From Neocallimastix sp. 'constans' (taxonomy: Eukaryota): a DNA stretch of 64,000 nt. The position numbers and the translations under genes are program-made. Shown piece by piece: positions 1 to 64,000 of this stretch. The notes beneath the pieces are model-generated. The model was not told the DNA's origin. It did no database searches and saw only the letters and a list, made by a program, of their open reading frames with translations. The stretch covers positions 558,001 to 622,000 of the forward strand of contig JBODTK010000014.1 in NCBI GenBank assembly GCA_050613775.1. The letters are read 5' to 3'. Every line of letters starts with the position of its first letter. Position 1 is the stretch's first letter.

Positions 1-246
1 AAACAACAAAAATCTATGAATATTGTTTTTGAACCAGGGGACTTAGTTTTAGTTAGAAATTTCTCAAGAAGAAAGTTAGACCCCTTTTACACTGGTCCTT
101 TTAGAATTGTTCAAATGAATTATAATACCGCTTGTATTTGTGATATTTACACTGGTGAAATAGCTGACAGAAATGTACACCAGAAAAATCTTGTTCATTA
201 TTATACTTGGTATAATCAGACTTCAGTGGACGAAGTCTCATCTTAA
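1..246 (+). pseudogene. C-terminal end of a Ty3/Gypsy integrase (family A); element continues left of the window
   Basis: FEPGDLVLVRNFSRRKLDPFYTGPFRIV is the GPY/F region, homologous to the ORF at 40611-41456; followed by PPT AAGCGGGGAGA and an LTR. Confidence 0.85.
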
Positions 247-258
247 GCGGGGAGATTA

Positions 259-1589
259 TGATACTGGGTGTCACTAAATACCTTGTATTTCCTATTAAAT
301 ACTCTTAATAATAATAAAATAAAATTATTATTAAATATTCTTATTAAAATCTTTTATTAATATCAAATATAATAAAAATCATTATTAAATATTCTTATAA
401 ATTTCCTTTATTAATTTCAATATAATAAAAATTATTATTAAATATTCTTATAATTTCTTTTGTTAATATTAAATATAATAAAAATTATTATTAAATATTC
501 TTATAAATTTCTTTTATTAATATTAAATATAATAAAAATTATTATTAAATATTCTTATTAAAATCTTTTATTAATATTAAATATAATAAAAATTATTATT
601 AAATATTATAATAAAAATCTTTTATTAATATTAAATATAATAAAAATTATTATTAAATATCCTTATTAAATATTCTTTTATTAATATCAAATCTAATAAA
701 AATTATTATTAAATATTCTTATTAAAATCATTTATTAATATCAAATATAATAAAAATTATTATTAAATATTCTTATAAATTCTTTTATTAATATTAAATA
801 TAATAAAAATTATTATTAAATATTCTTATTAAAATCTTTTATTAATATCAAATCTAATAAAAATAATTATTAAATATTTTATTAATATTAAATATAATAA
901 AAATTATTACTAAATATTCTTATTAAAAATTATATAATATTTAAATCATTACTAATTCTTGTTTTTATATTAAGAATAATAAAAACCTATTTCAATAAAT
1001 ATTTGATATAAAATACAGAATTATAAGTTTCTGTATAATATTTTCTAAACCTTTGAAATAAACTAAAAATAAAACAAAAATCAAAAATAAATTAAATCTT
1101 TATTAAAATAAAAATGAACTAAAATACAGAAGAATTCCAATAATAAAAATGAACTAAAATACAGAAAATATCAATTCTGTATAATTCTCTCTCTGAAAAA
1201 CAATATCAAGAAGAAGCTACCGCCCGGAATGCCCTTCGTGATACAATCTCTAAATTAATTTTTTATATTTTAATTTAATAAATGTTATTTTTTTTTTTAA
1301 AAAAATAATTTAAAATAATAGTTAAAAATTAAAATAAAATAGTTATAATAGTTTTTTTATAAAGAATATATTAATAATAAATAAAATGTATTGAAATAAA
1401 AGTATAAAAAGAAGAATAAATTTCTTTCTTTTTAATACATGGAACAAATAATTTTAATTTTAAATTTAAATAAAGAATATTTTAAAATTTAATTTTTTTT
1501 CTTGTTTCCAAATTTATTTTTATAGTTATGTGTTAATATTTATTTTTTTTGTTTTGAATATCTTAGTGTTTCAACCCCAGCCCGTATCA
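259..1589 (+). mobile_element. 3' LTR, family A
   Basis: TGATACTGGG...CCCGTATCA termini, directly after the PPT; near-identical copy at 20483-21710. Confidence 0.92.
310..930 (+). repeat. ~58-bp AT-only tandem repeat (about 10 units) in LTR A U3
   Basis: Unit ~AAATATAATAAAAATTATTATTAAATATTCTTATTAAAATCTTTTATTAATATT; shorter array in the copy at ~20540-21060. Confidence 0.85.
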
Positions 1590-2026
1590 TTATTGATACG
1601 AGACCAAGTGAAAAATTAAAATTAAATAAAATTAAATTTACAATAAAAAATAGGAAATCGAATTAATCCATAAAAGGATAGATTAAATTGTAATTTATAT
1701 ATAAAATACAAAAATTAAAAATTATTAAGACTCTCTCTTTACTAAATAACTATTTTATTAAATGTAAAAATAAATTGAATTGCAATTGATCTAAATTGTG
1801 ATCTCAATTGTTTAAAAATAAAAATTTAAAAATAAATAAATAAATAAATAAATAATAAAATAAAATTTACATATTTAGTTCTAATTTACGACTTTAGTGT
1901 TAATTACTTAGTATTGTGAATATTAATATAATTAGATATAAATTTTTAAAATTCATTTACATCGTACCAGTTATTGATAAATAACAAAATTATTAAATTA
2001 AAATAAAATAATAAAGAACAAATTCT

Positions 2027-3566
2027 TGTCACGAATACTAGTGGATTTGAAGTTAAAATTCACTATTAGATCAATTGAAATTTAATTTAGTTATTGACAA
2101 AAATTATTTTAATTCGATTTTAATTATAAAAATAAATATTAGAAACATTAAAGAATTAGAAACCAAAGGGTTTGGACTTATTTATTAAAGATAATTTAAT
2201 TTAATTTAACCCTTAAGAATTTGATAAAAATAACATGAAGAAAAACAATGATAACTCAACAAATAATGGAAATAATGTATTGATATTCACGCTAATATTA
2301 TATTCATTAGAAAGCTACGGTCGAGAACTACAACATATGTTAAAATCAACCTTATTAGACTACTAGATAACGAGATATTGGACTTTAAAGATATTTAAAT
2401 ATAAAAATATAAATTAATTATTTAATTAAGACCCTAAATTATTAATTAAGAAATTTATATTAGATAAATCTCTTAACTTGGAAATTATATTATTAATTTT
2501 TATTATTAATTAAAAATACAGAATTAGTTATTAGTAATAGTTGTATATTATTTTAAATAAGTTTATAAGTTTTATATATTTTATTATTATATATTTTTAT
2601 TCAATTATTTTCTAAAAGATTCTAAGGAATTCTTTATTATTCTAAAGATTTCCGAAAGAGAATTTTTAATTAGTTTTAATATTTTATTTTATTTTATTTT
2701 ATATTTTATTATTAAATTAGTTTTATTATTAAATTGTTTTATGAATAAGTTATATAGTTATTTTATTAAAAGATTCTTATTAATATTATTTTATTATTAT
2801 ATTTTATATAGTTTATATACATGTATGAATATATTAAGATTAAAATGTATTAATTAATTATATTGTTAATTATTATTTTAGTTTGGTATAAAAAGGATTT
2901 GAAAATTCTATATTTTGAATTCTTTGTAAGAATAACTTAATAACTTTTAACCTATTAACTTAAAGTTAATGAATTAATTATAACAATAAATAATTTTTTA
3001 TATTAATCTTAGTTAAAATTTATTATTAAAATATATATTAAATAAAGTTCTAATAAAACATAAATATTAAATATTGAAATCTTAATTATAAAACTCTGTG
3101 TGTGTTATTTATTATTTAAATATAATTGATTGTTATAATTAATAAAAACATCTTGACCTGACCAATTTAACCCAAACTAGGAAAGATATAGCAAGAATCT
3201 TACCTAAACACTCAATTTTAATTTATCAATTCTTTGTTAAGATTTTGATATAATTTATAGTTTAAATTTAAATAAAATAATATGTTTTATTAAAAAATAT
3301 TCACTAAGTCGATATGTCTATATAGTAATATACTATATAGATATATAGTAATAATTATAAATATTTAAATGTTTAGTTTAATAAAAATTTATTTATAATA
3401 AATTTTGATAATTAGAATTATCAAATTAATTTAATTTTAAATTTGTTTATTTTATTTAATAATAAAATATCTATAATATATTACTATTAAGGTAATTTTA
3501 CAATAACCTTACAAAGAACATAAAAGAGAGATTTTTACATCTTTCTTTTATACTTTGTAAGTTACA
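2027..3566 (+). mobile_element. Solo LTR family C with an internal ~280-bp insertion; right end approximate
   Basis: Starts TGTCACGAATACTAGTGG and matches 32071-33262 and 47478-48726 (rc); nested in an LTR starting TGATACGAG at 1594. Confidence 0.75.
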
Positions 3567-4874
3567 TAATAATAATATTTAATTATAAGATATTAATAAT
3601 ATACTAATATAAATAATAATAAAATATAAGGATAAATTTAATTATATAATTAATTTGAATAATTGAATTTAATATAGATATGTTGTAAACATATATAAAA
3701 ACATAATATAAATAAAATACACGTGACGTCAAATGTATCATTGAAATTAATTATTAATATAAACCTTATTTATTAATATTCTCAGAATTATTAGGCCTAA
3801 GATATCCCTTTAAATATTAAACAAGAATTTATATTAATTATTAATTATTTAAATATATATATTATTTATAATTAAATAAATAATATTTTTAATTATTGAA
3901 ATGTAAATAACTGAAATTGAGATTTCAATTCAGTTATAATTTCAACATTCTTGTCTAACTTAACCCAAAAAATAATCTATTCTAAAAAAAAAATTAAATC
4001 CATATTAAAGAAATTTAATTAAATAAAAATAATTAAAATAAAATAATAATAAATTAATTAATCATTAATAATTTTAATTAAAAACTAAAATAAATTAATA
4101 AATAATATTTTTCTAAAACTACAAATAAACAAAATAATAAACAAATTTAATAAATTATAAATAACAAATAAACAAACTTATAAACATCTCAAAATTAAAA
4201 TTAAATAGTTAAATAATTTTTAAGTTACTTTTATTTAAAATAATGATTATTTTATTTATTTTATAACTCAACTTTTATAAACAAATTGTAATTAAAATAA
4301 CATTTTAAAACTCATCTTTATTAATATTTTAATTGTAAATATTGTTTAAATTAATAATAAATTATTCTTTATTTCTCTTTTATTAATTTTATTATTTTTA
4401 ATGTAAATAGTTTAAAATCAAAGAAAAATATAAAAACATGTAAATATTTCTTATAAATTATTCATTATTATTAATTATTTAATAAATTATTATAAATATT
4501 TTATTAGTTTTAATAATCAAAAAGTATGATTATTAATTATTTTATAAATTATTATATATATTTTATTAGTTATTAATAATCAATTTTATTATTAAAATTT
4601 AAAATTAGTATAAATAATAAATATTTCATTTTATTATTTTATTAGTTTTAATAATTATTTTATTAATTTAAACAAAATTAATTATTAAATAAATAAAGAT
4701 TAATATTAAAATAAAAATAATTTTTTTTAATAAAACATTTTTGTGTTTAATAATAAAACATATTTATTTTTTTTAAATTTCTTAAATCTATTTTATTCAG
4801 TATTTATCCTCTTATTCACTTATACGAAATTTAATTTTTGTAGATTAAGAATATCGGGTATAAATCATTATGAG

Positions 4875-5598
4875 TGTAATAACACAAAATTAATACTTTT
4901 ATAAAAATAACAGTAATTGTTAAAAAATATTTCGAGTTTATTAAGAAATTTTATTATATATTATTTTCTAAATAATAACTCTTGATTTTTATTTTATAGA
5001 AAAAATTAAGGTTATTTATAATTTTTTTGTTCATAATCTTAAAAGTTATTCTTTCAGGAAAAAGATTATGAGAAAAAACCTGAAAAATAAAATAAATTAA
5101 TTATTTATTATTTAATATAATTTAATATTATTTAATATTATTTAATATTATTTAATATTATTTAATATTGGCAATTAACCAATATTTTATGAAATTATTT
5201 ATTATGATGTTTTAAGTTTATAATTATTAATTAATTTTATATTAATTTAATATTAATTATATTAATATTAAATGTTTTAATATAATTAATCACGTATTAT
5301 TGTTAATGATAAATCAAATGATTAATTATTTATATTAAATAGAAATTGGTTATTAATTAAAGATATTGTTTATATTTCATAATAATTAATTATTAATTAG
5401 TTAAAAAATTAATTTTATCAATTAATAATTATTTTTATTTTATTATTTAATAACAATTATTAAAATTATAGTATATTAAATAATATTAAGTGTTAATTTT
5501 ATTGTAAAATTATTTAAATTTTAATTAATAATAAAAATAAATATAATATTTATATTATATTTGGTTAAGTGTGACTAATTAATAAGTCAACACTTACA
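4875..5598 (-). mobile_element. 3' LTR of Tf1-like Gypsy Y; left end approximate
   Basis: On the minus strand PPT TAGGAGAGACAA is followed by TGTAAGTGTTGAC; carries the conserved pseudoknot and the TCAAGAGTTATTA motif. Confidence 0.7.
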
Positions 5599-5639
5599 TT
5601 GTCTCTCCTACGTTTGATTCACTATTGTTTAGGTTTTTA

Positions 5640-8600
5640 TTCCTTTCCGTATATGGTTCCAACTGAAAAATGTGGAATATTGGATGTAATTGTGAATTCT
5701 CCTGAAGCTTTAGCTTAAAATTATTTCTACCTTTATCTTCAATTATTTCAAAAGTCCTAAGTATTGGACATATAACTTCCTGGAAGGTTCGTTAGTGAAA
5801 TAATATCTTCTTAGCCAGACTTTATCATTGATTGTTAATTTTGGACCTTGTTGTTTTTTGTTGTCTCCATATTTCTTGAAATCCTGTTTTGCTTTTATCA
5901 ATTGTTTCTTTAAAGCATTGAAACGTTCGGTCCAATTTCTAACGAGCTCTGATGCATTATCTTTAAGAAGACTCGGAGGTGTATCAATTTGGAATGAGGG
6001 GTTGAAACCGTAATTTGCAACAAAGGGTGTTTTACCTATTGATTTATGAATTGAATCGTTGTAAGTGATTTCACAAAAAGGAAGATAGAAAAACCAGTCA
6101 TGCTGAGTTAAAGAACAATAGCAACGTAAATATTGCTCTATTACTGCGTTTGCTCTTTCCACCTGTCCGTTTGATTGTTGGTGATGTGCCGTTGCTAAAT
6201 TTGGTTTTGCATTTATATAAGAACATAAGGCAGTCCAAAATTCAGCTGAAAATTGTGATCCGTGATCCGATACTATAACTATTTGAATACGTTAAATAGT
6301 AGAAGTTTTGCCGTAAGTTCCGAAGAAGGTACATCAGAGGTAGCAACCAAATGAATCATTTTTGTGAGATGGTCTGAAACAACCATTATACAGGTACAAT
6401 CTTGGGATCGTGGAAGTTGAACGATGAAATCTACACCTATTATTTCCCATGGTTTAGTTGGTACTGGAAGCGGAATAATTAAGCCATATGGTTTATGACG
6501 GCGTACTTTGCAAGATCCACAAATTTTACATGAAAGAACGTAATTGGAGATATCGTTCTTAATCAGCGGCCACCAATAATTCCTGCTAATTCTTTCAAGA
6601 GTTTTTTCAATTCCAAGGTGTCCTCCAAGTGGATCATCATGCATTTTTCGAAGTAAAGTAATTCTAAGATTAGAGGGAACAATAATTTTGTTATTAAAGT
6701 GGAGAATGTTATTTTTTAATTGAAATAGTGAACTTTTAAAATTTTTTGTTTTATCTTTGAATTTGTTAAGTATATTGGAACAATAAGGATCTTGGGATTG
6801 CGTTTCTTGAAGTTTGACTAAGTTATCTTCCATAGAGAGGCAAAAATTATTTTCTTTTAATAAAATTTGAGATTCATTAATGTTTTTGGTGAGGTAATCT
6901 GGTCTTCGGGATAACGCATCTGGTTTCCCACCTTGAACCCCAGGCCTATAAGAAAGAACAAAATCAAATTTGGATAAGAAGAGACTCCATCGAATTTGTC
7001 GGGGGCTCAATTTTTGAGGTTTTTTGAAAAACAGAAGATCCCTATGGTCCGTAAAAACTTTAATAGGAAATTTTGCTCCTTCAGGGTGATGTCTCCATAC
7101 ATTAAAGGCAGTAATTATCGCCAATAATTCCTTGTCATAGATAGCGTAATTCGTTTCAGGACTTGTCAGTGAACGGGAATAAAAGGCAATAGGATGGATT
7201 AAGTTGTCGATCGATGAGTTTTGAGATAATACACATCCGAGGGCAAATTCGCTTGCGTCAGTTTCCAAAAAAAATTCTTTATCTTGGTCTGGAAAAATAA
7301 GGATATCAGTTGAATTAAATGATTTCTTTAAACTATCAAAAGTATTCTGAGTATCCTTATCCCATAGAAAAGTATTATTCTTAGATAAAAGTTTTCTTAA
7401 TGGATCCATAATTTTTGCGTAATCTTTGATAAAACGTCTATAAAAATTTGTAAACCCAAGGAAACTTTGCAGTTCAGTAAGGTTTTTTGGAACTGGCCAT
7501 TCCATAATGCATTTTATCTTATCTTTGTCCATTGGTAACCCATTAGCGGACACAACAAAGCCGAGAAAGGTGGTTTGTTTAACATGGAACTCACATTTCT
7601 CAATCTTGCAGTATAATCCATTATTTAATAACTTACTCAATACTACTTTAACATGATTAATATGTTGATTTTCATCTGAAGAATAAATGATAATGTCATC
7701 TAAATATATTTGAACGAATTTATTCAATTCTTCTGATAACGTGTCTTGAATGAACCTTTGGAAAACTGAAGGGGCGTTTCTTAATCCAAATGGCATTACT
7801 CTATATTGAAAATGTCCTAGTGGTGTCCTAAAAGCTGTTAAGTATTCACTTTCTTTACTGACTCGCACGAGATTGTAAGCAGATTTGAGGTCTAATCTAG
7901 AAAATATTTGTGCCCCTTTAAAAACTTCGATAAGGTCATTAATTCTTGGAATTGGGAAACTGTTTTTTATTGTAATCGAATTGAGTCTATGGTAGTCAAC
8001 ACATAGACGCAACGATCCATCCTTTTTTTTCACAAACATTACCGGAGTACCTGCAGGAGAATTTGATTTAACAATGAACCCTTTGGTCAGATTTTCATGG
8101 ATATATTTTTCTAATTCTTCCTTTTCCTTTCTAGTAAGTGAATAGATAGGTCCGAAATACAATTGTCCCCCAGGGATGATATTGATTGTGATATCGTAGG
8201 GTCTATGTGGCGGAAGGGTATCCGCATTTTTAGTTTCAAATACGTCCAGTAAGTCGCTATAATATCTTAAGATAATCTCTTTGCTTTTACTGTTATTTAG
8301 TTTTGACTTCAACTCCTTAGACATCATAATATAACATATTTCATCTTCAAAAAGGTCTTTCAGATCAGGTTTGGCAGTATCTTCTGACATTGGGTCTTCA
8401 GTTACAATTGCGGCTGTGACGTTCTTTGTGGATTGGATCTTGGTGCCTTTACAAGATGGGCAATGATCCAAACAATTTCCTTCTAAAAAGAAAATGTGGT
8501 TATTCGAAAAGTTAATATATGGCTTATGGATGGAAAGCCAATCACGTCCCAAAATAGCGGATATTCCAGTAAGTTGAAGGTTGGCAACACTAAATTGGAA

Positions 8601-8969
8601 TCTTTCTTTGTGATCAAATATGGAGAGATCTAATTGGCCAGTTTTATGAGTTATTTTCATAGTTTTGTTGTTTGGCAATCTAATTTCAATAGGGGAAGGT
8701 AGTTCAAAAGTTCTCAACTTCTGGGAGGAAACAAATTGCTTGCACATTAAACCTCTACTTGAACCTGAGTCGATTAATAGCCTAAGAGGAATTTTTTTAT
8801 TTTTTCCTTGAATGTAAAAGGTAGAAACCATTTTTTGATCCGATTTACTGTTGGTGTAGCTAGTGGAAAGCGTAACTTCTTCTTTTCTTTTATAGTTATT
8901 ATTTCTATTTCTTTTAATATCTTGATGTTTTCCGACAATATTAATTCTTCTTTTATTAGTTTTTTTCAT
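5640..8969 (-). pseudogene. pol: Gypsy Y pol (protease-RT-RNase H-integrase), frameshifted in the integrase
   Basis: LLIDSGS protease, YLDD RT, ETDAS RNase H, HHCC zinc finger, GVDF integrase; ORFs 6279-8969 and 5743-6162; ends HPIFHIFQLEPY with no chromodomain. Confidence 0.95.
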
Positions 8970-9492
8970 TTATTCCGTTATTTAAAATATTATTTCTGAA
9001 GTAGCAATATTTATCAATCTTTATAATAAGGTTTGTTGCCTCGAATAGCTTTGTAGGTAAATCCTTTTTGTCATATTCTTCCCTGACTTTCTCAATTAGT
9101 CCCCTTCTCAATAAGTCTATCAAGACAGAATCTGACCATTTGATACTAGTTGCCAAATGTCGGAATTGTATTGTATATTCAGCTGTATTGCCTAATTTTC
9201 TTTGTTTTAAATTTAGCAGCCTTTCAATTAAATAGTTTCTTTGTTCTTTGGAATCTCCATAATTTTCAATAAGAAGTCTCTTGAATTCTTCATAAGACAA
9301 ATCATCCAAAATATCATCAGATTTAAGGGATAGTCCCCATTTCTTGGCAAGCCCTTTAAGGTTAATTGTGACATATGATATCTTTGAAATATCATTGGTA
9401 AAGGAATTAGGATGATCTATTATAAATTTGTCACATTGACAGAGTAGTTCGTTAAGATTTAAAGATTCATTTCCCTTTGCATGGAGGTTCTC
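8956..9492 (-). pseudogene. gag: Gypsy Y gag (capsid), N-terminus lost
   Basis: LKGLAKKW...LKQ...AEYTIQFRHLA...LLRRGL retrotransposon gag motifs. Confidence 0.8.
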
Positions 9493-12200
9493 AGCAAATA
9501 TCGCAAGACTTAATAAAAAACTTCTTACATCATTTCGTAACTTAGGCCACCAGAAGTTGCAACTAATTAAATCAAAAGTTTTAGAAACACCAAAATGACC
9601 GGCCGTGACTGAATCATGATGTAATTCTAATACTCTGGTGCGAAGATTCTTCTGGACATAAATTAGATTATCGAAAAGTAAAAAACCTTCCTTATCAATT
9701 TTAATTTTGTCGATATGTTTAATAGAAGGATTTTTCATTATTTTTATTAGAGATATAAGATTCAATTTTAATAAATAAATCATCACTTTTTAAAGATTTC
9801 AAAATAGAGTTAATCAAGGATTCATCAAAAGATTTATAGTTCATAACACAGCAAGAAACATTACGAGAGTACTCAACCAAATGATCACGTCTTCTAGACA
9901 GAATATCTGGTTTACCAGATTTCTTACCAGAACGATACACAAGATTAAAATCGAAACGAGAACGAAATTCATACCAATGAATTTGTCATTGAGAAAGAAG
10001 TTCAGGTTTCCTAGGAAAGGTAAGATTTTTTGTAATCAGTATAAATAGTGAATGGATGGCGAGCACCTTCAAGGTAGTGACGCCATTCTTCCAAAGCAAC
10101 TTTAATTACAAGAAGCTAGCTCTTTATCATAAATGGGGTAATTCAATTGAGATTTGGTTAGATTGGTAGAAATAAAAAGCTATTAGGTGTAACTGACCAT
10201 CAAATACTTGGGAAAGTATAGCTCCAACAGCGAAATTGGAAGTATCAATTTCCACAATGAAAGGTTTGTTACTATCAGGATTTCTTAAAATTGGAGCAGA
10301 AGTAAAAAAGTTCTTTTAAAATTTATAAAAGGAATTTTGTTGATCAGAACCCCCAGATAAATGGAACATTTTTCCTAGTAAGTTTATGTAAGAGCCGGGC
10401 AATCTTAGCAAAATCCTTGATAAAAATTCTATAGTAATTACATAATCCAATAAATGATTGTATTTCCTTTACAGTACAAGAAACAGGCCAATCTAGGATA
10501 GCTTTAACCTTTTCAGGATTAACTTTCAAACCATCTTTTGATAAAATGTAACCAAGGAAAGTGGATTCAAGTAACATCGAATTCGCATTTCTCTAATTTA
10601 ATGTACAAGTTATTTTCTAATAATTTTTTAAGCACCTTTTTTAACGTGTTTATGATGTTCCTCTAAACTATTCGAATAAATTAGTATTTCATCAATGTAA
10701 TAAATAACAAAATCATCTAAGTAATCGCTAAGAACATCATTTATAAAATGCTGGAAGGTGGCTGGAGCATTTTTTAAGCCAAAAGGCTTAACTAAATTTT
10801 TAAAATGTCCATATCGAGTACGAAATGCAGTTTTGTACTCATCACCTTCTTTAATCCTTACTAAATTGTAAGCAGATTTTTTAAGTCCAACTTGGTAAAA
10901 TATTTTGCACCTTTAACTCTATCTAATAATACACTTATTAAAGGAAGAGGATAAGAATTACGGATGGTCATTTCATTCAACTTTCTATAATCAACACATA
11001 ATCTCAATGAACCATCTTTCTTTTTAACAAATAATACAGGTGCACCAGCAGGTGACTTAGATTTTCTAATGAATCCTTTTTCTAAATTTTCTTTTATATA
11101 CTTTTTTTAGTTCATCTCGTTCAGCTTCAGTTAGAGGATATATAGGACCATAAAATAAATTTGAATTATCCTTTAATTTGATTTCACAATCATATTCACG
11201 ATGAGGTGGTAATATATTACAATTTCTTTCATTAAACACTTTGATGAAGTCTTTATAAATAGGAGGCACTCCAATTATTCTTTGATTTAAGTCCTATTCA
11301 ATATTACTAATATATAGACACTTACAAATATTACATAAATTTTTTAAAACACTTTTTGTCTTAATATAGTTTGTTACATCATCATCTTTATTTAATTTAA
11401 TATTACATTTATTATCTACATTATTACATGAATTAATTAAATTGCAAATAGTATATAATTTATCTAAATTAATATTTTTCCTATCACTAAACTCATAAAT
11501 TTCGTCATCTTTATCAAACATAGAAGAGTTATTACTATTACTATTATAATTAATAATAAAATTGTTATTTTCACCTTTGTTTTCGGATGATTCACAAGTT
11601 TTTACACGAGTACGGCGACCTCCAATTGTAATTTCTTCAGTACAATTGGAGTCAGATTCATCATCAAAGGAATACTTATATTTGTTGTTATAATTTTCAT
11701 TCATATCGTTTTTGGGTTCATTAATTGGTTCTTTGGATTTAATAGAAACTTTGCTTAGTTTTTTCTTATTATTCTTTCTATTCCTTTTTCCAACGTTACA
11801 GTGTCTAGCGCAGAATCCAGAGCTGAAAGCAATTTTTCTTGAATCATGGTAGTTTATTGGACAATGCTTTTCGATCCAAGGGAATCCTAAAATAATATCA
11901 ACATCAGAAATACGGAAGGAATACAATTTTATTACTTCAAAATGATTCCTAAGGCGTAAGATGCATTTTTCAGTTTCCTTGCTGACGTTAGAGGTTCCGT
12001 AGCCAAGACCAGCGACTTTAAAGGGCTTCTCAATGAGATTAAGTTTGAATTTGTTAATTCTAGCAAATTCAGGATGAATAAAATTAAGATCCGACCCATA
12101 ATCAATAAGAACTTTTGCCTTGACTTCTTCTGTATCATTAGTCTTAATATAAAAATCAATAATATTGGATTTTCCTTTTATATTCAGGTTTTCGTTATTT
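9492..12200 (-). pseudogene. pol: Gypsy X pol, multiply frameshifted, truncated in the integrase zinc finger
   Basis: ORF fragments with ILGFPW, LPPHREYDCEI, FIGLCNYYR and HDSVTAGHFG; stops after the SCDIC motif. Confidence 0.9.
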
Positions 12201-12299
12201 ATTATATTTAAAACATTTAAAAATATTTTCAGAATCTTCTATCTTTTTAATTCTTTTGAGGGAGGTAGAAGGGGACTTGCTTTCGTTGTCGAATTTGTT

Positions 12300-13156
12300 A
12301 ATAAGCTTAACACCTTTTGGTCTTTTCTTATTTGGACAATTAAATTTTAGATGTCCAGGTTTTCCACAAATGAAGCACAGGCCTTTTCTTCTTTTAACGG
12401 AATTATTCTCTTTATGTTCCTTGTAGTTCTTTTCGTGTGTTGGAAAGTATTTTAATATTTCTCTGTCCTTTACTAATTCTGAAAAGGTCTACATCCATAG
12501 GATCATCATTATTATAATTTCTCCTATCTTGGTGCGTCAAGTAATATTCCTTGATATCGTTTCTTTTTGTTAAACTTTCTATATTAACGATATCTCTGAA
12601 CAAAGCATTTAAATCATTGGGGTTTGGATTAACTAAGGCTAAACGTTCACGCATTTTTTGGATCTAAGCCTCTAATGAACATATAGATTTTTGCGTCATC
12701 ATTGAAGTTTGAGTATTGACTAACTTTTTGGAAGGCAGTAATATAATTAACAACTTGACCATATTTAAATTGATGAATACTGCAGAGTTTAGCATTCGCG
12801 ACAACAGCTTCAACATCTGAATCACCAAAATTTCTTCTTAATTCGGCTACAAATTGTTCTAAATTTTGTAAAATGGGATTATTATTTCTTCTTAAACAAG
12901 ATGCCCAGTTTAAAGCCTTTCCAGTTAAATAAGACATCATAAAGTTTACCCTAGTTGCTTCATTAGTAAATTGCTGAGGATTGGCATCAATTGCCAATTC
13001 GATTCTCGTAAGAAAGCCATCTAATTCTCTCATATTTCCAGAGAATGTAGGAGGGTCATTGATTATTTTAAGCTGAGGTCCTTGATTTACCTGCTGTTGC
13101 TGGTTCATGTTGTCTTCCAAATTTAGATTTTGAAAAATAGTGTTTAGTTCTTCCAA
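12300..13156 (-). pseudogene. gag: Gypsy X gag with CCHC knuckle, frameshifted
   Basis: PPTFSG...FLTRIEL...SYLTGKALNW...FIRGL; DPMDVD; CFICGKPGHLKFNC at ~12340-12380. Confidence 0.9.
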
Positions 13157-13579
13157 TTTGAATTACCAAAAATAAAAAAATTTTTTTTTTTTATTTTTTT
13201 GAATTATCACTTAAATGTATATTATTCCTATATTTCCTTAAAAGCTATCGGTTTAATAATTCTTTCGTTTATTCTTTAAACCGATCTATATAGACTTATA
13301 TATAAATATATATATAATTTTTTTTTTAAATTAATTATTTTAATTATTATAATTTATAGTTGTTGCTGTGAAGTCGTCAGCACTCTATTCAATTGAAAAG
13401 GTGTGCGACGAGTAAACAGCACAAATATAAAATAACAATCAATATAATCAATTATTTTGTATAAATATCTATCCAAAATGATTTATTTGGTTGAAAGTAT
13501 ACAAGAAACAAGCTACTACTTTATAATGGTACAACAAATCAAATTATGGTCACAAAATATTAGCAAAATGCTGTAGTTA

Positions 13580-13735
13580 AAAAATCACTGTAATCCACAA
13601 TAAAAATTCAAGAATCACGGTAATAAGAATCCAAAAAACACAGTAGTGAAATCAAAAAAAAAAAAACATGGTAGTAAATTCCAAAAAAATCACGGTAGTA
13701 AATTTCAAAAATCACGATAGTAGATTCCAAAAACA
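13580..13735. repeat. ~22-bp degenerate tandem repeat in the element X leader
   Basis: About 7 units of AAAAATCACGGTAGTAAATTCC. Confidence 0.75.
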
Positions 13736-13790
13736 GTAAAAAGTTTTATTATTTGTAACGTGTTTCTTTTGTTTAAAAGGTATTAGTTAT

Positions 13791-14514
13791 TGTAAAATGT
13801 TGTAATGGAAACAGATTACAAATAACAAAATTTTAACACTAAAATTAAAAGAACACGTAATAAAAAAATCTTTTTTAATAAATAACCTTTTATTAATTTT
13901 AAAAATAAATCTCTTATTGTTATTAACTATTTGTTAGTCAATAACTAATACATCGATTTAAATAATGAATTTTACATGTATTTATATTTTTTTCATGATT
14001 ACATTTTAATATATTAAACCTATTTAATATACATATATTACTATTTATTTATAAACAAAATATTTATTAATAATTTTATTAAATAATAATTAACTAAAAC
14101 TAAACAATAATTAATTCAATAAACTTTCAACTTATTTCTAATAATAATTGAATTCAATAAGAACTCATTTATTATTTATTTATTATTTAAATATTATTAA
14201 TACTAATATTTATATATTTACAATTCAAAACTATTTTTGTAAACTATTTAAACTAATTTTAACTATTTAAAACTATTCCGAAATTAATTTTAAAGTATTT
14301 TAAACTAACTAAACTAAATTAACTAAGTTAAATAAAATAACTAAATTAAATAAACTAAATTAACTAACTTAAATAAATTATTTAGATTAAATTTATTATC
14401 CAAAATTATTTAAATAATAATTTATCCTTTATAAAAAGTTTACATAAATTTATAATTAATACATTAATTAATTATTATATAATTAATTATTAAAGATTTT
14501 ATTAAATCTTTACA
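13791..14514 (-). mobile_element. 5' LTR of Gypsy X (family I) with self-priming PBS
   Basis: TGTAAA...TTTACA termini; related solo LTR at 33969-34733; 13781-13792 is the exact reverse complement of 13939-13950. Confidence 0.85.
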
Positions 14515-15249
14515 ATAAATAATAATAAAAACATATCAGAATTTTGAATTGTAGTTTTATTTTTATGTGTATACGAGGGTTAAGTATGTATATATATCTA
14601 CTCAATTATCATTATTATGATATTATTTATATTCCAAAATAAATTATTTGAAAATTATTTTTCTATATCTTTGTTATAAAGTGTTAGAGTAAATTATGCT
14701 ATTCTATATATCATTTATATTATTATCAATTTGTTTATACTATATATATTCTAATATTTCTAATTTATTTATTATTCTTTATATTGTTTTATATATTTTA
14801 TTCTATTATATATATTATCTTTTCTTATATCTGTTATTGTTATTATTATTATTATTATTATCTGTAACGACATGAGTATTGATATAGGTTTAAACAAAAA
14901 ATAAGTTAATTTAGAAAGGTTAAATTATAAAATAATATATTTTAATAAAAGATAAAAAAATTAATAATTACACCAAATAAATATAAAATAGAGAATTGTA
15001 ACAACTTATAAGAATAATAAGAAGTTATATTTTTTTTTTAAACATAATAGGTTCTAAAGAAATTTTAAAAAAATGTTTTTATTAAAAATATGCTTTTATT
15101 ATTATTTTTATTTTAACCTTTTATTAGTTTTTATTAATTAATTTTTATTGTAATTTTTTTTTTACCTTTATTTCTTCGATTGTTATTATTTTTATTTTTA
15201 TTTTTATTATTATTATTATTATTACTATTTTTATTGCTTGATCTGTTAT

Positions 15250-15500
15250 TTTTTGTTTAATAGTTTGGAGTCGTTGACTGGCTGTGAAAGTAGGGTCGTT
15301 GTTGCTAAACATAGCCTTAAGTCAGTTCTTGAAGGCTTCATAATCATTTAGACATGGATCTTTTTTTTTTTCTATAAGTGACCCAGCCCAGTTCATAGCG
15401 TCACCATAGAGTCGGGAAATGATATATAAATTACTTTTGTAGTGTCATCTTTTGGTGTACCAGTCAGGATAGAAGAGGAAAATCAGTTCGATTTTTTGTC
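15250..15500 (-). pseudogene. gag: Gypsy gag fragment, inverted relative to the adjacent pol
   Basis: Manual translation gives ...TKVIYIISRLYGDAMNWAGSLIEK...FTASQRLQTIKQK, with frameshifts and a stop. Confidence 0.75.
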
Positions 15501-17840
15501 AGAGATCTTATGGAATCGTTCAAGGGAGCAAAAATTTTCACCCGCTTAGATCTACGCTCAGCGTACAACTTGGTTCGTGTTAAGGAAGGACACGAATACC
15601 TTACTGCTTTTAGGACTCCAATTGGCCATTTTGAGTATTTGGTCATGCCTTTTGGACTCCGTAACGCCCCTTCCGTTTTCCAAAGATTTATCCAGGACGT
15701 TTTGGCAGATTGCATAGGTTTCTACGTTCAAGTATACTTAGACGATATAATTATTTACTCCTCCTCTACCGATATACATGTGAAACATGTCTGTACTGTC
15801 TTAAAATTACTAATTGACAATGGTCTCTACGTCAAATTAGAGAAGTATGACTTTCATGTTAAGGAAACAAAGTTTTTGGGTTTAATAGTATCCACCGAAG
15901 GTCTAACTATAGATAAAAGTAAACTCAAATATATTATCGACTGGCCCGCTCCAAAGAATGTTAAGGAACTTCAGAGCTTCCTAGGACTCTGCAACTTCTA
16001 TCGCAAATTCATTAGAAATTTCTCTACAATTATTGAACCTCTTCGAACCCTCTTGAAGAACACTGACTTTATTTGGGACGTTAGGGCAGACAATGCCTTC
16101 AATGAATTAAAGAATGCTTTCTCTGGTAACGAAGTACTCATCTACCCGGATCCTGAAAAGGAATTCGTTGTGGAAATCGATGCCAGCGATTATGCTGTTG
16201 GATGCATCCTTTCCCAAGTTTTTTTTAAAGATAGTCAACATCACCCAATCGCATTCTACTCCAGATCACTCACTACTGCAGAAGCAAACTACACAATTTA
16301 TGATAAAGAGCTTCTCGCAATTATCGTAGCTTTCGATGTCTGGAGGCACCATTTAGAAGGTGCTAAATTCCCTGTACAAGTCATAACTGATCATAAAAAC
16401 CTCCTTTACTTCAAGAACCTTAAAACCTTAACCAACGCCAAATCAGATGGAGCTTATTTTTATCAAAGTTTATTTTCAGAATTTCATACAGAGCTGGTAA
16501 TAAAAGTGGTAAATCAACTCACTGTCAAGAAAACCAGATTACATACCAAAAGGAAGAAATAATACCACAGTTAACCCTATTCTTAATGAAGACATCTTCT
16601 GCTGTACTACAAATGATAATTTAAACTCCTTAATTAAGGATCAAAATGAGGATAGCTATTGTAAAGGAATACTTTAGAAAATTTCAGATAATAATGGATT
16701 AGTTAAAAGTTCTCTTTTCAGGTCATTAATGGTATTCTCCATTTCCAAAAAAGAATAATCGTTCCATACACCCTCAGAGGTAAGGTACTCAAATCATTCC
16801 ATGATACCTCAACAAATGGTCACCAAAGTGTAGATAAAACACTGGAAAAACTTAAGCGGTTTTATTGGTGGCCTAATATGATCAAGGACGTTCAAAACTA
16901 CGTCAGCTCTTGTACAATCTGTGGAAGAAACAAAATACGCCGCCATAAGCCTTATGGTAAAATTCATCCACTTCCAGTTCCCAACAAGACGTGGGAAATC
17001 ATCGGTGTCGATTTTATAGTTTCTCTCCCAAGTTCACAAAATTGTACGTGCATCATGGTTGTTGATGATCATCTTACAAAAATGATTCACTTAGTGCCTT
17101 GCTCTGATGTTCCAACTGCCGATCTAACCGCCAAAATGCTTCTATTTAATATTTTTAGGTATCACGGCTTTCCAAGAATAATTATTTCCGATCATGGCTC
17201 CCAGTTTTCATCCGAGTTCTGGACTTCATTCTGCTCCGCCTTGAATACAAAACCTAGACTCGATACTGCCCACCATCAACAATCCAATGGTCAAGTGGAA
17301 CGGGCTAATTCTGTAATTGAGCAATATCTTCGTTGTTATTGTTCTACTGCTCAGAGCGAATGGAACTTTTACCTTCCCTTATGTGAGATGGCATATAATA
17401 ATTCTCTACATAAATCAATTGGAATGTTTCCTTTTCGCGCAAACTATGGATTTAACCCGGTTTGTAATATTGACGCTCCTCCTATTTTGCTGAAAGATAA
17501 CGCTTCGGTCTTGACTAGGGATTGGTCCGCTCATTTCGAGGCACTTAGAGTTCATCTTACTAAAGCAAAAGAAGACTTCAAAAAATATTCTGATTCTAGA
17601 AAAGCTTTCGGCCCTTCCTTCAAAGTTGGTGACCTTGCTTGGCTAAAGCGTTACTATTTTACCAATGAACCCGCTAAAAAACTATCAAATCAATATTTAG
17701 GTCCGTTCAAGATCATTGAAGTGCGGGAAAGAATGAACTACTGGTTAGAACTACCAGAAAATCTTCACTTACACCCGGTATTTCATATCTCACAACTGGA
17801 GCCATACACCAAAAGGAAGCCTGAACTAAATGATCATTAG
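15501..17840 (+). pseudogene. pol: 5'-truncated Tf1-like Gypsy Z pol (RT-RNase H-integrase)
   Basis: ORFs 15510-16562 and 16878-17840: LDLRSAYN, YLDD, GVDF, NGQVER, GPF, HPVFHISQLEPY. Confidence 0.95.
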
Positions 17841-17849
17841 AAGCGGCAA

Positions 17850-18684
17850 TGTAAGAAATTAGACTTATTGTTATAAGTCTATATTTCTTAATCCTTAATA
17901 ATTATAAAATAATTATTAAGTTTACTTAATTTTATAAATAATTCATTATTAATAATGTAGCAAATTTTATTAAATTATGTATTAAATTTTACTAAATTTA
18001 TTTTGTATTTATTTTGTATGTATTTCTATATTCATTTCTGTATTTATTTCTGTATGTTTCTTAATTTTATTTTATTCGTAAGTTAATTCGGTTAAATTGT
18101 TAAAGTGTGAATTAATTTAACCGTTTAACTTACGTAATTTAGAACATCGGTTATTAAGGTTTTTCCATAAAAATGGTTTTACTTAATAATACGATAACCA
18201 ATAACCAATAAGTATAGATTATTGGTTGAAATCTTTCCAGGTTTTTCTACTAATCTTTTCCTGGAAAGTATTTTGTTAAGATTAGAAATTTTTTATTTCT
18301 TTATTGTAAAGTATAAAAAGGACTCTTGAGTTTCATTTCGAAAATCAAGAGTTATTATTATAAGAAATTGCAATAATAATAATAAATATTTATAATTTTT
18401 TAATAAAATATTTAAATCTTAAATAAAAAAATTTATAATAATTTTTTAAAATAAAATTTATAATAAAAATATAAAATATTTTAATAATAAAACGTATTAA
18501 TAAATTATCATAAAACATATTTTTTTTATTTTTACTTTCACACTTAGTGTTCTAAGTTTATTATACTTTCTTATAATAAACTCTCTCTTAAGTATTTAAA
18601 TTATTATTTTATTTTGTTCTAATTAATATTAATATTAATATTAATAGAGATAATAATTTCTATATTTTTGTAGAAATTATTACA
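17850..18684 (+). mobile_element. 3' LTR of Gypsy Z
   Basis: PPT AGAAGCGGCAA then TGTAAG...ATTACA; TATA at ~18312. Confidence 0.88.
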
Positions 18685-18689
18685 TTCTG

Positions 18690-19511
18690 TGTAAGAATCT
18701 ATAATTATTTGCTAACAAATAATTATATTTTCTTAGTTAAGTTATTATAACTATAACTTTATTTAATTACATATAATATTTATTCATTAAATTTATTTAA
18801 TTTAATTTTAAATATTCATTAATTTAACAAAATTTATTTAATTAATTTTAAATAATATATTTACAATATATTAATTTCTCTACTGTAACTATTGTATTCT
18901 GTATTGTATTCTGTATTGTATTCTGTATTTTATAATGTAATTTGTATTTTATTAACTATTTAATTTTATATTTTTAATATAAGGATAAATTATATGATCG
19001 AAATATCTTTTATTATTTTCTTTTATTTTCGATCATTAAATTAGATTAGAAAATCGGTTAATTAATATTTTTCCCAATTACTTTTTAGAAGTAATCGGTT
19101 TTACTTAATTAATGCGATGATTGATATGGATAGAATATCAATCAAAAACTTATCTAGGTTTTTCTATCTAATCTTTTCCTAGATAAGAGATTTGTTAAGA
19201 TTAGAAAACCCTTTCTTATTTAACCTTATTTTCATAAAAAATATAAATAAGGCTCTTGAGTTCTCTTTGAGAAATCAAGAGTTATTATTATAAGAAAATA
19301 TAATAATAAAAAACTCAATAAAATAATTATTAAACTTAACAAAATTTAAAAATAAAAAAAATTTTATATATATATCTTTTATTATAACGTATTCTCCTCA
19401 ACTCTTATAATAAACTCGACTTTTAAGGTAAAATTCTCAATTTATTAATATTATTATTAATAAATTAAAGATAACAATTTTATTATAAGAAATTATAATA
19501 AAATTGTTACA
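18690..19511 (+). mobile_element. Solo LTR family B
   Basis: TGTAAGAATCTAT...GTTACA with TSD TTCTG on both sides. Confidence 0.92.
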
Positions 19512-19603
19512 TTCTGTGTAAGAACTACTTTATGAAGTTATTCATAAATTAGTTCTGTACTACAATTTATTAATGAAAAACATTAATAGATTGAGAGGTG
19601 TAA

Positions 19604-20479
19604 TGTAAGATATACTTACTTTGGTCGAGTTTATTATAAGGGTTAACAACTAATAACACAGATTCAAATATTAGAACACAGTATTTGTTTATTATTTTAA
19701 GATAATTATGTTTTAAGATGCTTTATTAATTAATAATGTTTTTTAAGATTTAAAATAATAAGAATAATTTTTTATTTTATTTGGTTATTATTATTGTTCT
19801 TTCTTATAATAATAACTCTTGATTTCTCTAAAGCGAACTCAAGAGTGATATTTATACTTTTTAATTAAAATAAGGTTAAATTTAAAAAAAGTGCTTTCTA
19901 ATCTTAACAAATCTCTTATCTAGGAAAAGATAAGACAGAAAAACCTAGATAAGATTTTTGATCGATATTCTATCAATATCGATCATCGTATCAATTAGGT
20001 AAAACCAATTACTTTTAAGAAGTGATTGGGAAAACTCTAATTAACCGATTCGCTAATCTAATCTAATTGATCGAAAATAAAAGAATAGAATAATAAAAGA
20101 TATTTCGATCATAAAATCATAAATTTATAAATAAGGAAAATAACATAATAATAATATTAATAAACAAAATACAGTATACATTATTAAGTACATATTAGAA
20201 TACATAATATATTTGTTTACATTTTAATTAAATAAATAAAGACTAATAAATTTAATAATTAAATGTATAATTAAATAAACTATAATTATTTATAAATGTA
20301 TAAATAATAATTAATTAAATAAATTTGTTGTATTAAATTAATGAAAATTTAATATTGAGTTTAATAAATTATTAATAATATTTAAATGAATAAATATTAT
20401 ATAATTAAATAAAGTTATAATTATAACTTAACTAAGAAAATATCATTATTTTATTTAAAAATAATTATAGATTCTTACA
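19604..20479 (-). mobile_element. Solo LTR family B
   Basis: Reverse complement of family B; its terminal 12 nt are duplicated at 21716-21727. Confidence 0.85.
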
Positions 20480-20482
20480 TTC

Positions 20483-21710
20483 TGATACGGGGTGTCACTA
20501 AATACCTTGTATTTCCTATTAAATACTCTTAATAATAATATAATAAAAATTATTATTAAATCTTATTATTAAAATCTTTTATTAATATTAAATATAATAA
20601 AAATTATTATTAAATATTCTTATTAATTTCTTTTATTAATATCAAATATTATAAAAATTATTATTAAATATTCTTATAAATTTCTTTTATTAATATTAAA
20701 TATAATAAAAATTATTATTAAATATTCTTATTAATTTCCTTTATTAATATCAAATATTATAAAAATTATTATTAAATATTCTTATTAATTTCTTTTATTA
20801 ATATTAAATATAACAAAAATTATTATTAAATATTCATATTAATTTCTTTTATTAATATCAAATCTAATAAAAATTATTATTAAATATTCTTATTAATTTC
20901 TTTTATTAATATTAAATATAATAAAAATTATTATTAAATATTCTTATTAATTTCTTTTATTAATATTAAATATAATAAAAATTATTATTAAATATTTTTA
21001 TTAAAATCTTTTATTAATATCAAATATAATAAAAATTATTACTAAATATTCTTATTAAAAATTATATATAATTTAAATCATTACTAATTCTTATTTTTAT
21101 ATTAAAGTGTAATAAAAACCTATTTCAATAAATATTTGATATAAAATACAGAATTATAAGTTTCTGTATAATATTTTCTAAACCTTTGAAATAAACTAAA
21201 AATAAATCAAAAATCAAAAATAAATTAAATCTTTATTAAAATAAAAATGAACTAAAATACAGAAGAATTTCAATAATAAAAATGATCTAAAATACAGAAA
21301 ATATCAATTCTGTATAATTTTCTCTCTGAAAAACAATATCAAGAAGAAGCTACCGCCTGGAATGCCTTTCGTGATACAATCTTTAAATTAATTTTTATAT
21401 TTTAATTTAATAAATATTATTTTTTATTAAAATAATTTAAAATAATAGTTAAAAATTAAAATAAAATATTAGTTTTTTTTATAAAAAATATATTAATGAT
21501 TAATAAAATGTATTAAAATAAAAGTATAAAAAGAAGAATAAATTTCTTTCTTTTTAATACTTGGAACAAATAATTTTAATTTTAAATTTAAATAAAGAAT
21601 ATTTTAAAATTTAATTTTTTTCTTGTTTCCAAATTTATTTTTATAGTGATGTGTTAATATTTATTTTTTTTGTTTTGAATATCTTAGTGTTTCAACCCCA
21701 GCCCGTATCA
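20483..21710 (+). mobile_element. Solo LTR family A
   Basis: TGATACGGG...CCCGTATCA with 4-bp TSD ATTC. Confidence 0.93.
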
Positions 21711-21727
21711 ATTCTTAGATTCTTACA

Positions 21728-22246
21728 TGTATAAAGAAAATTTTATGGATTAAAAATATTTTATTTGAATTACTTAATTTTAAAAAACCAATAACTTTAT
21801 ATACTGATAATTTACCAAGTAAAATTGCAATGGAAAATGGAGATTTAAATCCAAAACTAAAACATATTTCAATCAAATATCACTTTAATAGAGATAACAT
21901 TAAAAACTTCGCAAATCAGATTTTTACTAATAATTAAAAAGCTGGTTTGAGGAGGAGTGTTATAATATAAATAAATAAAATAAATAAGTTAAATAAATAA
22001 TTTTATATATAAATAATAATTAATAAAATATAATAATATGTTAAATTAACATTAATTATGTTAATGACATAAATCTATAAAATATAACATAAATGTATGA
22101 TCATACTATAAATTCATATAAATCATATGATATATCATGTATATAATTAATGTAAATCTTACACATTAAATGTGTAGTCTCTCTAATATAAATTTAATAA
22201 ATAAAAATATATATATTTAAAAATAGATCAGCCCTGTCTGTTAATA

Positions 22247-22291
<45 letters not shown>

Positions 22292-22355
22292 TAATGTATG
22301 TATATAATAAGTATTTTTATTATATTCTCTACTTTTATTCTCAAGTATATTATCA
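21728..22355 (+). mobile_element. Ty1/Copia remnant: RNase H fragment, PPT and 3' LTR starting at 21958 (end uncertain)
   Basis: Manual translation CIKKILWIKNILFEL...PITLYTDN...KLKHISIKYHF; GAGGAGGAG followed by TGTTA. Confidence 0.8.
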
Positions 22356-22559
22356 ATATATTGGAATAAATTATCTTTTTGTTGGTTCAATAATCTTTTA
22401 ATTGGATTATATCATTAATTTTATGTTTTTCATGCATAAAGTTATTTTCTACTTTATATTGTAATAAATATGAGTCTACATTAGCTAATATATTAGAATA
22501 GTATTCTATTATACATCTTTTCAATTGAAGTATTTAAATTAAAATTTTTCTTAATTTAT

Positions 22560-22999
22560 ATACATAGACTGCACATATTGGTTACCCATCTCCCAATATG
22601 GCCATACAGTTATTAATTAACTGTATGGTGATGAGTTATTGGCATACTGTATCAGCTTCGCCGCTCGCAATCGTCGTTACACACTGCCGGAGATTCATTC
22701 CTAACGTTCCTACATATATCTCTATTGACTACGAGCATCAGAACGGAATCATTAACTCCTCCCTAGTGGGTGTAATCATTGGAGATTGGAAATATTACAA
22801 TTATCAAGGTCTATGCTTCAATTCAAAGCTTAGTATCAGGGTTGGGTGAAATAATCATTTGAGGGAAAGCCTTATGAATATCACGGTCTCATGATATCCC
22901 AGGATAGAAACCTCGTCCGATCATTTGATGCCATGCCGAGGATTCGAACCCCCCCTCTACAGTAACCTGTATCGTCCTAACCGACTGGACCAACATGGC
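22560..22999 (-). mobile_element. tRNA-derived SINE (SINE-1), 440 bp
   Basis: tRNA head at the exact 5' end, GC-richer body, 13-bp TSD TTTCTTAATTTAT (22547-22559 and 23000-23012). Confidence 0.85.
22929..22999 (-). pseudogene. tRNA-like head (His-like acceptor stem) with a collapsed anticodon loop
   Basis: GCCATGT/GCATGGC acceptor, GTCC/GGAC D stem, A box, B box GGTTCGAATCC; anticodon arm TACAG-GTTA-CTGTA has only a 4-nt loop. Confidence 0.8.
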
Positions 23000-23016
23000 T
23001 TTCTTAATTTATTTTG

Positions 23017-23973
23017 TATAATAATTTAATTATAAAATTAATTATAATTAAATTATTAACTACAACTTAATAATAACTAAATAATATTTATTATTAAATT
23101 GAGAAAGCAAAAAAGATAAATATACTTATCTTCTATAAGAGAGAGTTTATTATAACTAATTATAATAAACTAATAACACAGAATTGTCAAAGAGAAAAGA
23201 TTATATTATTTTATTTTATTTTTAAATTTGTTTTATTAAAACTTACTTTATTAAAATAGAAATATAAAATATTTATTAATGTTATTACTATATTATAATT
23301 GTTATAATAATAACTCTTTATTTCTCAAAGAGAATTCAAGAGCCTTATTAATACTTTTTTGAAAAATAAGGTTAAATTAAAAAATGTTTTCTAATCTTAA
23401 CAAATCTCTTATCTAGGAAAAGATTAGAGAGAAAAACCTAGATAAGATTTTTGATCAATATTCTATCAATATCGATCATCGTATCAATAGGTAAAACCAA
23501 TTACTTTTAAGAAGTAATTGGGAAAAACCCTAATTGACCGATTCGCTAATCTAATGTAATTGATCGAAAATAAAAGAATAAAATAATAAAAAATATTTCG
23601 ATCATAAAATCATAAATTTACAAATAAGGAAAATAACATAATAATAATATTAATAAACAAAATACAGAATACATTATTAAATACATATTAGAATACATAA
23701 TATATTTGTTTACAATTTAATTAAATAAATAAAGACTAATAAATTTAATAATTAAATGTATAATTAAATAAACTATAATTATTTATAAATGTATAAATAA
23801 TAATTAATTAAATAAATTTTGTTGTATTAAATTAATGAATATTTAATATTGAGTTAAATAAACTATTATTAATATTTAAATGAATAAATATTATATAATT
23901 AAATAAAATTATAATTATAACTTAACTAAGAAAATATAATTATTTTATTTAAAAATAATTATAGATTCTTACA
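23017..23973 (-). mobile_element. Solo LTR family B
   Basis: Reverse complement of family B; TSD TTTTG (23012-16 and 23974-78); left terminus TG mutated to TA. Confidence 0.88.
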
Positions 23974-23976
23974 TTT

Positions 23977-24602
23977 TGATAAATAACCAAATTATAAATT
24001 AAGAAGAATCAATAAAATGGAATAATAACCCTCTTCATTAGTTATTGATAATTATAAAATAATATTTTAATAAAAATAAATTAAAAGATTTAAAATTATT
24101 AAATAATTATTATTTTAATTTAAAGAACAATGTATTTTATATTAAATTATTCTTTTATTTTACTTTAACGATTTTAAATTAAATCTCAGTTTAAATTGAT
24201 ATTAATATTAATTAAAAAGAAACTTATTAATAATAACAAAATTGTTTATTTTATCTTAAAAGTGTTTACTTAAAATAATTATATAGTTTTATTTTAAATA
24301 ATTTAAACTTAAAAGAAAAATATAAAAACTTGTAAATATTTCTTTAAAAATAGAAAAATCAGAATTCAAGAATTAAAAATTTAAAATTTAAGTTTTAATA
24401 AATTATTTTCTTTTATTCTCATTTATTTTAAATACTTTTTATTAAGAATATAAATATTCAAAATAATAAAAAGTACATTTTTATATTAATAAATAAAGTT
24501 TTATTATAAAAAAACAAATATTCTTTTCTTACTTTAAACTTTAGTGTTTTAATTAACATTATTGTGTTAATAACTACCTTTTTAATTGACACATTATTAT
24601 CA
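23977..24602. mobile_element. Probable solo LTR
   Basis: TGATAA...TTATCA termini; flanks ATTT/CTTT; partly similar to ~4150-4460. Confidence 0.5.
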
Positions 24603-24652
24603 CTTTTACAGTAAATTCTAAATTAAGATAATAATCAACATTTGTCAATTTT

Positions 24653-25164
24653 TGATACGTTACTCATAGAATAATAGAAAATAATTGTAAAAAAATAGAA
24701 AATAACAATATTAATATGTGGATTAGTGAAGAATATTAAATATTTTAATATAATTAAATAATAATTAACTACCAATAGGAATTGAGAAAATTTAGTATAA
24801 AAAGATCAATTATTAAATAATTAGAAAGGGGAATTCTTAGAGAAAAAGAATTACTCAATAGTTAAAATAAAAGATTTATACTTTATAATTAAGATTAGAA
24901 AATAGAGAGAGAAATTTTATAATAAATAATAAATAGAGAAAAGAGATTTTAGAGTTAAATATATAAAATTATTAATTTGAAATATAAAAGCAGAGAAAAT
25001 AATAAAATACTAAAATAAAAATATTAAATAATATTATTATCTATGTTTAAATTAATTTTTTATTTGAGTGTTATTTAATTCTTATTATTAGAATATATTA
25101 TTTTATATTAAGAAAACTTGTTTGTTCCGACCCTAAAGTGACTTTTTTTATAAGTTAGGTATCA
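24653..25164. mobile_element. Solo LTR family M
   Basis: TGATAC...GTATCA with TSD TTTT; diverged inverted relative at 26525-27058. Confidence 0.7.
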
Positions 25165-25168
25165 TTTT

Positions 25169-25588
25169 TGATAAAGAATAGAATAATAATGATATTTTTA
25201 ACATAAATTCTTAATAATTTATTATATAAAAATATATTATTATATTCTTTACTATTAATAATTTTCTTATATTCTATAAAATAATTTTTATATTAATTAT
25301 ATTTTATTATTTTAAATATTAATTTATGTAATTTATGTAATTAATTAATTTATATGATTGGATTTAAATTTAGAATAAAATCATTATTAATATTAATTGA
25401 ACCTGAAATTTTTAATTTTCTAATTTTAAATATTTATTTAATCTGATCTTAATTTTGGACAAATATCTAAAAGTTGTACAAAAGAATTGTCACATTTTGA
25501 ATTTGCTAAGTCCTTCGCTATATTATAAGGTTTAGTGTGAGTAGCGCTAGCTAAAATTGTATGTTTTTCATTAATAAGATTATTATTA
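25169..25588. mobile_element. Probable solo LTR
   Basis: TGATAAAGAAT start, TTATTA end (CA mutated to TA), TTTT on both sides, next TGATAT at 25593. Confidence 0.45.
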
Positions 25589-28088
25589 TTTTTGATATAA
25601 AACAAATATGTGTAGCAACATATTTGTATATTTAATAATAATTATTAAATATTAAATTTATATCATTTGTCAATAATAATATTTGAAATAATTTCTTATT
25701 CATATATTATTCATCATTCATATATATATTATTCATTATAATATGAAATATATCAAATATATTAAATTAAATAGTTAATTTCTTCTAAATATATATAATA
25801 AGAATATTATTATATATATAACTTAAATATTCTTATTTATTTTAAAGTTTATATTAAAAATACATAATTCTTCTATATATTATAATATAATGAAATAATT
25901 TTCGTTATTTTAATTATAATTAAATATATATATAGTTGATATTATTATATTCATATTTATAATATAATTATATTCTTATATATTTAACTTTATTATTCTT
26001 ATTTTCATTTTTAAGAATTATGTAGTTATATTTATTGTATTTATTATTTTTAATATATAATAAATATATATTAATAACTATTCTTCTTTATTCTAATTTA
26101 GAGAAGACCCTTGGTTAATTGGGTTTTGTGAATTAAAATATATTAATAAAGGTTAATTAAATATAATGATACTATTAAAAATTAGTAACACATAAAAGTC
26201 CTGCATATCATATACTGTATCATGTTATTTTTAGATCATTTTATAAATCATATGATAATTAATCAAGTGATTAATTGATTTATTTTATGTAATTATTAAT
26301 AAAATAATTTATTAATTATTAAAGTTTTTATTTTTATTTTATATCATATTAAAGTATTACATTATTAAATCAAAATATTAATTAATATATTAATCAAATT
26401 TATAACTAATTCTATAATTATTTTAATGTTTTAAAATTTATTATTTAATTTAATTAATATTAATAATCTTTTATTTTTAATAATTATTTATAGTTTTATT
26501 TATTTATTAATTCCGTAACAACAATGATACGAGATTATTAAAAGTATCAGTATTAGGTTGAGCAAGTTGCTTAATTATAAAATAATATATTATAATAGAA
26601 GAATATAATAATAAACTCACACTAATAAAATAAATAAAAAACAATGATAATAATTTGTTTGTCTTAATTTAATATTTTATTTTATTTTATATTTAAGCAA
26701 AAGTCAATATATTATTTTAGATATATTAATTATTAATTCTATTAAAATTTATATTAGTTAATTCCTCTAAATAACTTATTATTTACTTTATAACTATAAT
26801 TATAATAATATTAAGTTTTCTCTCCTTAATAATATTTTTAGTTATCTCTCTAACTCCCTTCTTAATTTATTATTTATTTTCTTCATTTTAAACTTCAATA
26901 CTTCTCTTAATTCTATTCTACTGGTCAGTTTATCTTATTTAATTTTATTAATATTTATTATTTGTACAATCTAATTTATTTATATGTATTAAATCATTTA
27001 TCAATTGTTATAACTTATTTTTACTTTTATTTCTATGTTATTTATAAGCATCGTATTATAACAGATACATGGTTAAACGTTACCTGTCTAATGATATCAT
27101 TGTGGTAACGTAATATATCTTAAAACAGTTAACAATTCCAGCTAATCAAATAAAATCTTAGCTTAGTTTTGTACAATAAATGTACAATTATTTTATTATT
27201 TTTATTATTAATTTCTATATTTAGTTAAATTTATTTATAGTTAGTTTTATAATAAATGATATGTAAGTTTAAATAAAATAATATTATAATCAATCATTAA
27301 AATAATCTCTTGTATAAATATAACATGTAATTGTAAGTTAACGCACTAGCGATAATATTAAGTTAAATTGTTGTATCAAATTATATAATATTAAATAAAT
27401 AAAAATTAATTATTTTAAAATATAAATAAAATACTTAGTGTAAACCTAGCCAACTAATTACAGATAGAGTAAATCAGCGCTTCACTATATAATTTAAGTG
27501 TTAGGAAATGACTATTTAAATATTAATATTAGTGTTTTGTACAACAACTCGAATAGAGAGATGCCAAATTATCTTAGCCTTTAATTATTTATTATTCGTT
27601 GTTTTAGTTTATATTTAACCTAACCTTTTTAAAGTGTAATGGTTTGATTGGAATATTCAATTTTTAATAATTTATAAATAATTTTTATTTTTATTATCGT
27701 TATTAATAATTTTCTTTATTTTGTTATTTTGTTCACTTTTTATATACATTATTCAATTTAAACTTTTATATTTTAATTAAAATTGTTTTAAATATAATTA
27801 AGAATTTTTAACTATTAAATAGTACTATATAATTGTTTAATTGTTAAAAATAAATTATCAATTAAAAATAAATTTGAATAATAATTTAAATATGATAATA
27901 CTAAAAATTATTTGATTAAAAAATATAATTATATAATTTTAATATTTTAATTTATTCTTATATTAATGTTTGTTTAATAACATATTTTAATTTATAAAAG
28001 TTATTTAAATATTTATTTATTAAATAAATTAAATTCAGCATAATTTAATAATTTATATAATTTAATATAATTTAATATTTATTGAAAT

Positions 28089-30355
28089 TGATAAAGTACT
28101 CCTAGGTTCAAGTTCTCTTGTTGGGAGAAGTTTTATTTAGGTGTACTTTATCAATTGGAGGAGATATCGGTTCTCATAGAGGAGAAGAAGAATATAATTA
28201 TTTTCAATAATTATTTTAAAAAAAATTTTAATAATAATTTTATAAAAACAAATGATTTCTAATTTTCTTAAAAACAGATATTTCAAAAATTTAAAAATTA
28301 ATTTTAAAAAAAAATTAATTTTATAATAAAATTTTTTTTATTAAACTAAATAGTATTTTATATATAAATATATCCTAATATATATTTATATAACTTTATA
28401 ACAAAATTGATTAAATCGTATTATATATATAAATTTATTGTATAATATATTTATATAATTTTATTAAAAGAATTGATTATATAATATTAGTAAAAGAGTT
28501 GATTATATCTTATATATATGAATATATTTTAATATATATTTATATTATAAAAAAAATTTTTTTTTTAATTATTATTTTATTTTCTAATAATAATAGTTAT
28601 TTTATAAATTAATAATTATGTTAATTTTTATATTTTAATTAAAAATAAAATATATATATAATTATATATATAATATGAATAATAATTCAGGGAGAAGGAT
28701 AACTCCCTATAACCAAACCAACACTTATTATAACGAAGAAAAAATATTTCAAAAATATTTGGAGAAAATTATAGCTGAGATTTATCCAAATAAAGAAGAC
28801 TTTGAAGCTAAAGAATTTGTTAACATTCTAAGATTAATTGGGAAAAAAGGAATAATGAAAATAAAAGGCTACAAGGATGAGGATTCATTAGAAATGCTAA
28901 TCAATTTCTATGAATCCGAATTACAATATATATCATTAACTGATATATGTACTACAATTTCCTCATTCATTCCAGAGGAAAGAAAAAATTTCTTTATGGA
29001 TAATTTTAATAATAATCACTATAATATTTCAAAGAATAATGAAAAGAATAATGAAAAGAACAACGAAAAGAATAATATCGGAGTTGATCAAGTTAATAAA
29101 AGTAATAATGAAAAATATAATAATGAAATTAAAAATATTAAAATTAAAATTAATAAAGACAATAAAGCTAATGAAGAGATTATAAATAAAAATAGTGTTG
29201 ATAATAATAAAATTGTTATTAATAAAATTAATATTAATAATAATAATATTAAAGATAATGAAAATATTAAAATTAGTAATTATAGTTCTGAAAATAACAA
29301 GGATAAAAAGCCTAATTTGACAAACAATAAAATTAATAAAAAGAATAAAATTATTAAGATTTATAGCGGAAATAATTTTGAAAATAACAATAATAAAAAT
29401 CAATTTATGAAAAACAGTAAAACCAATATTAATGACAATAATATTTTTAATCTTAAAATTATTGATATTAAAAGTTTAAACATTAAATTAAAAATAATAT
29501 GGATGATAAGAAATTATAAATATCGGAAAAAAAATTATAAATGTTATTAACAAAAGAATTATTATATATATAAAAAAAAATTTTTATTATTGTCATTTAA
29601 TTAAAAAAAAAAAAAAAAATAAAAAAATTTTTTTATTCAGTAATTAATTTTTAATATATTCAAATTTAAATATTTAACTCAGTTTAACAAAAAAAAAAAA
29701 AAATTAAAAAAAAAAAAAAAATACGTAAAAATATAATAAAATTTAATTCAACAACTATACCATAGTTGTAACTAAAGAAGGGACGAATGATATGAAAATA
29801 AAAATCTTAATTATTAATAAATTATTTTATTAATAATTACATATAAATAAATTAATAAATCACTTAATTATCATTTGATTTATAAAATGATCTAAAAATA
29901 ACGTGATATAAGATAAATTTATGTAACAACATAAATTCTAGAAAATACATAAAATTAATGCAAATATAAAATTTATAACATAAATTTTATGTTATGTAAA
30001 TATGTATATAATTTATAAATGAATTAAGTTTTTTATTTCATTTTAATTATTTTATTTTATTATATTTTAATTATTTTTAATAATTATTATTTTATTTTAA
30101 TATTTTATATTTTATTTTTAAAATAAAATAAAATAAAATAAAATAAATAGTTGAAAGATAAAATAAAATAAAATAAAATAAAATAAAATAAAATAAATAG
30201 TTGAGCGATAAAATAAAAAGATAATAATTAAATACATGTATTAATTAATTTTATTTTTATTTTTAAATAATAAATAAATAAAAATTTATAATTAAATAAC
30301 AACTTAAATAAAACTTCTCCAAACAAGAGAGCTTGAACCTAGGCGTACTTTATCA
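28089..30355 (+). mobile_element. Non-autonomous LTR element (family F) with a collapsed/inverted 5' LTR
   Basis: LTR end at 28153, PBS TGGAGGAGATATCGG, ORF, PPT AAAGAAGGGACGAA, 3' LTR 29788-30355 (TGATA...TATCA); AAAT on both flanks. Confidence 0.8.
28675..29550 (+). CDS. Orphan ORF in the gag position: ~110-aa globular N-terminus plus an Asn/Lys-rich tail
   Basis: 291-aa ORF between PBS and PPT; no motif I recognise. Confidence 0.5.
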   Translation: MNNNSGRRITPYNQTNTYYNEEKIFQKYLEKIIAEIYPNKEDFEAKEFVNILRLIGKKGIMKIKGYKDEDSLEMLINFYESELQYISLTDICTTISSFIPEERKNFFMDNFNNNHYNISKNNEKNNEKNNEKNNIGVDQVNKSNNEKYNNEIKNIKIKINKDNKANEEIINKNSVDNNKIVINKININNNNIKDNENIKISNYSSENNKDKKPNLTNNKINKKNKIIKIYSGNNFENNNNKNQFMKNSKTNINDNNIFNLKIIDIKSLNIKLKIIWMIRNYKYRKKNYKCY

Positions 30356-31459
30356 AAATTTAATTAATATTAAATATAAATTAATCTAAATTAATTAAAA
30401 CTATAATTAATAAAGGTTAAACTCTTTAAGTTTAGAAAATCAATTCTTTAGGTTTATTCTCTACCACACATGAGATAAATAATAACTATAATTATATTAT
30501 TAAAAATTTATATATAATATTTTTAATTATGAAAATTTATGAAATAAATAGTAAATTATTTTACTAGCATTATATATAAATTATTAATAATTCTTAGTAT
30601 TTTGTTGTTATTTCTATGGATATTTTATTATAAAATTATTATTATATCCAATCAGTAATAAAAATATATTATTATTAATATTATATTTTTATTACTGATT
30701 GGATAATATTATTACAATTTTAAAATATAAAAATAATTTTAAACAATATTGTTAATCTCTATTGAATAAAATATATTTTTAATAAAATGAATATAAATAA
30801 AATTTTATATATTTAAAAAGTATAAACAATTTTTTATATGAAATTAAATTATAAAATAAGTTCATTTATTTTCGAAATTTATTTCATGTTTTAGAATAAA
30901 TTATATAAATAAAGATTAACAAAAAAAATGTAAGCTGCTAAAAGCGGAAAAGGGAAACGGCTTAAGAAACGAAATTCATCGAAGGAGTAGTTAGCGGTAT
31001 TATTGGTTGGTTTGATTAGATAAATCGTAATTCTAATATCAATGCTACCATGCAAGTTTTGGATCAAGGTAATATTCTTTAATTGAATCCTAAAATTAAT
31101 TTTTACTTCAAATTATAGTATAATTCAATTCCAAAAAATAAAAAAAGTAAAAATAAAAAAAAATAAAACCAAATTATCAAAAAAAAAAAAAGAAAAATAA
31201 TTAAGAGCTCTTAAAAAATTAAATATAAATTATACATTCTATATTTTTTTCCATTATATCAATAAAAAATAAAAAAAAATGATAAGTAAAATTTTAAAAT
31301 AAAAATTTTAAATTAATAAAAATTAAATATATAAATAAATGTATTAAAATATAAATTTAAAATTGAATTACTAAAAAAAATAACATTAAAAAAATTAATA
31401 ATAAAATCAAAGATTTGAATCAATTTTATAAAAAATTCCATAATTAAGTATATTTTAAA

Positions 31460-32008
31460 CTTTTTTTTTAACGATCGTAGCAGGATTTCTCCCCAACTGC
31501 ACATCCGTAGACACACAATGGTTTATTACTGGAGCCCTTATCTAACTTCCTACTTAGTAGGTGGTACTGTCTCTGCTGGACTGCCTTACAGCATTTGCAT
31601 TTGCGCTCCTAACCCAAGTATTATTACTGCTTATCATTGTACGATAATCTTACAATTGGGTCTTAAAGCCACAATCTAGTGGTCACGTGACAACCTGCTT
31701 TATAAAATGCAAATAATTATCCTATAAGTAAAGATAATTAAATTTTTCATATGTCACCATATGTTTATTATCTCCTCTTAAGAAACTTTCCATACACACT
31801 CAACCCTCTCAGGCCTGTAAGAAGTGTAAATCGATGAAAGTAGAATTAGAGATATAGGGGTATCAAATGGGTATAATACTTACCTGAAACTCCTAACCAC
31901 CTAATAACTAAAAACCAGTGGAAAAAACGTTACAAGTATAGGGCGGGGTCGAACCAGGAACCTTACGCTCTCAAGGCTTACGGATTAACAGAAAGGATAA
32001 AACCTGGA
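31460..32008 (-). mobile_element. Second, older tRNA-derived SINE-like element (SINE-2)
   Basis: B box GGTTCGACCC and a degenerate cloverleaf at the 5' end, A9 tail at 31461-31469, flanking repeat TATATTTTAAA (31449-59 and 32012-22). Confidence 0.65.
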
Positions 32009-32070
32009 AAATATATTTTAAAATGTTACGGAACTAATAAATATTTAAAACTAGAATTAAATATTAAATA

Positions 32071-33262
32071 TGTTACGAATACTAGTGGATTTGAAGTTAA
32101 AATTCACTATTAGATCAATTGAAATTTAATTTAGTTATTGACAAAAAATTATTTTAATTCGATTTTAATTATAAAAATAAATATTAGAAACATTAAAGAA
32201 TTAGAAACCAAAGGGTTTGGACTTATTTATTAAAGATAATTTAATTTATTTTAACCCTTAAGAATTTAATAAAAATAACTTGAAGAAAAACAACGACAAC
32301 ACGACAAATAATGGAAATATTATATTGATATTCCCACTAAAATTATATTCATTTGAAAGCTACTGACGAGAACTACAACATATGTTAAAATCAACCTTAT
32401 TGGACAACTAGATAACGAGATATTGGACTTTAAAGATATTGAGTGTAAAAAATAATTTAATTATTTAAGACCTTAAATTATTAATTAAGAATTCTATATT
32501 AGATAAAATCTCTTAACTTGGAAATTAAATTATTAATTTTTATTATTAATTAAAAATACAGAATTAGTTATTAGTAATAATTTTATAATATTTTAAATAA
32601 GTTTAAAAGTTTTATATATTTTATTATTATATATTTTATTCAATTATTTTCTAAAAGATTCTAAGGAATTCTTTATCATTCTAAAGATTTCCGAAAGAGA
32701 ATTTTTAATTAGTTTTAATATTTTATTTTATTTTATATTTTCTTATTATAAATTAGTTTTTTTATTAAATCGTTTTATGAATAATTATATAGTTATTGTA
32801 TTAAAAGATTCTTATCAATATTATTTTATTATTATATTTTATATAGTTAATATGCATGTATGAATATATTAAGATTAAAATGTATTAATTATATTGTTAA
32901 TTATTATTTTAGTTTAGTATATAAAAAGGATTTGAAATTCCATATTTTGAATTCTTTGTAAGATTATTAACTTAATAACTTTTAACCTATTAACTTAGTT
33001 AATGAATTAATTATAACAATAAATATTTTTTTATATTAATCTTATTTAAAATTTATTATTAAAATATATATTAAATAAAGTTCTAATAAAATATAAATCT
33101 TAAATATTGAAATCTTAATTATAAAACTCTGTGTGTGAAATTTATTATTTAAATTTAATTAAATTGTTATAATTAATAAAAACATCTTGACCTGACCAAT
33201 TTAACCCAAACTAGGAAAGATTTAACTATAATTTTACCTACCTACCTACAAAAAACTTTACA
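32071..33262 (+). mobile_element. Solo LTR family C
   Basis: TGTTACGAATAC...TTTACA with TSD AAATA; inserted in a D-family LTR end starting at 32024. Confidence 0.9.
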
Positions 33263-33268
33263 AAATAT

Positions 33269-33781
33269 TGTCACCAATACTAGTGGATTTGAGATTAAAA
33301 TTCACTATTAGATCAATTGAAATTTAATATAAACTATTTTATTTTTATTATTTAAACTAATTTTATTTTATTATTTAGATTAATTAACTTAATTTGAACT
33401 ATCTAAAATTTATTATTTAAACTTGAATGACAAAAGAATAATATAATAATAAAGTTGTAAGAAAAAGAGAGAGAGAACTAAAGTATTGTAGTACTTTGTT
33501 CTTTTTATACAATTAAAATAGTTATTTGATTGGATTAGATTTAATAATAAAAATTTAATAATAAAAATTTAATAGTAAAAATTTAATAATAAAAATTTAA
33601 TAAAAATATAAAACTATTAAAATATTATTAAATATTACAATATTAAATAAAAATAATAATTAATACATTTATCAAATTTATTATAACTAATTTTATTATT
33701 TTAATATTTTAATATTTAATTTAATTAATAATATTTTTTCATAATTATTTCTAATTTTAAATTTTTAATAGTTCCGTAACA
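33269..33781 (+). mobile_element. Chimeric LTR: ~60 bp of a family C start fused to the right half of family D
   Basis: TGTCACCAATACTAGTGG... then sequence matching ~49057-49550, ending GTTCCGTAACA. Confidence 0.7.
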
Positions 33782-33968
33782 AATGGTAGACTAGGGGTTG
33801 AGGGTTTAGAGATATTTAAAATCAAGCAGAGGGGAACAGGATTGCCCTACATTGATTTTAAAAAAAAATTCTTTTAAAACTCTTTTTTTAATATTTATTA
33901 TTTAATATTTTAAAATTATTTTTATTCCTACACATTTTTATTAAGAATTTTAGTATTGGCAATATCTT

Positions 33969-34733
33969 TATAAAGTTTTGGTAAAAAAATAGATTATAAA
34001 TCAACACTTCAATAATAACACTAAAACACAAAATAATAGTTTTAAAGAACAAGTTTTAATTTTTTAAATATTAAAATCTTTATTTATTTTAAAGTGTTAT
34101 TAACAAGAAATCGTTAATAACAATTACATCGATTAAAATACATGAAATTTGATAACTATTTATATTTTTATCTTATTACATTTATAATATATAATTCCTA
34201 TTGAATTATATTATCTAGCTATTTATTTAAAAACAATACTAACCTAAACTAATAATAAATAATTAACTATTACTAAATAAAGAGAATTATAATTAATAAC
34301 TAAAATAAATATAATCAATTCTAATTGAGTTCATTTATTATTTATTTATTATTTAAATATTATTAGTAAATTTATTATATATTTTCTATTTAAAAATAAT
34401 ATAAAAGTTGTCATAATTATTTAATATAAATTTAGCATAAAATGCCGTAAGTTTCAACATGACTAATTGCATAGTTTCATGTTGTTAATTTATCTTGTGA
34501 AAAACCTTAACTCTTATTATTTAAATTAAATTACATAAAAAGAAATGATTTTCAAATACTAGTTTCACAAGAGAAATTTTTAATTTATTAGTATGATTGG
34601 GAAAAAATCGAAATTATGTTAAAAATATTTTCAATAATTTTATACACGTGATTTCAAATAAATTTATTTTAATTTTACTTAAATTTATGATTAAATTTAA
34701 TTAAAATTATTTAAAGATATTAATATCTTTACA
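33969..34733 (-). mobile_element. Solo LTR family I, inside an E-like LTR fragment starting at 33784
   Basis: TSD ATCTT; similar to 13791-14514. Confidence 0.75.
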
Positions 34734-34744
34734 ATCTTTGATTA

Positions 34745-35310
34745 CATTTTTTTATATTCTTCAGTAATATTATACTTTATGAAAATATCTTTTTCTGAAT
34801 AGTTTAATCCTTCATTAAACCAGTTTACTACTTCTTTATTATTTAAATTAGAGTCAAGATAAAAATCAACAGTTTTATCAAAATCTAAAATAGCGTTTAA
34901 ATAGTTTTCGATATCTTCAGTTATACTTGAAACATTATTTATAATTTTATTTATAATTATTATAAGTATGAAGAAAGAAGTGGAATAATTTTTTTTTTTT
35001 TTTTTTTTTTAACTAATTTTAATTATTACTATAAACTTATTTAAAATAATATATATAATATTGCAGTAAAGAGCTCACTAGTCCAATTACTATATGGGTT
35101 ATACTTAGCCCGGAAACCTAAATCCAAAGGCTTTTTATTATATATATTAATTTTTAAATTTTACAATAATTTTTTTTATCTATATATATATAAATATTTT
35201 AAACTTTAAATAACTTGTTTCTGTATTTTTATAACTATTCTAAATATTTTTAATTCTAAATGTCTTATTCGATGATAGTTACTATGAAATTCCCCGATAT
35301 CTCCACTACT
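34745..35310 (-). mobile_element. Remnant of another tRNA-Ala-primed element (PBS plus gag-like fragment)
   Basis: PBS rc TCCCCGATATCTCCACTA at 35291-35308; minus-strand peptide EDIENYLNAILDFDKTVDFYLDSNLNNKEVVNWFNEGL. Confidence 0.55.
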
Positions 35311-35439
35311 TTTAATGATTTGGTTCAGGGAAATACTAATAACTATGAATAAGACATGAACTTATGGAAACACTACTTTATTTTTTTAATTATTTTATTT
35401 ATTTATTTATTTATATATTTTATTTAACTATTTATTTAT

Positions 35440-38400
35440 TAATTCCTCCTTAAGTATATCCGACTTAAATTTCACCAATCTATAACACCTTTGCTTAACT
35501 GGTTTCGCACCAGGAATTAAATTAATCTTATGTGGAGGAAGATCAGAAGGTGTTAATTCTTCTGAAGAGGTAGCAACTATTTCTAAGTTCTCCTCCAGAA
35601 TTTTAATTATTTCATTTTTATATTTTTCATTTAAAGTATTTAGGAAAATTTCATTATAAATATATTGTGTAAAAATAAGAAAAAAGAAATTAAAATAAAA
35701 TTTGAAATTACTTTTATTGAAATTAGTAACTTCACAATTAGAAAATAATAAATAAGAAATTATAATAAATTAAAACTTTAAAATAAAATATTCGTTTAAA
35801 AACGAATATATTAAATTAATAAAATAAATAAATAAAGTTAATAAAAAATGGGCTTTGACTTTAAAAGTCCATAACTCCCCAAATCGCCGCGATAAAGGGT
35901 TAAAAATAGGCGAAGAGAAAAATAATTTCGTTATCATACGAGGTCTCAAAGCCTCCTAGATGTCGAGATATTTACATTTAAAGTTTAAGGGTGCTTATTA
36001 AAATTAACTAAAATTTTTTATAATTAATTTTATTATAATTTAATTATTAAAATATAAATAACATATATCAAATATAAAATATACAATTATTAGATTAGGA
36101 AATTAATTACAAAATAACTAGTATTTTATTTTTTATAATTATCTAGATAATATTAAAGAAAACTTAAAACAAAATAAACAAGGGATCCAATTTATTATTA
36201 AATAATTAAAAAAAATTTATTTAGATTAGGAATTAATAATAGAAATAAAATGTAAAAAATTATAAGGCATGTAAACATAGTTTAGGAAAAATATAAATAG
36301 TTTAGTTTTTATTTTAAATTAATCTTTGAAAAAGATTATTGACAAATTATCTCTGACAATTTATCTTTAATTGAAAATTTTATTATAGAAAAAAAAATAA
36401 AGACTTTCTATTTTATAAAAATTGTATTGTACTTTTTATTATTAAACTTTTATATCAATAAATAATAAATGAAATTATTTTAATTTTAAAAAAACAAAGT
36501 TTCTTTATTTTATATTAATTACGTGTTACCAAATAAAATTTATATGAATTATTTATTCGGATTATATTCTAATTAAATAATTTATTGATTCATAAAATAA
36601 TTATTTTGTTTTAATAATAAAAAAACCCTAACCAAATAACAAATAAAATACACAGCAAAAATTTTTCTAACCTAGTTATTCTAATCTTTAGTCTGTTTAA
36701 CCTTTCATACGTATCCCAATCAGACTAAGTCTCTTTACATATTGCTTTGGGGATAATCCTTCAATTTTCTTTAAATCATTCTTTTTAGAATCCTCCTCCA
36801 AAGCTTTAATCATACACAACAATTTTTCTTCATCTTCATAATCATTATTAATAGGTGTAATAACGTCAATTAATCCTTCAGGAGTAATTTGACACAAACT
36901 ATATAAAATGGGGTGGATAAACAAATTATAATCAATTTGGGTTTTTAAGTTAATTAGAATATCGTAAAGAGGATCCTCCTTTTCTACTATTCTACAATTA
37001 ACCATTAACACAAGATTATTAATCTTTACTGGCACCCGAATGATATAACTTTCCGAGTAATCATCATTCTGAGTCGCCAACCTAATTCTGCCACGACTAA
37101 TATCAATAGGTTCATATTCGGACGGAAGCTTATCTAAAAATTGCTGAATAATTATACTTAAATTACTACATGAATCAATTAAAGCCTTCCCCGAAACACC
37201 TTCAACTGTAACATCCACCATGACAATATCCTCTTCACATGATTCGTTACATTTACTTTTATAAGTGCGGTCTATATTATTAACGACCACAGTCGTAGCT
37301 GACACATTATCCAACACCCTAGAGATATTAGATTGGTCCCTATCCAATTTAATACCCTGTGACATCTTATATCTTAATTTTGGAGCAGCATCCAATAACT
37401 GTCCAAAAGTAATATTGCAATGGGCAGAATTTAAATCTTTAAGAATATCATATTCTTCTTCCCCCGATTGCATCTTAATTTTCCTAGATACCCTAGAACT
37501 TTTATTTTCTTTTTGAGTATCTTTATCTTTACTATTTAACACCTTTGTTAATTCAATTACTTTATTATTTTTTTCATAGAATTTTTATTATTATCATTAT
37601 TTTCTTTCATTAAATTTTTATTCTTTTCTTTATCATTATTTACATTATTTTTAATAACTTCATCATTCATTAATGAATTATTATTAATATTATCATTACT
37701 ATTATTATTACTAATTTTATTATTATTAGTAATACTATTACTAGCTCTTTTATTATCACGAATTTGTCTTTCAATCTCTTTTTCTTTTTCAATTCGTGGT
37801 TGAGCTAGAATAGATGGATTAATTTGTTTTACAATTTTATTACTTATATTATTTTCCTTTATTTCTCGTTCTTTCTGTTTTCGTAATGTAGGAGTTATTA
37901 TAGGTTTAGGATTCTCCTTTAACGATTTATGAATCCTTTTCTCCGCACTACCTTCATCATTATTAACATCATAAATTTTACGTTTAGATGCTCCTACTAA
38001 ATAATCAACTTTCTTTATGGTAACCACCCTTTTATTAGAAGGAGTTTCTTCAACATGAGAAAGACGAGAATTTTTAATTTCTTTTTGATATTTAATTGAA
38101 GCTGCTTTTTTAAGTATGGGAGAGCTTCTTATCCCATTACTCAATTTAAACGTTTATTGTTTTTAATTTCCTTTCTATTTTTCTCAACAATTGCTCTCAA
38201 CTTTGGGCAATTGTTTTGATAATTACCAGGTTCTGTACAGAAATAACAAGCCTTAATTGTCAAATTTCTCATTTTTCTTGTTAATTTCTCTATGTTATTA
38301 TCTTCTTTAGGTTTAATATTAACTTTTTGTTCAAACTTATTTCTTAAAGGAGGATGAAAATTAATTTTATTATTAAAAGAAGTATTTGCAGAAGGTGAAG

Positions 38401-40252
38401 GGGTAGAAAAATGTCTTTTTTGATTACTACCCATATAATTTAACCTATCTGCTTTTTCAGCAATTTTAAAGGCTTTTGACAGAGAAATGTTATCAAATAA
38501 GATTAGACGTTTCCAGGCTTCAACGTTGTTTTCAATGGAGTCTGTGAAGTCTAAAACACTTATCTGACTTCTTTTCTTTTTGTTTAATTTTATATATAAA
38601 GTTTTATACTTAATATTACAATCTTTAATTCTTTCATTTCTCTTAATTCTGAGAGCACGTAGCTCTCTTAATAAATTATTTTGATCTTCCCTAATACCAT
38701 AAGTCTTCTATAGCTTTTACAATTCAATTAAGGGAAGGATAAGCCTTATTCTTTTTATCAATTTTCTTAGCTTCTTCTATCATCATCCTCATCTTTATCA
38801 TCAATATCCTTATAATTATCATCAACATCATCATCATAATCACAATCATCACTATCATTATCTTTATCATTATTATCCATTAATTCTTGGATGACCTTCC
38901 TGGTTTCACCAATTGAGATTAAAACACAGGCATATAATATAATCTTGGAGTCTTCAATATGTTCAAGCTTTATCCAAAGCTCTAAATCAGACTTCCAAGT
39001 TTTAACATCTAAATTTTCCTTGGATATTTTCTCAATTTCCTTAAGTTCTTTTTTTAAATCTTTAAAATTAATTGTACTCATTTTAAATACACACTTTAAA
39101 AAAAAATAAAAAAAAATTGTTAATTATTTAATTGTTATATTTATTATATATTTATTTATTTACAATTAAAATTATATATTTAAGTAATTTATATCTCTAG
39201 TGAGACGTTTCCTGATAGTGTATATTTAATTTTGCTATATACACCCGTGTAGCCCTAATTCTTCTTCTTCTTTTTCTTCTTCTTCTTCTTCGTCTTCCCC
39301 GATATTTCCACCAATTTTGGTAGACTCGAGGTTAGACTTAATTATTTAAAAATCAAGCAGTGGGGATGGGGATTACCCTTCTTTGATTTACAAATTTAAT
39401 AAAATTTTTTTTTATAAATTTTATTTATTATTTTATTAATATTTAATATTTTCTTGAAAATTACATATTTATATTTTAAAAATTCTTTGTGATATTTATA
39501 TTTTTTTTGTAAATTTAATTATAATTATTTGTTTATAATTTAAATAATTTTATAGAATTATTGAATTAATTTTATATCAATAATTCATTTTTGTTTTAAT
39601 TTTTATAAATATAATAATATAATATTTAAATATAATTTAATTAGAAATAATTATAAAATAAATATATAGAATATAATTTTTACTATTTTCTTTGATATTT
39701 TTAAGTTAAATAAAATGTTTTTAAAGATTAATATAATAAATTTAATAATCTTTAATTATTTTAAATAATACTTGTAATTAGTTTCAAAAATAAAATAAAA
39801 TTTTTATAATATTTAATTAATAATTTTAATAGTAAATTTGATAATATTTTAATAATAAATTTTCATAATTATTAATAATTTTTAATAATAATTTTTAATA
39901 ATAAATTTAATTAATAATTTTAATAATTTAATAATAATATTTAATAGTTGTAATAAATAAATTTTTATAATAATATTTAATTAATAATTTTAATAATTTA
40001 TAATATCTTAAAAGTATATAATTTTAACATTTATAATAGTATTTTAATATACACATATATTTAATAACATAACAATAAAGTAATTAATTAAAATTGATAT
40101 AAAATTATTTACAAGTTAAAATTAATTTATATCAAAATTAATTAATTTTTATAATTAGGTTTAGGTTATCAAGAATATAGGAAAGTACAATTTAGTAAAG
40201 AATTATTAATAATATTTTATACAAAAAAAGGTTATTAATTCATTCTTTACCA
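35440..40252 (-). mobile_element. 3'-truncated Gypsy family E copy (5' LTR 39318-40252, PBS, gag 38141-39081, protease region)
   Basis: Close paralogue of 53950-58378; ALIDSCS protease; frameshifts; interrupted by LTR J. Confidence 0.92.
35668..36739. mobile_element. Solo LTR family J inserted in family E pol
   Basis: TGTAAA...TTTACA with TSD TATTG; empty site visible in the paralogue at ~54186-54190. Confidence 0.93.
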
Positions 40253-40256
40253 TTAA

Positions 40257-43200
40257 TGATACGTTATTTTATTAATTTTTTTTTATTAATATTTTTAGTA
40301 TCAATATTTTTGTGAGTTTGCAAGATAGTATAAAATAAAATAGTATATTCTAATAAAGAAATATATAATTACTAAACACGTTATTTTAAAACAAAATATA
40401 AAAAATTATAATTTTTTTTTATATTATTATTTTATTTATTTTCATATATATTGTTATATTATTATTATTATTATTATTATTATAATATTCATTCTCATCT
40501 TTATCGTATAATTTTACTTCTGTAAAATATGGAATAACATTTTTTAAATGTATATTCCTATCTGCAATTTCACCAGTAATGGGGTCACATACAGTGACTG
40601 TATTTAATTCTTACTTAACAATCTTCAAAGGTCCAGTAAAGAAAGGGTCTAATTTCCGTCTATTAAATACTCTAATAAGAACTAAGTCGCCAGGTTTAAA
40701 ACTAGATCTCATCCTCTTAATTTGCTTTCGACGATCCTCCCAGAGTTTATTTGCAGTTTCTATATTATTCATTGCTTCCCTGATCCATTTGTCATGAGTG
40801 ATAAATTTTCTAAGCCAATATTCCTCTTCACTTTCCATTTCATTCCTTTTTTCTATATTTAAGGTAAGTTCAAATGGTTGTAAGTCTCGTCTCCCGTATA
40901 ATAATTCGAAGCTGCTAAATTTAGTAACTTCATTCTTTGCAGTGCGGATAGCCCATAAAGCACTATATAGAGTTTCGTCCCAAGTATCCACCTTTTCATC
41001 TAGTAACCGTAAGTATTTATTGATTTCTCTGTTCCGATTTTCAACTTCTCCATTAGTTGCAGGGTAGTAAGTAGTAGCATAGTGTACATAAACATCATGA
41101 AAGTCTAAGAACGCTTTTGTTTTATCTGAAATGAATTGTGGTCCATTATCCGTTATTAATATTTCAGGAATTCCATGCCTGGAAAATACCATTTTTAAAA
41201 ATTTAGTAATATCATCTGATTCTATTGTCTCTAGAGGTTCCGCCTCTACCCATTTAGTCATGTAATCTACTAATACAATTATATATTTATTACCATTTTT
41301 TGTAGGTGGTAAAGGACCAACTAAATCTAAACCCACTCTTGAAAAGGGATATCCAGGAGGAGTAGCTATACTTTCTACGTTCTTATTAAGAATTTGTGAT
41401 CTACATATTTGGCAACGATGACAACTTTTAATTATCATTTGAACATCCTTTTTCATAGATTTCCATTAATAATATCGTTTTAATCCATTATAAGTTTTAT
41501 AAATACCTTCATAGCCAATTTGATGTACTTCCTTAATTAGTTCCAGTTGTTTTCTTCTTTCTTTAATAACTTTCCTTATGTTTTCTCCTTGTTTATAATA
41601 TTCAATACCATCAATATTTATGATTCTTTTGTTAATGAATCCAATTTACAATATACTTACTAAACTAAATAATCTTGGTATTCGTGGTAAATGCCTTCAA
41701 TTCATTACTAATCTATACCTTACCTCGAAAGCTCGTGCAAACTTTAATGGTAAACTTTCAAAAGAATTTCCAATACACCGTGGTGTTCGCCAATGGTGTC
41801 CTCTCTCACCTATTTTATTCAATATATTTATCAATGATATTTTTGATAAATGTAAAAGTTATGGTGTGATTACTGAAAAGAAAAAGTGTTGTGGTGGATT
41901 ATTTGCTGATGATATTGTATTATTAGCTCCTACAAAATCTTCACTTAAAAACCTTTTGAATATTGCTCATGATTGGGGTATTAAAAATGAAATGACCTTT
42001 GGAATCAATAAATGCGCTACACTAGTTGTTAAACCAAAGAATTTTATACCTTCAAGAGATTATAAAAATCCTACATTTAGACTTGGTATGAACTATATAC
42101 CAAGCACTAATCAATATACATATCTTGGTATACCTTTTAATGAATCGTTGGATTTAAAACCTATTATTGCTAAGATGAACAGTAAAATTAATTATACAGT
42201 TAACTCTTTCTTTAGATTTTTAACCAATAGGAATGTTCCTTTCTACTTTAAAACTCGTATACTAGTTTCTTTTGTCCTTAGTTCAGTTCTTTATTATGCT
42301 CCCTTACTTGGTTCAAATAAAAAGAATAATGAAAAAGCTCAAACTGCTTTTAATCGAGGTTTGTATTGGAGTTTCGGGTTTAAAAATAAAACCTCCAATA
42401 CTTCAATTTACAATATGTCTAAGGAACTTTCTATACCTCCTATAGCTAGTTTTTGTGCTAAGGCGATGATTCGATGCTTTAAAAAGTGGAAAGATTCTTC
42501 TTGTATTATTTCTCATTTAGTCAAAAATATACCTACACTTTCTCACTATTCATGGACGAAAAAAGCACGGAGTTTAGCAGTACACAAGCACAATAATAAA
42601 CTTCCTGGAGAAATAAGGAGGTTTTACTGGGAAAATATTTATTATTCAAGCACTCCTGCAATCAGATCTACAAAATACAAGAAATTTAAATTTGGTTTTA
42701 AAAAATTTATTCATCGTCTATCACTAAAATATTCACAATTTTCTCTTGGATTTTTTTGGATTGGACAAATTAAATGTGGATTCAAATTTGATGTAAAAAT
42801 GTATGTTAAAAGTAATCTAGTATCAGAAAATTGCCCAACATACTGCCCTTGTTGTGGTGAGAGTAACAGCACACACTGGATACTTTTATGTCCTAAATTT
42901 GAAGAATTTAGGCAACATTTCATTCCCTTTGTTGATGAAATTTTTATGAATTTTTCTTTAATTGTTCATGAGAAATCATTGAACATTCCTGATGATAAAG
43001 AGGAAGATTTTGATGATAATATCAATTTTTACGTGCTGTGTCTCCTTCTTGGCGGAAATGCAGTATTTGAAATCTTAAAGATCGGCTCGGGGGAAAGAAA
43101 GCGATTTATTAATAATATTTTTCAATCACCTTCAAACGAGTCTTCTTTCCCGATTTCATATTTTGTGGGGCTTGCGGAATTCCTTACTAACGTTATGCCT

Positions 43201-43900
43201 ATTATGATTGGTGATTTTTACACCATGATCGATTTGTATAGTGTTAGACCTACCGTTGTCAAGAGCGTCGACGTCGTAACGATAAGGCAAAGAAGAAATT
43301 CTGATACAGATTCGAATGATAATTTTCATCCACATGGAGTTATCTTCGATGAATGGGAAGAGTTAGAGGCCGTTTCGTCCTCGAATCTCATAACGTAGTT
43401 TTTTAATATTAATATAAAAAAAAAAATTTCATGTATTTAAACTTCATGTATTTTTTAAAAAAATATTATTAAATAAAGTTTATTCCTAGTCTAAAAAAAA
43501 AAAAAAAATTTTGTTAATGAAATCATTCATAAATTTATTAATATTATCATCATAACTGTTAATGTTGAATATTATTAATATTACTATTATTAACTAATAT
43601 ATTTACTGTTTCTTTATTAATGTTTAATTCTTTTATAAGGCATTCTGGATAATACATCGGCTATTACATTTTTCCTCCCCTCTTCAAATTGGACGTTTAC
43701 ATTTAAAATACTTAGTTCAGTGACCCATTTGAGGTGTCTACTGTTGGAAGGTTCTCTTTTAGCGAAGATACTAACCAATGGCTTATGATCAGTAAAAACT
43801 ACTGTGGGAAATTTACTACAAGAAAAATATGGCTTAAATTTTCTTACACAATGAAAAACTGCTTTACCTTCTAAATCAGTGACACTATAGTTACATTCCG
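40257..43900 (-). mobile_element. Gypsy remnant (family A-like): RNase H 43522-43900, integrase 40500-41626, short 3' LTR from 40257; split by a LINE
   Basis: VGLDLVGP, TDNGPQF, NGEVENRN, TGPLKI; manual translation TDLEGKAV...FTDHKPL...ADVLSR beyond the LINE. Confidence 0.88.
41640..43508 (+). mobile_element. 5'-truncated non-LTR retrotransposon (LINE): RT C-terminal half plus CCHC finger, stop at 43398, poly(A) tail
   Basis: GVRQxCPLSPILFN, LFADD, YTYLG, CPCC...H....C; A16 tail; 13-bp TSD TTTTGTTAATGAA (41627-39 and 43509-21). Confidence 0.95.
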
Positions 43901-45970
43901 ATGAAGATAAAGAACGACTTGAAGATCATATATCATATCGTTCATGTTAAAAATGTACTTTCGTTATTAATAAAAAATGGTCTATATGTTAAGAAAGAAA
44001 AATGCGAATTCCATGTTAAAGAAACAACTTTCCTTGGATTTACAATTTCGGTTAACGACATCACAATGGATCAAAATAAAGTAAAATCGATAATTGAATG
44101 GCCAACACCTAAGAATATTAAGGAATTACAAAGTTTCCTTGGACTTTATAATTTCTATCGAAGATTTATAAAAAATTTTGCCGAAATTATGGAACCTCTC
44201 CGCAAGCTTATGAAGAAAAATAATAAATATATCTGGAATGATCAAGCCGAAACTGCTTTCAAAAATCTCAAAAAATCTTTTTTATCCAATGAAATCCTTA
44301 TCTTTCAAATATATAACAAAGAATTTATTGTCGAAACAGATGCAAGCAACTATGCTTTTGGCTGTGTCTTATCTCAAATCTCAGAAAATGATTAGCTACT
44401 TCATCCTATTGCGTTCTACTCACGGTCTCTTAACTCGAATGAAAAGAACTATACAATTTATGATAAGGAACTCCTTGCCGTTATAACAGCCTTTGACGTA
44501 TGGAGGCACCATTTAGAAGGTGCGAAGTATCCAATTCAAGTTATAACGGACCACAAAAACTTGTTGTACTTAAAGAAACCACAACATTTAAATCAACGAC
44601 AAATACGATGGAGTCTCTTCTTATCAAAATTTGATTTTCGTATTTCCTACAGACCTGGAACTAAAAGTGGAAAGCCAGATTCCTTATCAAGAAGGCTGGA
44701 TTATCAAGAAAATGATTCTCCAATAACATGTACCATTCCCAATGACGACCCAATATGCTGTACAGCTTATGAAAAAATTGATAAATTAATCGATTTACAA
44801 AAACAAGACAAATTCTGCAAAGAAACCATGAGCAAACTAAAATCTAAATCAAAAGAAATCAAAAGCTCATTGTTTAGTCTTATTCGTGGTGTTTTACACT
44901 TTCAAGGACGAATAATAGTGCCATTTCTTCTTATAACAAAGATTTTACAATCTTTTCATGACTCCCCTTTAGGCGGTCACCAAGGAATCCATAATACTAT
45001 GGATAAATTAAAACGTTATTATTGGTGGCCTAACATGAGGAAGGATGTTGAAAACTACATCCTATCTTGTGAAACTTGCGGAAGATGCAAAACCAGAAGA
45101 CACAATCCTTATGGTAAACTTCTTCCTCTCCCGGTTCCTAAAAAACTATGGGAGATTATTGGTGTTGACTTTATTGTCTCATTGCCAAGTTCACAAGATT
45201 GCTCGTGTATCATGGTTGTTTCGGATCACCTCACTAAAATGATCCATTTGGTTCCTTGTTCGGATGTTCCTTAAGCAGATCTTACTGCTAAGCTTCTTCT
45301 TTTCAACGTTTTTAGATATCACGGGTTCCCTAAATCGATCGTTTCCGATCATAGTAGTCAATTTTCTTTGGAATTTTGGACTTCTCTTTGTTCTGCTTTG
45401 CATATTCAGCCTAATCTCGCCACTGCTCACCACCAACAGTCTAATGGCCAAATTGAGCAATATCTTCGCTGCTACTGCTCTTCAGCACAAAATGAATGGT
45501 GTTATTACCTGCCTTTATGTGAATTTTCCTATAATAATTCACTCCATCAGTCTATTGGTGTCTCTCCCTTCTATGCCAATTTTGGATTTAATCCAAATAG
45601 TATTATTAATTCCCCTCCAATTCTTTTGAAGGATAATGCTTCGGTTCTTACAAGAGACTGGTCGGCCCATTTCCAATCACTTCAAGCTCATCTGTTCAAA
45701 GCTAAAGAAGATTTCAAAAAGTATAATGACCTCAAGAAACAACATAGTCCAAATTTTAATATTAACGATAAAGTGCGGCTAAAAAGATATTATTTCACCA
45801 ATGAGCCGGCGAAGAAGCTAGCTTCACAATACTTAGGTCCATTCAGAATAACGGAAAAATTAAAATGCATGAATTACTGGTTGGAACTTCCAAGTAATTT
45901 ACACATGCATCCAATATTCCACATCTCTCAATTGGAACCCTACTTTGAAAGAAATCAAGATTTAAAATAA
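43901..45970 (+). pseudogene. pol: 5'-truncated Tf1-like Gypsy V pol (RT end, RNase H, integrase)
   Basis: ORFs 43901-44395, 44561-45274 and 45368-45970; close to Y and Z pol; in-frame stops. Confidence 0.93.
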
Positions 45971-46013
45971 TTATAATTTAGAAATAATTATAAAATTATA
46001 TTAAAAATCATAA

Positions 46014-46572
46014 TGTAACAAATCAAATGAAAAAAGAATAATTAATGTTTAAAAAATTAATTAAAATAAAACAATGTCATGTATAATTGACATTGTTTAA
46101 ATAAAACAAATGTAAATTGAAGTTTTCCGATTGGAAAATATCGGTTTTTATTCAATTAACATATATCAATTTTATTAATTGATCATTAAATTTTTTAGGT
46201 TTTTCTCCCAAATCTTTTCCTAAAAGTTATTCATTAAGATTTGGAACTTTACTATAAATAATTCTTGATTTTCTTTATTTTGAAAATCAAGAGTTATTAT
46301 TATAAGAATATAATTATAATAATAAACAAAATAAAATTTTAATTATTTTAAAATAACAAAAATCTTAATAAAAATTATTCTTAAATAAAAAAATTTTTTT
46401 TTAATAAAAGTTTTATTTTAATTATTCATTTAATCAAATTTCTTATAAACTCTCTCTCCCTTTTTAAATTTTAGATAAGTATTTTTTTTATGTCTTTTTA
46501 TTTCTCGATTAATATTAGTATTAATTGTAGAAAAGAATTAAATTTAATTAAGTTTAAATTTAATTCTTTACA
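46014..46572 (+). mobile_element. 3' LTR of Gypsy V
   Basis: TGTAAC...TTTACA downstream of the integrase; carries the structure cassette. Confidence 0.8.
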
Positions 46573-46577
46573 ATTTC

Positions 46578-47477
46578 TGTAAGAATCTATAATTATTTTT
46601 AAATAAATTAATTATATTTTCTTAGTTAAGTTATAACTATAACTTTATTTAATATTTATTCATTTAAATATTATTAATAATTTATTTAACACAATATTAA
46701 ATTTTCATTAATTTAATACAACAAAATTTATTTAATTATTATTTATACATTTATGAATAATTATAGTTTATTTAATTATACATTTAATTATTAAATTTAT
46801 TAGTCTTAGTTTATTTATTTAATTAAATTTTAAACAAATATATTATGTAATATAATATGCATTTAATAATGTATTCTGTATTTTGATTATTAATATCTTA
46901 TTATGTTATTTTCCTTATTTGTAAATTTATGATTTTATGATCGAAATATTTTTTATTATTTTATTCTTTTATTTTCGATCAATTACATTAGATTAGCGAA
47001 TCGGTCAATTAGGGTTTTTCCCAATCACTTTTTAAAAGTAATTGGTTTTACCTAATTGATACGATGATCGATATGGATAGAATATCGATCAAAAATCTTA
47101 TCTAGGTTTTTCTCTCTAATCTTTTCCTAGATAAGAGATTTGTTAAAATTAGAAAGCACTTTTTTAATTTAACTTTATTTTTCAAAAAAGTATAAATAAA
47201 GCTCTTGAATTCTCTTTGAGAAATCAAGAGTTATTATTATAACAATTATAATATAGTAATAACATTAATAAATATTTTATATTTCTATTTTAATAAAGTA
47301 AGTTTTAATAAAACAAATTTAAAAATAAAATAAAATAATCTTTTCTCTTTGACAATTCTGTGTTATTAGTTTATTATAATTAGTTATAATAAACTTTTTC
47401 TTATAGAAGATAAGTATATTTATCTTTTTTGTTTTCTCAATTTAATAATAATTATTATTTAGTTATTATTAAGTTGT
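46578..47477 (+). mobile_element. Family B LTR with its 3' end replaced by LTR C
   Basis: TGTAAGAATCTAT start; near-identical to the rc of 23017-23973. Confidence 0.88.
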
Positions 47478-48726
47478 TGTAAAGTTTTTATAGGTGGTAA
47501 GGTTATTGTAAAATATAATTGATTGTTTAGGTAAGATTATAGTTAAATCTTATCGAATGGTAGGTTAGATTCTTACTATATCTTTCCTAGTTTGGGTTAA
47601 ATTGGTCAGGTCAAGATGTTCTTATTAATTATAACAATTTAATTAAATTTAAATAATAAATATCACACACAGAGTTTTATAATTAAGATTTCAATATTTA
47701 AGATTTATGTTTTATTAGAACTTTATTTAATATATATTTTAATAATAAATTTAACTAAGATTAATATAAAGAATTATTATTGTTATAATTAATTCATTAA
47801 CTAAGTTAATAGGTTAAAAGTTATTAAGTTAATAATCTTACAAAGAATTCAAAATATGGAATTTCAAATCCTTTTTATATACTAAACTAAAATAATAATT
47901 AACAATATAATTAATACATTTTAATCTTAATATATTCATACATGTATATAAACTATATAAATATAATAATAAAATAATATTGATAAGAATCTTTTAATAC
48001 AATAACTATATAATTATTCATAAAACTATTTAATAAAAAAACTAATTTATAATGAGAAAATATAAAATAAAATAAAATATTAAAACTAATTAAAAATTCT
48101 CTTTCGGAAATCTTTAGAATGATAAAGAATTCCTTAGAATCTTTTAGAAAATAATTGAATAAAATATATAATAATAAAATATATAAAACTTTTAAACTTA
48201 TTTAAAATATTATAAAATTATTACTAATAACTAATTCTGTATTTTTAATTAATAATAAAAATTAATAATTTAATTTCCAAGTTAAGAGATTTTATCTAAT
48301 ATAGAATTCTTAATTAATAATTTAAGGTCTTAAATAATTAAATTATTTTTTACACTCAATATCTTTAAAGTCCAATATCTCGTTATCTAGTTGTCCAATA
48401 AGGTTGATTTTAACATATGTTGTAGTTCTCGTCAGTAGCTTTCAAATGAATATAATTTTAGTGGGAATATCAATATAATATTTCCATTATTTGTCGTGTT
48501 GTCGTTGTTTTTCTTCAAGTTATTTTTATTAAATTCTTAAGGGTTAAAATAAATTAAATTATCTTTAATAAATGAGTCCAAACCCTTTGGTTTCTAATTA
48601 ATTAATGTTTCTAATATTTATTTTTATAATTAAAATTGAATTAAAATACTTTTTGTCAATAAATAAATTAAATTTCAATTGATCTAATAGTGAATTTTAA
48701 CCTTGAATCCACTAGTATTCGTGACA
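47478..48726 (-). mobile_element. Solo LTR family C with non-matching flanks
   Basis: rc of 32071-33262; flanks GTTGT/AACTA; followed by 49 bp of an inverted B-type U3 end (48727-48775). Confidence 0.9.
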
Positions 48727-48781
48727 AACTAAGAAATATTAATTATTTATTAATAAATAATTATTATTTCTTACAATTTCT

Positions 48782-49550
48782 TGGTACAGTCTTGAAGAGT
48801 TTTAATAATAAAATAATATATTCTAATAATTAAAGAAAATTTTATATTCTATTTTATTATTCTAATTTATTATTCTAACTTAAAAATCTAAATTTTAAAT
48901 AATTTAACTAAACTAAAATAACTAAAAATAATTTCAAACCTAATCTAAATAATCTAATTATTCAACAATAATTAGTAACTCTAAACATTAAACACTAAAA
49001 TTTTAAAACACTTAAAAACAACACTCAAATTATTTTTAATTTAACTTTATTTAAAATAAACTATTTTATTTTTATTATTTAATCTATTCTAATTTTTTTA
49101 TTTAAACTATTCTAATTTAATTATTTAACTATTCTAATCTAATTATTTAAACTAATTTTATTTCAATATAACTATTTAAATTTATTATTTAACTCTAAAA
49201 TAACAAAAGAATAATATAATAATAAAGTTGTAGTTGTAAGAAAAAGAGAGAGAACTAAAGTATTGTACTACTTTGTTCTTTTTATACATTTAGAATAGTT
49301 ATTTGATTGGATTAGAATAAAATTTTAATAATAAAAATTTAATAATAAAAATTTAATAATAAAAATTTAATAATAAAATTTAATAAGTATTATAATAAAA
49401 ATAATTAATATAATACATGTATCGAATTTGCTATAACTAATTTTATAATTATTTTAATATTTTAATATTTATCATTTAGTATAATTAATATTACTAATAT
49501 TTTTTATTAATAATTATTTCTAATTCTAAATATCTAATAGTTCCGTAACA
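48782..49550. mobile_element. Solo LTR family D
   Basis: TGGTAC...GTAACA with TSD TTCT. Confidence 0.85.
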
Positions 49551-49554
49551 TTCT

Positions 49555-50527
49555 TGTTATGGCTCGAGGAATTAAAAAAAATATATATATATAATATTAA
49601 AACATTAAATAAGTAGAAAATTTACTACACACAATAATTTTTATTTATTTATTTTATTTTTATTTATTTTATTTATATTTATTTATTTTTATTTTTATTT
49701 TTATTTATTTTATTTTTTTATTTCTTTTATTTATATTTATTTATTTTTATTTTTAATTTTTTTTATTTATTATTTCTATTTATTCTCTTTTTTTCTCCCC
49801 CTAGAAAGGGATTCCCAGGTAGTCAATTTATATCTTTTTGAAGATATAAACGAAGCAAAGCCTCTGGAAGTAGTTGAAGAGATGGAAAAACAATAGATTT
49901 TTAAATCTTATTGATTATTTCCTTATTGTAATAAATAGAAATTTTATTATTTTCTAATATTCAAATTAACTAAAATAAATCTATAATAAAAAGATGCATT
50001 ATAGATAAGAATTAAACAAAAAAAAGAAGCAGCATTACAATAAAATTGAATACTTTAACTTAATTTTGATGTTAATTTAATATGTAATCTTATATATTAA
50101 TTTGAATGACATAATAGAAAATAAAATACATTTATTAATATATGAAAAATCCTTTACAATTTTAAATACAGAAAATTTTATTTTATTTATTTCTTTCATT
50201 TCAATTATTTCTTAATTCGAAAGACAGAAATATTGATAAAGTTATTTAAGTTATTTATATACAGCAATTATTCCTTATTTAGAAGAATAATACTAAAAGT
50301 AATTAGTACTATGTTGTTGATAGACTCTCATAAATTTAATTTACCTTTAAAAGGAATGAACATGAATTTAAATTAAATTTTATGTATAAACTTAAATTAT
50401 TTAGATCAAATAATATAGTAAAATTATTAATGTAAAGAATGCATAAATTTATTAATATTTTAAAAATTACATTGACTATATTAAGAGATTTTTAATAAGA
50501 ATCAATTTATTACTTCATTCTTTATCA
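49555..50527. mobile_element. Solo LTR family G
   Basis: TGTTA...TATCA with TSD TTCT. Confidence 0.75.
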
Positions 50528-51553
50528 TTCTTGATAGACTCGGGGTTAGTACGTCTATCTTTTAAAATCAACCAGGGGGGACGGGGATTACCCTGCTTTG
50601 ATTTTAAATTATATAAAAAAAATTTGTTTTAATAAAATTTATTTATTATTTATTAATATAAAAAAATTTATTTCGAATACAAATATTTAATTTTTAAGAA
50701 ATTTTTACAATATTTATATTTTTTTGTAAATTTAAGGTATAATTATTTGTTTATAATTTAAGTAATTTTATAGAATTATTGAATTAATTTTATATCAATA
50801 ATTCATTTTTGTTTTAATTTTTATAAATATAATAATGTAATATTTAAATATAATTTAATTAGAAATAATTATAAAGTAAATATATAGAAAATAGCTTCTA
50901 TTATTTTCTTTGATATTTAAGTTAAATAATATGTTTTTAAATATTAATATAATAAATTTAATAATCTTTAATTATTTTAAATAATACTTGTAATAAAATA
51001 AAATTTTTATAATATTTAATTAATAATTTTAATAGTAAATTTGATAATATTTAATTAATAAAATTTATAATAATTAATAATTTTTAATGATAAATCTTTA
51101 TAATAATATATAATACTTTACAATAAATAAATTGTTTAGTAATATTTAATTAATAATTTTAATAATTTTATATTATTAATAGTTTATAATAATTTTTATA
51201 ATAATATTTAATTAATAATTTTAAAAATTTGATAATAATTTTTATAATAATATTTAATTAATAGTTTTAATAATTTAAAATATCTTAAAAGTATATAATT
51301 TTTAATATTTATAATAATATTTTAATATATACATATGTTTAATAATATACAGCAAATTAATTAATTAAGATTGATTTAATATTATTTACAAGTTAAGTTT
51401 AATTTATATTAAAACAAATTATTTTTACAATGAGGTTTAGGTTATCAAGAACATAGGAAAGTACAATTTAGTAAAGAATCATTAATAATATTTTATAATA
51501 AAATAAAGGTTATTAATTCATTCTTTACCATGATGCCCCCTCTAAAACTCAAG

Positions 51554-54500
51554 CTACATCGAAGCTGAGTTATACTTGACTATATTCTTCAAATGAACAT
51601 TCTTATTCATTTGAATTCCAGAATTTGGATCAGCCAAGGTAACCGTATTAAATTGTTTTTTTATAACTTTAAGAGGACCAACAAAATAAGATTCTAGTTT
51701 AGTTCTTGAAAAATTACAAACTAAAACTAAATCACCTTCCCTAATTCTTTTTCCTTCATTCAAACTATTCTTTTCCTCTCTCCTAGCAGTCCAATATTTA
51801 TTTGCATTTTTCACATTTTTAGCTGCTTCTAAAGTCTATCGGTAATGATTAATAAATTTTTCTAACAACACTTCATCCGATGACTTATTAATATCCTTGG
51901 TAGGTCTAGCAGCAATATCAAAAGGCTGCTGATCTTTTCTACTATAAACTAACTCAAAACTTTAATGTTTTGTGACCTTATTTTTGGTAGTTCTAAGAGC
52001 CCATAAGGCGGATGGTAAAACTTCATCCCAATCCTTATTCTTAGAACCCAACAACCTCAATAACTTTCCGATCTCTTTATTACGGTTTTCCGTAAGTCCA
52101 TTACTTTCTGGATGATATGTGGAAATAAACTTCACATATACATCGTAGAGATCTAAAAATATTTTCGTCATGTCCGAGGTGAACTGAACACCATTGTCAG
52201 TTGTTATTACCTGTGGAACACCATGACGAGCAAACGCATTAATTAAGAACTTAATCACATCCTGTGATGTTATATTTTCCGTGGGTTCTGCTTCAACCCA
52301 TTTGGTGAGGTAATCCACCACAACCATAATATATTGATTATTATTTTTAGTTTTAATCAAAGGTCCAATAATATCTAAACCCAAATGTATAAAAGGACCT
52401 TCTACCTTAGTTGAAATATTTTCTGTAGGTTCTGGATGTGGTTGTGACCTATTCAACTGACACTTGTCACAACTTTGCACCACTCTTTTAATATCCATCA
52501 CCATATTATTCCAATAAAAACTTTTACGAAGCCTTTGATAAGTCTTATAATATCCCTCATGACCTATCTTATGGGCTTCTAAAATAAGTTTTACTCTTTC
52601 CGTTTGATTAGTAATTAATTTACGATAGTCATTACCATCAACAAAGTAATCTTCACCATCTATCGTAACAAATTTTTCATTTATAAAGTCTTTAATAGTT
52701 TTAGAAAGCAACTCTTCTTCTTCCTTTGAAGTTAACTTAGTTGCCAATACCACAGAATCATCTCTTTTATTCATCCTAGATAATGAATCGACTAACACAT
52801 TTTTCTTACCCATTTGATATTGAATTTCAACACCAAGGGTACTAACAGTTAAGCACCACCTTGCTTGCCTAGCATTATTAGGTTTTTTATTTTTAAAGAA
52901 ACTGATTAAAGGTTTATGATCTGTTATTACTACTGTTTTATTAGGATTTCCTAATATATAAGATTTCAACTTAGTAATACAATAAATTAATGCAGCTCCT
53001 TCCAAGTCAGTAATGCCATAATTTTTCTCGGTTTTACTTAAACTTCTACTTATATAATGAACTGGATGTTCCTTTTTGGTTTCTAAATCTTCTTGGAGTA
53101 ATACTCCTCCAATACCTTCATAGGAAGCATCCGTTCTAATTATAAACCTTTGATTAAAACTTGGATATTTTAAAATTGGAGCATTTATTAATTTTTCTTT
53201 TAACAGATCAAAACTTTGTTGATGTTCAGTATTCCATTTATATTTAACATTCTTTCTTAATAATTTACATAAAGGAGCAGAGATTTGAGCATATTTATCA
53301 ATAAAGTTTCTATAATATCCTACTGCTCCAAGAAAAGATTGTAATTCATGAACATCAACAGGTGCTACCCACTCCTTGATAGCCTTAATTTTGCTATACT
53401 GGGGACTTAGACCTTTCACTGATGCCTTATGATCTAAGACTTCTACTTCAGTCTGCATAAAGGCACATTTTTCAATATTGATTTTCAATTTGTGTTTGCG
53501 AAATTCTTCCAACAATTGTCTAATATGACTTATGTGTTCTTCTATACTCTTAGAGTATATCAATATGTCATCTATAAAGTTAAAAACAAACTTTCCTATA
53601 AATGGGAAAAGAATCCTATTCATTTCCCTTTGAAATGTAGCTGGGGCTCCGGTTAAACCAAAAGGCATAACCTTGAATTGGTAGTTACCAAATTTTGTTG
53701 TGAAGGTGGTAATTTCTACACTTTCCTCATCCATCAAAATTTGATGATAACCAGAGTAAAGATCCATTGTTGTAAAAATCTGTGCCCCATCTAAACTATC
53801 AAATATCTCATCAATGTAAGGTAATGAATAAGAATCTTTAACTGTTAAATCATTAGCATCAATACATAATCGCCATTTACCGTTCTTCTTCGGTACTAAC
53901 ACTATTGGCGATGACCATTCGGAACAAGAAGGTTCAATTAATTTCTTATTAATTAATTTAATTAATTCCTCCTTAAGTATATCCTACTTAAATTTTACTA
54001 ATCTATAGCCCCTTTGCTTAACTGGTTTCGCACCAGGAATTAAATTAATCTTATGTGGAGGAAGATCAGAAGGTGTTAATTCTTCTGAAGAAGTAGCAAC
54101 TATTTCTAAGTTCTCCTTCAGAATTTTAATTATTTCATTTTTATATTTTTCATTTAAAGTATTTAGGAAAATTTCATTATGAATATATTGCTCTGGGGAT
54201 AATCCTTCAATTTTCTTTAAATCATTCTTTTTGGAATCCTCCTCCAAAGCTTTAATCATACACAACAATTTTTCTTCATCTTCATAATCATTATTAATAG
54301 GTGTAATAACGTCAATTACTCTTTCAGGAGTAATTTGACACAAACTATATAAAATGGGGTGGATAAACAAATTATAATCAATTTGGGTTTTTAAGTTAAT
54401 TAGAATATCGTAAAGAGGATCCTCCTTTTCTACTATTCTACAATTAACCATTAACACAAGATTATTAATCTTTACTGGCACCTGAATGATATAACTTTCC

Positions 54501-55594
54501 GAGTAATCATCATTCTGAGTCGCCAACCTAATTCTGCCACGACTAATATCAATAGGTTCATATTCGGACGGAAGCTTATCTAAAAATTGCTGAGTAATTA
54601 TACTTAAATTACTACATGAATCAATTAAAGCCTTCCCCGAAACACCTTCAACTGTAACATCCACCATGACAATATCCTCTTCACATGGTTCGTTACATTT
54701 ACTTTTATAAGTGCGGTCTATATTATTAACGACCACAGTCGTAGCTGACACATTATCCAACACCCTAGAGATATTAGATTGGTCCCTATCCAATTTAATA
54801 CCCTGTGACATCTTATATCTTAATTTTGGAGCAGCATCCAATAACTGTCCAAAAGTAATATTGCAATGGGCAGAATTTAAATCTTTAAGAATATCATATT
54901 CTTCTTCCCCCGATTGCATCTTAATTTTCCTAGATACCCTAGAACTTTTATTTTCTTTTTGAGTATCTTTATCTTTACTAATTATCACCTTTGTTAATTC
55001 AATTACTTTATTATTCTTCTTCACAAAATTTTTATTATTATCATTATTTTCTTTCATTAAATTTTTATTCTTTTTTTTATCATTATTTACATTATTTTTA
55101 ATAACTTCATCATTCATTAATGAATTATTATTAATATTATCATTACTATTATCATTACTATTATTATTACTATAATTAGTATTACAATTACTACCTCTTT
55201 CATTATAACGAATTTGTCTTTCAATCTCTTTTTCTTTTTCAATTCGTGGTTGAGCTATAATAGATGGATTAATTTGTTTTACAATTTTATTACTTATATT
55301 ATTTTCCTTTATTTCTCGTTCTTTCTGTTTTCGTAATGTAGGAGTTATTATAGGTTTAGGATTCTCCTTCAACGACTTATGAATCCTTTTCTCCGCACTA
55401 CCTTCATCATTATTAACATCATAAATTTTACGTTTAGATGCTCCTACTAAATAATCAACTTTCTTTTTATTAACCAACCTTTTATTAACAGGAGTTTCTT
55501 CAATATTAGAAAGACTAGAATTTTTAATTTCTTTTTGATATTTAATTGAAGCTGCTTTATTAAGTATGGGAGAACTTCTTATCCCATTATTCAA
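51554..55594 (-). pseudogene. pol: Family E pol (PR-RT-RH-IN) with a nonsense codon at ~53984 and 3' disruptions
   Basis: ALIDSCS, FIDD, RTDAS, LGLDIIGP, TDNG, NGLTENRN, VGPLKV. Confidence 0.95.
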
Positions 55595-56518
55595 TTTAAA
55601 CGTTTATTGTTTCTAATTTCCTTCCTATTTTTCTCAACAATTGCTCTCAACTTTGGGCAATTGTTTTGATAATGACCTGGTTCTTTAAAGAAATAACAAG
55701 CCTTTATTGTTAAATTTCTCATTTTTCTTGTTAATTTCTCTATGTCATTATCTTCTTTAGGTTTAATATTAACTTTTTGTTCTAATTTATTTTTAATAGG
55801 AGGATGAAAATTAACTCTATTATTAAATGAAGATGTATTTGCAGAAGGTGAAGGGGTAGAAGGATGTCTTCTTTGATTACTACCCATATAATTTAACCTA
55901 TCTGCTTTTTCAGCAATTTTAAAGACTTTTGACAGAGAAATGTTATCAAATAAGGTTAGACGTTTCCAGGCTTCAACATTGTTTTCAATGGAGTCTGTGT
56001 AGTCTAAAACACTTATCTGACTTCTTTTCTTTTTGTTTAATTTTAAATATAAAGTTTTATACTTAATATTAAAATCTTTAATTCTTTCATTTCTCTTAAT
56101 TCTGAGAGCACGTAACTCTCTTAATAAATTATTTTGATCCTCCCTAATGCCATAAAATTCTTCTATAGCTTTTACAATTCGATTAAGGGAAGGATAAGCC
56201 TTATTCTTTTTATCAATTTCTTTATCTTCTTCATTATCATCATCCTCATCTTCATCATCAATATCCTTATAATTATCATCATCATCATCACTATCATCAT
56301 CTTTATCATTATCATCCATTAATTCCTGGATGACTTTCCTGGTTTCACCAATTGAGGTTAAAACACAGACATAAAATATAATCTTGGAGTCTTCAACATG
56401 TTCAAGCTTTATCCAAAGCTCTAAATCAGACTTCCAAGTTAACATCTAAATTTTCCTTGGATATTATCTCAATATCCTTAAGTTCTTTTTTTAAATCTTT
56501 AAAATTAATTGTACTCAT
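55591..56518 (-). pseudogene. gag: Family E gag with acidic tract and degenerate CCHC; frameshift near the N-terminus
   Basis: ORF 55591-56445; start MSTINFK as in paralogue 38767-39081. Confidence 0.88.
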
Positions 56519-57550
56519 TTTAAAAAAAAAATACTTTTAAAAAAAAAAAAATTTTATTTTATTAATTTATTAATTGCTATATTTATTATTTATTTTTTTA
56601 TTTACAAGTTAAAATTAATATTTAAGTAATTTATATCTCTAGTGAGACGTTTCCTGATAGTGTATATTTTAATTTGCTATATACACCCGTACTCCCCCTC
56701 CTGGACACTAGAATAAATATAAATTAATAAACTAGTTGGAGTGTTCACTATTCAAGCTATTAACCCCTTTCGTTTATCTTAAATAAAAATATATATATAC
56801 AATTATTTACAAGAAAAATTATTAATAACAATTAAAAATATTTAAAAACACAAAAATTTTTTTTTTTATTTATTTATTTATTTGTTATCGGTTATTATTA
56901 CAAGATTCACAACTACAATTGCAATTGTTAAGTTTATATAATTACAACTTTAAAAAAAAACAAATAAACTTAATTAAAAACAAGGCAATTTAACAAACCT
57001 AATACAACTTGAAAAACCACTATCTATTACAATTGCCAACAACGCAGAGGGACCTTAGTATTTCGGTATACTAAGTGAATTTAACCCGAGTCAGGTATGT
57101 GGACACCCAAACCGTGTTGAACGTATAATGAGTGGCTTATAAGTTAATTTCTGCTTCCCAACAGCATTTAACTTATATCTGGCCGGTGGCCAATATGTTT
57201 CAGTATTAACTCCTTCCACAAGTACCCAATTAAACCACTCGCAATTATAACAAAAATTTTAACTGCTATCTTACGCAGTAACCCAGTATATAGTTTTATT
57301 TAGAGAACGCGAAGACCAAATAAAACTGATGTTAATTTTTGTAACAACAACCACAACCACAACCGATAACAAAAAAAATAATTATGATGATAATGAAAAT
57401 TTAAAAAAATTACTTTTTTTTTTTTTTTTTATTTTTTATTTTTTTTTTTTTAATAATTTAATTTAATTCGATTAATTTTAATTTAAAAAAATTATTCTAA
57501 TGGTTCCAGTAGCTTCTTCTTCTTTTTCTTCTTCTTCTTTTTCTTCTTCT

Positions 57551-57568
57551 TCCCCGATATCTCCACCA
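57551..57568 (-). promoter_or_regulatory. Primer-binding site complementary to a tRNA-Ala-like 3' end
   Basis: TGGTGGAGATATCGGGGA, 4 nt after the 5' LTR; its complement ends ...TCTCCACCA as in eukaryotic tRNA-Ala. Confidence 0.85.
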
Positions 57569-58382
57569 ATTTTGGTAGACTCAGGGTTAGTACGTCTAGC
57601 TTTAAAATCAAGCAGGGGGGACGGGGATTACCCTGCTTTGATTTTAAATTATATAAAAAAAATTTTTGTTTTAATAAAATTTATTTATTATTTATTAGTA
57701 TAAAAATTTATTTCGAATATATATATTTAATTTTTAAGAAATTTTTACAATATTTATATTTTTTGTAAATTTAAGGTATAATTAATTGTTTATAATCTAA
57801 AGAATTGTATAGAATTATTGAATTAATTTTATATCAATAGTTCATTTTTGTTTTAATTTTTTTAAATATAATAATGTAATATTTAAATATAATTTAATTA
57901 GAAATAATTATAAAATAAATATATAGAAAATAGCTTTTACTACTTTCTTTGATATTTTAAGTTAGATAAAATGTTTTTAAATATTAATATAATAAATTTA
58001 ATAATCTTTAATTATTTTAAATAATACTTGTAATAAAATAAAATTTTTATAATATTTAATTAATAATTTTAACAATTTTATAATAATTTTTATAATAATA
58101 TTTAATTAATAGTTTTAATAATTTAAAATATCTTAAAAGTATATAATTTTTAATATTTACAATAATATTTTGATATATACATATGTTTAATAATATACAA
58201 CAAATTAATTAATTAAGATTGATTTAATATTATTTACAAGCTAAGTTTAATTTATAATAAAAAAAATTATTTTTACAATGAGGTTTAGGTTATCAAGAAT
58301 ATAGGAAAGTACAATTTAGTAAAGAATTATTAATAATATTTTATAATAAAATAAAGGTTATTAACTCATTCTTTACCACCTT

Positions 58383-59022
58383 TGATACGATATATTTTTA
58401 AAATATTCGTATTTACAATAGTTTTTGGGCACTACACTGGGGAATTATATTAAATTATATATTCTAATAATAATATTATTTATTTTATTTAGTTATTTAA
58501 AAATTTTTATTTTATGATAATTGTTTTGTAATATCTTAATTATTTTATTTTATTTTTTTTTTATCATACTAATTAACTATTAATAATTATAAATCAATTA
58601 TAATATTCTACAATTAATTACTTAAACAACTAATTTTATAAAAACTAATAACTAAACTACTATCCTAACTAATTAAAACATTATTTTTATATTAAATCAA
58701 CTATTACTAATTAACATATATCAATACTTTTTTTAACAAGTTTTTTTTTTTTTTTTTTTATAATAATATTTTTATATATTTTTTCATAATTATTATCTCT
58801 ATATTAAATCATAATTATTATATTTTGTATAAACATTAATATAGAGGTCTATATTATAATTAAATTTTATACTATAATAATATTATTTTATATGATTTAT
58901 ATTAAATATAATTCACTATTTTTATATAATTAATTTTATAATATATATTACAAACTTTATATAATTAATATAATTTAATAATAATTTTAAAATATCATTA
59001 TTTTTCTTTTCATCTTGTATCA
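58383..59022. mobile_element. Solo LTR family H
   Basis: TGATAC...GTATCA with TSD CCTT. Confidence 0.85.
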
Positions 59023-59034
59023 CCTTAGCAATTA

Positions 59035-59857
59035 TGGTACAGAATTGAAGATTATTTTAAAAAAAATAATATATTCTAATAATTAAAAATTTAATTTTTC
59101 ACTAATAAAAATAATCATTATTTTAACAGTTCTAATATAAATAACTTAAATAAATATTTTAATAAATTTTATCTTTAAATTATAGCTAAATTACCTAACA
59201 AACTAAATATTTAAAACTAATCAAAATTATTTTTATCCTTAACTATAATAAAACACAAAAACAAAATTAATCAATCTGATTAGAGAATAATTTAATTTTA
59301 TTTACTTATTTAATTATTTATTTATACTAATATTAAATATTTACTAATTCATTCTCGAAAAATTAAAAGAAAAATATAAAAATAAAGTTAAAAGAAGAGG
59401 AAGAACTAAAGTATTGTTTTACTTTGTTCTTTTTATATCTTTAAAACAATTATTTGATTGGAGTAAAAATAAAAATATAAAATATAATAAAAATATAATA
59501 ACAAAAATATAATAATTTTATAATAATAAAATATAATAAAATATAATTTTAATATAATATTTAATATAAGAAAATAATAAAAATATAATAAAGTATAATA
59601 AAAATTTTATAATAAAAATATAAAATAATAATAAATATAATTTTAATTATTTATAATAAAATATTTAATTGTTTTACTATTACAATATTAAATAAATACA
59701 ATTAATACATTATTTTAAATAATTTAGTTATTTATACATTATTTAATTTCATTATTATATATTTTAATACTTTAATATTTTATTCTTATTTATTTTTTAA
59801 TTAATCTTAATAGTTTAATTTTTTATTTATTTTTTATTTATTATTTGTATCGTAACA
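59035..59857. mobile_element. Solo LTR, D-related
   Basis: TGGTACAG...CGTAACA with TSD ATTA; shares the AGAACTAAAGTA...TACTTTGTTCT hairpin with family D. Confidence 0.85.
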
Positions 59858-61752
59858 ATTAATGGTATGGTTCATATAGTTTTAAGAATATAATAATAAT
59901 TAACACAAATAATAAAATTACAATAAAAATAATCTTGTTTTAAAATCAATATTTATTTATTTAAATTTATAAAAGAAAAATAATAATATAATTATTTATT
60001 TAATAAAAGTAAGTTAGTGATTATATTTTATTTCACTAAAAATTACATATATTTATATTTTTTTATCAAATTAAATTTTGTAAAGCCTAACTATTTCTTA
60101 ATAAACTAATTACTAATTATTTTTATAAATAAAGCGTTTAAATTGAAATTGAATTATTATTTTAGTTAATAATATTATTGTTATAAATAGTAGTTATATA
60201 TTATTGAATTATTAATTATTTAATAATAGTTTAATATTAATATATATAAAATAAAAATAAAGAGATTATACAGAATATTTTATTGTGGTTTAGTAAAATT
60301 TAGTAATTAAAAATAAATTTAAATTTATAACGAAAATTTTAATAACCAATTAAATAGATTTGATTATTTTCAATATAACATATTATTACAAAAGAAATAT
60401 AATATTAATATATTAAGTGGGCAAGGACAATATTCTTGTCTAAAGATTTTTAATACATTATTATGGAATCGGATCGATAATTCAAAAAGGAATTATAAGT
60501 TAATTGGTGATTTATTAACTTAAGATTTCTATTTAGTAATATTTGAAGAATATTGGAAAGTTCCAATTATATAGAATCGAATAATCTATAAGGTTAGAAT
60601 AATTTATATTATTATAGCACAATTAGTATTATTTGTTCATTCTGTATTAATTATGATGAAGAATGAAATTATAAAATCAAATATTATAATAAAATTTATT
60701 TAAAAATTAAATTTTAACCTTAAATAAGATTAAATTATCTGAACCTTAAATAATTATGCTATAATAAAATTAAAATTAAAAAAAATCAATCATAATCTTC
60801 TAGAAAAATTGTGTTTCCAGAAAAAAAAAATATATTGCAATAACTTTAAAAGATAACTTTTAATAATCTTGTTTTTATCAACGATATAATTTCTTTATTT
60901 TCTTTATTGTTATTCTTTTATTTCTTTATCATTCCTTTATTTCTATAATAAAATATAATTATTCATTTATTTCTTTTAATATAATATATTTATTCTTTTA
61001 TTTCTTTTAATATAAAAAAATATTTATTCTTTTATTTCTTTTCTTACTATAATTATAAATACATTAAATTCGTGTAAAAATATAAATACTTGTAAATATT
61101 TCTTTTAATTATTCTTCGTTGTTATTAAATTATTAAATTAATAAAATAATAAATAATAACCAAAATAAATAAATAAAATAAATTAGATAATTATTTAATA
61201 AAAATTAATAAAGATAAATAATAATTATTTTACATTATAATTAAATAAAAAAATAAAATGAAACAGTTTAATAAAATTATAGATTTTAGCTATAATTTAG
61301 AATAGTTTAGTAATATTATAATAGAATAATAGTAAAAATAATTTATTATTTAAAATTATTATAATAAATAATTAATAATTAATAAAAACTTATTTTATAT
61401 AAAATTATTTATAATAATTTTATATATATTAACTTTATTTATAATAAAGTTAATAATAAAAATCTAATAGTAAAAATTTAATAAAATATGAAGATTGATA
61501 ATTCATTTAGTGTATAATTAAATAATTATTAATTTAGTTAATAAAAATAATTTATAATTATTAGAATAGTTATTAAACTAGGAAATAATAATAAATAATA
61601 ATAAATAATAATAAAAAGTAATAAATAATAACGAATAATAAGTAATAATAAATAATCATAGATAATAATTAATAAATAATAAGGTATAAAATATTTTTGA
61701 TAAGCAATTACCACTTTTAGGATATTTCTAAATTAAGGTAATTGTTACATTT

Positions 61753-62719
61753 TGTAAGAATCTATAATTATTTTTAACAAAATAATTATATTTTCTTAGT
61801 AAAGTTATAATAATATAACTTTATTTAGATCATATTACTTTCGTACACTTAATTATAATTAATAATTTATTTAAAATTATATTAAATATTTATTTAATTT
61901 AGTATTAGAAAATTATTTAGATAAATAGTTTTTATACATTTAAATAATAATAATAATAATTTATTTAATCATTCATTTAAATATTAAATTTATTAGTTTA
62001 GTAATTTAGTTAAACTATGTAACTAAAATTACTCTATATTGTATAATGTATTCTGTATTTTATAATATATCTTATATTTTGTTTAATACATAATTTAATA
62101 TTATTTATATATTGTTTTCCTTATATGTAAACTCATATTTATATGATCGAAATATCTTTTATTCTTATTCTTTTATTTTCGATTATTAGATTAGATTAGA
62201 TTAGGAATCGGTTAATTAGTGTTTTTTCCAATTTCTTCTTAAAAGTAATTGGTTTTACCTAATTGATACGATGATCGATATGGATAGAATATCGATCAAA
62301 AGCTTATCTAGGTTTTTCTATCTAATCTTTTCCTAGATAAGAGAATTGTTAAGATTAGAACCCCTTTTGATTTTAACCTTATTTTGACAAAAAAGTATAA
62401 ATAAGGCTCTTGAGTTCACTTTGAGAAATCAAGAGTTATTATTATAACAATTATAATATAATAATAATAATAATAATAGTTTTAACATTTAAAGTTTCTA
62501 ATAATTAATAAAACAAATTATTTTAATAAAACAAATTTTATAATTAAAACTTTTCTTTATCAATTTTAGTGTTTCGTCTATTATAATTCGTTATAATAAA
62601 CTCGATAATTAGAAAGAACCATAGGTAAGTATGATTCTTTTTAAGCCTTTAATATTAGCACTTAGAGCTAATATTAATGATTAATAATTTAATTATAATT
62701 TTTTAATTAAATTATTACA
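61753..62719 (+). mobile_element. Solo LTR family B
   Basis: TGTAAGAATCTAT...ATTACA with TSD CATTT. Confidence 0.9.
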
Positions 62720-62733
62720 CATTTTATCAATTA

Positions 62734-63592
62734 TGTAAGAAATAATAATTATTTACTAATAAATAATTATTATTTCTTAGTCTTTATAATTATTGATAAT
62801 AATTATAAATTTATTTAAATTATAACAAAATTTTATTTAATTAATTATTAATTATTCATTTATAAATAATTATAATTTATTATATATTTAATTATTAAAT
62901 TTATTAGTTTTAGTTTATTTATTTAATTAAATTGTAAACAAACACATTATGTATTCTATTATGTATTTAATAATGTATTCTGTATTTTATTTAATATTTT
63001 ATTTTCCTTTTTTGTAAATTTATGAATTTATGATCGAAATATTTTTTTATTATTTTATTCTTTTATTTTCGATCATTAGATTAGATTAGGAATCGGTTAA
63101 TTAGTGTTTTTTCCAATTTCTTCTTAAAAGTAATTGGTTTTACCTAATTGATACGATGATCGATATGGATAGAATATCGATCAAAAATCTTATCTAGGTT
63201 TTTCTGTCTAATCTTTTCCTAGATAAGAAATTTATTAAGGTTAGAAAAACCTTTTTTATTTAACCTTATTTTAACAAAAAAAATATAAATAAGGCTCTTG
63301 AGTTCTCTTTAAGAAATCAAGAGTTATTATTATAAAAATATAGTTATAATAGTAACGATTTTATATTTTAAACTTTAACAAATTAATAAATTATTTTATT
63401 CAAAAAACATACTTTAAAAATTAAATTTATACAAATCTTTCTTCCTTCTTATTTTTCGTGTTATTATTATAATTAATTTTATAATAAACTCCACTAATAT
63501 TTAGGTAAAACTTTTTTTTATTTTCTCAACTTAATGAATTAATCGTTAAGTTGAAGTTAATAATCATATTAAGTGATAGTACTTAGTATGAT
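62734..63592 (+). mobile_element. B-related LTR, interrupted near its end by another B-related LTR starting at 63593 that runs off the window
   Basis: TGTAAGAAATAAT start and full structure cassette. Confidence 0.8.
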
Positions 63593-64000
63593 TGTAAGAA
63601 ATATTAATTATTTATTAATAATATTTCTTAGTCTTTATAATTATTGATAATAATTATAAATTTATTTAAATTATAACTAATTCATACATTGAGATATTAT
63701 TATTAAATTTATTATAATTATAATTATTCATACACTTATATAATATTAGAAATTTTATTTAAATAATTATTATATATACATTTATTAATATTATTGATTT
63801 TATTTAGTTATTCATTTAATTATTAAATTAATGTAAACATTATTTTTATTTATTTTTTATATTGTACATTTAAAAGAATAATTAATAAGTTTCTGTATTT
63901 TTTATAATTCTGTATTCTAGTTTAAAGATAGTTTTATGTTAATAAGTTTAGATTAGATTTTAAAAATGATATTTAGAAAATAGAATAATTTAGATCATTC

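Follow-up and report, generated by a model that had tools for sequence, protein, structure and literature searches.

Stacked LTR families at re-used target sites in a probable gut fungus suggest serial insertion at RNA polymerase III anchors

Results

The window, by which we mean the whole 64-kb stretch analysed here, comes from a very AT-rich genome and carries LTRs of different families placed end to end (Table 1). In the focal stack at 46014-50540, LTR V, ATTTC, a segment bounded by B and B', ATTTCT, LTR D, TTCT, LTR G, TTCT and element E follow one another, with both 4-bp and 5-bp duplications, as the preliminary description had proposed. D and G each have TTCT on either side, and 46578-48775 has ATTTC. 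The ends and the flanking ATTTC of this last segment had been described correctly, but the B member thought to run to 48775 is a composite of B (+), C (-) and B' (-) parts. C sits 49 bp inside the B' end, and its mismatched flanks (GTTGT and AACTA) make it likely that two C copies recombined to form it. The outer flanks of E mismatch as well (TTCT and CCTT), and its PBS is presumably that of tRNA-Ala.

The start once given for LTR V, 46014, is probably wrong, as high-depth contigs match from 45969 and have other letters upstream. No polypurine tract was found upstream of 46014, and V probably has a truncated 5′ end, which adjoins a Ty3/gypsy pol (43883-45970) at its end. Four related read runs were compared with 45900-47290, where the LTR families have very high depth, and a 60-letter contig of these runs stops exactly at 46572, the right end of V. 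Among the contigs listed there, neither loose ends nor bridging contigs were found at the junctions, which counts neither for nor against them. The runs share no more than 0.52 of the words and could come from other strains.

Table 1. LTR stacks, their members and Pol III-related features in the window
Feature	Position	Strand	Remarks
LTR V	45969..46572	+	5′ end probably truncated; right terminus CA at 46572
Target word ATTTC, 5 bp	46573..46577	+	second copy 48776-48780
B-family LTR	46578..47477	+	last ~47 bp missing; 94% identical to 23062-23973 (-); break point aligned
Family C element, TG..CA	47478..48726	-	97.9% identical to 32071-33221, 93% to 2026-3206
B' LTR terminus stub, 49 bp	48727..48775	-	96% identical to 62734-62781
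D-family solo LTR	48782..49550		TTCT/TTCT 4-bp duplication; both termini multi-copy
G solo LTR	49555..50527		TTCT/TTCT 4-bp duplication; right end similar to E
E element	50532..58378	-	3′ LTR 50532-51530, PPT, pol 51965-53983, PBS, 5′ LTR 57573-58378
Stack A/TTAT/F/GTTAT/H	259..3228		C (2027-3228, duplication ATTCT) 52 bp inside H
Stack U/TTCTG/B2/TTCTG/B3/TTC/A	17850..21727		then 12-bp B remnant abutting coding DNA (at 21727) that, going by a motif, is taken as copia-like RNase H
tRNA gene	22929..22999	-	shortened anticodon loop; A- and B-box matches; damaged; cloverleaf-like fold
Five-member stack B/TTT/H2/ATTTT/O/TTTT/K/TTTT/L	23015..26222		begins 15 nt upstream of the tRNA gene
Second strict B-box	31945..31955	-	resembles a tRNA 3′ half by eye; no A-box match
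D/C composite	32024..33784		D (-) 47-bp stub; C 32071-33262 (duplication AAATA); second C start 33269; D (+) up to 33781, then E-like LTR start
Stack right of E	58379..62734		CCTT/I/CCTT-AGCA-ATTA/D'/ATTAA ... TTT/B6/TTTT-ATCA-ATTA/B'

All 18 junctions first listed for the window lie where they had been placed, and 17 of them read CA-(2–6 nt)-TG, but 25588 is TA. Partner ends at 40257, 59863 and 61749 are weakly supported, and 33262/33269 joins two C copies within a D LTR. That list left out the junctions 1969/1975 and 24647/24653 as well as two gaps of 12 bp, at 59022/59035 and at 62721/62734, where the end at 62721 is placed by homology. Because of these gaps, the arrangement appears to be a narrow window of sub-sites rather than strict abutment. 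The junction counts exclude candidates near 3947/3952, 27099/27103 and 29762/29767, whose partners are unconfirmed.

Bare CA..TG pairs at 2–6 nt are not enriched in the window (522 observed, 495 expected). LTR-terminus-like words at this spacing number 30, with 12.7 expected (P = 2.6e-5, for words picked after the junctions were seen), and junctions with multi-copy terminal words at both ends number 6, with 0.07 expected (P about 1e-10). Spacings of 30 nt gave a lesser peak, which was set aside as mostly duplicated sequence, 8 of its 10 hits being four pairs. The duplication words are symmetric and thus give no insertion order. The B terminal word was also searched for in a metagenome scan, where all 25 matches were due to chance.

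The stack members occur in both orientations, and the target words vary among the stacks (TTAT, TTCT, TTTT, ACAA, TTAA, CCTT and ATTA). Flanks are mismatched also at L, and the mismatches across E, C (47478-48726) and L show that flank exchange took place.

Family C is placed differently. Its copies lie 52, 47 and 49 bp, and in the fourth case by estimate 52 bp, inside the ends of four different host LTRs, with the same C end toward the near host end in all four; both C-derived offsets of the focal stack point one way. C ends in TG..CA and has 5-bp duplications, so that a non-LTR (L1-like) structure of the TRE5 type was not found. A single C copy is near a B-box, that of an element not recognised as tRNA.

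Outward LTR ends and those facing their own PBS or PPT carry the same kind of terminal sequence. None of the six inner ends has a neighbour within 7 bp, whereas 38 of the 50 outward non-C ends do (Fisher P = 6e-4), a contrast that involves only six inner ends, with all ends assigned by eye once the junctions were known. It stays when three weak ends are dropped (32 of 47 outward ends, P = 2e-3), and is not significant when the partners are limited to multi-copy ends (P = 0.07–0.14).

The elements have TG..CA LTRs, short terminal inverted repeats and 4–5 bp target duplications, as Ty3/gypsy elements do. Their pol order by Pfam is protease, RT, RNase H and integrase, seen with the protease in W (6282-8969) and as RT, RNase H and integrase in U, V and E. 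They fall into two Ty3/gypsy clades that are 27–36% identical in pol, and the best solved-structure match of both is Ty3 (7q5b). Both clades end at the SH3 fold. The U integrase ends 7 residues past the aligned SH3, counted from position 1447 of the 1547 in Ty3 Gag-Pol, so the Ty3 module is absent, and the V, W, E, X and A integrases likewise end soon after SH3.

A chromodomain family match was found in none of the 19 ORFs. The ten closest relatives, of which several are partial, have no chromodomain listed, and more distant ones do have it; relatives 45% identical to U, V and W retain one. The relatives suggest an anaerobic gut fungus as the host. Three scans of viral contigs found no relatives. 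A scan of prokaryote genomes yielded a single 4.2-kb contig, which extends about 100 bases past the integrase match.

The tRNA gene at 22929..22999 is the only tRNA-like gene found in the window. It scores 28.6 bits with RF00005 (gathering cutoff 29, E = 0.0011) and 97.0 with ARAGORN, where the next best scores 89.6, in narrow or relaxed scans only, as default ARAGORN and the whole-window Rfam scan returned nothing. The preliminary description remarked truly that most stacks have no flanking tRNA gene, but overlooked the five-member stack that ends beside this one. The chance of an LTR end falling within the published 13–33 nt window of this gene is about 0.01. The tRNA-proximal end (23015) and that of another B copy are homologous, with an alignment score of 66, compared with a mean of 32 and a maximum of 69 in 200 shuffles.

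The element with the second strict B-box was not recognised as a tRNA and was negative in two Rfam scans; a D LTR end (32024) lies 68 nt upstream of this box. An outward LTR end lies upstream of each of the window's two strict B-boxes, at 64 and 68 nt. B-box-like words near 28105 and 30345 were rejected as anchors, lacking the conserved C and any traced LTR end upstream.

Discussion

We consider it likely, with a probability of about 0.7, that the stacks arose by serial insertion of several Ty3/gypsy families at RNA polymerase III (Pol III) anchors and that recombination between LTRs later severed them from the tRNA genes. The repeated use of a single target site by different families, as first described, is supported. 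The Ty3-like alternative had been dismissed for want of tRNA genes, but the window's sole tRNA gene lies 15 nt from a stack end. Also in favour of Pol III anchoring are the LTR ends upstream of both strict B-boxes, the lack of neighbours at inner ends, the offset and orientation of C, the two 12-bp gaps, the presence of members in either orientation and the mismatched flanks.

In the proposed mechanism, the LTR families would be aimed at a fixed anchor, either a tRNA gene or a tRNA-derived element. Every newcomer would integrate about 15 bp ahead of the gene, shifting the earlier copies outward. The internal promoter would stay intact, so that the target would be renewed after every insertion. 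The target of family C would be the edge of TFIIIB on its upstream side, about 62–67 bp from the mature tRNA, and C would therefore come to lie inside whichever LTR is nearest the gene. The terminal CA of an LTR may rebuild a start-site motif, which is ttCAan at Ty3 sites (PMC6673722), and tighten the 2–6 bp spacing. Recombination between LTR copies would then leave solo LTRs and swapped flanks and would have parted the focal stack from its tRNA gene. For the focal stack itself, the window holds no Pol III anchor at either end, and we infer one that, because of C's orientation, would lie to the right beyond E.

Several observations count against Pol III anchoring. Within the 64-kb window, neither end of the focal stack has a tRNA gene, and no C copy adjoins a recognised one. 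For about eight stacks, the window offers one tRNA gene, which scores slightly under the default cutoffs of both Rfam and ARAGORN, and one B-box element unrecognised by Rfam. Some ends are far from any anchor, such as those of the B remnant at 21727, of B' at 63593 and of L in D-like DNA. TTCT is found in at least two separate stacks (18685 and 49551), which anchoring alone does not predict. Ty3 binds Brf1 via a vestigial chromodomain (10.1101/2021.07.27.453949), and the integrases found here lack this Brf1-contacting part.

The preliminary description proposed intasome docking on a protein bound at LTR ends, for example, which we do not favour, as the outward ends are used and the inner ones are not. 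In such docking, a host or element protein at the termini would tether intasomes 2–6 bp outside or, for C, about 50 bp inside. The many adjoining outward ends would fit, as would the constant C offset from the ends of four unrelated LTRs and the lack of a visible Pol III anchor at most stacks, including the focal one. It would amount to a safe harbour that several families share and that renews itself without Pol III, with C landing about 50 bp inward of the same mark. However, the tRNA gene at 15 nt would then be there by coincidence or mark a separate first event, a single protein would need to recognise the dissimilar termini of two clades so divergent in pol, the two 12-bp gaps do not suit it, and no description of it was found in our literature search. 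We regard it as unlikely, and equally doubtful is that the stacks, seeded by tRNA genes or not, grow via a factor at outward LTR termini that recruits the intasomes of unrelated chromodomain-less clades. A target-sequence preference shared by the integrases, for CA-(T-rich 4–5 nt)-TG recreated at each insertion, would agree with the T-rich target words, with the recurrence of TTCT in separate stacks and with the YR step and CA motif enriched at Ty3 sites (PMC6673722). It is improbable in that the words vary from stack to stack, the 2440 CA and 2195 TG sites of the window show no enrichment, the inner ends are unused, and the C offsets and the tRNA distance are left unexplained.

The arrays might instead have been built by cDNA end-joining or recombination (concatemers, unequal exchange or segmental duplication) and not by independent integrations. 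Recombination scars are common in the window, and one spacer is TTAA, the junction type of two-LTR circles. Yet recombination yields shared LTRs of one family and the families here are different, the members B2, O, K, D, G and I are each flanked by a repeated word, and the neighbours vary between stacks; we hold this origin improbable, even though Drosophila LTR tandems have been put down to recombination (10.1101/158386). An assembly artefact, in which collapsed repeats were joined end to end, is scarcely credible. None of the listed contigs spans 45900-47290, but the runs they come from are those with at most 0.52 of the words and possibly of other strains, and mis-joins should not yield matching duplications around single-copy LTRs together with exact termini.

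Insertion in series at a tRNA target that is renewed each time is an already known mechanism. Our literature search found no report of Pol III targeting in the early-diverging, repeat-rich fungal lineage of the probable host. If serial insertion at Pol III anchors is right, the targeting reaches this lineage and is common to two distant Ty3/gypsy clades. Both clades lack the module by which Ty3 grips Brf1, and therefore another contact would have to do the aiming. The stacks would also be a record of insertion order, and a natural site-specific integrase would be a possible tool in gut fungi.

Among the known targeted elements, those of the Pol III start-site type (Ty3, DGLT-A, Tj1 and Tca8) insert with an LTR end 13–33 bp ahead of the mature tRNA sequence, a distance found here at one tRNA gene. 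Ty3 of Saccharomyces cerevisiae inserts about 15 bp upstream of tRNAs, and DGLT-A of Dictyostelium discoideum, also Ty3/gypsy, 13–33 bp with a mean of 15 (PMC5006619). With the present elements, Ty3 has in common a 5-bp duplication and, on the proposed reading, confinement to a narrow stretch at the start of Pol III transcription, but the vestigial chromodomain is its own and is absent after SH3 here. According to PMC5006619 and PMC5911963, DGLT-A inserts in either orientation, has a short integrase extension without a chromodomain and is kin to chromodomain-bearing elements. The likeness includes the 15 nt, both orientations and the integrases without chromodomain. The differences are that here sites are shared by two distant clades with 4- and 5-bp duplications, that the stacks have five or more members, and that the host is probably an anaerobic gut fungus.

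The double insertions described in Drosophila by McGurk and Barbash (10.1101/158386) are similarly tandem elements split by a copy of the target site. They involve P and non-LTR elements, each tandem being of a single family, unlike the stacks here, and the LTR tandems there are ascribed to recombination of shared LTRs.

Family C may resemble TRE5-A and NLTR-B in the 62–67 bp distance proposed for it, and TRE5-A in its orientation, which is fixed relative to the host LTR ends. According to PMC5006619 and PMC5911963, TRE5-A inserts 44–54 bp and NLTR-B of Polysphondylium pallidum 39–64 bp upstream of tRNA genes. TRE5-A of D. discoideum has a strict orientation, and the TREs of Dictyostelium form TRE-TRE tandems by repeated targeting of one tRNA gene (PMC5391098). 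Those two are non-LTR elements, whereas C is LTR-like by its ends and duplications, its internal region being unseen. The available part of the review table (PMC5911963) has no LTR element that combines a TRE5-like distance with strict orientation, and C, if aimed as proposed, would be one.

Stacked insertions at one site

The stacking of LTRs on one site is a real feature, as read from the assembled sequence. As the preliminary description held, several families with 4- and 5-bp duplications share a site in the focal stack: TTCT stands on both sides of the LTRs D and G, and ATTTC around the B-containing unit to their left. All 18 junctions listed there are present, but only 17 read CA-spacer-TG and one has TA. 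Bare CA..TG at 2–6 nt spacing is not enriched in the window; terminus-like words at that spacing are (30 seen against 12.7 expected), and 6 junctions join two multi-copy termini against 0.07 expected.

We compiled 63 LTR ends by eye. Among outward ends outside family C, 38 of 50 have another end within 7 bp, or 32 of 47 with three weak ends excluded. The junction gaps comprise 20 of 2–6 bp and two of 12 bp.

The B-containing unit is flanked by ATTTC as proposed, yet it is a composite of B(+), C and B'(-) and not a single LTR. Its simplest history would be two C insertions near the right ends of B and of B', then recombination between the two C copies, which would leave the flanks of C unmatched. 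The element V was said to start at 46014, but contigs of related runs place its true start probably upstream, V being truncated. The U, V and B-type LTRs have a common core and differing ends, and the core's depth in related runs is roughly ten times that of the ends, which suggests a large recombining LTR superfamily.

Features of the stacks and their surroundings
Feature	Position	Strand	Observation
tRNA-like gene	22929-22999	-	Damaged; anticodon loop 3 nt short
B-box elements	22245-22999; 31462-32007	-	Extend into non-coding DNA, fairly high in GC, for 400–500 bp; beyond it a stretch of (AAT)n or poly(A)
B-containing unit	46578-48775		Composite
B, in unit		+	Broken ~47 bp short of end
C element, in unit	47478-48726		Unmatched flanks
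B' stub, right part of unit		-	49 bp
Core of U/V/B-type LTRs	18229-19326; 46253-47395; 62101-63355		
LTR-to-PBS/PPT gaps, E and A	39314-39317; 57569-57572; 51531-51534; 255-258		About four bases
A-family LTRs	289-950; 20513-21147		Internal tandem array, about 54-bp
Stack	17850-21727		Breaks into next feature
Retroelement DNA	21728-21960		RNase H end (by motif, presumably copia-like), purine tract, LTR start
Element N	26521-27103		Inverted flanks, ACAA left and TTGT right, suggesting inversion between two copies
L-type terminus	25593-26334; 29795-29930		Joins same D-like position, opposite reading direction
RT-only ORF	41599-43430		A-run after it; inserted into the pol of the next row; likely a LINE
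Ty3/gypsy pol around RT-only ORF	40614-43898	-	
Inverted-repeat unit	28049-30397		~90-bp repeats (86% alike) around fragments of LTRs and a 303-aa ORF (no Pfam match); candidate DNA transposon

What marks the site

The most likely origin of the stacks, at a probability of about 70%, is serial insertion aimed by a Pol III anchor, that is, a tRNA gene or tRNA-derived element. The only tRNA-like gene of the window was not detected in default scans; it scores 28.6 bits in a narrow Rfam scan and ranks first in relaxed ARAGORN (97.0, next 89.6). No T-run terminator lies directly 3' of it. A B LTR ends at 23015, 15 nt away, heading a five-LTR stack with the word TTT(T) in common, and this end aligns to another B copy's end with modest significance. 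The only other strict B-box of the window (31955, minus) lacks a matching A-box and goes unrecognised as a tRNA. A D end lies 68 nt upstream of it, against 64 nt at the tRNA with its shortened anticodon loop, a weak support for the anchor. Both B-box elements may be tRNA-derived SINEs, and neither has a further copy in the window.

The preliminary description proposed instead that integrated LTR termini themselves are the landing cue across families. The tRNA at 15 nt from a stack end and the matching B-box distances favour a fixed anchor that is not part of the LTRs, and so do the inner LTR ends, those turned towards the element's PBS or PPT, of which 0 of 6 have a neighbour (Fisher P 6e-4 against outward non-C ends), a contrast not significant with partners restricted to multi-copy ends. 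Family C points the same way: it lies inside host ends by a constant 52 (H), 47 (D), 49 (B') and an estimated 52 bp (B), with the same C end towards the near host end in all four. A fifth C start adjoins one of these embedded copies. Against the Pol III anchor count the LTR ends far from any anchor, the recurrence of TTCT in separate stacks, and evidence that in the window rests on one damaged tRNA. Docking on LTR ends is, on balance, improbable.

With Pol III anchoring, and with 15 bp between the gene and its nearest LTR, the C offsets of 47–52 bp would put C about 62–67 bp upstream, just past the region covered by TFIIIB in yeast. This cover is given as -15 to -32 (10.1101/2021.07.27.453949) and, on 5S, as -40 to +5 (PMC5391098).

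Most stacks show no tRNA. The gene would stand at one end only of each stack, full-length members would put that end kilobases off, and flank exchange would separate stack and gene. Such exchange is evident in the unmatched flanks of E (TTCT left, CCTT right), of the C element and of L. No Pol III anchor is seen at the focal stack within the window; by prediction it once lay right of E and was exchanged away, the weakest step of this explanation. Tracing, done for stack ends other than the right-hand ones at 26.5–27.1 kb and 33.8 kb, arrived at non-LTR DNA four times: in two cases the end faces a B-box, and in the other two (21727 and ~45969) it is a break in coding DNA of a retroelement.

The elements and their setting

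The window is mostly mobile DNA with a GC of 10–36% (2-kb bins). A Pfam scan of 19 ORFs assigns 11 to fragments of Ty3/gypsy gag or pol; another is RT-only and LINE-looking, and seven have no match. The closest named relatives of E pol are Orpsp1_1 gene models of JGI (identity up to 73%), a label that we take to denote the gut fungus Orpinomyces. Sequencing runs containing the window sequence include animal feces and gut metagenomes. On these grounds an anaerobic gut fungus is the probable host. A bacterial MAG has a 4.2-kb contig encoding an integrase 66% identical to that of U, probably a mis-binned fungal contig.

Two Ty3/gypsy clades make use of the same sites. The U, V and W pols are 60–71% identical and have TGTAA-type ends, which the B-type LTRs with their 5-bp duplications resemble. 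The E, X and A pols, with TGATA/TGGTA-type ends, are 25–40% (mostly 27–36%) identical to them; between E and X the identity is 55%. By their terminal words the solo LTRs D, G, I, O and K, which give 4-bp duplications, would belong to the latter clade. The LTR-to-PBS/PPT spacing of Ty3 is two bases, fewer than in E and A.

The integrase stops shortly beyond the SH3 fold in all six ends read, and in U 7 residues past position 1447 of the 1547 of Ty3 Gag-Pol. Among the ten relatives closest to U, several being incomplete sequences, none has a listed chromodomain; relatives at about 45% identity carry one.

Comparison with known systems

In the literature searched, with most subscription journals outside it, we found neither docking on LTR ends described nor, for anaerobic fungi, targeting of tRNA genes. 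Drosophila double insertions retain the target site in the junction (10.1101/158386), and plant nested insertions avoid LTRs and prefer 3' UTRs (PMC6911290). The 15 nt between the B end and the tRNA resembles DGLT-A, which lacks a chromodomain and inserts 13–33 bp upstream of tRNAs (PMC5006619, PMC5911963), and Ty3, at about 15 bp (PMC5006619, PMC5911963, PMC6673722). Ty3 is aimed by an SH3 loop and a vestigial chromodomain (10.1101/2021.07.27.453949); in both clades here the integrases end before such a chromodomain. TREs form tandems at tRNA genes already targeted, and TRE5-A inserts orientation-specifically (PMC5391098); family C, of LTR type, would resemble it in geometry. On the Pol III reading, three things would be new: the lineage of the host, the two clades that lack the module aiming Ty3, and a family of LTR type whose placement resembles that of TRE5.
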